From Macrostomum lignano (taxonomy: Eukaryota), in contig NIVC01002227.1 of NCBI GenBank assembly GCA_002269645.1, positions 1 through 64,000 of the forward strand: 64,000 nucleotides of DNA, given 5' to 3'. The notes below the pieces were generated by a model. That model ran no database searches and was not told the DNA's origin. It saw only the letters and a program-made list of their open reading frames with translations. Numbering within the stretch: position 1 is the first letter of the stretch; each line of letters opens with the position of its first letter. This document shows positions 1-64,000 of this stretch, one piece after another. Both the position numbers and the translations under genes were made by a program.

Positions 1-2645
1 CTTCTCCCCTCTCCTCTCCTCCTCTCTCCTCTCTCTTTCTTCTCCTCTCCCTCTCCTCTCCTCTCCTCTCCTCTTCCCCTCTCCTCTCCTCTCCTCCTCT
101 CTCCTCTCCTCCCTCTCCTCTCTCCTCTCTCTCTCCTCCTCCTCTCCTCTCCTCTCCTCTCCTCTCCTCTCCTCTCCTCTCCCTCTCCTCTCCTCTGTCC
201 TCTCCTCTCCTCTCCTCTCCTCTCCTCTCCTCTACCTCTCCTCTCCTCTCCTCTCCTCTCCTCTCCTCTCCTCTCCTCTCCTTCTCCTCCTCTCTCCCTC
301 CTTTCTTCTCCTCTCCTCTCCCTCCTCTCCCTCTCCTCTCCTCTCCTCTCCTCTCCTCGTCTCTCCTCCCTCTCCCTCTCCTCCTCTCCTCCTCTCCTCT
401 CTCTCCTCTCCTCTCCTCTCCTCCTCCTCTCCTCTCCTCTCGCTCTCCTTCCCTCCTCTCCTCTCCTCTCCTCTCTCTCTTCTCTCCTCTCCTCTCCTCT
501 CCTCTCCTCTCCTCTCCTCTCCTCTCCTCTCTCTCTCCTCTCCTCTCCTCTCCTCTCCTCTCCCTCCTCTCCTCTCCTTCCTCTCCTCTCCTCTCCTCTC
601 CTCTCTCTCTCCTCTCCTCTCCTCTCCTCTCCTCTTCCTCTCCTCTCCTCTCCTCTCCTCTCCTCTCCTCCTCTCCTCTCCTCTCCTCTCGCTCTCCTCT
701 CCTCTCCTCTCCTCTCCTCTCCTCTCCTCTCCTCTCACTCTCCCTCCTCTCCTCTCCTCTCCTCTCCTCTCCTCTCCTCTCCTCTCCTCTCCTCTCCTCT
801 CCTCTCCTCCTCCCTCCCCTCTCTCCCCTCTCTCCTCTCCTCTCACTCTCCTCTCCTCTCTCCTATCCTCTCCTCTCCTCTCCTCTCTCTCCTCTCCTCT
901 CCTCTCTCTCTCCTCTCTCTCCTCTCCTCTCCTCTCCTCTCCTCTCCTCCTCCTTCCTCTCCTCTCCTCTCCTCTCCTCTCCTCCTCTCCTCCTCTCTCC
1001 TCTCCTTTCTTCTCCTCTCCTCTCCTCTCCTCCTCTCTCCTCTCCTCCCTCCCTCCTCTCTCCCTCTCCTCTCCTCTCCTCTCCTCTCCTCTCTCTCCTC
1101 CTCTCCTCCTCTCCTCTCCTCTCCCTCTCTCTCCTCTCCTCCTCTCCTCTCCTCTCCTCCTCTCTCCTCTCCTCTCCTCTCCTCTCCTCTCCTCTCCTCT
1201 CCTCTCCTCTCCTCTCTCTCCTCTCCTTCTCTCCTCTCCTCTCCTCCTCCTCTCCTCTCCTCTCCTCTCCTCTCCTCTCCTCTCCTCTCCTCCTCTCCTC
1301 TCCTCCCTTCTCCTCCTCTCCTCTCCTCTCCTCTCCTCTCCTCTCCCTCTCCTCTCCTCTCCTCTCCTCTCCTCTCCTCTCCTCTCCTCTCCTCTCCTCT
1401 CCTCTCCTCTTCTCTCCTCTCCTCTCTCTCTCCTCTCCTCTCCTCTCCCCTCTCCTCTCCTCTCCTCTCCTCCTCCTCTCCTCTCCTCTCCTCTCCCTCC
1501 TCTCCTCTCCTCTCCTCTCCTCTCCTCTCGACTCCTCTCTCCTCTCCTCTCCTCTCCTCTCCTCTCCTCTCCTCTCCTCTCCTCTCCTCTCCTCTCCTCT
1601 CCTCTCCTCTCCTCTCCTCTCTCTCTCCTCTCCTCTCCTCTCCTCTACTCTCCTCTCCTCTCCTCTCCTCTCCTCTCCTCTCCTCTACTCTCCTCTCCTC
1701 TCCTCTCCTCTCCTCTCTCTCCTCTCCTCTCCTCTCCTCTCCTCTCCTCTCCTCTCCTCTCCTCTCCTCTCCTCTCCTCTCCTCTCCTCTCCTCTCCTCT
1801 CCTCTCCTCTCCTCTCCTCTCCTCTCCTCTCCTCTCCTCTCCTCTCCTCTCCTCTCCCTCTCTCCTCTCCTCTCCTCTCCTCTCCTCTCCACTCCTCTCC
1901 TCTCCTCCTCTCTCCTCTCCTTTCTTCTCCTCTCCTCTCCTCTCCTCTCCTCTCCTCTCCTCTCCTCTCCCTCCTCTCCTCTCTCTCCTCTCCTCTCCTC
2001 TCCTCTCCTCTCCTCTCCTCCTCTCTCCTCTCCTCCTCTCTTCTCCCCTCTCCTCTCCTCCTCTCTCCTCTCCTTTCTTCTCCTCTCCTCTCCTCTCCTC
2101 TCCTCTCCTCTCCTCTCCTCTCCTCTCCTCTCCTCCTCTCTCCTCTCCTCCCCTCTCCTCCTCTCTCCTCTCCTCTCCTCTCCTCTCCTCTCCTCTCCTC
2201 TCCTCTCCTCTCCTCTCCTCTCCTCTCCTCTTCTCTCCTCTCCTCTCCTCTCCTCTCCTCTCCTCTCTTCTCCCCTCTCCTCTCCTCCTCTCTCCTCTCC
2301 TTTCTTCTCCTCTCCTCTCCTCTCCTCTCCTCTCCTCTCCTCTCCTCTCCCCTCTCTCCTCTCCTCTCCTCTCTCTCCTCTCCTCCCCTCTCCTCCTCTC
2401 TCCTCTCCTCTCCTCTCCACTCCTCTCCTCTCCTCTCCTCTCCTCTCCTCTCCTCTCCTCTCCTCTCCTCTCCTCTCCTCTCCTCTCCTCTCTCCCTCCT
2501 CCTCTCTCTCCTCTCCTCTCCTCTCCTCTCCTCTCCTCCTCTCTCCTCTCCTCTCCTCTCCTCTCCTCTCCTCTCCTCTCCTCTCCTCTCCTCTCCTCTC
2601 CCCTCCTCTCCTCTCCTCTCCTCTCCTCTAATCCCCTCTCCTCCC
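1..2645. repeat. (CTCCT)n / CT-rich simple satellite
   Basis: Almost pure pyrimidine CTCCT/CT repeat from window start; source of the spurious RGEER ORFs. Confidence 0.97.
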
Positions 2646-3239
2646 CAGCAGTACATTCCTTATTGAATAGAATGCTACATTTTTGTCTCCAGTCTTTCTT
2701 TCATCAATTCCGCACCTGATGCCCCATGCTGTACCACTTGCTTCTACGCGGCCCACTTGGCAGTCGCAATAGACCCTTAAAAAGCCTAATTTGCATCTTA
2801 TTGCTGAGTCCCAGCGATGGGGCTCTGCAAAGGATATGATGAAGCTGTGCTCTTGCTTCGATCAAAGAGAAGAAGCGGGCGAAGAGCTGACATGACCACT
2901 GGGGACGTCAGCTCCCACGGCGCACTCCCTCTTCCTCGAGCTCTCGCTGCTCTCCCTTTTCCCTGAATAAATCTCACAGCGCAGGCTTCATTAGGCGCCG
3001 AAAAGCGCTGCTCTGAGTGACGCAAACAAGATGGAGAGGGAGAGGAAACTGGTTAGCGTTGGTTCACCTCTCCTTCTGGCTCGGGCGTTATGCGAGGCTT
3101 CGATGAAGATGCAGGATGTGGGAGGCTGGATAGGAGATGAAGTTGAGTGCCGCGACTGAGCGGATTAGGGCTCGCCTCCCCGTTTTTATTATACTATTTG
3201 GGGCTCTGGCTCTTATCAGCCATGCGCATCATGCTCCCC

Positions 3240-3615
3240 CTCCCCTCTCTTCTCTTCCCTCTCCCTCTTCTACCCTCTCTCCCATCTTTTCTCCTTTTCT
3301 CTCTCCTGTCCTCTCTCCCATCTTTACTCCTCTCCTCCCCTCTCTGCCATCTTTTCTCTTCCTCTTCTCCTCTCTCAGATTTTCTCTCTCCTCTCCTCTC
3401 TCAGATCTTCTCTCTCTCATCTCCTCTCTCAGATCTTCTCTCTCCTCTCCTCTCCTCTCTCAGATCTTCTCTCTCCTCTCCTCTCCTCTCTCAGATCTTC
3501 TCTCTCCTCTCCTCTCTCAGATCTTCTCTCTCCTCTCCTCTTTCAGATCTCTTCTTCCTTTCCTCTCTCAGATCTTCTCTCTCGTCCCTTCTCTCAGATC
3601 TTCTCTCTCTACTCT
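3240..3615. repeat. CT-rich repeat grading into CTCTCAGAT-containing units
   Basis: Repeated ctctcctctctcagat(c/t)tt units. Confidence 0.85.
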
Positions 3616-4729
3616 CCACAATAAATAGCTGTGACAAAAGAGCGGCAGTGATACAGTAACATGCTTTAAATGTTCTAACTTGCAATAAATCAAGTAATAG
3701 GATAAAAAATTAGTGTGATGAGATGGAGGGGAGGGGTGATGAAGGGGGCCGAGAAAAGAGCCAACGAAGTGGCATGCTCGATCAATCAAGTGGTCGCACT
3801 CAGTCTGATAGAATCAACTAGCTAAATCCAACACAAGCCGCAGAGGACGGGAGCTACAACCCTGTCTCACAATTTGCTGTCTCGTGTTACAGTTGCCTAA
3901 GTTAATTTCAAAGTCAGTTTTTTTATACACGAGCTACAGCGGGGCTATGACGCTGAGTTGGCAGAACTGTTCTAATAATAGTAGCCTTTCTATGAAAGCA
4001 TCTACAAGTAAATTGTCTCCATTCATGTTTTTCTCATCAATATCCTAGCTACGCTACTTCAAGGCGTATAATAAGCAAGCTACGAGCGTCTTAATGAAAT
4101 GCAATGTTACTTGCGAGATAGTACTCAGAAAAAACAAATATGAGTTTAACTACTCTTCCCATAATGAAAAACAGTTGTGAAAATATTTAGTACAATAGAC
4201 AATTCAAATATTAGCAGGAGGAGGAACCAATAATTCCATTTTTTAAATTCTTAATTTAACATGTCCTTTCGTGTCCTACAGTACTTCTGCTCAGCATCCG
4301 TGCCCCCCTTTGACTTGCGTTTAAAAGCCAGTCGCGGAGAAAATTTATCTAAAAAACTAGCGATGATTTCCCGAATGTCAGTCGTGAAAATCTAGATGAC
4401 TCAAAGCTTCAGAAGGCTGCTGATGAGAAAGATTCAACTGCAGTCTTCCATTCAAGGATGCCAAATTATCAGATTAAAAACGATTTTTTAACCAACACCG
4501 TCTCTCTGGCGGGAAATAATCTTCAGACGTTTACTAATTCTAATCTTTTTACGTCCAGCTACGAGTATTGCAGTAAAATGTTATTTTTGAATGACAGCCA
4601 GATGACTGATAGAGAAGCCTAGAAAGTTACAAAGCAATGTGAGATTATAGAACTGATCGAATTTCAGGCTGGTCAGCCAATCAGAGAGGAGCCATTATGC
4701 CAAATATTACTGCCATCTCTAGCGGCAGA

Positions 4730-5135
4730 CAGACGGACCCTCAGACAGACACTGAGACAGACACTGAGACAGACCTTCAGACAGAACCTCAGACAGACAC
4801 TGAGACGGACACTGAGACGGACCCTCAGACAGACACTGAGACAGACCCTCAGACAGACACTGAGACAGACACTGAGACAGACCCTCAGACAGACACTGAG
4901 ACAGACACTGAGACAGACCTTCAGACAAACCCTCAGACAGACACTGAGACAGACACTGAGACAGACCCTCAGACAGACACTGAGACAGACACTGAGACAG
5001 ACCCTCAGACAGACCCTCAGACAGACACTGAGACAGACACTGAGACAGACCTTCAGACAGACCCTCAGACAGACACTGAGACAGACACTGAGACAGACCC
5101 TCAGACAGACCCTCAGACAGACAGAGACAGACGCT
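4730..5135. repeat. 12-bp-based GACA-derived minisatellite immediately 5' of the opsin start
   Basis: Alternating agacagacactg / agacagaccctc units. Confidence 0.92.
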
Positions 5136-5162
5136 TAACTGAAAGCAGACAATCGAGTTTTC

Positions 5163-10058
<4,896 letters not shown>

Positions 10059-10271
10059 TTGTCGGGAAGCCGGAGGTGCAGCAGATTGGCATTGAGCACA
10101 CAGAGCTTTGATTTTGATTGTTCTTATGGAGAATTTCGTGTTGTTTTTGTTTTCTACGGCAGTTGAAAAAATTGTAATCAGTAGGTAGATGAGGCTTAAG
10201 TTACTTTGAATTTCAAACTCTACTACACACAGCCTTGTAGATTTAAGTGTGCACTTTATTTAAAATTTAGT

Positions 10272-10277
10272 AATAAA
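10272..10277 (+). promoter_or_regulatory. Candidate opsin polyadenylation signal
   Basis: AATAAA about 215 nt after the stop (a second follows at about 10283). Confidence 0.4.
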
Positions 10278-10730
10278 TTTAGTAATAAAAATTTCTCACA
10301 GAATTTCTTGTGTAGACTACTTATGGTAAGTTACGTGCAAGTAGTCGTTAAAATTTGATATTTTAATTTCGAAAAAGAGAGAGATAACTTTTTTTAAGTG
10401 GCCATTTGAGCGGTGAAGTATCGCTATTTCAGGCGCCACGGGGACTTTAGCTGTCCTTGGCTTCAGCTGTCCCTGCATGGCTTTGATCGCAATACATGTA
10501 ATTGAACTCAGAAAATACCCGAAAGACTTATTTTTAATGCAGTTTGCTCAAACGAACTCCCAACGTTTGAGATGGATCTCGGCAAAACTTTTCCGGTTTT
10601 TTAAAAAGATTTATTAAATTTGATTGTTTCGAATTTCCTGTACGTTTTAAGCTTGCATGCACAAATAAACAGCTGAGTCGCATTTATGATTTTCTATATT
10701 TCAGCAACTGAGAAGGGAGACGCTGCGCAG

Positions 10731-11288
10731 TCAGTAGATGTCGCAGGAGCAATAGTTCCACAGCTGCTGTACGCTGCAAGAACTCACGCAGCAGTCGCAG
10801 CCAATGTCGCTTTTGGTCGGCCGGATTCGCCAAACCTGGCTCCGATCCATGCTCTGCAGCTTCTTCACTTCGGCATCGCTGATGAGCTTGTGATTCCCCC
10901 GCTGCTGCCGCTGCTGCTGCTGCCGCTGCTGCTGCTGCCGCTGCTGCTGCCCCCGCTTGACCAGCATGTGGTCAACTCGACACTCGGTGAAGTTGAAGTG
11001 CCGGAAGTCGCCAGAGTTCAACTGGGGCAGCAGATCCGGCCGGTGCTTCACAACTCGCATCGCGCGGCAGTACCAGCAGCAGGCGCCCTCCCACAGGTAG
11101 TACAGGCGGCGGCCGCAGACCCCCTGCCGCTGCTGGCTGGCCGGGATCGGCACCCCATTGCACACATCGGCGCCGCTTGAAGAGATGATAGCTCTCTGCG
11201 GCCCGGGCACAGACTCGCAGCCTACTGCTAGTAGTACGGTAATGAATAGGACTACGGATGAAGCAGTGATTAGTTGACAGCCAGTCAT
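10731..11288 (-). CDS. Insulin-like peptide precursor (185 aa, single coding exon, extra cysteines)
   Basis: Hydrophobic signal peptide; B-chain CGRRLYYLWEGAC (C-x11-C with CG-x2-L); KR site and Gln/Arg-rich C-peptide; A-chain CCVSSCSVQQLWNYC (CC-x3-C-x8-C insulin signature). Confidence 0.92.
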   Translation of the reverse strand: MTGCQLITASSVVLFITVLLAVGCESVPGPQRAIISSSGADVCNGVPIPASQQRQGVCGRRLYYLWEGACCWYCRAMRVVKHRPDLLPQLNSGDFRHFNFTECRVDHMLVKRGQQQRQQQQRQQQQRQQRGNHKLISDAEVKKLQSMDRSQVWRIRPTKSDIGCDCCVSSCSVQQLWNYCSCDIY

Positions 11289-11477
11289 GATGTCGATTGC
11301 TAGGAGGCTGGAAGAGAAATTATGTTGAAATTAGAATGAATGAATGAATGATTCAATGAATTATCAGGAAAAGTGGCAATTATTTAAATTTTAATTTTGG
11401 GAATAGCTCACCGGATTAGTGACGGATTAGAAAGCAGAGCTGCAGTGTCGCATCTCGTCCAGAACTGGCATCGGCGC

Positions 11478-11483
11478 TTTATA
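11478..11483 (-). promoter_or_regulatory. Candidate TATA box of the ILP gene
   Basis: TATAAA on - about 70 nt upstream of a donor (ccg|gtgagc at 11412/11411); acceptor-like ttccag/cctag lies just 5' of the ATG. Confidence 0.45.
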
Positions 11484-11579
11484 GGGGCAGAGAGCTGGGG
11501 AAATGTATCGAAACTGCTGTCTGTCTGCCACCCGCCTCTGCCGCTTCTCTGCCGGTGAAGGGCAGCGAATAAAAAATGA

Positions 11580-12150
11580 TTTGGGGCGCTGTTGGGGCAC
11601 TGTTGGGGCACTGTTGGGGCACTGTTGGGGGCACTGTTGGGGCACTGTTGGGGCACTCTTGGGGCACTCTTGGGGCACTCTTGGGGCACTCTTGGGGCAC
11701 TGTTGGGGCACTCTTGGGGCACTCTTGGGGCACTGTTGGGGCACTCTTGGGGCACTCTTGGGGCACTGTTGGGGCACTGTTGGGGCACTGTTGGGGCACT
11801 CTTGGGGCACTCTTGGGGCACTCTTGGGGCACTCTTGGGGCACTCTTGGGGCACTCTTGGGGCACTCTTGGGGCACTCTTGGGGCACTCTTGGGGCACTC
11901 TTGGGGCACTGTTGGGGCACTCTTGGGGCACTGTTGGGGCACTGTTGGGGCACTGTTGGGGCACTGTTGGGGCACTCTTGGGGCACTCTTGGGGCACTCT
12001 TGGGGCACTCTTGGGGCACTCTTGGGGCACTCTTGGGGCACTGTTGGGGCACTCTTGGGGCACTGTTGGGGCACTGTTGGGGCACTCTTGGGGCACTGTT
12101 GGGGCACTGTTGGGGCACTGTTGGGGCACAATGGGGGCACTGTTTGGGGC
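11580..12150. repeat. 12-bp minisatellite
   Basis: ggggcactgtt(g)/ggggcactctt(g) units. Confidence 0.96.
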
Positions 12151-12159
12151 GCTGAGGCA

Positions 12160-12196
12160 TACAAACAGATAAACAGACAGACAGACAGACAGACAA

Positions 12197-12227
<31 letters not shown>

Positions 12228-12262
12228 CACAGAGAGACAGACAAACAGACAGACAGCAGGCA
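12160..12262. repeat. (GACA)n microsatellite
   Basis: acag repeats. Confidence 0.9.
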
Positions 12263-12764
12263 GACAAGCTGACATTTCCGGTATTGGTCTGGACTCTTCA
12301 GACGATCGGGTAGAGGTCGGGGTTAGATCGAGTAGCCCTGTGCCACAGCTGGGCATCTCAGCGCCATTTAGTGCATTTTCATACACGTGTATTAATGTCG
12401 AGCTATTTTCGGCTGAAAATGGTGGGCACAGATGGCCATCAATCCGAAATGCGTGGGATCGAATGTCAACTGTAGTCAAACGACACCAATCCATGTCGAA
12501 GAATCGACGCGTTAAAAATATCGGCGATCCTAGAAGGAATCGTAAATCTTCAACGACTGTTTGCAGGTATGGTTTGTCAGGTCTCAGAACTAACTAGACT
12601 CACCTGTTGGGCTTTCAGTATATAATTTAATGCTCATACTTGCGATTGATTGAACACTGAATAAACATTTATTGCTAATTGATAAATTTATGAAATTACT
12701 ACTAAAGCAATGTGATTTTTACTTACAAACAGAATTTTTTAAATTTTTCTGAGATTGAAAACGG

Positions 12765-12955
12765 AGAAACCTCAACCAAAAAACCCCAACCGGGAACCCC
12801 CGACCAGGAAACTTCAACCAGGAAACCCCGACCAGAAAACCCCAACTGGGAAAGCCCAACCGGGAAAGCCCAACCGGGAAAGCCCAACCGGGAAAGCCCA
12901 ACCGGGAAAGCCCAACCGGGAAACCCCAATTGGGAAAATCCAACCGGGAAACTCC
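12765..12955. repeat. About 15-bp tandem repeat
   Basis: gggaaagcccaacc(g) units. Confidence 0.85.
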
Positions 12956-13479
12956 CACCAGACAACAACCAGATACCTTGATGCTCTAGTCGACAATGAC
13001 CATCAATGTCATTGGTCTATGGTATTCCCATTAATTTTGAAGACAGTACGTGGTACATGCAAGCACTTCTCAACGAACGAATATCCCGCGTGTTACAAAT
13101 CTAATTCAGAGACGCGGCAGCATGCGTCATGGCAAGCTTGCACGAATTGGTAGTAATTTATTCATTCATAAATTTCATTATAATATTACGCACAAGTGCA
13201 ACTTCAGAAAACTGGAACAGCTCTCTAGACACCACCCCCCTAGACATCGTGAGAGCTCATTGCACTGCTCTCGGATTCAAGAATTGCAATTTTCAAGGTC
13301 ATCTTGACTAGACAGAATGGCAGTCTTGGGTAGTTGGAATAATTTAATTGCAGATTTCCCTCTCGAATAATCAAATGAGACCGCGGGGCCGCTACAAACC
13401 TGAGCGTGCACTTTTCTGAGCTCATTCAGGAAGTATATGATATGGGAGTACGCGTGCCTTTGTCCCAGATCAAGACTAC

Positions 13480-14665
13480 CCAGTCTCATTGGTGTCTAAG
13501 TGACTCAATGGATGTTGAAGCAACTCAGTCTAATGGATTCCTAAGTGACTCAGTCTCACTGATGTTGAAGTGACTCAGTCTCACTGATGTTGAAGTGACT
13601 CAGTCTCACTGATGTTGAAGTGACTCAGACTCACTTGATGTTGAAGTGACTCAGTCTCACTGATGTTGAAGTGACTCAGACTCACTTGATGTTGAAGTGA
13701 CTCAGTCTCACTGATGTTGAAGTGACTCAGTCTCACTGATTTTGAAGTGACTCAGTCTCTCTGGATGTTGAAGTGACTCAGTCTCACTGATTTTGAAGTG
13801 ACTCAGTCTCACTGATGTTGAAGTGACTCAGTCTCACTGATTTTGAAGTGACTCAGTCTCTCTGGATGTTGAAGTGACTCAGTCTCACTGATTTTGAAGT
13901 GACTCAGTCTCACTGATGTTGAAGTGACTCAGTCTCACTGATGTTGAAGTGACTCAGTCTCACTGATGTTGAAGTGACTCAGTCTCACTGATGTTGAAGT
14001 GACTCAGACTCACTTGATGTTGAAGTGACTCAGTCTCACTGATGTTGAAGTGACTCAGACTCACTTGATGTTGAAGTGACTCAGTCTCACTGATGTTGAA
14101 GTGACTCAGACTCACTTGATGTTGAAGTGACTCAGTCTCACTGATGTTGAAGTGACTCAGTCTTACTGGATGTTGAAGTGACTCAGTCTCTCTGGATGTT
14201 GAAGTGACTCAGTCTCACTGATTTTGAAGTGACTCAGTCTCACTGATGTTGAAGTGACTCAGTCTCTCTGATGTTGAAGTGACTCAGTCTCTCTGATGTT
14301 GAAGTGACTCAGTCTCTCTGGATGTTGAAGTGACTCAGTCTCTCTGGATGTTGAAGTGACTCAGTCTCACTGATGTTGAAGTGACTCAGTCTCTCTGATG
14401 TTGAAGTGACTCAGTCTCTCTGGATGTTGAAGTGACTCAGTCTCTCTGATGTTGAAGTGACTCAGTCTCTCTGATGTTGAAGTGACTCAGTCTCTCTGGA
14501 TGTTGAAGTGACTCAGTCTCTCTGGATGTTGAAGTGACTCAGTCTCTCTGGATGTTGAAGTGACTCAGTCTCTCTGATGTTGAAGTGACTCAGTCTCTCT
14601 GGATGTTGAAGTGACTCAGTCTCATTGATGTTGAAGTGACTCAGTCTCAGTCATGCATAAGTGAC
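13480..14665. repeat. 25/26-bp minisatellite
   Basis: gatgttgaagtgactcagtctcact units, intergenic between ILP and RTCA. Confidence 0.97.
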
Positions 14666-15118
14666 TCTTTTACAATGACTGCAGACGATTATTAAAACCT
14701 ACCAGTAAAATAAATAAAATGTTACTAAGGCACTCAGAGCGTTTTGGCAAAACCAATGACCTGAGAAGAAAGTACTTGTCAATCTTAATGCTAAACATTT
14801 TTATTGCAAATCATAAAAACAAAATAGTTTAGAAAGACAGATTATTAAAAATATAAACTTGTATTAGTTCTTTATTTATAGAAGAAAATTTTCAACGACA
14901 CACAGAAACGCATAAGTCTACTTGTTCAGTAGTAAAATCAGCATTTTAAGCATTTTTCTTAACTAAATATGGATTTTTTTAAATTTATTATTTTCAGCTG
15001 TTCCTGGCTCTTTGCTGTATTTTTTCGCAACTGAATTTGTCTATGGCAAAAAACCCATTCCATAGCTATAAAAACGCAGATAAAACAGTTTTAAACACAA
15101 ATAACACGCAGATTTGAT

Positions 15119-15337
15119 CTAATCCCTTTTCAAGCCCAAGCCGCGACAGGACAGCACGCAGTTGCCCTCTCCACCGCCGTCCGTCTTCCCCGGCTTAGTG
15201 GTATCTTCGCTAACAGAGAAGTTCACTCCTGTCAACATCTCGGCCACGTGTACAGCAGTGCGAGTGTGCAGGGTGAGCGGCCCGACACGAATAGCGGATT
15301 CGCCTTCGGCTAAAGCCATGAATATCACTAGCTGGTC
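15119..15337 (-). CDS. RTCA: RTCA exon 5
   Basis: [27 protein letters not shown]...KRD*. Confidence 0.92.
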   Translation of the reverse strand, partial: DQLVIFMALAEGESAIRVGPLTLHTRTAVHVAEMLTGVNFSVSEDTTKPGKTDGGGEGNCVLSCRGLGLKRD

Positions 15338-17548
15338 CTGTTGTTGTTGTTGTGTTGTGCAATCAATTAAGGAAGCTTTTCAAATTCGGCAAGTTTTTTA
15401 CCGTACTACTGAAAGTAAAAGGGTCATGCCCATTTTATTGACCCCTCGGAACGCCCGACGAAAATGGTACCCATAGGGCAAGAAGCGCCCCAGAATCACA
15501 ATTGCATCATCCCAGTTTTTTCTGGGCAGATCTGCTGTCTCCTCTGGCTGTCTCCCTGCCCTTGTGTCTCGGCTCTCATCCTGACAGTGGACTGGAGTCC
15601 TGGGGTTGATGTTCGTCCCGAATCGGGGATACCGGCTGAGTCCGAGGCCTCTTGCTCCTTGTGCCCCTTCCCGACCCTTGGCCTGGCCTCCAATATAGAG
15701 CTGGATAGGCGATACCCTTGGGCTTGCAGCCCTATAGGTTTTCTGGTGGCCTGACAGGGGAGTCTCGCCCTCGGAAACAAGCCTTCCAGACTCACTCCAA
15801 AATTAAGCCATTTCCGAGACTTCGGGGTCTCCCCGCTCTCGGACCGCTTTCAGTAGTATTCCAAATTTTTTCCAATTCTTTTTTCGCGCACTCACGTGAC
15901 TTGTCCGCTGGGTGCCTGGGTGGACTCGGTCTTAGCACCGTCCCTGATTCCACTGTTTGGGTTGGCGGTGTCTTAGTCCATAGGTTTGGGTTGGCAGAAT
16001 TCCCCTGGCCCAGACGTCAGGGTCCAATCTCGGGGCATCTCGGGCTATATGCCCCTGGCAGTGCCCCTCGGCGGCAGACTTAACAGCCGCCTCTCCGTCG
16101 CATTTGCAATCGTTTGAGTCGTTAAAAAAGTCACAAGAGTCGCTACAGAGCCAGGTGCAAGCTCTATGTGCCTTGGGGACTGGCTGAGAGTCATAACCCC
16201 AAAATTACCTGAGTATGCACATCAACGCAGACTCCGCGTTTCACATCGGCCAGCAGCTGATTGACAGCTTCGGCGGCAACGTCGTGCGCTGGTACACCGC
16301 GCCGGCCGATGGCGTTGGCGCCCAGCAGGCAGCCGGTGGAGCTGTGAGCAGTCAGCGAGATCCCGCAACCGTTGCCGACGCTCTGCGACGATTTGTCGAC
16401 AACGATATCGACGAAGAATGCCGTCGGATCCGTGTTGGATCCGAGTGCAGTCAGCAGCAGTTGGCGGGCTGCTGAGGCCATCTGAGTTGAAGATGCAAGT
16501 TAGAGCAGGGAGATAGCTGAGGAAAAAATTGTCTGGGCTTTTGCCTACTTACAGTAGGAGTAAATGAAAATTGATATCTTTTTTCGATTGTTCAACTAGT
16601 GTGAAAATGCTATAGAAATTTATAAACTAGAAAACTTTAACCTGGGTTAATAACCCGGACCAGCACTTTAACAGATGCTTAGAAATGGATGATGGGATCT
16701 CTAATTATGGATTAATCACCTGCTGCATGATGGGATCTCTAATTAGGGACCAATCACCTGCATGATGGGATCTCTAATTATGGATTAATCACCTGCTGCA
16801 TGATGGGATCTCTAATTATGGATTAATCACCTGCAGGATGATGGTATCTCTAATTAGGGATTAATCACCAGCTGCATGATGGGATCTCTAATTAGGGACC
16901 AATCACCTGCATGATGGGATCTCTAATTATGGATTAATCACCTGCAGGATGATGGTATCTCTAATTAGGGATTAATCACCTGCTGCATGATGGTATCCCT
17001 AATTAGGGATTAATCACCTGCTGCATGATGGGATCTCTAATTATGGATTAATCAACAGCTGCATGATGATATCTCTAATTAGGGATTAATCACCAGATTA
17101 ATTAAAAAATCCCGAAACGCGCGCCCTAATCCTCAACCTGCTGAGCTACTCGAGCTGGAATCGCGCCGCAGGCGTGAGCAACTCCGGTCACGCGGACCAG
17201 CTGGCCGGGGTCCAGCAGGCGTATTGGCGCTAACGGCGCTCCCCTGGGCGCCGGGGTGACTTCAAGCGCCAGCTGGCCGCCGCCACGCGGATAGAAGCCG
17301 CGTCGGGCCAGGCTCAGGCGAAACCGAAGGCCCAGCGTGGACTCGAGCAGCGGCGCCAGGGTGCCGGTGAAGTGCTCCGCCGGCGGTGCGAAATCCACAT
17401 TGGTGCCGCCGCGGAGGCTCAGTAGAGACGGCGAGTCGGCGAAGGCGAGCACCGGGAGGGCGGCTTGGACAAGAAGGCAGACGCTGCCAGCGGTGCCAAT
17501 GTCTTCGGAGTAGTTCCCACCTACATGTAGATGGTTGGGTAGATAGAT

Positions 17549-17587
<39 letters not shown>

Positions 17588-17608
17588 TACATACACACAG
17601 ACAGACAC

Positions 17609-17655
<47 letters not shown>

Positions 17656-17678
17656 CACAGACAGACAGACAGACAGAA

Positions 17679-17715
<37 letters not shown>

Positions 17716-17760
17716 CACAGACACACAGACAGACACACAGACAGACAGACAGACAGACAC

Positions 17761-17791
<31 letters not shown>

Positions 17792-17832
17792 CACAGACAC
17801 ACAGACAGAGAGACAGACAGACAGACAGACAC

Positions 17833-17879
<47 letters not shown>

Positions 17880-17880
17880 C

Positions 17881-17931
<51 letters not shown>

Positions 17932-17998
17932 CACAGACACACAGACAGACAGAGAGACAGACAGACAGACAGACACACAGACACACAGACACACAGAC

Positions 17999-18031
<33 letters not shown>

Positions 18032-18052
18032 CACAGACAGACAGACAGACAC

Positions 18053-18135
<83 letters not shown>

Positions 18136-18144
18136 CACAGACAC

Positions 18145-18175
<31 letters not shown>

Positions 18176-19574
18176 CACAGACAGACACACAGACAGACAG
18201 ACAGACAGACACACAGACACACAGACAGACAGACAGACAGTTTTGTCACAAAGCTACACACCCGCAATGGCACTGACAGAGCCAGCACCAGCAGGGGGAG
18301 GCCGGAATGTGACAGTCTGGCTGTCCCGCTGGCAGCCGCAGCAGTCGGCTTTGACAATCTGCTGCAGCAGCTGGATGCCAGCGTTGTGCTGCGCCTTCAG
18401 GCCCGGCTTGTCCCGGCCAGCCCGAATGCGGCAGATCTGTACTGGCCGGCCGAGTAGCGAGGACAGGGCGATGGCGTTGCGCAGAATCTGACCTCCCTGT
18501 TTTAGAGATAAATTAAAAATATAAATATAAACAAATCTAAGCTCTAAAATAAGTTAAAGCAACAGTCAAAATGAGCACCACATGATTACTCTAAGTCAGT
18601 AGTATTAGACGAGTTTCTGCTTTTTTAGCTATAAAAACAAGGTGTTATGATGGCACTACTAATTAGTGTTTTGGATCTTTTAAATTTCAAAGTTTTTAAG
18701 ATTAAAAAATTCAAGTGTAAATTTTATGTTAAATTAATTGGACCAATTAAACTGAATTTAAATTAGGAAACTTTTTTAGACAGCATTTATAAATTCTATG
18801 ATAATCAACTGATGAGTAAGACTGCATATCATATACAGCTTTAATTCTCATACATTGTATATCCATTTGACTTAAAAATTATTTTAAACATAAAATTTCC
18901 TATATAAGTTTTAATACAAAAAATTATGATTAAAATATCTTGAGTTAAAAAGAAAATATTGCCAAAAAGAAATTACTATTTTTTAGAAATCTAAGATTGA
19001 TAATTACTTTCACCAAAAATATAGAAATAAGAGAGGAATCAAATGAATTGTCCAAATTCTTTACAAAATTATGATATGGCTATCAGCAAAAAATGAAACT
19101 TTATAAACTTTTATACCATAGTTTTCATAATAAAATTCTTGCATACTTTTTCAGTATACCAAATTTGCACATGTCTATTTAAGTCTTTTTTGAGTACTCA
19201 CTACAGCAATGTTTACAACAATTAAATGCAATTATACTTGAAAGAAATCTGTAATATTATTTTAAGCTAAGCAATATTTAATACTAATCGTTTTACAGTT
19301 CAATGCAAAGTTGTAAACTGTACTATTGTAGAGCAGTATACATTATATGAAAGCAATGTACTTTGACTAGCATAAATGAATATGAAACAAAAAGTTATAA
19401 AAAAACTTCAAAATGAATTACTGATTAGGACGAGTCATTTGATTTAAACTACTTCTTTTTATATGCTTAAAATAAGCTAAGACAAAAATATTGACATAAT
19501 TTTAACTCATAACCATAACTTACACCTTCAAGAACGCTCCCATCAATCTCCAGAAGTTCGGCACTATCAGCCAT
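15119..19574 (-). CDS. RTCA: RNA 3'-terminal phosphate cyclase; complement join(19524..19574,18262..18496,17138..17520,16209..16481,15119..15337), 386 aa
   Basis: Motifs IDGSVLEG|[38 protein letters not shown]-x-H-TQ|DQL-x-IFMALA, and catalytic His in LTLHTRT. Splice phases 0,1,0,0 sum to 1161 nt. The exon 2 donor (18262/18261, gtgtgt) is the least certain boundary. Confidence 0.93.
16209..16481 (-). CDS. RTCA: RTCA exon 4
   Basis: MASAARQ...GNGCGISL...GVCVDVHTQ|gtaatt. Confidence 0.9.
16690..17098. repeat. 35/38-bp minisatellite in RTCA intron 3
   Basis: gatgggatctctaattatggattaatcacctgctgcat units. Confidence 0.93.
17138..17520 (-). CDS. RTCA: RTCA exon 3
   Basis: [16 protein letters not shown]...RGFYPRGGG...RVAQQ|gttgag. 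Confidence 0.92.
17535..18240. repeat. (GACA)n/(CACA) microsatellite in RTCA intron 2
   Basis: acag repeats filling almost the whole intron. Confidence 0.97.
18262..18496 (-). CDS. RTCA: RTCA exon 2
   Basis: aaacag|[19 protein letters not shown]...KPGLKAQH. Confidence 0.88.
19524..19574 (-). CDS. RTCA: RTCA exon 1
   Basis: [17 protein letters not shown]|gtaagt; missed by the ORF track because it is short. Confidence 0.9.
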
Positions 19575-21622
19575 TTGAAATTATTGAGAGTTTAACTATA
19601 AAAAACCTCTAAGTTAGTATTAAATATAATGAGTAATTTTTATGCTGATTGACAGAAGCTCTTACAATTCGGAGGAATCGGAGTGATGCGTTTAAAAAAA
19701 GAAAAGAAGTTGCACAACTTTACGAAATTTGTTGAATGTAGTAGTTGTAAATTGGCTCAGGCAAATGCTGATTCATAGAATTCATAGAATTTGAAATAAT
19801 CATCGCTGAGCCTTTTACGATTCACCAGTAAAACAACAACTAAACAAAGTTTTTATCTTACAAATGATAAATTATTTAAAAAATAAGTTTTAAACACTTT
19901 CAACAATATTGTCTCGAAAACAACACTATGCACAGTCCTGTTTCTTTCCGCTGACTCCTTATAAAACATCCCGGAGAACCGCATGCTTTGCAGGCACGCG
20001 TTTATACATCCTCACACAGGGTGCGTATAGCGGGCTTGACTAATCGTCAAATTGTCAGCCATGTAACACACTGCGCCTTGAGGGTCAGCCTTCCCTTTCT
20101 CACACCCATGTACCCCTTGAAGGTGGTGACACTAGGGCTAATCGCCAATCCGTGTTTACTGCCAGGGACTGACTACGCCTAAGCGAAGCGGGCCCAGGAG
20201 TCCCTGTTACTGCGCACGCATTCAAATCCAAGGGTTTTGTAGCGCTTGCAGGACAGACTCCAGTTTAGGACTCAGATATATCTGCCTCTCATTTTGTTAA
20301 AAATGTTACTACTTTTCTTAAGGGGCTATAGTACTTGAATTTAACGTGTTTTCAAATAGGTGGCGCTGCGACCGTCCTGCAAACGAAAATTCAATGAGCC
20401 CAAACTAAATGCAAGTAGTCTTACACCTAAAGTGCTCAGCATATGTACTTTAGTGGCGTACGTAAGAATTCGAAGGGGCCACGATCCTAAGCACTGAGGG
20501 CGCCGGTATACAGTACCGGTATTTGGTGTCCTGGGACTCTGCCTGCAGAGCCAATACAATTCAGCTATACGAAGTAGACGACGACGAGTACTGCACCTAC
20601 ACCTGAATGTGTAGATGTACTGTAAGTCGAAAAATAAACAAATAACAAACAAAAAACACACCAGAAACCAATTGTTTAATCACAAAAACGGGAAACAACA
20701 AGGCTGGGGGCGAAGTACACACACTAATTTACTTAGGTTTTTGTCTGTTGAATACCGGTATATATATTTATTTATTTCGCTACTTTTCCGGTGCAAACCA
20801 GCTAATTGATAAGTAAGAGGGCAATAAAAGAAAGTCCGAGATAGTGATATCTGCCGTAGAGTTAATTGTTGATCAATCAAGGAATTGAGGCTGAGGATGC
20901 GAGTGGGCGGGTATAGGCGACTCAAACATGTTGGGCGTGCATTACTACTCGAACAAGAATGCCTAGCGAGTAGTAAAACAAAGCAGCGACTTGCTTATTA
21001 TAATCTCACAATAGTTTAAACAACTTAATAAGCAGCAGGACAAGGTCCGATGGTACAACAAAACATTGCGCATAAATCAAACAGCGGCGTCATATGCGAA
21101 TGAACTACTCGCAGTAGTTTGTCAATAGTAGTGAACACATTTAAATAATTTTTTAACATAATTAATTTAGATTATCTTTTCAAAAAGCTATATTTGTTTT
21201 CTTAGAAATAGAGCCGCAATTTGAATTCGCGCTATGCTTTTGTTTGTCTGGATGTAGTTTTTTTTTTAATTTATCGATTAATAATGAGTGTGGAAAATAC
21301 GTGTACATTGAGGGAAAGGGGGTTGGCGGTCGATCAAAAAAACCTTTGAGAGCAGAAGTCTGAATATTTATTAGAATTAAAAAAAGAATCAATCTCACGC
21401 CAAACAAAAGTACAAGAGCTCAGGTGCAAAGAGAAACACAAAACTTCTTAATAGAAATAGTACAATAACAAAGTCTAGTTCTAGAGTATTGACATTAAAG
21501 GGTTGGCTTAGTGTGTTCTCAACTGAAGTATCATTTTAACCTCAGTGGCGTAAAACTTCAAGTTTAAAACTCAAAAATCAAGAGTTTGCGCAGGTTTCTA
21601 CTTAAGTAAACTTAAGCATTCA

Positions 21623-21628
21623 TTTATT
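21623..21628 (-). promoter_or_regulatory. Candidate UBR4 polyadenylation signal
   Basis: AATAAA on - about 80 nt after the stop. Confidence 0.45.
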
Positions 21629-21706
21629 CTAGCAAAAATGTGCAGCAAAAAAGCCTGGTTCATAACGAAACTTCCTTTTCTTCAATAGTTTGCATAAGTC
21701 TCTCAT

Positions 21707-21783
21707 TTATTCCTTTTCGCCAACCTTGGCCTCGAGTGTGTCCTTCAGGAACTGCATTGGGTTGGGCGCCTGCTCCAGTAGGC
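21707..21783 (-). CDS. UBR4: UBR4 terminal exon
   Basis: cag|GC CTA: [25 protein letters not shown]. Confidence 0.88.
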
Positions 21784-24700
21784 CTGCGGGTTGAATGACG
21801 GGCGGATGAAACCAGGTGATGGGGGTGAATGAACCCAGGTGATGGGGGTGAATGAACCCAGGTGATGGGGGTGAATGAACTCATGTGATGGGGTGAATGA
21901 ACCCATATGATGGGGGTGAATGAACCCATGTGATGGGGGTGAATGAACCGATGTGATGGGGATGAATGAACCCATGTGATGGGGGTGAATGAACCCAGGT
22001 GATGGTGCTGGATGGGCCAGGTGATGGTGCTGGATGAGCCCAGGTGATGGTGGTGGATGAGCCCAGGTGATGGTGCTGGATGAGCCCAGGTGATGGTGCT
22101 GGATGAGCCCAGGTGATGGTGGTGGATGAGCCCAGGTGATGGTGGTGGATGAGCCCAGGTGATGGTGGTGGATGAGCCCAGGTGATGGTGGTGGATGAGC
22201 GCAGGTGATGGGGGCGCGTGAATTCAGCTGGAGGGGCGGATGAATCCAGCTATGGGGGCGGATGAATGCAGCTGAGGGGGCGGGTGAATCCAGCTATGGG
22301 GGCGGATGAATCCAGCTATGGGGGGCGGATGAATGCAGCTGAGGGGGCGGATGAATCCAGCTATGGGGGCGGATGAATGCAGCTGAGGGGGGTTGAATCC
22401 AGCTATGGGGGGCGGATGAATGCAGCTGAGGGGGCGGGTGAATCCAGCTATGGGGGGCGGATGAATGCAGCTGAGGGGGCGGATGAATCTAGCTATGGGG
22501 GGCGGATGAATGCAGCTGAGGGGGGCGGGTGAATCCGGCTATGGGGGCGGATGAATGCAGCTGAGGGGGGCGGGTGAATCCGGCTATGGGGGCGGATGAA
22601 TCTAGCAAAGGGGGCGGGTAAATGCAGGTGCGGGCGCGTACGAACCCAGGACGCAACTGATAGGCAACTTACCGGCGCAATCAAAGAACTCATCGATAGA
22701 CTCGCACGGCAGCAAGTCGTCCTCGAAGACGCGCAGAACCCGATTGCAGCAGTCGATGACCTGGGCATCGTTGTGCCTCAGATAGTCAGTGAGACATTTT
22801 GCCCAGCTCTCCGAGCCCGACTGTTTGGCGTTGACAAACAGAATCCTATAGTAGCTGTCAATCAAGCCGAAGAACATCAGCGCCGGTTTGTAAACAGTTC
22901 GATAGTCCTCCGGCGAGCCGGTTCGAGGTTCGGTTGAAGCCAAGGCGGCCGAGCCAACAGGCGTGGTGGCAGCGGCGTGAGCGTGGTACAGCAGTCGGCG
23001 AAGATGACGCAACCGGTTGGCTGCCCACTGCCGAGGTCCGTGCAAGAAGAAGCTCATAGCGCATCGATAGTAGGGCCCGTCCAGGGTCCAGCTGGCCTCG
23101 AGCCAGGACTTGGCCGGCGCTTCAAGGTACTGACGTTGCAACGGTTCTTCTTTGGCTTCGCCGTCCTTGGCGCTGAACAGGTGCAGGCCCAGGTGCAACA
23201 GGTACGGCAATAGTTGGGCATTGCTCTGCCGGCCGCCGCCAAGGGTCTCGTCTGAGAATGAGCGCTCGCGAGCGAAGCGGAGTAGCAACAGTTTGAGGTC
23301 GTGCGCGTACAAGTGATAGTTGATGTCGCGCAGCTGGGTGGCCTCCTGGGGTGGGAGCGAGATGGTGTGATGAGCGAGATTATGACTGATGATGAAGAGA
23401 CTGTGACTGATGATGATGCAGAGTGAGACTGTGACTGATGATGATGCAGAGTGAGACTGTGACTGATGATGATGCAGAGTGAGACTGTGACTGATGATGA
23501 TGCAGAGTGAGACTGTGACTGATGATGATGCAGAGTGAGACTGTGACTGATGATGACGCAGAGTGAAACTGTGACTGATGATGATGCAGAGTGAGACTGT
23601 GACTGATGATGAACACTGAGACTGTGACTGATGATGAAGAGTGAGACTGAGACCGATTTTTTTTATTAGAGGCAGGGGGGTTGTGTGCACCCTGGCGCAC
23701 TTTAAGCGACATAGGCACACAACCGGCGAGAGGCATTACTGCCCATTCCGCCGACTCCCCTGAGCAGCACACAAGCGCGCGGATACGCTAACTTTGAGAT
23801 TTGACTTTAACTTTGTGAGATACCACTCACACTGGAGTGTACAGCGGCCCTAACTTTATTTTTAAGCGGCCCTAACTTTATTTTTAAGCGGCCCTAACTT
23901 TATTTTTAAGCGGCCCTGACTGTGACTGATGATGATGAGTGAGACTGTGACCGATGATGATGAATCAGACTGTGAGTGATGATAGTTAAATTCTCAGATG
24001 CAATAGAAAAGTCACAAGGTCGCCTCTTCCGCAACTCAAGAAAAGCTGGCGCACCTGGAGACAAGAGTGGTGCCGGCTGAGACAGCTGGCAAAGCCCAGA
24101 GCCTGCACAGCCGGCCCGTACAGCGGCAGCAGGCCGTTGCAGCGAACGTTGCCATTGTGCAAGAACGCGCTGTCCCATTCGCCGCGCTCCCGACTGTGTT
24201 TGACGGCGCTGACGTGGCACTCGATGTGAATAACAGTGAAAGCTGTCACGGTGCTAATGCCCTGGGTCTTGCGGGGCCTGGCTTCCAGCTCTTCCAGCTC
24301 TGTGCGCCTGCGGGTGATTGAGTAGTGGGTTGGGAGATTTAAGTTGAAATCCCTGCCTGTCTGTGCGTGTCTGTCTGTGTGTGTGTGTGTGTGTGTCTCT
24401 GTGTGTGTCTGTCTTAGTGTCTGTCTGTCTGAGTGTGTCTGTCTTAGTGTCTGTCTGTGTGTGTGTCTGACATAGTGTCTGTCTGTGTGTGTGTCTGTCT
24501 TAGTGTCTGTCTGTCTGAGTGTGTCTGTCTTAGTGTCTGTCTGTGTGTGTGTCTGTCTTAGTGTCTGTCTGTGTGTGTGTCTGTCTGAGTGTGTCTGTCT
24601 TAGTGTCTGTCTTAGTGTCTGTCCGCCTGAGTGTGTCTGTCTTAGTGTCTGTCTGTCTGTCTGTGTGTGTCTGTCTTAGTGTCTGTCTGTCTGGTATGTC

Positions 24701-27700
24701 TGTCTTAGTGTCTGTCTGTCTGTCTGTGTGTGTCTGTCTTAGTGTCTGTCTGTGTGTGTCTGTCTTAGTGTCTGTCTGTGTGTGTCTGTCTTAGTGTCTG
24801 TCTGTCTGAGTGTGTCTGTCTTAGTGTCTGTCTGTCTGAGTGTGTCTGTCTTAGTGTCTGTCTTAGTGTCTGTCTGTCTGAGTGTGTCTGTCTTAGTGTC
24901 TGTCTGTCTGAGTGTGTCTGTCTTAGTGTCTGTCTTAGTGTCTGTCTGTGTGTGTGTCTGTCTTAGTGTCTGTCTTAGTGTCTGTCCGCCTGAGTGTGTC
25001 TCCCGACCGGAAATAATTGTTCTTTAAATGCGTCAAATAGCACATAAAAAATGAATTGGGGGGAATCCCAAAATAACTGTCGAAACGACACGAAATTTGT
25101 GAGAATCGACAATTGGTGGCACAGCTTGGCACAAATATAACTGTGCCAAGCTGTGCCAATTGGCACATGTGACACAATTAAGAATCAAATTTTTAATTGT
25201 GCACTGCTGTGCCACAACTGTGCCACAACTGTGCCAGTTGTCTCAGCTATTTTTGAGTGCTTATAATTGTGCACAACTGTGCCATAAATGTACCATTTGG
25301 CACCATACGAGTAAATGTGCAGCTAGAAGCAGTTAAACTAGCGCGTACTGTGCCATTTGGCGTAAATTCTCCAGACGAGTGAATTTGCAGTTTAAAGCAG
25401 TTGAACTAAGCACATAATATGCTATCTGATGCTGTTATAGTTGACCCGTTAGTCAACTACGAGTTATGAAGTGTATGAAGTAGCTAAGATTTGCGAGAGG
25501 TCCTTCTCATGTTTAAATGAGGGAAGACAAATTGAAAAGAGTTGTCAATGTAAATTAAACTTTAAAATAATGTTGAGCGCGAACATAAACAGATTAAAAC
25601 AGTTGGAAAAAGGGATGTTGCATAAATACGTATATATTTAATGGGAAGTAGCAAATAGGACAAAAAACATGTATAAAACAGGAAAAAGGGGAGGCTGCGG
25701 AATTAAAAAATGCATACTAGAAGTTAACGGAAAGAAACATAACCGACAGCGGACATTGGACAGGAAACAAAAAACAACGTAATTAAAAAGCGCGGTGCAT
25801 GAAAATTGTGGTGCCAGCCAAAGAGTTTACACTTCTAATACATTTGAAACTAAAACATGCAATGTAACAAATTAACTACTGAGTCGACTACACGTGGCAC
25901 AGGATTTTAATGTAACAACATGTATACATCTAATGTATTAATTTAAAAAGCACAAACAAACAACTAGATAAAAAACAAGCAATTAGTGAAACCAACTCCA
26001 ATACCTCTGTTCCCCTATACTTTTCTAGTTAGACAACAAGTCTGATTCCTGGTGCTATTGTAATTTACGAGTCTGGAACTAACTATAGTAATGTAGTTGG
26101 TTACTTTATGTGGGAAAGAGCATATTTCCAGGGGAAAACAAAACCAGAAACATGAGGGAGACAGACCAAGCTAGACGGGTCCCGCATCTGCCAAACAAGT
26201 TTAGTTTTGCTAGATGCAACAGCAGATATCCCGCGCTCAGTCCTCGCGAGTGCATTAGCCGCCTCCGACTGCACAGTGTCAGTGACATTGGCAGCCGCAC
26301 CTTGACGAAGTTTCTTTACAGGCAAACGTCCGGATTGCTTTTCACGCCGACTGACGGTGATGGAGCATCGGACGTAGGCCTTTTCAATCGCTTTCATTGG
26401 TTGGGATGTCGATTCCAGCCAGGTAGCAGGCGTGGCCGACCAGGCTCAGTAGCGCGACCGCTCAACGACGTTACCAAAATCTCGTCGTCGCTGAAGCACC
26501 CCGCACCATCTCGCGGAGAAGTGCATTGAGGTTGGCCGGAGTCGTTGGTTCTTGATATATCCTTACTGGCCATGACCCTGGTCTGAGCGACGTTGGACGT
26601 AAAGGCGAAACCGATTGGCTGCAGAGGTGTTTTTTAAGGATTGAAGAGCGTTTGAGAGTAACAATAGGATATTTGCGCGATCATAAATGAAGGACTATTA
26701 ATTTCTTACCGTAGTATAATTTCTTTCCATTGTCGTCGACCAGCATGTTGTCAACTGTGACGGCTGGGTCCACGAGCTGATCTAGATGGACGGCGAGATG
26801 CTGCGTGATCTGCTGCTTTAGTTCTTTTGTAATGGCGTCAATCAAACGCGGTTGCGCCATTTTCGAGCGTCTGAGCAGATCATGCCGCAAGTTGGGAGTG
26901 AAAACCTGCCGGTCATCTGCCAAAATCGAAGCTACTGACGTCGCAGCCTCAGTGCAAGTTGCACCGGGTGTGCGTCAAACAGTTTTGTTAGGTAATTAGT
27001 AATAAAAAAGGTTATTTGAGCCAAGTGTGCCAAGAAGGACAAAGATATATAACTGTGCCAAATGTCATAGCTGTGGCACAACTGGTACAATTGTAGCAAG
27101 TGTGCCAAGTGTGCCAGTCTGTTTTAATAACCAATTAGCTATAAAAAGGATATTCGTGCCAAGTGTGCCAAGAAGGACAGTCCAAGACAGTTATATAACT
27201 GTGTCAAATAGTATAGCTGTGGCACAACTGGTACACTTGTAGTGAGTGCGCCAAGTGTGCCAAATGGTTTCCAAGGGGAATTAGCTATAAAAAGGTTATT
27301 TGTGCCAGGTGTGCCAAATAGGACATACAAAGACATTTATAACTGTGCTAAATGGTATAGCTGTGGCACAACTGGCACAATTGTAGCAAGTGTGCCAAGT
27401 GTGCCAATTGGTTTCATTGGCCAATTAGCAGTAAAAATACTATTTGTGTCAAGTGTGCCAAATAGGACATACATCGACATTTACAAACTGTGCCAAATGG
27501 CATAGCTACGGCACAATTGGTACAATTGTATCAAGTGTGCCAAATATGACATACAAAGACATTTATAACTCTGTCAAAGGGCATATTTGTGGCACAACTG
27601 GCACACTTACTGTTTTTGAAAGGACAAATATTTTCGGTCGGGCTGTCTTAGTGTCTGTCTGTCTGTCTGTCTGTCTGTGTGTGTCTGTCTTAGTGTCTGT

Positions 27701-28884
27701 CTGTCTGGTATGTCTGTCTTAGTGTCTGTCTGTCTGTCTGTGTGTGTCTGTCTTAGTGTCTGTCTTAGTGTCTGTCTGTGTGTGTGTCTGTCTTAGTGTC
27801 TGTCTTAGTGTCTGTCCGCCTGAGTGTGTCTGTCTTAGCGTCTGTCTGTCTGTCTGTCTGTGTGTGTCTGTCTTAGTGTCTGTCTGTGTGTGGCTGTCTT
27901 AGTGTCTGTCTGTGTGTGTCTGTCTTAGTGTCTGTCTGTCTGAGTGTGTCTGTCTTAGTGTCTGTCCGTCTGTGTGCGTGTCTGTCTGTCTGGTGTGTCT
28001 GTCTTAGTGTCTGTCTGTCTGTCTGTCTGTGTGTCTGTCTGTCTGTGTGTGTGTGTGTGTCTGTCTGTCTGTGTGTGTGTCTGTCTTAGTGTCTGTCTGT
28101 GTGTGTCTGTCTTAGTGTCTGTCTGTGTGTGTGTGTCTGTCTTAGTGTCTGTCTGTCTGAGTGTGTCTGTCTTAGTGTCTGTCTGTCTGAGTGTGTCTGT
28201 CTTAGTGTCTGTCCGTCTGTCTTAGTGTCTGTCTGTCTGTCTGTCTGTCTGTGTGTCTGTCTGTCTGTCTGTGTGTGTGTGTCTGTCTGTCTGTCTGTGT
28301 GTGTCTGTCTTAGTGTCTGTCTGTGTGTGTCTGTCTGAGTGTGTATGTTTTAGTGTCTGTCTGTGTGTGTCTGTCTTAGTGTCTGTCTGTCTGAGTGTGT
28401 CTGTCTTAGTGTCTGTCTGTGTGTGTCTGTCTTAGTGTCTGTCTGTCTGAGTGTGTCTGTCTTAGTGTCTGTCCGTCTGTGTGTCTGTCTTAGTGTCTGT
28501 CTGTCTGTCTGTGTGTCTGTCTGTCTGTCTGTCTGTGTGTGTGTGTCTGTCTGTCTGTGTGTGTGTCTGTCTTAGTGTCTGTCTGTGTGTGTCTGTCTTA
28601 GTGTCTGTCTGTCTGAGTGTGTCTGTCTTAGTGTCTGTCTGTGTGTGCGTCTGTCTTAGTGTCTGTCTGTGTGTGTGTGTCTGTCTTAGTGTCTGTCTGT
28701 CTGTCTGTGTGTCTGTCTGTCTGGTGTGTCTGTCTTAGTGTCTGTCTGTCTGTCTGTGTGTGTGTGTCTGTCTGTCTGTCTGGTGTGTCTGTCTTAGTGT
28801 CTGTCTGTCTGTGTGTGTGTGTCTGTCTGTCTGTCTGTCTGTCTGGTGTGTCTGTCTTAGTATCTGTCTGTCTGTGTGTCTGTG

Positions 28885-28927
<43 letters not shown>

Positions 28928-29687
28928 GTGTCTGTCTGTCTGTCTGTCTGTCTGTCTGCAAAACCACAACGCCATATCCCCCAAGCCACCAGCAGTCCCA
29001 TCAGCAACTCACCTGCTGAAAGTGTAGATTCCAAGCACCTTGACCGGCTGATGCCGGTAGCCCTCGCGGCAGATGCAGCAGACCAGACCAGACTCCTCTT
29101 TGACATCCTCAGCCAGGGTGCCAACAGCGCTAAGCGAGGCCCTCACCTGGCCCTTGCTATTAGTTGACATCTTCAAATTCTGCAAGGCCTTCTGCCTCTG
29201 CGCCATGGCCAGACGCTTCTTCTCCTCGCGAGTTCGCTGCCGGGTGGCCTCGATTTTGGCCGAGGCGTCCCGCGAGGCCGAGCGAAGCGTGTCGAGCAGC
29301 GACTCGGCCAGCGGGCCCAACTGCTCGGTGCTGCTCACCTGCAGAGCGCAGGTGGGGTGGGTCGAAATACTGGTAAAGTACTGCAGTTGGTTAACTTAAT
29401 TAACCATACTTAGGATTGTTTCTACAGCTACAATTACCATTACTACTGCTGAAAATACTACTTTTACTACTTATGCTACAAGTACGATAACGACTTATAT
29501 CACGACTACTAGCTACAACTACTAGTAGTAAAACATCTACTACTACTACTAACACCACCACTACTACTACTGCTACTAATACTACTGCTGCTGCTGCTGC
29601 TACTACTACTACTAATACTACTACTGCTACTACTACTACTGCTACTACTACTACTACCACTACTACTACCACTACTACTACTACCAC

Positions 29688-29736
<49 letters not shown>

Positions 29737-29884
29737 GCTAATACTACTACTACCACTACTACTACTACTACTGCTACTACTACTGCTGCTGCTGCTGCTA
29801 CTACTACTACTAATACTACTACTGCTGCTGCTGCTACTACTACTACTAATACTACTACTGCTACTACTACTGCTACTACTACTA

Positions 29885-29915
<31 letters not shown>

Positions 29916-29923
29916 CACTACTA

Positions 29924-29982
<59 letters not shown>

Positions 29983-30061
29983 GCAACTACTATTACTACC
30001 ACTACTACTACCACTACTACTACTACCACTACTACTACTACCACTACTACTACCACTACTA

Positions 30062-30123
<62 letters not shown>

Positions 30124-30136
30124 GCAACTACTATTA

Positions 30137-30195
<59 letters not shown>

Positions 30196-30289
30196 GCAAC
30201 TACTATTACTACCACTACTACTACTACTACTACTACTGCAACTACTATTACTACCACTACTACTACCACTACTACTACTACCACTACTA

Positions 30290-30321
<32 letters not shown>

Positions 30322-33300
30322 GCAACTACTATTACTACCACTACTACTACCACTACTACTACTACCACTACTACTACTACCACTACTACTACCACTACTA
30401 CTACTGCAACTACTATTACTACCACTACTACTACCACTACTACTACTACCACTACTACTACTACCACTACTACTACTACTACTGCTACTACTACTACTGC
30501 TGCTGCTGCTGCTACTACTACTACTAATACTACTCTAATTACAAAAATAAATAAGCTGCTCACCTGTTCCAATCCGTGCAGCAGCGGCACGCACTGCTTA
30601 GCAACCAATTCACACGAGGCCGCATGATCAGTGCAGCAGCCAATGAGCAGTCGCAGAATATAACGCGCAGACGCGGCGCCCAGCAAACGCTCCCAATCGT
30701 TGCTGCTAACAACCGGACGAGCCAAAGCGCCACTGGGATCAGTGGAGGCCAAGGACTCGGGAGCCAAGGTCAACAAGTGCTTAGTACAAGCGGCAACGAT
30801 TCCTCGCTGGAGTATCAGATCGCGCAGCTTCCTACCGTTCGATCCGGTCTGAGTGCTCTCGGCAATTTTGCAAAAGTACTCCAGGTAGAGCTGATCGTCG
30901 GCGCTTCGGGCTTTATCGAAGGCCGGAAAGTTCAGATAGGGCGAGAAGTACTCAATCAGGGTGCTCATCTTGCTATCGTCGCCAAAAGCCAGGGAGGGCA
31001 GCAGGCGGACCAGGCCGTGGCTCAACTCGCGGTGACTGGCTGAGAACGACGAGTCGAGACGTTTGAGCAGCAGGAGAAGCTGCTCAGCGTCGCCCGTCTG
31101 ACGAGCGAATGCCTGCGGTGTTGAGGAAATACAGGAAGAAAGGCCAGAATATAAGAAGATATTTAGTTAACTAAAGTGAACCAGCAACTGAGGATATGGG
31201 AGGCTGGCCCAGCAGCTGAGGATCTGGGAGGCTGGCCAGCAACTGAGGATCTGGGAGGCTGGCCCAGCAACTGAGGATCTGGGAGGCTGGCCCAGCAACT
31301 GGGGATCTAGGAGGCTGGCCCAGCAACTGGGGATCTGGGAGGCTGGCCAGCAACTGAGGATCTGGGAGGCTGGCCCAGCAACTGGGGATCTGGGAGGCTG
31401 GCCCAGCAACTGGGGATCTGGGAGGCTGGCCCAGCAACTGAGGATCTGGGAGGCTGGCCCAGCAACTGAGGATCTGGGAGGCTGGTAGCCCAGCAACTGA
31501 GGATCTGGGAGGCTGGCCCAGCAACTGAGGATCTGGGAGGCTGGCCCAGCAACTGAGGATCTGGGAGGCTGGTAGCCCAGCAACTGAGGATCTGGGAGGC
31601 TGGCCCAGCAACTGAGGATCTGGGAGGCTGGCCCAGCAACTGGGGATCTGGGAGGCTGGCCCAGCAACTGAGGATCTGGGAGGCTGGCCTAGCAACTGAG
31701 AATCTGGGAGGCTGGCCCAGCAGCTGAGGATCTGGGAGGCTGGCCCAGCAACTGAGAATCTGGGAGGCTGGCCCAGCAACTGAGGATCTGGTAGGCTGGC
31801 CCAGCAACTGAGGATCTGGTAGGCTGGCCCAGCAACTGAGGATCTGGTAGGCTGGCCCAGCAACTGAGGATCCAGGCTCACCTCGCTGACGCTGGCGCTT
31901 GCCTGGTCGGCCTCGCACAGCACCCGCTCCATAATGGCCAGCACCTGCGGACTGAGAGCAAAGCCCATCTCGCCGGACATCACCGTGTTGAGGGTCTTCA
32001 GTAGCACCGGCATAGCGCAGATCCTGGGGTCCAGCAGCACCTGACGATTGCTGGACACCTTCAGGCAGAGCTCCAGCAGGTTGAGGCTGGAGCTGATGAA
32101 CTGCTTAGCCCGGGACAGGTCGCCGCTGGGCACAGTGTCAAGTCGGCGAAGCAGAACAGTCAGACCGCCGCAGGCGCCCACAACCTCCGTCATCCGGTAT
32201 GTTTCCTCTTCGTCCGATTCGGCTTCGGCTTCGAACGATTCGATGAGATCTTCGGTGGCGTCGCCGGACAGGCCGCGGATGCGGAATACAATGCGCATTG
32301 GCTCGCCTTCGGAGTACTTCACGGCCCACACCTGAGCAGCAGGGAATGAGGTGCGGGGTTCGATTCTTAAAAACTGGTTAACAAAGTCCCGGGTTCGATT
32401 ATCAAAAACTAGTTTACGAAAGCCCCGGGTTCGATTCTTGAAAACTGGTTACCAGAAGTCCCAGGTTCGATTCTAGAAAACTGGTTACCAGAAGTCCCAG
32501 TTTCGATTCTAGAAAACTGGTTACCAGAAGTCACAGTTTCGATTCTTGAAAACTGAGTAACGGAAGTTACGGGTTCGATTCTTGAAAACTGAGTCACGGA
32601 AGTTACGGGTTCGATTCTTGAAAACTGAGTAACGGAAGTCACGGGTTCGATTCTTGAAAACTGAGTAACGGAAGTCACGGGTTCGATTCTTGAAAACTGA
32701 GTAACGGAAGTCACGGGTTCGATTCTTGAAAACTGAGTAACGGAAGTCACGGGTTCGATTCTTGAAAACTGAGTAACGGAAGTTACGGGTTCGATTCTTG
32801 AAAACTGAGTAACGGAAGTCACGGGTTCGATTCTTGAAAACTGAGTAACGGAAGTTACGGGTTCGATTCTTGAAAACTGAGTAACGGAAGTCACGGGTTC
32901 GATTCTTGAAAACTGAATAACGGAAGTCACGGGTTCGATTCTTGAAAACTGAGTAACGGAAGTCACGGGTTCGATTCTTGAAAACTGAGTAACGGAAGTC
33001 ATGTGTTCGATTCTTGAAAACTGAGTAACGGAAGTCACGGGTTCGATTCTTGAAAACTGAGTAACGGAAGTCACGGGTTCGATTCTTGAAAACTGAGTAA
33101 CGGAAGTCACGGGTTCGATTCTTGAAAACTGAGTAACGGAAGTCACGGGTTCGATTCTTGAAAACTGAGTAACGGAAGTCACGGGTTCGATTCTTGAAAA
33201 CTGAATAACCGAAGTCACGGGTTCGATTCTTGAAAACTGAATAACCAAAGTCCGGAGTTGAAGTTTTGAAAATAGTTAATACAAGTCCCTGGTTCGAGTC

Positions 33301-36300
33301 CGGTAAAAAAGATTTACCGGTTTTGTGTAGCATGTCTCACCTTCTTATAGACCATAGCCACTGGCAGGTCCAAGCTGATAATCTTATTATCAACTAGCAG
33401 TTCCATAGCGGTGTCATCGTCAGCTAGGGACACCATATCCGTGTCCTTGCAGATCTTGGCTTTTACGTTGCGCATCAGCGGGCCAAGCTGAGGATCGCGC
33501 GAGCTGAACGAGCTGCCTTGAATGCGGCCGTGCAGGAACTCCTCTTGGCTGGGATCTTTCTCCAAGACCATGAAGAACTCAGGCACCTGTAGCGCGTGTC
33601 ACAGGGCTTTATATAAGTCCTGTTGCTATGAGAGACACCCCATGGCCCATATTGAGTAACAGGTTTCACGCCGACTGCGACACAAGTTCTGACACTAATT
33701 GACCCTACAATCCCAAGTCCTAACACTTATTGACCCTACAATCCCAAGTCCTGACACTTATTGACCCTACAATCCCAAGTCCTGACACTAATTGACCCTA
33801 CAATCCCAAGTCCTGACACTTATTGACCCTACAATCCCTAGTCCTGACACTTATTGACCCTACAATCCCAAGTCCTGACACTTATTGACCCTACAATCCC
33901 AAGTCCTGACACTTATTGACCCTAATCTCCTTAGTTCTGACACTCAATAATATGACTGATACGTTAAGACGTAAATTGAGACGACGTAGTGTCATGAGAC
34001 GTAGTGACATGACATATCTAAGCTATAGTCCTGACGCTAATTCTGATAATTATATTGACTCTAATCCACTAACACTTATTGATATCCAGCCACTTATGTT
34101 GACACAAATCCTGACACTTATATTGACACAAATCCTGACACTTATATTGACGCTAAGCCTGACTGACACATATCGATAATCCTGACACTATATTGACACC
34201 AATCCTGACACTTATTGTCGCTAAGCCTGACTGACACATATTGATAATCCTGACACTTATATTGACGCTAATCCTGACACTTATTGCCGCTAAGCCTGAC
34301 TGACACATATTGATAATCCTGACACTTACATTTACACAAATCCTGACACTATATTGACACAAATCCTGACACTTACATTGACACCAATCCTGACACTATA
34401 TTGACACAAATCCTGACACTATATTGACACAAATCCTGACACTTACATTGACACCAATCCTGACACTATATTGACACCAATCCTGACACTTACATTGACA
34501 CCAATCCTGACACTTACATTGACACCAATCCTGACACTATATTGACACCAATCCTGACACTTGTATTGACACCAATCCTGACACTATATTGACACCAATC
34601 CTGACACTATATTAACACCAATCCTGACACTATATTGACACCAATCCTGACACTATATTAACACCAATCCTGACACTTACATTTACACCAATCCTGACAC
34701 TTACATTGATACCAATCCTGACACTATATTGACACCAATCCTGACACTTGTATTGACACCAATCCTGACACTTACATTGACACCAATCCTGACACTATAT
34801 TGACACTAATCCTGACACTTACATTGACACCAATCCTGACACTATATTGACACCAATCCTGACACTTACATTGACACCAATCCTGACACTTACATTGACA
34901 CTAATCCTGACACTTACATTGACACCAATCCTGACACTATATTGACACCAATCCTGACACTTGTATTGACACCAATCCTGACACTTACATTGACACCAAT
35001 CCTGACACTATATTGACACTAATCCTGACACTTACATTGACACCAATCCTGACACTATATTGACACCAATCCTGACACTATATTGACACCAATCCTGACA
35101 CTATATTGACACCAATCCTGACACTATATTGACACCAATCCTGACACTTGTATTGACACCAATCCTGACACTATATTGACACCAATCCTGACACTATATT
35201 GACACCAATCCTGACACTTACATTTACACAAATCCTGACACTTACATTGACACCAATCCTGACACTATATTGACACCAATCCTGACACTTGTATTGACAC
35301 CAATCCTGACACTATATTGACACCAATCCTGACACTATATTGACACCAATCCTGACACTTACATTGACACCAATCCTGACACTATATTGACACCAATACT
35401 GACACTTACATTGACACCAATCCTGACACTTACATTTACACAAATCCTGACACTTACATTGACACCAATCCTGACACTATATTGACACCAATCCTGACAC
35501 TATATTGACACCAATCCTGACACTATATTGACACCAATCCTGACACTTACATTTACACAAATCCTGACACTTACATTGACACCAATCCTGACACTATATT
35601 GACACCAATCCTGACACTTACATTGACACCAATCCTGACACTTACATTGACACCAATCCTGACACTTGTATTGACACCAATCCTGACACTATATTGACAC
35701 CAATCCTGACACTATATTAACACCAATCCTGACACTTACATTTACACAAATCCTGACACTTACATTGACACCAATCCTGACACTTACATTGACACCAATC
35801 CTGACACTTGTATTGACACCAATCCTGACACTATATTGACACCAATCCTGACACTATATTGACACCAATCCTGACACTTACATTTACACAAATCCTGACA
35901 CTTACATTGACACCAATCCTGACACTATATTGACACCAATCCTGACACTTACATTGACACCAATCCTGACACTTACATTGACACCAATCCTGACACTTGT
36001 ATTGACACCAATCCTGACACTATATTGACACCAATCCTGACACTATATTAACACCAATCCTGACACTTACATTTACACAAATCCTGACACTTACATTGAC
36101 ACCAATCCTGACACTTACATTGACACCAATCCTGACACTTGTATTGACACCAATCCTGACACTATATTGACACCAATCCTGACACTTACATTGACACCAA
36201 TCCTGACACTATATTGACACCAATCCTGACACTTCTATATACAACGAAACCGAATCCAATGAAAGCTCACCTCCTGCTTGTGCGGCGTAACCAGACTGCA

Positions 36301-39300
36301 AACCCGGTCGAGAATGAAAGAAGGCGAATGATAATCACTAGGCGGACAGCGTCGAATGGAGTCGAAGCAAATTCGAATAAACAATCGGCGATCATCGTCA
36401 CTAGCCGATGTAAGCTCCTCGAGCAGGCTGAGCAGCCGCTCCTGCGACTCTTCAATCAGCTTGCTGCGCTGCATCACCAGCCGTTTCAGCGACACGTAGC
36501 CGTCCAGAGCCATGCTAACTAGAGTCTCCCTGTGGCGCCGTTTTATTTCGGGCTGCTCTAGCAGGACCAGCACCAATTCTACGTAGGCTTTGAGTGCGAA
36601 GCCTAAGCTCAGATCGGAGCGCAGGCTGAGGGCGGCCTCTTGCTGGGTCAGTTCGGACAGTTCGTTAGTGATGAGGCTGCTCAGACGGTCGAGCAGGCCG
36701 GTCACGGCCGCGTGCAACGCGTAGGGTCGACGACGGAGTAGGCGGAGCGCCAGCGCCAGCAGCTCCTGGATGGAACGAAGAGGGATGATAATAAGGACTA
36801 AACTCGCTTCTGACACTCAATGACTCATTCTGACTTTGCATGACTCATTCTAACATTCTATGACTCATACTGACATTATATGACTCATTCTGACTTTGCA
36901 TTACTCATCCTGAAATTTTATGAGTCATTATGACATTTTATCACTCATTCTGACGTTGTATGACCCATTCTGAACCTTATGACTCATTCTGACATTATAA
37001 CTTATCCTGACATAGTATAACTCAATCTGAAATTGTATGATTCATTCTGACCCTTAATGACTCACTCTGAGATTGCATGACTCATTCTGACATTGTATGA
37101 TTCATTCTAACATTGTATGACCCATTTCGACAAAAAATACTTATCTGACATTACGAGTAAATGACGTATTCTGAAATCATAACTCATCATAACAGCACAC
37201 AAAGCTGCATCTAACCTGTCCGCGCTCCTGAGCACCCGACAGTCCGGGCAGCACTCCCAGCAACAGGCGGAGCATTCGATAGTTCTCATCCCCAGCGGTC
37301 AGCGTCTCCAACAGATCGCACGTGGCCAATCGCAAAGCGGCAGAATTGCCGAACACAGTTTTGCTAATCCAGGCGGCGCCGGGCCAGGTCGAAGACGCCG
37401 ATTGGATCCGATGTCGCTGACGGCGCACCGGCCCAAGCCAGCGATTGGCGTACTTCACAGCCAGGCGTTGGCGACGATCGGCTGCGGCGGCAGCGGCCGA
37501 AGCAGCGGCGGCGGCGGCGGCCGACGACGACGCTGAGGCCGATGTTGACGTCGAGGGTTGCAATAGCTGCAGGAACAGCTGTAGGCACGGCTCGGCAATC
37601 TGGTTAATTAAGTTGGAGATATATTGATTGTATTAAAGACTAGGGGAAAAATATCCCATTGGGGTTTGGATATCGAGTTGGGATTTTTAGAATTGGGATT
37701 AGGGATGAGCTAGCTCTATGGATGATATGAATTCAGGAATAGGGAAAATATCTCATTTGCCGGATTGGGATCAAGGATTACCGAGTTTAGTTGAGGAATT
37801 CAGGAATAGGGGAATTATCCCATTTGCAGGATTGGGATCAAGGATTACCGAGTTTAGTTGAGGAATTCAGGAATAGGGAAATTATCCCATTTGCAGGATT
37901 GGGATCAAGGATTACCGAGTTTAGTTGAGGAATTCAGGAATAGGGAAATTATCCCATTTGCAGGATTGGGATCAAGGATTACCGAGTTTAGTTGAGGAAT
38001 TCAGGAATAGGGAAATTATCCCATTTGCAGGATTGGGATCAACGATTAACGGGATATAAGTTCGGAAATAGGGAAAATATCCCATTTGCAGAATTGGGAT
38101 CAAGGATACGAGCTACAGAGTTCTCAAGGGAAAAATAGGATAATTTATTTTATCTTCTATCAAGTTTGGATTAGGGATTATTCAGTAGCGGATTAGCTTC
38201 TAGAAATAATCGATAATTATTTAAAGCTCACCTGCGCAATTGGTTGCTGACTGCCCGCGTCGCCGCTGCGCACGGCCAGGTGAAACGCGGACACCAGGCA
38301 CGCTAGCCGGCGCTCCCACAGCGAGTCCAGCAGCCGAGCATTGTCAAGCAGAAGATCCACCTCGGAGCGAACGCTCAGCGGAGGCGGCAGGCCGGCCGAG
38401 TCTCCGGCTAGCAGGCCAACATTTTTCTGCCGATAAGCGGCCAGCGAATCCGTCAGCTTCTGCAGCAGTCGGGAGCACAGACGGCGACAGGCCGGTTCGC
38501 TATCCTTCGTGATGAGGCACACGATGTGCTTCACGTCGCCATGGAAACCGAGCAGGCTGTCTACCAGGCCCTGCAGGGTGAATAGGTTTGCGCAAGAAAC
38601 CAATGGTCAGATCTATATATTCTTTTAAAATACGACCGTAAAAATAATTCCTAGAAAGCGGATTTTTTCTTTCTAGGATTTTTTCCTAGAAAGAGAAACA
38701 ATTCTGAGAAGGCGTCATTAAGGTGTGATTCTTGGAAATTGGTTTTAGAGCGATTCTTAGAAAGCGGCTTTAAGGCGATTTTTTGGAAAACGGCTTCACG
38801 ATGATTCTTAGAAAGGGGCTTTAAAATGTGATTCTTGGAAAACGGCTTCACGATGACTCTTAGAAAGGGGCTTTAAAATGTGATTCTTGGAAAACGGCTT
38901 AACGGTGATTCTTAGAAAGGGGCTTTAAAATGTGATTCTTGGAAAACGGCTTCACGGTGATTCTTAGAAAGGGGCTTTAAAATGGGATTCTTGGAAAATG
39001 GCTTCACGATGATTCTTAGAAAGGAGCTTTAAAATGTGATTCTTGGAAAACGGCTTCACGATGATTCTTACGAAAGGGGCTTTAAAATGGGATTCTTGGA
39101 AAATGGCTTCACGATGATTCTTAGAAAGGGGCTTTAAAATGTGATTCTTGGAAAACGGCTTAACGGTGATTCTTAGAAAGGGGCTTTAAAATGTGATTCT
39201 TGGAAAACGGCTTCACGGTGATTCTTAGAAAGGGGCTTTAAAATGGGATTCTTGGAAAATGGCTTCACGATGATTCTTAGAAAGGAGCTTTAAAATGTGA

Positions 39301-40264
39301 TTCTTGGAAAACGGCTTCACGATGATTCTTACGAAAGGGGCTTTAAAATGTGATTCTTGGAAAACGCTTCACGGTGATTCTTAGAAAGGGGCTTTAAAAT
39401 GGGATTCTTGGAAAATGGCTTCACTGCAATTTCTAGAAAGCGGCTCTAGAGCGATTCTTAGAAAGGGGCTTTAAAAGTTGACTTTTGGTAAATGACTTCA
39501 CTGTAATTCCTAGAAAGCGGCTCTAAAGCGATTCTTAGAAAACGGTTTTAGTGCGATTCTAAGAAAAGAGGCTAAAATTGATTCCGAGAAACCGCTTTCT
39601 CACGCTTTCTCAGAAAGGCAATTCTCACGTTAGAAAATAGCTCATTCTAATATAACTGTCCCTTTCGTGTAGCCAGTCCTAGATTTGGGAGTAAATAAAA
39701 CAAATACGGCAGTAAAAAGCTACCTGCTCCTGCAGCACAGACTTAGCCGCCGGATCGGCAACCAGAGCGGTGAGCAATGCTAAGCATTGGCTCACGCTGG
39801 CCGTGGCGCAGCCGAAACAAGTCAGCCGCCTAGTTGACAGAGCGACAGACACCGAGCGTTGAAGATTCTGCTGGCCGCCTACACTGGCCGCACTGTGCCG
39901 GTTATCGTACAGAAACAGCTGACGCCTGGCTGACGTCACTTTCTGCAGCAGGCGGGTGAGCTCGGCGAATGCGGCTTTACAATCCACGCAGTATTTGCCT
40001 GCGGCCGTGTTGATAGCCGGATCGATGGCGGTTGCCGCGGCCAGGGCTAGGCTGGCTGCCGCCGCTGCAGAGCTGCTGCCGCCTCCGCCACCGCTGCTGG
40101 ACTGCTTGACTGAGATCACCTGCGGAGGGCGGAGGTTGCGGTGGCTGTTGTTGGGGTGGGGTACTCGAAACTGAGGAATTTATACAGTGCAGAAGAAAGA
40201 TGGGGAGATACACAGACAGACAGAGACAGAAAACAGACAGACAGACAGAAGGACAGACAGACAG

Positions 40265-40325
<61 letters not shown>

Positions 40326-40528
40326 GAGACAGACAGACAGACAGACAGCCAGCCAGACAGACAGACAGACAGACAGACAGCCAGCCAGACAGACAGACAG
40401 ACAGACAGACAGCCAGACAGACAGACAGACGGACAGACAGACGGACAGACAGACAGACAGACAGAGAGACAGACAGACAGACGGACAGACAGACACTAAG
40501 ACAGGACAGACAGACAGACAGACAGATA

Positions 40529-40561
<33 letters not shown>

Positions 40562-40562
40562 A

Positions 40563-40659
<97 letters not shown>

Positions 40660-40660
40660 C

Positions 40661-40723
<63 letters not shown>

Positions 40724-43700
40724 CACAGACAGACACACAGACAGACAGACAGACAGACAGAAAGACAGACAGACAGACAGACAGACAGACACTAAGACAC
40801 AAGACGGATAGACAAATGAATACAGAGCACTGGGAACGCAGCTCACCGTCCTCGGCTTCTCAGCGCCAGACTCGGCGCCACCTGCAGACCTACCGCCGTT
40901 GGCGCCACCGGCAGCAGTGGAGTGAAAGACGGTTTGCCTGTTGTCCAGCTGGGCCAGAGCGGACTCGATTGCGGCCCTATGAGTCAGTAGGGTCCGGTGC
41001 TTCTTGTCGGCCTGTTCAAGAAGCGACTGCACAGAGGCCAGGGTCTTCTGTCTGGCGGCCTCGTCTTCGATGGCGTCCCATTCGGCGCATGGGCGAGCGG
41101 TGACGCTGGATCAAGTCGTTTTTGAGAATCAATTTTGAGTCGTTTTTTTGAGCTCGAGGGTCGTGTAATTAAAGCCATTAGTTGATGAATGAGCGTGTAA
41201 GTGAATCAGTGACTGAATGCTCGTAAGTGACAGCAGTGAGTAGAGGAGTATAAGCAAATAATTGAGTGACCCAGTGAGTAACAGAGCGCTTGAGTGATTT
41301 AGTGAGTGAATGAGTAAGTGATTGAATTAATGAATGAGTGAGTGAATGGGTGAATGAGTGAGTGATTAAGTGATTGAATGAATGAGTGAATGAGTAAGTG
41401 ATTGAGTGATTGAGTTAATGAATGAATGAGTAAGTGATTGAACGAATGAGTGAGTGATTGAGTGAATGAGTGAATGAGTGAGTGATTGAGTGAGTGAATG
41501 CAGGAATGAGTAAATGAGTGAGTGATTGGATGAATGATTGAGTGAATGAATGAATGAATGAATTGGTGAGTAAGTGATTGAATGAATGAGTGAGTGAATG
41601 AGTGAATGAGTGAGTGATTGAGTGAATGAGTGAATGAGTGAGTGATTGAGTGATTGAGTTAATGAATGAATGAGTAAGTGATTGAACGAATGAGTGAGTG
41701 ATTGAGTGAATGAGTGAATGAGTGAGTGATTGAGTGAGTGAATGCAGGAATGAGTAAATGAGTGAGTGATTGGATGAATGATTGAGTGAATGAATGAATG
41801 AATGAATTGGTGAGTAAGTGATTGAATGAATGAGTGAGTGAATGAGTGAATGAGTGAGTGATTGAGTGAATGAGTGAATGAGTGAGTGATTGAGTGAGTG
41901 AATGCAGGAATGAGTAAATGAGTGAGTGATTGAGTGAGTGAATGCAGGAATGAGTAAATGAGTGAGTGATTGGATGAATGATTGAGTGAATGAATGAATG
42001 AATGAATTGGTGAGTAAGTGATTGAATGAATGAGTGAGTGAATGCAGGAATGAGTAAATGAGTGAGTGATTGGATGAGTGATTGAGTTAATGAATGAATG
42101 AGTAAGGTGATTGAGTGAATGAGTGAGTGATTGTATGAATGAATGAATGAATGAGTGAATGAGTGAGTGATTGAGTGAGTGAATGCAGGAATGAGTAAAT
42201 GAGTGAGTGATTGGATGAATGATTGAGTGAATGAATGAATGAATGAATTGGTGAGTAAGTGATTGAATGAATGAGTGAGTGAATGCAGGAATGAGTAAAT
42301 GAGTGAGTGATTGGATGAGTGATTGAGTTAATGAATGAATGAGTAAGTGATTGAGTGAATGAGTGAGTGATTGTATGAATGAATGAATGAATGAGTGAAT
42401 GAGTGAGTGATTGAGTGAGTGAATGCAGGAATGAGTAAATGAGTGAGTGATGAGTGTTTGTATGAATGAGTGAGGAATTAAAAGCCAAGAGAACTGATAA
42501 AATCGCAAACAATCAATAATATGTAAAACTGTTACCTGAAGTCAAACTTCACGTAGCGACAGTGACCGCAATAGGTGCACAGAAAGGCGTCCCTTTCGTC
42601 ATAATTAATATGCCGACACTTGACGCATTGGAACACGTTCTCGTTACAGTTAGGGCAGACTCCAGGCTGCACAGGCACCGACTGACTGCACCGGGGACAG
42701 TGCATATTCTCAGCCATCACCGAGCTGGTCTCGTAGAAATCCGAGTATTCGAACATCAGACTGCAGGCTACTATTGGTATAGAAAATTCGGCAATAATTT
42801 CCGACTGCGAAGGCGACAATGACACCCGTTTGGCCAGACTCCACAGGCTGCGATTGTTCTTCAAATCCGTGATGTTCAATCCGGATTTGCTGTTATAGAG
42901 CACGTCTACGCAGCGTATCATTCGGCCGCGTTTGACCTCAGATAGGCGAACGGCGATGCGGCTGATTGTGTAGCTGCCGTCTAGCTTGAATATGTGCCTT
43001 TGAGATGAGAATTTCACCTGGTGGCGGGTGGTGCACAGAGTGTGTGGCGGTATTTCGGGTGTCAGAGTGGGTATTTTGAGTGTCAGAGTGGGTATTTTGA
43101 GTGTCAGAGTGGGTATTTTGAGTGTCAGAGTGGGTATTTTGAGTGTCAGAGTGGGTATTTTGAGTGTCAGAGTGGGTATTTTGAGTGTCAGAGTGGGTAT
43201 TTTGAGTGTCAGAGTGGGTATTTTGAGTGTCAGAGTGTGAATTATGGGTGTCAGTGGGTATTTTGGGTGTCAGAGTGGGTATTTTGAGTTTCAGAGTGGG
43301 TATTTTTAGTGTCAGAGTGGGTATTTTGAGTGTCAGAGTGTGAATTATGGGTGTCAGTGGGTATTTTGGGTGTCAGAGTGGGTATTTTGAGTTTCAGAGT
43401 GGGTATTTTGAGTGTCAGAGTGGGTATTTTGAGCGTCAGAGTGGGTATTTAAAATTTCAGAGTGGTATTCAGGTTTCAAAGTGGGTATTTAGAGTGTCAG
43501 AGTGGGTATTCAGGTGTCAGAGTGGGTATTTTTAGTGTCAGAGTAGGTATTTTGGGTGGCAGAGTGGGTATTTTGGGTATGAAAAGAATCGAAGATATCT
43601 CTTGAGTGCCGCAGAGAATACTTCAGGTGTCGGGGGGGATGGAGGGTATTTCTGAGGTGCCCCAGCACAAGAGCACACAAAGCTCACCTCGGACTTGATC

Positions 43701-44548
43701 TCCATCAGTTTAAGCAGCACAAAAGACTGATCAGGCTCGTGACAGACTTGGCAAGGCTCCTGTTCCAAATAGAAGCCCTCCAGATCCATAAAGTTCTGCA
43801 GCCTGGTGTACAGATCGAAGTTGAAATGGCTAGTTAGCCTGGCATTCTCGGCTGTGAGCATGTCAACCACCTGCTGACAGTAGCGAGCCCGTTCGCTTTG
43901 ATCTAGCTGAGGCGAACTCAGCAACAGGTAGCCTAACAGGTCAACATAGCGCTCAGCCCTGGAGCTGAATGTTGGCAACTCGTGCCACAATTGCCAGACC
44001 AACTGTAGCAGGCTGAGCTGCTGCTCAGGCAGGCTGGCCGAATGCCGGTGCAGAGAGAATAGAAAGGCGTGAGCGCTGGACCGGACACTGGCCATACTGC
44101 TGTGGCATAGGAAGTACTTGACAAATCTCAGCAATAACGGTTGCTGCTGCTGTTGTTGCTGCCGGCCAAACACGCTGCTGACAAACTGACGGGCCAGCTG
44201 ACCTGTAAAATAAAAATTGAATATAATATTCAATATCTGCCCCGCACTGCACACTCGTGCATGTACAGCGTGTACAGCGGCCTTTGACCTTCTAATCGGT
44301 CAGGAATGTACACTCTACAGACACCTAGACAGTTAGTCAGACAGTTGGTCAGACAGTTGGTCAGACAGTTGGTCAGAGTTAGTCAGACAGTTGGTCAGAC
44401 AGTTGGTCAGAGTTAGTCAGACAGTTGGTCAGACAGTTGGTCAGACAGTTGGTCAGAGTTAGTCAGACAGTTGGTCAGACAGTTGGTCAGACAGTTGGTC
44501 AGACAGGCAGACAGACAGACAGACAGACAGACAGATAGACAGACAGAC

Positions 44549-44617
<69 letters not shown>

Positions 44618-44753
44618 GGCAGACAGACAGACAGACAGACAGATAGACAGACACACAGACAGACAGACGGATAGACAGACAGATAGACAGACAGACAGGC
44701 AGACAGACAGACAGACAGACAGACAGATAGACAGACACACAGACAGACAGACG

Positions 44754-44789
<36 letters not shown>

Positions 44790-44866
44790 GGCAGACAGAC
44801 AGACAGACAGACAGACAGATAGACAGACACACAGACAGACAGACGGATAGACAGACAGATAGATAC

Positions 44867-44901
<35 letters not shown>

Positions 44902-44926
44902 CACACACACACAGATAGACAGACAT

Positions 44927-44969
<43 letters not shown>

Positions 44970-47900
44970 CACAGACAGACAGACAGACACTAAGACAGAC
45001 AGACAGACAGACAGAACCACGTTTACCTCAGGTATTCGTGAAGCTTGCACTATTCGATCAGAAATTTTCATGTAACAGTAAATTTGCCATGGCTAAGAAT
45101 TTGCTCTATGCATCAGGAACTGACCCCCCCTCTGCCCCATCCCCGCCAACACTGACCTGCCAAATGATCGCTAAACGCTCCCGTCTCTGGCGGTGCTTCG
45201 GCGTTTGACTCCTGCTGTTTAGATGCGGTGCTTTGAGACTGCGGTAATGATAGAATCGGTTGCGGATGTTGCTGCTGCTGCTGCTGTTGATGCTGATGGT
45301 GGCCGCCTGTAGCAGACAGCGGACACACGGCTAGCAGTAGTAGCTGCAGGAAATTCTCTGCCAAATCGTTATCAGCGCAAGACACGGCTGCGCGCAATAA
45401 GAAACTAATAATTGACTCTTTATTGTTGATGGCGCTATCATCGGCAGCTGATAGTTGCTGCTGCTGCTGCTCCTGGAAGCAGTGCCATTGCCAATTGCCC
45501 GGCCTAGCGGTTGCCAAGGCTACGCAAGCTTTCAAACTATCCATGACAGACAGCAGCGATTGGTAGGACAGTTGAAGCTCTTCGCCAATAACGCCAACTT
45601 GAGCGCAGATTTGTCTAATCTGGCCAGTCTGATTAGCGTACGCGTGAAGGTCGCGCTTGCGCCTAACCAAGTCTTTGGAGTTGCCGGCGGCGGCCAGCAG
45701 AAGTCGGCGGGCCAGACGACGCACACAGGAGCCAGACGTCAGCTCGCACAGCTCGAGTACCAGGCGTCGCTGAAGTGCAACTGCAACTGGCCCCGATGCT
45801 GGCACAGCTGGGTAGGCAGACGGAATACGAGCTCAGTAAGCAGCTGAGCATAGCCGCTGAGCAGGTCTGAGTGATGCTGTCTCACGTAGTCTCTGGATAG
45901 CAGAGGCCAGCAGTCTGGCAGGCGGTTAGGCAGTGCCAGACGGAGCACCGTAGCGGCTCCGCCACCTGGAGAGTGCTGCTGCTGCTGCTGCTGTTCGATG
46001 TGACCGCCAGATGAGCCTGCAGCGGCAGCGGCGGATGCTGCAGATGAAGACGAAGTGGTGACACTGTCGCCGACTAATTGCTGAGACCTGTTTTAATTTT
46101 TTTAGAAATATATATACTTAATTTTTACTTGAAATTACGACTCATAGTACAATGTGATTCAAAATCTTATCATGGCCCAAAAATGGTAAAAAGCATTTGC
46201 GAAATCTCATATACCGCAGTCTAAAATCTCATACCGTAGTCTCAAAATCTCATACCGTAGTCTCAAAATCTCATACCGTAGTCTCAAAATCTCATAGCGT
46301 AGTCTCAAAATCTCATACCGTAGTCTCAAAATTTCATAGCGTAGTCTCAAAATCTCATAGCGTAGTCTCAAAATCTCATACTGTGGTCTAAAAATCTCAT
46401 TTTAGACTCAAAATCTCATACTCTAGTCTTAAAATCTCATACCGTAGTCTCAAGATCTCATACACCGCAGTCTAAAAACTCATACCACAGTCTAAAAAGC
46501 TCATGTACCGCAGTCTAAAATCCCATACCGTAGTCTCAAAATCTCATACTGTAGTCTTTAAGATCTCATACCGTAGTTTCTGAAGTCTTATAGAGAACTA
46601 TAAATCTCTTATTTATATTCAGAGCTAGCTAACTAGAATCTGATATAGTAATCCCCTGCATAAAATCTATTACAAAATCCCTAATCACTACAAAAAGAAG
46701 GCACACAGCCCAGACAGTACAAACCTGTCCAATTCCTTAATACACGCCAGAGCAAAGTCTAGAAAGTTACTATCCGACTCAGCCGTGCTCAGCAGACGCT
46801 TCGCAATGAACTCGCCAACTTGGCCAGGCAGTTTAGCGGCCAGCAGTTCGCTAAGCAATCGAAGCACCATCAAGCATAGCTCGTTACGCGGCGTGCGCGT
46901 GCAAAAGCTAGCAGCCTTGGCCGGGCTAAATTTGGGCAGCAAGTCGAACAAAGCTTCTAGACAGTTGTTCACAAGCTCGTCATCTGCGGAGCCGGCAGCG
47001 GCGGCCGTCGTTAGAAGCGGATAGAGCTGCAACAGGAACGGCACGCAACGCGACTGGCCGCTGCTGCTGGCCAGCGGCTCCGGCAGACAGTCGCGCAGCT
47101 TAGCTAGAAGAGCCCGTCGGATAGCCAGGCTCATCCTCGGCTGCGGAGCTCTCCGACTTGATCCAGCTGAGCCGCCAACAACTGAGGCTGAGGCTGGCGC
47201 CAAACCCGAAGCTGAGTTACTGCCGCCACCGCCGCCGCTTCTACCGACACCGCCGCTGCTGCTGACTCCGGCGACGGCTGCGTCGCTATCACCGTCCGAC
47301 GTTGTAGCCCCGGTAGTGGCGGCGGCCGACAGGGCTGGCTGGCTCTGGGAGCCGACAATATCGAAGCTGTCGGCAGAAGCTGTGGCGTCTAGCTCCATGG
47401 CGGCGGCCATGACTTCGTTGGCCAGGTGCATCTCCGCGGCTACGGCGGCGGCTTCCTCCTCGTCGACATCGTCGTCGTCATCATCATCATCGTCTTCGTC
47501 TTCGTCATCATCGTCGTCGTCATCGTCATCATCATCGATATCGACGACGCCGTGGTGATGCTGGTGCTGCTGCAGCAGCTGGGCCATGTGCTCAGCGTCG
47601 CTGACGCCGCCGCCGCCGCCACCGCTGGCATTGCCAGATGCTCCCCCGGCGCCGGCGCTGCCGCCACCGGCAGCTCCAGAATTACCGCCGCTATTTCCAG
47701 ACGATTGGCCTTCTTGCAGACTGAGCTGGATTGCCAAGGCCAGTTGGTCCTGTTGAATTATTGGTTAAATTGGGGGTTTGCTTGATGACTGCTTTAACAC
47801 TGGTTGAAGGTGGCGCGGCAGAGCGGCCCAGCAACTAAGGATCTGGGAGGCTGGCCCAGCAACTGAGGATCTGGGAGGCTGGCCCAGCAACTGAGGATCT

Positions 47901-50900
47901 GGGAGGCTGGCCCAGCAACTGAGGATCTGGTAGGCTGGCCCAGCAACTGAGGATCTGGGAGGTTGGCCCAGCAACTGAGGATCTGGGAGGCTGGCCCAAA
48001 GCAACTGAGGATCTGGGAGGCTGGCCCAGCAACTGAGGATCTGGGAGGCTGGTCCACAGCAACTGAGGATCTGGGAGGCTGGCCCAGCAACTGAGGATCT
48101 GGGAGGCTGGTCCACAGCAACTGAGGATCTGGGAGGCTGGCCCAGCAACTGAGGATATGGGAGGCTGGCCCAGCAACTGAGGATCTGGGAGGCTGGTGGC
48201 CCAGCAACTGAGGATCTGGGAGGCTGGCCCAGCAACTGAGGATCTGGGAGGCTGGCCCAGCAACTGAGGATCTGGGAGGCTGGCCCAGCAACTGAGGATC
48301 TGGGAGGCTGGCCCAGCAACTGAGGATCTGGGAGGCTGGCCCAGCAACTGAGGATCTGGGAGGCTGGCCCAGCAACTGAGGATCTGGGAGGCTGGTCCAG
48401 CAACTGAGGATCTGGGAGGCTGGTCCAGCAACTGAGGATCTGGGAGGCTGGCCCAAAGCAACTGAGATCTGGGAGGCTGGCCCAGCAACTGAGGATCTGG
48501 TAGGCTGGCCCAGCAACTGAGGATCTGGGAGGTTGGCCCAGCAACTGAGGATCTGGGAGGCTGGCCCAAAGCAACTGAGGATCTGGGAGGCTGGCCCAGC
48601 AACTGAGGATCTGGGAGGCTGGTCCACAGCAACTGAGGATCTGGGAGGCTGGTCCACAGCAACTGAGGATCTGGGAGGCTGGCCCAGCAACTGAGGATTT
48701 GGGAGGCTGGCCCACAGCAACTGAGGATCTGGGAGGCTGGCCCAAAGCAACTGAGGATTTGGGAGGCTGGCCCAGCAACTGAGGATCTGGGAGGCTGGTG
48801 GCCCAGCAACTGAGGATCTGAGAGGGTGACAGTCAAACCAGTCGGTTGCCAGTTCCATTCGCAAACACTGCAAACTTAAAGCAAACCTGATCGTCCATCT
48901 GTCCGCCATCGAATCCCTGAGCAACCTGCAGCAGAGCGGCGCCCAGATGCATGGGATCCTCGTCTTCATCTTCCTCTTCCTCCTCCTCCATCTCTTCGAC
49001 GTCGCGCTCCTCCGCGGCGACCATCATAGCAGCCTGGTCGTCTTCGTCCATGGCTTCGTGATCGAATTCGGCCCCGGCTGCCACGGCGGCAGCGACAGCG
49101 TCATCGGCCAGCTCTTGGGCGGCAGCCGGCGCCGGGGGCGGCGGTGTCGGCGGAGCGGCCGCAGCCTCTTCAGCTGGCAGCTGCTGATCATGCGCCTGCT
49201 GCTGCTGCTGCTGCCTACGTTGACGCCGGTGAAGTCCCAAACGACGCGATCGACTGCCGGACGCCCCGGCAGTTGCACCGGCTGCCGACAAAGCCGACGA
49301 AGGCTCCTGTCCAGCCGACAGCGAAGCGGCGACACCGGCACCCTGACCAGACGGCTGTTGACGAAGCTCCTCCTGACTCTGCTGACGGTGTCGGTGCTGC
49401 TGCTCGCTCGGCTTCCTCAGCAGCTGGCCAAGCGCCTGTCGACAGGCGTGAGCCGCCTCGCCGCAGCGGTGCAACAGTAGCTCAGAGTAGATTGTCATCA
49501 CCTGGTCGACTAGGCGGGCATCGGCTCGGCAGCAGGCGTGCAAGGTCTGCACCAGCGGAGCTACCAGACCTTCAACAGGCGGCGGCGGGCCGAGGCCTAA
49601 CCGGTGCAGCCCGACAGAGTCGGCTGGTCGTTCAACTAGCGCGCGCTTGGCGCAGTCCCATAGCAACTGGACTAGATTTGAGCTGGCTAATAAATTAGAT
49701 CCCGGCTGCGACATCAACAGGAGACTGTCTGGTCTGGATTGGCCAATATCGTACAGCAGGCTGACTAAGTGCACCACCAGCAGCTGGTCCACTGGCTGAC
49801 TGCTGCTGGACATCTGTTGCAGTTGGTCAACGCAATGCCGAAGTATCGTAGCGTCCTTGGCCTGCGATAAGTTTAAAGCCGGGATTTTTTAAATAAAAGC
49901 GACTACTAATAGTAATAATCCCACCAATACTGTTCGCAGGCACGCAGTTGTACACACGCTCACACAGGGTGTACATCGGCCATGAAAAGATCATATATAC
50001 ACAAGATGGGCCACTCATTAATCGCTTGTGGCCATAGAAGCTAATGTAAAAAAATTGCATCTCGCGACAGCGCGAAAATGGGGGCCCATCACAAGCTCGA
50101 AAAATCACATCGTCGATAAGCATCCACCATCACAAGCTCGAAAAATCACATCGTCGAAAAAAAGCAGAAAGCTCGAGTAGGGTTAGGGTTAGAGCTTGTG
50201 CCTTAGGGTTAGGGTTTAGTTTAGGGTCGGGGTTAGAGCTTGTGCCTTAGGGTTAGGGTTTAGGTTAGGGTCGGGGTTAGAGCTTGTGCCTTAGGGTTAG
50301 GGTGTAGGGTAAAGTTAGTTTTTTGGGGTTAGAGCTTGTGCTTTAGGGTTAGGGTTTAGGGTTAAGTTAGGGTTGGGGTTAGAGCTTGTCCCTTAGGGTT
50401 AGGGTTTAGGTTAGGGTCGGGGTTAGAGCTTGTGCCTTAGGGTTAGGGTCGGGGTTAGAGCTTGTGCCTTAGGGTTAGGGTTTAGGTTAGGGTTGGGGTT
50501 AGAGCTTTTGCCTTAGGGTTAGGGTTTTGGTTAGGGTCGGGGTTAGAGCTTGTGCCTTAGGGTTAGGGTTTAGGTTAGGGTCGGGGTTAGAGCTTGTGCC
50601 TTAGGGTTAGGGTCGGGGTTAGAGCTTGTGCCTTAGGGTTAGGGTTTAGGTTAGGGTTGGGGTTAGAGCTTGTGCCTTAGGGTTAGGGTTTAGGGTTAAG
50701 TTAGGGTTGGGGTTAGAGCTTGTGCCTTACCTTACCAATACTACTGATAGTAATGCACAAATCAGATTAAAAAATAATCGCACCTTATGAAAATCTTTGG
50801 CTCCGGAGTGCACAGAGCGCAGATAGCGCAAAGCTTCAACGCAGATTCGTTTAGGCGCCGAACTGAGCAGCAGACTCTCGCATAGCGGCACGGCAGCTTC

Positions 50901-53900
50901 CCGGATAAGCGGCTGCTGCTTGCCGGCTGTCGCCAGAGCTGCCAGATTGCCGGCTGCCTCGAGGCCGAGCAGCAGCACCCGGTCGCGGCTGGTTGGCGCC
51001 GGCTCAAAAAACGACACCGACGTTGACGAGCGGCCACCGACGGCGTTGCCGGCAACCGCAGCTGAGGCGACGGTGGAAACGCTGGCGTCTGCAGGCCAAC
51101 GAAGCGTAGATTTCTGCTGCACGTACACCTTCACCGAGTCGATGATGGTGACAGCGTCGGAGTCGGCGCTTGGCCCAAATTTTAACGACACGCCAGAGTC
51201 GGAGGCGAGAATTTCCGACCGAGTGAACGGCAGGTCGAACCAGCGCGGCCGAGTCATTCGCACAGGGATAATCCGGCCGTGCAGCTCTAGTGAGACGGGC
51301 ACCCGTTCCAAGCCTAGCAGGCCCAGGTGAACCCGGATACCAACAATGGCCGATTGGGCTGGCCGGGGATTCTTAATAGTGAGCTCTCCGCCAGTGGATT
51401 TTGAGCAGGCAATATAATCACCCTGCGTTGTCAGGCGCTGTTTGAGTCGCTGGGCTGTGTAGCAGTGTAGAAAATCTGGCCCGCCAAATTCTACCGATTT
51501 CTCCTCTTGACAGGATTCGAAAAAATCTACGGGCAAATTGGAAGCGTCTTCCAGGCTGGAATTGGCGCCGGCGGCCGGGGCAGCCGAGGCGCCAGACGAA
51601 GCCGGTGCGGCGCCAGTTGGAGCGCCGAAGCTGCGGCCAGACTTTAACAAAAAGACGCAAGAGGAACAATTTAGATTGCTTTCAGATTCTTAGAAAACCA
51701 TCCTAACAACGGGCCTACATGTAGGTTAAGAGTCATTTGCGTCGCCCAGAACAATAACTGATTATTCCTGGCCTAATAGGCAGATGTGCAACCGACAGCT
51801 CAGCCGCAGCTATTGCGAGGCGCATCTGAAGGCTGCGTACGGCTGTTCAGTGTTCAGTGACTGGGCAGTCGCCACACACAGCCTCAATTACCCCAGCTAA
51901 TTCTGGCACCCATTTTACAGCTGGGTGAACTGAAGCAATGCAGAGTAAAGTGTCTTGCTTAAGGACGCAAATCGTTTCGGGTAGGTCCAGATTCGAACCC
52001 CCGACCTGTCAGTCGTGAGTCCGATGATCTAACCACTAGTCTACAATCCCCTTCAGGCATGAGCACTATCTATACAAGTATGAGCACTATCTATATAATT
52101 ATGAGCACTATCTATAACTATGAGCACTTATCTATATAATTATGAGCACCATCTATATAATTATGAGCACTATCTATATAATTATGAGCACTATCTATAT
52201 AAGTATGAGCACTATCTATCATCAGCATCAACAATAGAACAGGTATATAAATAGATAATTGACAGCACAACAGACTCACCTCCCAACGCGATCCTCTGCG
52301 CGAACCGGTAGCAGCGGACCAAGAGGCCAAGGCAGTGGACAATCTTGGATAGAACTCCGGCTGTAGCCAATACCCAGTCTGACTATTAGCAATAAAATAG
52401 AATCGAACAGAGCCATCCTCGTGCAGAGCCAGACAGGCGGTCAGCTCTGCATGATCAGTATTAGCAGGCTCAACCAGTTCAGCCGAGACAGCTGGCAGTC
52501 TGGCGCACAGGAATCCTGCAGAACGATTTGCCCGACTACCGCCGCCGCCGCCGCCGTTACCAGACGCGTGCAAATCCAAGCTAGCAATCTTGTCAGGCTC
52601 CAAGCTGATAAGCACAGGCGCTTGACTGCTGATCCTGATAGCTGTCAGCAGGCCGGGATGGCCGGGCACATCGCGCCAAGCTGTCAGCGGCGCCGCCGGC
52701 TTGGAACTAGCCGTACTATCGATGTCGATACGGTGATGCTTGGCAGTCAGAACGCCACCGCTGCCGGGCTCACTGGAAATGTCGGCGGCTAGAGAAACTG
52801 GCACAGCGGTGCAGAAGGACGCTCCGCAAGTGTACGAGTGCAGCAGTACGCCTAGAGGTGCGCTGTAGTGCAACGACACACCGCCTTTGCCGCGGCTTTG
52901 CTGAGGAAAGTAATCAAGAGTTATAAAAATTAGTCTACATTCTTTTTTCAGTAGTTACTTTCGCAGTGTCACTTAAATTTAATGTGACAACTAAGATTTT
53001 CTTTCTTTCCTCGGAGTTTGTAGCCTCAGAATCATATGGGTTTAAGAATGAACAACAAGCGTTTAACCCCATGTGCACAAGTGAACGCATGACGGACGAA
53101 ACTCAGCTTAGGGGCAGGCCCAATCTAGCTCAGCCAATGAGAAAGCAGTTAGGAGAGAGGGCCAAAGTCAGACGGACGACACTCAGCCTAGGGGGCAGGC
53201 CCAATCTAGCTCAGCCAATGAGAGAGCAGTAAGGAGAGAGGGCCAAAGTCAGACGGACGAAACTCAGCCTAGGGGGCAGGCCAAATCTAGCTCAGCCAAT
53301 GAGAAAGCAGTAAGGAGAGAGGGCCAGTCAGACGGACGAAACTCAGCGTAGAGGGCAGGCCCAGTCTAGCTCGGCCAATGAGAAAGCAGTAAGGAGAGAG
53401 GGCCAGTCAGACGGACGAAACTCAGCCTAGGGGGCAGGCCCAATCTAGCTCAGCCAATGAGAAAGCAGTAAGGAGAGAGGGCCAAAGTCAGACGGACGAA
53501 ACTCAGCCTAGGGGGCAGGCCCAATTTAGCTCAGCCAATGAGAAAGCAGTAAGGAGAGAGAGGATCAAGGTCAGACGGAATAAACTCAGTCTAGGGGGCA
53601 GGCCCAATTTTGACTCAGCCAATGAGAGAGCAGTTATGCAGAAAGTAAAACAGTTTATCGGCCTGGATGGGGGTGGGGGCGTCGCCCCCTTTTTTCTCTT
53701 GCTTGCTATGCACACGCACTGGATTTTTTGTATAATATTTGGTGCTCTGTTAGCTAGTAAATAATACTAGTTCTTCAAGTAGTCACTAATCTCTAACTCA
53801 CCTGATCTTTCGCTGAATCCCTGATCCCGGGCAGCGGATTAGCGAATTCCAAGCAGGTGGCAATAGTGAAAGCTCCGATACTCTCCGCGGCGCAGGTTGG

Positions 53901-56900
53901 TGCTAATTTCTGGCTAAAAATAGCGCCGTTAGAAGACATAATCAATAGTCTTGGCCCATCCCCGGCAGTTGAGCCAACAAACGTGGCATCCCGGATGCTG
54001 CCGGAGCCAATTAGAAAATAATACTGCGGACTGATAACGTCAAGGGCCGTATTGAAAATCTTCACGCAACTAGGCGTAACAATGGCCAATTCGGATGGAG
54101 AACCGGGCAGCCATATTGACTTGATAATGTGTGTATTGGACTCTAGCGCCGTGGTGACTACCAGTACATCCTGAATAGAGCCGCTTCCAGTCAGCGTAAT
54201 TAGGCGGCATTCGCGCAGGCCGCACACGGATACGATTGAATCGTTGGCCGGATTTGGCGCGATGTGCACCACCTGTGATCGAGTTGGGTTGTCATTCGAA
54301 ACTTTGCAATTGAAGTAGCGATTTCATTAGCGATTTCAGTAGCGATGATGGAACTCATAATGATGGTTCAGTAGATGATGGTTCAGTAGATGATGGGTCA
54401 GTAGGTCAGCAGATGGTGGAACTCATGATTATGACTCAGTAGATGATGGCACTTATGATGATGGTTCAGCAGATGAAAATGATGGGCCAGCAGCTGACAA
54501 TGATGGGTCAGCAGCTGACAATGATGATCCGGCAGCTGACAATGATGGGTCAGCAGATAAAAATGATGGCTTAGCAGCTGACAATGATAGGTCAGCAGAT
54601 GCAAATTAAGCAAACTGTTCAATAGGTATTGTCACCTGAAAGTGCAGCGTTGCGCAGTCAATAGGATTAGACAACAATTTCCGTTTCATAGCAGTCGCAG
54701 AAGTGGCCTTCTTGCCGTTGCCGCCATTGTTAGCAGACTTCTTATTGTTGCTATGCAGGTCATCATCTTCTGAATTGTGCATAGCAACAGCTTGATTAAC
54801 CAGCGCCTTCAGCGATACGGTGCTAATCCTGCCCTGATCGCTGGCAAGAATCAGATTGTCGCATTGTCTACCGCACAACGGAACCAAAGGCACCCTAGCT
54901 AGATTGTGATTGGCTAGCAGGGCTTTCAATTGTTGACCCTCTTCGCCGGAATAGGATAGCTTTAGTCTGTCGAATGCGCCATCGTCGCATTGGATGCTGG
55001 TGGTCTGGAGTTCGATTCACGTATTGAAAGACAAAATAAATATCATAATTGTTAACGCTACTTGAACTTCAATATTTTGGGTATTAGAACACACTTTAAG
55101 ATCCTCGTGAAATAAATGAAATGCCAGCATTTGTTGGTTGTGATCTACTGTAATGCATTGGCTCGTACTGTACTTGATCACACTCAGCTGTGCTTTTTGT
55201 GTCTACACTGTTATGCTTTATCTTCCCCCGCGCGCTGATTGGCTGCTCTCTCCTTCTACCTTCTACCTCTATCCCCCAATTTTTGTAACTCCTTGCTAGT
55301 CGTGCCCTCTCATTGGCTGTCAACCTAGTTTTCTACCCCACTCTATATGTAGTGTTCTACCCTCACCCCCCTACAGCCATTTTTTTTATTAGAGGCAGGG
55401 GGGTTGTGTGCACCCTGGCGCACTTTAAGCGACATAGGCACACAACCGGCGAGAGGCATTACTGCCCATTCCGCCGACTCCCCTGAGCAGGCATACAAGC
55501 GCGCGGATACGTACGCAGGCACACACTCACACAGGAGTGTACAGCGGCCCTAACTTTATATTATCGTTAGGCATGTACACTTCACTGCGCTTTGGGGGGT
55601 TGGCTCTCAAGGCCGTTAATTGCACGAGCAGAGCCAAGCCGAGATTCCAATTCAGCCCCAAATTAATGTGACTGCACTTGGAATCGAGCCTGGGTCGCTG
55701 GCACACCAGAGCAGCTGCGCTACCGCTGGCTACGCCCCCCCCCTGCAGCCAATTCTCTCTCTCTCCTTCGAAGCCCACCTCAAATCTGTTATTCTTTAAC
55801 GCGCGCGCGCCAATCACAAGCCGCCCCAATAAAAACGGTACCTCAACCAACGAGCGGACCAGAGTCACTTAAGTCGCCTCAGAGTTATTCAAGAGTTGTT
55901 ACAGGTAAAACATGCAAAACAGGAAAGAAGTGACTCTAGACGATTCTCAAATGACGATGTGTCACAGTGGAAATCGCTAAAGTCGTTTAAGCGTCAATTT
56001 GAGGAGTTTTATTGTCTACGACTCTGGGTGCGTCTATAACAACTCTGAGACCGTAGAGTTGCTGTAGAATAAAGCGAATCTGCATCAATTTAGAAATTAG
56101 AGTCGTATTTCTCATTTATGACAACTCTATTTAGTCGATTGGAATTAGTAGAAAGTGAAGCGCTAACAAAACTCTTAGACGACTGACTCTTTTAACGATT
56201 CTGAAACGGTATTAAACGGTATTCCCAAAGGATCCTAGGTGTGATAAAACACACTGACAATGACTAACCAGCAGCTGGTCGCATTGCACAGTGACAATCT
56301 TCTCTCCGTTATAGAATCTATCGTAGGCCGACCCAATCCAGGCACTGTTGCCAACAGCCCTACGCTTGTAGATCTCTAGCAGAGGCTGGGCCAGGCGGCT
56401 CAACAGCCGATTAATCAGGGCCACGTATTCCGGCTGCATCAGCAGCTCGCACAGGCTGTCACGGTGCGACTCTATCTGGCGGCGGAATTCGCTTGATCGA
56501 GTAGCAGACGACACTGTCGATGCAAGATGGTGCGCCTGCGGCAGAGACGGCGGCGGTGGCGGCGGCGGAGGTGAAGCCTCGGCCTGCTTGGACTGCTGCT
56601 GCTGATGATGCCGTCGTCGTCTTGAAGCGGCAGCCGCAGCAGCGGCGGCGGCAGCAGAGGCGGCAGCGGATGCGCCGGACTTTCTGGCCGGTCGTGACGG
56701 CGGCGGCGCGGCGGCAGCTGCGGCGGCTGCAGCAGCGACAGCGGCGCTAGCGGAGCGCCGATTCAACGCCTGACAGAATGACTCGCCTTTGGCGCCGCAG
56801 TCGCAGAAGAAAGCGCCAAATTTGTTATAAGTAAGATCGTGGCCACGGTGGCAGAGCCGGGCGCACACGGAACAGACGCCAACTCCGTCAACAAATTTGC

Positions 56901-59900
56901 AGGTATGACAATTATACCAGTGCTGATCGTGGAACTCCTTCGCGGTGTACGTGTAAGTGCACAAGCGCGTCTCTTGGGAGGCTGTAATCTCTTCATCTTC
57001 TAATTCGTCATCTTCTACGTCTACCGCTGCATCCTCCACAGTTTCGTTGTTAGCGTGGCAGATAAACTCGCCGTCATCATCGTAGTCGTCGCCGTCGTCG
57101 TCCTCATTGTCGTCTTGATCTGGGTCGCTGGATTCTTCTAGCGGAGACATTGGTGGCAATAAGAGTATGTACTTCATATTGGTGTTGAGGTGCCACTCAA
57201 TCAGTCATTCTACTTCAAATCCCATCATGAGGTGCCACTCAATCAGTCATTCTACTTCAAATCCCATCATGAGGCGCCTCTCAATCAGTCATTCTACTTC
57301 AAATCCCATCATGAGGTGCCACTCAATCAGTCATTCTACTTCAAATCCCATCATGAGGTGCCACTCAATCAGTCATTCTACTTCAAATCCCATCATGAGG
57401 CGCCTCTCAATCAGTCATTCTACTTCAAATCCCATCATGAGGTGCCTCTCAATCAGTCATTCTACTTCAAATCCCATCATGAGGTGCCACTCAATCAGTC
57501 ATTCTACTTCAAATCCCATCATGAGGTGCCTCTCAATCAGTCATTCTACTTCAAATCCCATCATGAGGTGCCACTCAGTCATTCTACTTCAAATCCCATC
57601 ATGAGGTGCCACTCAATCAGTCATTCTACTTTAAATCCCATCATGAGGCGCCTCTCAATCAGTCATTCTACTTCAAATCCCATCATGAGGTGCCACTCAA
57701 TCAGTCATTCTACTTCAAATCCCATCATGAGGTGCCACTCAATCAGTCATTCTACTTCAAATCCCATCATGAGGCGCCTCTCAATCAGTCATTCTACTTC
57801 AAATCCCATCATGAGGTGCCACTCAATCAGTCATTCTACTTCAAATCCCATCATGAGGCGCCTCTCAATTAGTCATTCTACTTCAAATCCCATCATGAGG
57901 CGCCTCTCAATCAGTCATTCTACTTCAAATCCCATCATGAGGTGCCACTCAATCAGTCATTCTACTTCAAATCCCATCATGAGGTGCCACTCAATCAGTC
58001 ATTCTATTCCAAATTTCATCATGAGGTGCCACTCAATCAGTCATTCTACTTCAAATCCCATCATGAGGTGCCACTCAATCAGTCATTCTATTCCAAATTT
58101 CATCATGAGGTGCCACTCAATCAGTCATTCTACTCCAAATTTCATCATGAGGCGCCAATCAATCAGTCATTCTACTTCAAATCCCATCATGAGGTGCCTC
58201 TCAATCAGTCATTCTACTTCAAATCCCATCATGAGGTGCCTCTCAATCAGTCATTCTACTTCAAATCCCATCATGAGGTGCCACTCAATCAGTCATTCTA
58301 CTTTAAATCCCATCATAAGGTGCCACTCAATCAGTCATTCTACTTTAAATCCCATCATAAGGTGCCACTCAATCAGTCATTCTACTTCAAATCCCATCAT
58401 GAGGTGCCACTCAATCAGTCATTCTACTTTAAATCCCATCATAAGGTGCCACTCAATCAGTCATTCTACTTCAAATCCCATCATGAGGTGCCTCTCAATC
58501 AGTCATTCTACTTCAAATCCCATCATGAGGTGCCACTCAATCAGTCATTCTACTTTAAATCCCATCATAAGGTGCCACTCAATCAGTCATTCTACTTCAA
58601 ATCCCATCATGAGGTGCCTCTCAATCAGTCATTCTACTTCAAATCCCATCATGAGGTGCCACTCAATCAGTCATTCTACTTCAAATTTCCTGATGAGGTG
58701 CCACTCAATCAGTCATTCTACTTCAATTCCAGTTGCCAAAAAGTCGTCAGAGTCGTCTAAAAGTTACTTTAAGGGTTTTTTGTCTGCGACTCTGAAACGA
58801 CTCTGGGGCCGTATCTGAGGCGTGCTTGAGTCGCTATAGAGTCGCTATAGTTGCATCTAAAGCGCATCTGCGTCACTTGATGAATTAGATTAAAATTTCG
58901 CATTCATTTGTCTACTTAAGTTAGTAGAAAGTTAAGCGTTAAAACAAAGACTCTTGGACGAATTTTTTCGCAACACTTTTAGGATCCTGAAACTCAAACT
59001 CAAGACTCAACAGTCGCCTCTCCATCGCATTATAGTCGTTTGATCAATTGAAAAGTCACAAGAGCCGTTCAGGGTCGCCAGAGTCACTAGTGAGTTGTCT
59101 AACCATTCTAGTCACGGTAACGTTTTCAACGGGCTCTCAATCAGACATTTCACAATTCAAAAATTCAAGAAACCGCGTCTATTCGAAAACCAATAAATCT
59201 ACTCGACTCTCTTAAGAAAAAAATCATGCATTTGATCAACTACTCAAGTACCCACCGGATGCTTCAGACGCTCTCCTATCGGTTTTCTGCTGACCCTGTT
59301 TCAGTTTAGCTTTTTAGCCGAAGCTGACTGAGCCCCCAGTACAGCTAGCAGGTCGCGTAGATAAGTCAGAATCTCTGTGACAGTCGCGTCTGGCAGTGGT
59401 TTCTCTTCGATATCTTTGGCAGCCTGATTCAACCAGTCTAAGCACTGCCTAGCAACTGACCGATGCCCGGAGCCGCCATCGGCAAAGGCTAGTGTGACCA
59501 ACACAGCTAAATAAGCCGGAAAATCTCCAGTACTATGCAGCATCCTAGCTGACGGAGTTTTCAATGCTAATAACTCTTTTAATAATCTTCTAGGAAGCTT
59601 AGACGGTAGGCGACGCGACTTGGACGATTCTTTAACTAATAGTTCGGCAAACTGGGCCAGCTCTGATAGTTTAGTAGAACAGTCAGCTGTGAGCTTATCC
59701 TCTAGCCAAGATTGAATCATTTTATCGCTAACATCAGCAGCATTGTCGGCTAGAGATTTGCACAGGGCGGTTAACGGATGCTCCGGTGGGAAGCCGGAAG
59801 AGTCCTCCGAGCTGCCAGACTCGCTGCCAGATGGCAAGGCGTGCAATCTAGTTAATAGACGATTGAAAAAAGCCAAGGAATCCTGCGAGCCGAATAGTAC

Positions 59901-62900
59901 AGCAGCTAGGCTGTCCGGTAACTGTTGAAATGTTGACTCTAGTAGTTTGACAGCGGAGCTATTGTTAGACGACAGCGTTGAGGTCATAAGAGCGATAGTG
60001 TCTCGTTGCATGGCCTTCCAAATAGGATGATTTCTAGCTTCAACAGGCCAGGCGCTATGGCTAGCATGTGGATCAGTGAACAGATCGTGCAGCAGATTCG
60101 ATAGGCAATGCAGCAACAGCAAGTCGTTGCCAGAGTCGCCGCCTATTAAAGAGAGCGCAGCCTCGTGAATTGGTCGATAGGCGTAGCCGAGACGAATAGC
60201 GGCTAGTCTGGGCACGCCGCCAACCTTGGTTAGTACCGACTGAGTTGATGGCCACCAATGCTGCAGAGAGCGCAACAGACGGCCAACGCTACAAAGCAGA
60301 CGTTTATAAGACAGACAGGCTGGGCCAGTCGCCGAGGACTCAGACAAGTGCAGCAGCACAGTCTGCTCCATCAGCGAGTGGGCCGGCGTACTACCAGACT
60401 GCTGCTGACAGCCTCTACCGTCTAAAGCATCGTAGACGTCCATGTTCCGCCGAATGTGCTCGGGTAGACAAGCGGAAGAGTCCTTGAACCCGCCTGGGCC
60501 GGACAATATAGCCAACAATCGGCGGCATAATTGCAATTCGTAATCGGCTAAGCCGCAATGCTGACTATCTGTCTGCACTAGCCAATCAATTATGGCTTGG
60601 CCGCACAATTCCGCAATGTCTATAAGCGGCTGACGCAATCGATTAGCGCAGGCAAGCACGCTGGCTGGCGTGTCCGCCGACGACAGCTTGGCGAGTGCAA
60701 CCACCTGGAGAATGTGGGGACGAATTTGCAATTATCTGGCTACCAATTGGCTCAGAGCAGTCACGTGACAAGTTAAACGCAATAACTAATGAGAATGAGA
60801 TTTTTTGATTACAGACGAGTTTACCGCAGAAGTTTTGGCACCCTGGCGCACTTTAAGCGCATTCTGCGGACTCCCCTGAGCAGGCACACAAGCGCGCGGA
60901 TATGTACGCAGTCACACGCGCAGGCACACACTCACACAGGAGTGTACAGCGGCCCTAAATTTATTTATCGTTAGGCATGTACACTTCACAGTGCCTTGGG
61001 AGTTGGCTCTCAAGGCCGTTAATTGCACAAGCAGAGCCAAGCCGAGATTCCAATTTAGCCCTAACTTAAAGTGACTGCACTAGGAATCGAGCCTGGGCCG
61101 CTGGCACATCAGAGCGTCGCGCAGGCCCCCTCAGCCCTAGATTTTCGAACCTGTGGCGTGCAAGTTTCGAAAATCTTGACACCAAAAGTACAAACCTTTC
61201 CACCCGAAGCTGACACCAGCCGACGAGACGAGCTGGCGGTCGATTCCGAGTCGTCGCCGCCTTCGCCGCCAGATCTTAGATCGGAGAAAATCGCCGACAG
61301 GCAAGCAACCGAGGCGTCTAGCATAGCAACTGGTAGAGGATTCCCGCAGCTATTACTATTAGTAGATTCGCCTAATTTTACGTCCTTAAAATAGCTTTCC
61401 ACATAGGCAGTCAGGGCGGCCAAAGTGCCGCAGGCGGATAATTTCTCTTCGAATAGGGCGTCGATCCAAGCCTGACCTGTAGATTTGGCCAGATTAGAGA
61501 ACACCTGTCGCCTGGCAGTGAAATAGCGACTATTTAGCTGGGCAACGCAGTAGAGATCGAATCTGTCAGCTAGAATATCACCGCTAGGCGGCTCAAGTCC
61601 GCCGGAGTCGCAGGTGCGAAGAAACCAACCAGATGGCGGCAGCAGGTTCAATAGTCGATTAGCGGCGCGCCAATGATATTCGAGGCGCGCATCGAATCGG
61701 GTCGATAGTCGGCCGTACTATTATTTGACAGAGCGTTAACACGCCAGGTTAGGCGTAGCAAGCCTAAACAGGCCGAATAGATCTGATCGTAAGTATCCGG
61801 GTTGGACATGAGACAGTCTAGCGCTAGATTATCCGGCTTACTAACTGAAGGCGCCGGGACTGGCGGCAGTTCGTAATAAAGCAACCGATTTGCCAAATCT
61901 TCGTCCGAGGCCACGGCGGCCAGTGTTCCACACGAGGCAGAGTCGGCGGCTGTAGCAGCGGCAACAGTCGCCTGCGAACTGGTTGGCCTAAGAAATTGGC
62001 CAAAGAATGAATACCTTAACTGTCGCATCAAATTGTCTGGCGGATCGTAATAATACTGCACAAACGACGCCATCAGTAGGCAGAGACGACTAATTGGCAA
62101 CGGATTTAACAGCTGCGTCGGTTTCTTCGGCACCGACGATACCAACTGGCAGAAGAGATTAACGGTTAAATTCAGCGCCTCTCGACGCTGTTGTCGGGCA
62201 AAGAACAATAGTTGCATCAGTTGGGCAACCTCCGGCCCGAGATCCGAGGCGCCGCTACCGCTAGAGGCCAATTGATTCGGCCAGGTGTACAATAGTTCGG
62301 CATTTCTAGCTAGCCAACCGGTGCTTAAACTGGCAAACAGTCTCAGCCAGAGACTATCCAGCAATTTGCGATCCTCCGCCCCTGTAGATCTGCCAGCTTC
62401 TAGGCGAAGAAATATCACTTGAACTGCAACAGACAGAGAGCGCCAACTTGAGCGCAACGGTAACGGCTGGTTCGATGCATCAATAGGAAAGCCAACAGCG
62501 GCGGACAGACTGCTGCGAAACTGATCCGTCTGACCCGTCGGGCACTCAGTCAGCAACGAGTGCAGGCAGCGGTGAAAAGCTACTGACGCTGAGCTCAGAG
62601 CCGACTGCAGCGAATTTGATAGACCAGTTGGCCAAGCATCGAAATTCGATAATATGCCAGCAATTGTGGCTGGCGATAGAGGCTGCGGCTTCTGAGCCTG
62701 CTGAACAGGCGATAGACAAGCGATTAGGCGACAGAGTTTTTCTACAACTAGCAACAGTTCGGAGGGCTGAGGCTGCGCTAGTGTCACACTTTGCTGCTGT
62801 GGCTGCTTCTGTTGCTGCTGTTGCGACGATTTCTGCTTCTGCTGTTGTTCATTCGTGGCCTCTTCAAAAACGTTGCCAAACAATAGGCCGCCAGTTGAGT

Positions 62901-64000
62901 CGCTATCGTCAGACGAGGCGGACGAATCGCCGGCAGATGAAGACGATGAAGATGAAGGAGGCTGAGCGGAGACGCTACCGCTAGACAGAGGCACGGCAAG
63001 GCGCTGCTGCTGCTGGCGCGGCTGCGGCGCCTGCAACTGTTGGCTCGCAGTTTCAAGCGCCGAGCGCAGATACAGATCCAACAGTTCCAACAGGCACTGG
63101 CAAGAAGCCACATTGGCTAATAACCCGCGCAATCTCTCGGGCGAATGATAAGCGTCTAGCGGACGAAGGTCAGCCACCGATGACGAAGCGGAAGATTCTG
63201 CTGAATTGGCTCCGGTCAGCAGCAGTGACGGACTGTCTAGCAGAGCTTTTAACGACCGCGAGACGGCTAAAAGACCCGCTGGACCTAGAAGCAGCTGGTG
63301 CTGCTGAGTTTGCTGGGTCTGGCGCCCTAGCATAAACTGCACGGCTCCATTTAAGCCTAGGGCGCCGCAGGCGAAGCGGAGATTGCGCCTAGCAAACACA
63401 GCGCCATCTCCATCGGCGGCGCTAACAGACGACGACTCTAAAAGTCGGTCGACAATTCGCCAGGCGGCTGAGATCAAAGCGACTGAGTCTGCGGTAGCTT
63501 GGCTGGTTGACGCCGAAGATTCTTCTTGAGCACTAGAAGCCGTTTGTTGTTGCTGATGGGAATCGGGCCGGCCAGCCCAGGCGGTCAAGGCGGCAAACTG
63601 GGCTGCGATGGCCAATTCTATCAGCTTTACAGCAACGGCACCGCCGGCGCTAACGGCGCCAATTGCCACGCCGAGCGACACGATTCGATCTACCAAGTCA
63701 AGCTCGATTAGAAGCTGCTTGGCTGGCAAACTAGCAGCTGCTTTGGTAGTAGCCGAGGACGACGCTGTCGAGAAGAAGCTGACTGCAACGGTGCCGCCGT
63801 ACGATAAGCAGTTTAGTCGGCTTTTTGCGCACTCCAGCAGGCGTTCGACAACGCCTAGGCTGTACGCGACAGCGCGACAGCGAGCTAAAACAGCGGCTCG
63901 AACAGTCGGATTAGCGTCATCAGCGTATTCAAAATTCGCGGCAACCTCCTCCGATGTGGTTTTAGCCGCAGTGGACTTAGCAGTGGCAGCGGTTTCGTCA
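21707..64000 (-). CDS. UBR4: E3/E4 ubiquitin ligase UBR4 (p600/BIG/Pushover), 5'-partial; 24 exons, about 5270 codons, three apparent 1-nt deletions
   Basis: UBR box ([21 protein letters not shown]...CDCGAKG), beta-propeller region, DOC-like domains, Cys-rich CPRCSQSV...[10 protein letters not shown]...[33 protein letters not shown]-x-GDATE, hemiRING (CCICREGY...HIECH...RCNGLLP) and C-terminal KPALMF...FFDCAGLL. All splice phases close once three single bases are restored. Confidence 0.96.
21805..22605. repeat. Three successive related ~23-bp minisatellites in the last UBR4 intron
   Basis: gatgggggtgaatgaacccaggt, then gatggtgctggatgagcccaggt, then ggcggatgaatgcagctgagggg. Confidence 0.92.
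22673..23345 (-). CDS. UBR4: UBR4 exon (C-terminal UZI region)
   Basis: [25 protein letters not shown]...FFDCA G|gtaagt. Confidence 0.93.
23375..23652. repeat. 28-bp minisatellite (resumes at 23918-23985)
   Basis: gactgtgactgatgatgatgcagagtga units, interrupted by a SINE fragment. Confidence 0.9.
23657..23917 (-). mobile_element. tRNA-derived SINE family A, 5'-truncated copy
   Basis: About 130 nt near-identical to 55380-55510, including the A-tail; ends in three tandem copies of gcggccctaactttatttttaa. Confidence 0.8.
24055..24307 (-). CDS. UBR4: UBR4 exon (hemiRING)
   Basis: [31 protein letters not shown]...RCNGLLP...HHSCLQ. Confidence 0.92.
24355..25001. repeat. GTCT/GT compound satellite, left part
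   Basis: gtctgtcttagtgtct-type units. Confidence 0.95.
25002..27642. mobile_element. Non-autonomous DNA transposon, CMC/EnSpm-like (CCC termini, ~26-bp imperfect TIR, 2-bp CT TSD, subterminal TGTGCCA repeats)
   Basis: Left end cccgaccggaaataattgttcttt versus reverse complement of right end cccgaccgaaaatatttgtccttt. Flanks read gtgtCT|...|CTgtcttag, whereas uninterrupted satellite copies read gtgtCTgtcttag. Confidence 0.85.
27643..28957. repeat. GTCT/GT compound satellite, right part
   Basis: Same units as 24355-25001. Confidence 0.96.
29013..29338 (-). CDS. UBR4: UBR4 exon
   Basis: [15 protein letters not shown]...[11 protein letters not shown]...GIYTFS AG|gtgagt. Confidence 0.93.
29500..30530. 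repeat. (ACT)n/(ACC)/(GCT) trinucleotide satellite
   Basis: Source of the spurious poly-Val ORF. Confidence 0.97.
30564..31112 (-). CDS. UBR4: UBR4 exon
   Basis: AFARQTG...[16 protein letters not shown]...LLHGLEQ|gtgagc. Confidence 0.92.
31175..31875. repeat. 28-bp minisatellite, array 1
   Basis: gggaggctggcccagcaactgaggatct units. Confidence 0.96.
31882..32331 (-). CDS. UBR4: UBR4 exon
   Basis: [32 protein letters not shown]...SVSE|gtgagc. Confidence 0.94.
32355..33300. repeat. 36-bp minisatellite
   Basis: gggttcgattcttgaaaactgagtaacggaagtcac units. Confidence 0.96.
33341..33586 (-). CDS. UBR4: UBR4 exon
   Basis: [21 protein letters not shown]...[20 protein letters not shown]|gtgaga. 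Confidence 0.95.
33690..36232. repeat. 30-bp repeat grading into a 23/24-bp minisatellite
   Basis: ctgacacttattgaccctacaatcccaagtc, then ttgacaccaatcctgacactata / ...cacttaca. Confidence 0.96.
36271..36765 (-). CDS. UBR4: UBR4 exon
   Basis: [10 protein letters not shown]...[20 protein letters not shown]...PHKQE|gtgagc. Confidence 0.93.
36810..37125. repeat. ~20-bp degenerate minisatellite
   Basis: tgactcattctgacattgta units. Confidence 0.85.
37216..37599 (-). CDS. UBR4: UBR4 exon
   Basis: [13 protein letters not shown]...KYANRW...QERGQ|gttaga. Confidence 0.88.
37730..38105. repeat. 67-bp tandem repeat
   Basis: aggaattcaggaatagggaaattatccc... recurs at 37794, 37861, 37928. Confidence 0.9.
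38232..38570 (-). CDS. UBR4: UBR4 exon
   Basis: [11 protein letters not shown]...DSLWERRL...QQPIAQ|gtgagc. Confidence 0.88.
38720..39600. repeat. 52-bp (25+27) minisatellite
   Basis: gattcttagaaaggggctttaaaatgt+gattcttggaaaacggcttcacgat. Confidence 0.93.
39724..40119 (-). CDS. UBR4: UBR4 exon
   Basis: VISVKQ...[12 protein letters not shown]...[12 protein letters not shown]...VLQEQ|gtagct. Confidence 0.92.
40210..40800. repeat. (GACA)n microsatellite
   Basis: acag repeats. Confidence 0.97.
40847..41105 (-). CDS. UBR4: UBR4 exon
   Basis: [21 protein letters not shown]...LLEQADKKH...KPRT|gtgagc. Confidence 0.88.
41185..42472. repeat. (GAGT)/(GAAT) compound satellite with higher-order blocks
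   Basis: gagtgaatgagtgagtgatt units with recurring gaatgcaggaatgagtaaat blocks. Confidence 0.95.
42536..43017 (-). CDS. UBR4: UBR4 exon (DOC-like domain and Cys-rich zinc-binding region)
   Basis: [12 protein letters not shown]...CPRCSQSV...[17 protein letters not shown]|gtaaca. Confidence 0.95.
43055..43580. repeat. 21-bp minisatellite
   Basis: gagtgtcagagtgggtatttt units. Confidence 0.95.
43688..44202 (-). CDS. UBR4: UBR4 exon
   Basis: QLARQF...[16 protein letters not shown]...IKSE|gtgagc. Confidence 0.93.
44320..45015. repeat. 12-bp cagacagttggt repeat followed by (GACA/GATA)n
   Basis: Visible tandem units. Confidence 0.95.
45157..46087 (-). CDS. UBR4: UBR4 exon with apparent 1-nt deletion near 45757
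   Basis: ...[13 protein letters not shown]...[25 protein letters not shown]...RDLH; two overlapping ORFs in the track. Confidence 0.88.
46195..46580. repeat. 21-bp minisatellite
   Basis: aaaatctcataccgtagtctc units. Confidence 0.9.
46725..47749 (-). CDS. UBR4: UBR4 exon (UIM-like [11 protein letters not shown], low-complexity insert)
   Basis: [13 protein letters not shown]...[15 protein letters not shown]...KELD AG|gtttgt. Confidence 0.9.
47822..48822. repeat. 28-bp minisatellite, array 2
   Basis: Same unit as 31175-31875. Confidence 0.96.
48887..49813 (-). CDS. UBR4: UBR4 exon
   Basis: MSSSSQPVD...YSELLL...[12 protein letters not shown]...QMDDQ|gtttgc. Confidence 0.88.
50178..50728 (+). 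repeat. Interstitial telomere-like 44-bp minisatellite containing TTAGGG
   Basis: ggggttagagcttgtgccttagggttagggtttaggttagggtc units. Confidence 0.93.
50784..51641 (-). CDS. UBR4: UBR4 exon (DOC-like domain)
   Basis: PVDFFESCQ...IVGIRVHLG...[12 protein letters not shown]...DFHK|gtgcga. Confidence 0.93.
51745..52051 (-). mobile_element. CORE-SINE (MIR-like), tRNA-derived
   Basis: On -: head GGGGATTGTAGACTAGTGGTTAG...GGTTCGAATC (A and B boxes), then gtccttaagcaagacactttactctgcattgcttcagttcacccagctgtaaaatggg, which resembles the MIR CORE. The 3' boundary is approximate. Confidence 0.8.
52058..52218. repeat. 21-bp minisatellite
   Basis: tatgagcactatctatataat units. Confidence 0.9.
52280..52900 (-). 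CDS. UBR4: UBR4 exon (beta-propeller region)
   Basis: [13 protein letters not shown]...[10 protein letters not shown]...TGYWLQP...RWE|gtgagt. Confidence 0.92.
53090..53632. repeat. ~80-bp tandem repeat (about 7 copies)
   Basis: actcagcctagggggcaggcccaatctagctcagccaatgagaaagcag... at 53101, 53181, 53262, 53341. Confidence 0.93.
53802..54272 (-). CDS. UBR4: UBR4 exon (beta-propeller region)
   Basis: [10 protein letters not shown]...CGLRECR...[16 protein letters not shown]...SPQYYFL...KDQ|gtgagt. Confidence 0.94.
54345..54600. repeat. Degenerate 15-bp then 21-bp minisatellite
   Basis: agatgatggttcagt, then cagcagctgacaatgatgggt. Confidence 0.85.
54636..55004 (-). CDS. UBR4: UBR4 exon
   Basis: [30 protein letters not shown]...TLHFQ|gtgaca. 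Confidence 0.9.
55380..55742 (-). mobile_element. tRNA-derived SINE family A, apparently full-length (~360 bp)
   Basis: Head GGGGGCGTAGCCAGCGG (A box)...GGCTCGATTCC (B box); 3' end CCTCTAATAAAAAAA; homologous to 23657-23860 and 60836-61130. Confidence 0.85.
56269..57137 (-). CDS. UBR4: UBR4 exon containing the UBR box
   Basis: [59 protein letters not shown]. Confidence 0.96.
57186..58728. repeat. 42-bp minisatellite (~36 copies)
   Basis: gaggtgccactcaatcagtcattctacttcaaatcccatcat units. Confidence 0.97.
59256..60704 (-). CDS. UBR4: UBR4 exon with probable 1-nt deletion at 59311-59315
   Basis: VVALAKL...[19 protein letters not shown]...; a phase-1 donor G|gtgggt at 59256 works only after adding one A. 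Confidence 0.82.
60836..61130 (-). mobile_element. tRNA-derived SINE family A, diverged copy
   Basis: Homologous to 55410-55730 with an internal deletion and a degraded head. Confidence 0.8.
61151..64000 (-). CDS. UBR4: UBR4 large N-terminal-region exon (open to window edge), apparent 1-nt deletion near 61695
   Basis: Frame is open from 63999; [10 protein letters not shown]...[14 protein letters not shown]...YYEL...KPDNLAL...; continues as [15 protein letters not shown] in the shifted frame; donor CAG|gttcga. Confidence 0.88.

What the first reader, a model, noticed from the sequence alone, without database searches (positions are those of the whole stretch)
10731..11288. Insulin-like peptide with 12 cysteines (up to six disulfides)
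Beyond the six canonical insulin Cys there are six extras: one N-terminal of the B-chain (DVCNG), two just after the B19 equivalent (ACCWYC), one in the connecting region (TECR), one at the A4 equivalent (IGCDCC, like the IVCECC pattern of molluscan insulin-related peptides) and one C-terminal (YCSC). The even count suggests three additional bridges, more than the four-disulfide molluscan type. The A-chain lacks the usual KR-GIV start (RIRPTK|SDIG).
Basis: partly seen in the sequence, partly recalled or inferred. Interest (0 to 1): 0.72.

Follow-up and report, generated by a model that had tools for sequence, protein, structure and literature searches.

The report
Flatworm insulin-like peptide, twelve cysteines
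This is a real, apparently undescribed insulin-family hormone gene of the flatworm Macrostomum lignano that has the full eight-cysteine framework of mollusc insulins plus four more cysteines; whether these make fifth and sixth disulfide bridges could not be tested here.

Summary
Window 10731-11288 (- strand) is an intact 185-codon ORF.

The window is Macrostomum lignano. The only public relative, UniProt A0A1I8IPM6, maps at 100% identity in three pieces. That model shifts frame in a G-run, so it lacks the A chain, and it is misnamed.

Eight Cys reproduce the complete molluscan (MIP-type) insulin framework with identical spacing: C-x14-C-x11-C ... C-x-CC-x3-C-x8-C. The A-chain region hits only insulin/IGF chains in the PDB (best E=0.004). 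Pfam Insulin stays below its cutoff.

The gene looks functional:
- TATA box
- 104-nt GT-AG intron in the 5'UTR
- uninterrupted coding sequence
- AATAAA signal

The four extra Cys sit at B20, B23 and A22, plus C103 in a long extension after the B chain. No ortholog or paralog turned up among 1.84 billion cluster representatives or in the 5.8-billion word index, and no paper describes it.

The six-disulfide reading is plausible but unproven. AlphaFold failed, processing sites are ambiguous, and no expression data were available. Locust aIGF, with ten Cys, is a precedent for insulin-like peptides with extra bridges.

Verdict: a new variant of a known kind, of moderate interest.

The parts
11478..11483 (-). 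TATAAA box upstream of the 5'UTR exon
   Evidence: Read directly from the sequence. Function inferred.
11412..11476 (-). Exon 1 (5'UTR). The 5' limit is taken from the public gene model, and the true transcription start is unknown. It contains short upstream ATGs that end at a TAA.
   Evidence: P0001 residues 1-22 map here at 100% identity.
11308..11411 (-). 104-nt GT-AG intron in the 5'UTR (GTGAGC...TCTCTTCCAG)
   Evidence: The junction LIR|LLAIDIM of P0001 is reproduced only by splicing these sites.
10731..11288 (-). Complete coding sequence of the insulin-like peptide precursor (185 codons plus stop), with no intron in the coding part
   Evidence: It is the first in-frame ATG of the spliced mRNA, with A at -3. 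It has the best codon-usage score of the six frames, but only weakly.
11211..11288 (-). Signal peptide (residues 1 to about 24-26), including C4 and C24
   Evidence: Hydrophobicity profile and -3/-1 rule. No dedicated signal-peptide predictor was available.
11067..11162 (-). B-chain core, residues 43-74: C43 (extra MIP-type Cys), C58=B7 followed by Gly, L62=B11, C70=B19, then extra C71=B20 and C74=B23
   Evidence: Spacings of 15 and 12 are identical to cuttlefish SjILP Cys48/63/75..
10953..11066 (-). Extension after the B chain, residues 75-112: RAMR78, NFT glycosylation sequon (99-101), lone C103, ending in K111-R112
   Evidence: Identical in P0001.
10899..10952 (-). Q/R-rich connecting segment encoded by an imperfect CAG/CGG repeat (residues 113-130, ending in RQQR)
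10950..10954 (-). Run of five G (C on the + strand) that sets the reading frame. The public model A0A1I8IPM6 behaves as if it had four, so it leaves the frame and loses the A chain.
   Evidence: The two tblastn pieces of P0001 abut here in different frames.
10815..10898 (-). Rest of the connecting region, residues 131-158, with K142-K143 and R155-P-T-K158
10734..10814 (-). A-chain domain, residues 159-185: I162=A2, C164=A4 (MIP-type), C166/C167=A6/A7, C171=A11, L176=A16, Y179=A19, C180=A20, extra C182=A22, then DIY-stop
   Evidence: All 51 PDB hits for this region are insulin/IGF, best E=0.0038. Motif C-x-CC-x3-C-x8-C.
10610..10615 (-). AATAAA polyadenylation signal, about 116 nt after the stop codon
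   Evidence: Function inferred.

Best explanation
The feature is the gene for a secreted insulin-superfamily prohormone of the free-living flatworm Macrostomum lignano. Shown by sequence: a TATA-preceded two-exon gene with a 5'UTR intron and an uninterrupted coding sequence. It encodes, in order, a signal peptide, a B-chain domain, a long connecting region and a C-terminal A-chain domain. Inferred mechanism: after signal-peptide removal the proprotein folds in the ER around the three canonical insulin disulfides (C58-C167, C70-C180, C166-C171). It also forms the fourth bridge typical of molluscan and nematode beta-type insulins (C43-C164). The four remaining Cys (C71=B20, C74=B23, C182=A22, C103) probably form two further bridges. 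The geometrically most natural pairing is C74-C182, because the A-chain C-terminus packs on the B20-B23 turn in insulin, together with C71-C103, which would tie the extension after the B chain back onto the core. Prohormone convertases then cut at K111-R112, and probably at RQQR130 or RPTK158, removing the Q/R-rich spacer. The result would be a two-chain hormone with an unusually long, possibly N-glycosylated B chain. It would have three chains if RAMR78 is also cut. By analogy with planarian ilp-1/inr-1 and other invertebrate ILPs, it should signal through an insulin-receptor tyrosine kinase to couple nutrition to growth, stem-cell proliferation and the gonads. The confidence given applies to the core claim, a genuine MIP-type insulin-superfamily gene. 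I put the six-bridge detail at about 0.35.
For: ORF and Cys positions. Source organism and independent confirmation of residues 1-113: (P0001 = M. lignano A0A1I8IPM6, 100% identical in three pieces). Gene structure (TATA, GT-AG intron 11308-11411, AATAAA). Insulin A chain: all 51 PDB hits of the A region are insulin/IGF, best E=0.0038. With the fused B+A query, 57 of the 60 listed PDB hits are insulin-superfamily chains, among them IGF-I, IGF-II and C. elegans beta-type ILP at E 0.01-0.09. Pfam Insulin is the top family, though sub-threshold. The 8-Cys framework and its spacing are identical to the MIP signature C(1X)CC(3X)C(8X)C with B-chain Cys 15 and 12 residues apart, for which the bridges C48-C132, C63-C135, C75-C148 and C134-C139 are given for cuttlefish ILP (PMC9221753). 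Chance expectation is 3.6e-7. Core residues are kept, as read from the sequence: Gly after B7, Leu B11, Ile A2, Leu A16, Tyr A19. Precedent for extra bridges: locust aIGF with 10 Cys (PMC8220825).
Against: Pfam PF00049 scores only 14.3 bits against a gathering cutoff of 23, and lower still for the mini-constructs. The B-chain region alone finds no insulin in the PDB. No homolog besides the species' own truncated model was found in 1.84 billion representatives or the 5.8-billion word index, so conservation of the extra Cys cannot be judged. Both AlphaFold2 runs were uninformative. No expression data were available. The only public model of the locus is frame-shifted and lacks the A chain, which could reflect a real null allele or paralog rather than an assembly error. 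There is no dibasic site directly before the A chain. The signal peptide's n-region has no positive charge. All disulfide pairings beyond the eight-Cys framework are inference.
Confidence: 0.78

Rival explanations
1. It is an insulin-derived secreted protein that is no longer a classical metabolic or growth hormone. It could be a gland, mucus, seminal-fluid or defensive product, and the extra disulfides and glycan would serve extracellular stability. It might be left largely unprocessed, like an IGF.
For: There are extra Cys, a long extension after the B chain carrying an N-glycosylation sequon, and no canonical KR before the A chain. The sequence is highly divergent, with no detectable orthologs. 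Insulin-like proteins were detected among the predicted toxins in the proteomic results of two planarians, and insulins are recruited into nemertean and cone-snail venoms (bioRxiv 10.1101/2025.01.09.632098). The aromatic B24-B26 triplet is replaced by R-A-M.
Against: Receptor-contact and core positions A2 Ile, A16 Leu, A19 Tyr and B11 Leu are retained. Many genuine invertebrate ILP hormones also lack B24 Phe and are equally divergent. There is no tissue information either way.
Confidence: 0.15
2. It is an ordinary four-disulfide MIP-type insulin. The segment holding C103 is removed with the connecting peptide, and the remaining extra Cys (C71, C74, C182) form one extra bridge plus one free or intermolecular thiol (a dimer). 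Six intramolecular bridges would then never exist.
For: RAMR78 (an RxxR site) and KR112 flank the C103 segment. In typical insulins everything between B30 and A1 is discarded.
Against: This would leave an odd number (11) of Cys in the mature hormone. Disulfides form before convertase cleavage, so a C103 bridge would keep the fragment attached. RAMR|V is only a minimal furin-type site.
Confidence: 0.2
3. It is a pseudogene or silent locus, or the intact frame is an artefact of this assembly, and the true sequence carries the 1-nt shorter G-run seen in the public model.
For: The only public protein for this locus (A0A1I8IPM6) changes frame at 10950-10954 and terminates without an A chain. The full-length protein is absent from a collection of about 15 billion sequences. 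The codon-usage signal is weak.
Against: In the window's frame the ORF runs straight into a canonical insulin A chain and stops five residues after A20. That is extremely unlikely if the frame were wrong. Homopolymer indels are typical long-read assembly errors. TATA box, splice sites and poly(A) signal are intact.
Confidence: 0.06
4. It is an unrelated 12-Cys secreted protein, for example of the IGFBP-N-domain or neuroparsin type (these also have 12 Cys and a GCGCC motif), and its insulin-like motifs arose by chance.
For: 12 Cys and a G-C-D-C-C string superficially recall the GCGCCxxC motif of the IGFBP N-domain. Pfam Insulin is sub-threshold.
Against: There was no IGFBP or other Cys-rich family hit even at E<=10. 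The spacing is CC-x3-C, not CC-x2-C, and the motif is C-terminal rather than N-terminal. The full MIP framework has a chance expectation of 3.6e-7, and PDB hits are almost exclusively insulin family.
Confidence: 0.02

Closest known systems
Molluscan insulin-related peptides (MIP type; e.g. Lymnaea MIPs, cuttlefish Sepiella japonica ILP, PMC9221753)
   Same: Signal peptide, B chain, connecting peptide, A chain. The 8-Cys framework is identical: B-chain Cys 15 and 12 residues apart, and A-chain C-x-CC-x3-C-x8-C. It is also from a spiralian.
   Different: There are four additional Cys (B20, B23, A22 and one 29 residues after B23). A 38-residue extension with an N-glycosylation sequon precedes the first KR. 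A Q/R-repeat spacer is present. No KR precedes the A chain. Sequence similarity is undetectable by HMMER.
C. elegans beta-type insulin-like peptides (INS-6, PDB 2KJI/8TK9)
   Same: Four-disulfide insulin fold with an extra B-N-terminus to A-chain bridge. They are weak but specific phmmer hits (E 0.07-0.09).
   Different: They are short single-domain peptides without a long connecting region, and they have no Cys at B20, B23 or A22.
[quoted passage not shown]
   Same: An insulin-superfamily member with four Cys beyond the canonical six, for which extra bridges are predicted (5 in all).
   Different: It has ten Cys, not twelve, and is an arthropod IGF-type single chain. No sequence relationship is detectable and the positions of the extra Cys were not compared.
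Parasitic flatworm ILPs (Schistosoma SjILP/SmILP, Fasciola FgILP; PMC5391603, PMC11162077)
   Same: Same phylum. Insulin-like precursors of 130-150 aa with B and A chains.
   Different: Their reported A-chain motifs are CCCX2CX8C or CCX4CX7C, against canonical CCX3CX8C here. Schistosome genes have two exons split by an 8-12 kb intron, whereas here the coding sequence is uninterrupted. No detectable sequence similarity.
Planarian ilp-1 / inr-1 system (Miller and Newmark 2012; from my own knowledge, paper not held)
   Same: A free-living flatworm insulin-like peptide. It is the likely functional analogue, acting on body size, neoblasts and the germline.
   Different: No orthology is shown.
Vertebrate insulin / IGF-I / IGF-II
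   Same: The A chain is 50-60% identical over A2-A21 (IGxxCCxSxCSxxQLxNYC). Canonical B7, B19, A6, A7, A11 and A20 Cys and the B8 Gly are present.
   Different: There is no B24-B26 aromatic triplet, there are six extra Cys, and the connecting region is about 85 residues long.

Membership tests
Insulin/IGF/relaxin superfamily (Pfam PF00049, PROSITE PS00262) | A-chain signature C-C-x3-C-x8-C with a hydrophobic residue at A16 (PROSITE pattern recalled from memory) | tested here: met
   C166-C167-VSS-C171-SVQQLWNY-C180. It is the only such motif in a non-repeat ORF of the window.
Insulin/IGF/relaxin superfamily (Pfam PF00049, PROSITE PS00262) | B-chain C-G-x10-C (B7 to B19, 11 residues between) with Leu at B11 | tested here: met
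   C58-GRRLYYLWEGA-C70.
Insulin/IGF/relaxin superfamily (Pfam PF00049, PROSITE PS00262) | Score above the Pfam gathering threshold | tested here: not met
   14.3 bits, E=0.086, against a cutoff of 23. The mini-constructs scored 11.3 and 8.5 bits. Only the A-chain half aligns.
Insulin/IGF/relaxin superfamily (Pfam PF00049, PROSITE PS00262) | Significant similarity to members with solved structures | tested here: inconclusive
   E-values are marginal (0.004-0.1) but specificity is near-complete: 51 of 51 hits and 57 of the 60 listed hits are insulin family. The B chain alone gives none.
Insulin/IGF/relaxin superfamily (Pfam PF00049, PROSITE PS00262) | N-terminal signal peptide (secreted precursor) | tested here: met
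   Hydrophobic core at residues 6-22, followed by small residues at -3/-1. No SignalP was available.
Insulin/IGF/relaxin superfamily (Pfam PF00049, PROSITE PS00262) | Three-helix insulin fold | tested here: inconclusive
   AlphaFold2 single-sequence models had pLDDT 35.7 and 44.1. No fold search was run on them.
Insulin/IGF/relaxin superfamily (Pfam PF00049, PROSITE PS00262) | Binds and activates an insulin-receptor tyrosine kinase (or an RXFP-type GPCR) | not testable with these tools
   Needs binding and signalling assays.
MIP-type / beta-type four-disulfide insulins | Extra Cys N-terminal of B7 and extra Cys two residues before the A-chain CC (C-x-CC) | tested here: met
   C43 lies 15 residues before C58, and C164-D-C166-C167 is present. 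Spacing is identical to cuttlefish ILP Cys48/63/75 and C(1X)CC(3X)C(8X)C.
MIP-type / beta-type four-disulfide insulins | Exactly eight Cys in the mature hormone; KR sites flanking the C-peptide | tested here: not met
   There are 12 Cys after the signal peptide. KR occurs only at 111-112, and the A chain is preceded by RIRPTK.
Relaxin-like peptides | B-chain R-x3-R-x2-I/V receptor-binding cassette | tested here: not met
   The B chain reads C-G-R-R-L-Y-Y-L-W-E-G-A-C. Only the first Arg is in register.
IGF-type single-chain factors | Short uncleaved C domain and D/E extensions after A20 | tested here: not met
   The connecting region is about 85 residues and holds KR, RQQR and KK sites. Only 5 residues follow A20. 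Actual processing is untested.
IGFBP N-domain / neuroparsin (12-Cys secreted proteins) | N-terminal 12-Cys module with GCGCCxxC | tested here: not met
   No Pfam IGFBP hit at E<=10. The motif here is GCDCCxxxC and sits at the C-terminus.

The most novel reading that the evidence does not exclude
Macrostomum makes a six-disulfide insulin, a structural class not yet described. The insulin core would be clamped by two additional bridges: A22 to the B20-B23 turn, and the turn to a glycosylated extension after the B chain. After convertase cleavage this could be a three-chain hormone. If the pattern is conserved across Macrostomorpha, it would show how far the insulin scaffold can be elaborated in an early-branching flatworm lineage, and it would give a naturally hyper-stabilised insulin fold.
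Probability: 0.3. Interest if true: 0.6.

Novelty: new variant of a known kind. Interest (0 to 1): 0.42.

Why it matters
Macrostomum lignano is a transgenic, RNAi-amenable flatworm model for stem cells, regeneration, ageing and reproduction. In my searches of the paper library, no insulin-like ligand has been described for it. The one public model of this locus is truncated and misnamed, so homology-based annotation would miss the gene.

Knowing the ligand makes the insulin axis of this model directly testable by RNAi, in situ hybridisation and receptor assays.

Structurally, a 12-Cys insulin would extend the known range of the superfamily: 6 Cys in vertebrates, 8 in molluscs and nematodes, 10 in locust aIGF. 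It could also inform the design of disulfide-stabilised insulin scaffolds.

If the extra Cys are lineage noise, or the locus is silent, it is simply one more divergent invertebrate ILP.

Tried and rejected
- Pfam scan of the full precursor and of two B+A mini-constructs: Insulin was the top hit but sub-threshold, and the B chain was never aligned.
- phmmer of the B-chain region alone against the PDB: no insulin hit, only a spurious membrane protein.
- Word-index homology search with the full protein and again with the B+A domains only: only the species' own truncated model came back.
- Exhaustive phmmer against 1.84 billion cluster representatives: only P0001 and a spurious repeat protein, P0002.
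- Exact-sequence look-ups: the full-length protein is not in the collection, and no contig is on record for P0001.
- JGI metagenome scan: nothing.
- AlphaFold2 on the pro-protein and on a 74-residue B+A construct: pLDDT 35.7 and 44.1. These were rejected as evidence and no fold search was run.
- Codon-usage likelihood trained on the neighbouring UBR4 exons: the ILP frame is the best of the six, but the margin is too small to count.
- Antisense ORF 10686-11180 (+): low-complexity Leu/Pro translation of the CAG repeat with no family hit, rejected as a gene.
- Relaxin, IGF and IGFBP/neuroparsin readings were rejected on motif grounds (see the membership test).
- Literature searches for a Macrostomum ILP or any six-disulfide ILP found none. 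The key paper on parasitic flatworm ILPs (FEBS J 2014) and the Mendeley table of ILP Cys patterns are not held.

Full report
**1. What is in the sequence**

Window 10731-11288 on the - strand is an uninterrupted ATG-to-TGA ORF of 185 codons. Its product begins with a hydrophobic stretch (residues 6-22, Kyte-Doolittle peak 3.3) followed by G-C-E-S, which is a typical secretory signal.

After that signal there are 12 Cys: C43, C58, C70, C71, C74, C103, C164, C166, C167, C171, C180 and C182. Two more Cys (C4, C24) lie in the signal peptide. By the -3/-1 rule, cleavage after C24 or S26 is likeliest and leaves 12 Cys.

**2. Where it comes from**

A search of 5.8 billion clustered proteins returned one hit, UniRef A0A1I8IPM6 of the flatworm Macrostomum lignano (P0001; 168 aa; E=1e-72). 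tblastn of P0001 on the window gives three pieces, each 100% identical:
- aa 1-22 map to 11476..11411.
- aa 23-141 map to 11306..10950.
- aa 141-168 map to 10951..10868, in a different frame.

The window is thus M. lignano.

The first junction defines a canonical 104-nt GT-AG intron (11308-11411; GTGAGC...TCTCTTCCAG) inside the 5'UTR.

The second junction is a 1-nt discrepancy in a run of five G at 10950-10954. With four G, the public model slides into a Ser/Gly frame of the CAG repeat and stops at 10868 without an A chain. This explains why the protein is uninformatively named ('Yippee domain-containing') and carries no Pfam domain. In the window's frame the ORF runs on into a textbook insulin A chain and stops five residues after A20, which argues strongly that the window's frame is the biological one.

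A TATAAA box (11478-11483), an A at -3 of the ATG, and AATAAA 116 nt after the stop (10610-10615) complete a plausible small gene. The exact full-length protein is absent from a collection of about 15 billion sequences.

**3. Is it an insulin?**

Profile evidence is weak. Pfam Insulin is the best family but reaches only 14.3 bits against a cutoff of 23, and it aligns only the A-chain half. Removing the long connecting region did not help.

Other evidence is specific:
- With the A-chain region as query, all 51 PDB sequences at E<=10 are insulin or IGF (best E=0.0038; IGCDCCVSSCSVQQLWNYCS against [20 protein letters not shown]).
- With a fused B+A query, 57 of the 60 listed PDB hits are insulin-superfamily chains, including IGF-I, IGF-II and the C. 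elegans beta-type ILP.
- The B chain alone is too short and divergent for phmmer. It still has C58-G-x10-C70, the exact B7-B19 spacing, with Gly at B8 and Leu at B11.
- The A chain keeps Ile A2, Leu A16 and Tyr A19.

Most tellingly, eight of the Cys reproduce the complete molluscan insulin-related-peptide framework. Cuttlefish ILP has B-chain Cys48/63/75 (spacings 15 and 12) and the A-chain signature C(1X)CC(3X)C(8X)C. Its bridges are given as C48-C132, C63-C135, C75-C148 and C134-C139 (PMC9221753). The window protein has C43/58/70 (spacings 15 and 12) and C164-x-C166C167-x3-C171-x8-C180.

For 12 Cys scattered at random over 161 residues, the expected number of such frameworks is 3.6e-7. The looser test, CCx3Cx8C plus an upstream Cx11C, succeeds in 722 of 2,000,000 shuffles. 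I therefore treat membership of the insulin superfamily, MIP/beta-type, as well supported, even though the Pfam threshold is not met.

**4. What is unusual**

- There are four additional Cys: C71 and C74 at the B20 and B23 positions of the turn after the B-helix, C182 at A22, and C103.
- C103 sits in a 38-residue extension (75-112) that follows the B-chain core. The extension contains an NFT glycosylation sequon next to C103 and ends in the only KR of the precursor (K111-R112).
- Next comes a Q/R-rich spacer encoded by an imperfect CAG/CGG repeat (113-130, ending RQQR).
- Then comes a 28-residue stretch with KK (142-143).
- The A chain is preceded by RIRPTK rather than KR.
- The coding region has no intron, whereas schistosome ILP genes are split by an 8-12 kb intron (PMC5391603).
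- Parasitic flatworm ILPs are reported with different A-chain patterns, CCCX2CX8C and CCX4CX7C. This gene is therefore not simply the known flatworm type.

**5. How it probably works (inference)**

- After signal-peptide removal, the proprotein folds oxidatively to form the four framework bridges: C58-C167, C70-C180, C166-C171 and C43-C164.
- The even number of leftover Cys suggests two more bridges. In insulin the A-chain C-terminus packs against the B20-B23 turn, so C74-C182 with C71-C103 is the most natural pairing. The alternatives C71-C182 with C74-C103, or C71-C74 with C103-C182, cannot be excluded.
- Convertase cleavage at KR112, plus RQQR130 and/or RPTK158, would release the spacer and leave a two-chain hormone with a long B chain. 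Cleavage at RAMR78 as well would leave a three-chain molecule held together through C103.
- By analogy with planarian ilp-1/inr-1 (Miller and Newmark 2012; my own knowledge, cited in the papers found), it would act on an insulin-receptor kinase to couple feeding to growth, neoblast proliferation and the gonads.

None of these steps could be tested. Both AlphaFold2 single-sequence runs were unusable (pLDDT 35.7 and 44.1), and no alignment could be built because no relatives exist in the searchable collections.

**6. Rivals**

- (a) A neofunctionalised secreted insulin-like protein (gland, mucus, seminal or defensive) in which the extra bridges give stability. Insulin-like proteins were detected among the predicted toxins in the proteomic results of two planarians. 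Confidence about 0.15.
- (b) An ordinary four- or five-bridge ILP in which the C103 segment is discarded. This would leave an odd Cys count. Confidence about 0.2.
- (c) A pseudogene or silent locus, or a frame artefact of this assembly. Confidence about 0.06. The perfect in-frame A chain and the intact gene signals argue against it.
- (d) An unrelated 12-Cys protein of the IGFBP/neuroparsin type. Confidence about 0.02. There is no Pfam hit and the spacing and position are wrong.

**7. Novelty**

- No ortholog or paralog was found in 1.84 billion cluster representatives read exhaustively by HMMER. The only other hit, P0002, is a spurious repeat protein.
- The word-indexed 5.8-billion set queried with the B+A domains gave one candidate, P0001 itself.
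- JGI metagenomes gave nothing.
- Full-text searches found no paper describing a Macrostomum ILP or an insulin-like peptide with six disulfides. The 'six disulfide' hits refer to IGFBPs.
- ILPs with more than four predicted bridges do exist: locust aIGF has ten Cys and five predicted bridges (PMC8220825). This gene is therefore a further step along a known axis, not a new kind of molecule.

I rate it a new variant of a known kind, of moderate interest. The main practical value is a correctly framed insulin ligand for a genetically tractable flatworm model.

**8. Limits**

- No expression data, no orthologs and no usable structure model were available.
- The A-chain Cys codons are not independently confirmed.
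- Signal-peptide and convertase sites are rule-of-thumb predictions.
- The PROSITE pattern, the insulin 3D contacts and the planarian function are from my own knowledge.

Noticed in passing
window 22602-63729 (- strand): Exons of a giant UBR4-type E3 ubiquitin ligase gene. Pfam E3_UBR4_N hits at 61648-63729 and 59301-60731, zf-UBR at 56212-57177, and E3_UbLigase_R4 C-terminus at 22602-23720 (E=1e-58). The insulin-like gene lies about 11 kb downstream on the same strand.
   Followed up: partly
window 11581-12150: An 11-nt minisatellite (TTGGGGCACTC, about 52 copies, 95% matches) starts only about 100 bp upstream of the TATA box of the insulin-like gene. It generates long spurious ORFs in all six frames.
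   Followed up: no
window 4-2643, 6211-8351, 8736-9609, 13511-14667, 34084-36238, 57186-58730 and many others: Tandem-repeat load is exceptional. Examples: (CTCTC)n about 530 copies, (TTAG)n about 535 copies, and many 18-76 nt minisatellites. Most long ORFs in the window are translations of these repeats.
   Followed up: no
window 50178-50729: Interstitial array with a 44-nt unit that contains TTAGGG telomere-like motifs (TAGGGTCGGGGTTAGAGCTTGTGCCTTAGGGTTAGGGTTTAGGT).
   Followed up: no
window 9417-10058 (+ strand): The non-repeat tail of this ORF reads ...IIPSGAFVICWTPYAVL...SYFAVNAEFRAAF, which resembles TM6 (CWxP) and TM7/helix 8 of a rhodopsin-type GPCR. It would be a terminal exon convergent with the insulin-like gene. 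Pfam gave no hit even at E<=1, so this is only a lead.
   Followed up: partly
window 10868-11476 / UniProt A0A1I8IPM6: The public M. lignano protein model for this locus is named 'Yippee domain-containing protein'. It is actually translated 5'UTR plus the signal peptide and B-chain half of this insulin-like precursor, followed by an out-of-frame Ser/Gly tail caused by a 1-nt difference in the G-run at 10950-10954.
   Followed up: yes
window 11427-11471 (- strand): The 5'UTR exon holds two upstream ATGs in one frame (MPVLDEMRHCSSAF-stop). They form a short upstream ORF that ends before the intron. Whether they lie in the transcript depends on the unknown transcription start.
   Followed up: no
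window 10686-11180 (+ strand): A 164-aa antisense ORF overlaps the insulin-like coding sequence. It is a Leu/Pro-rich translation of the complementary CTG repeat, has no Pfam family, and is judged spurious.
   Followed up: yes
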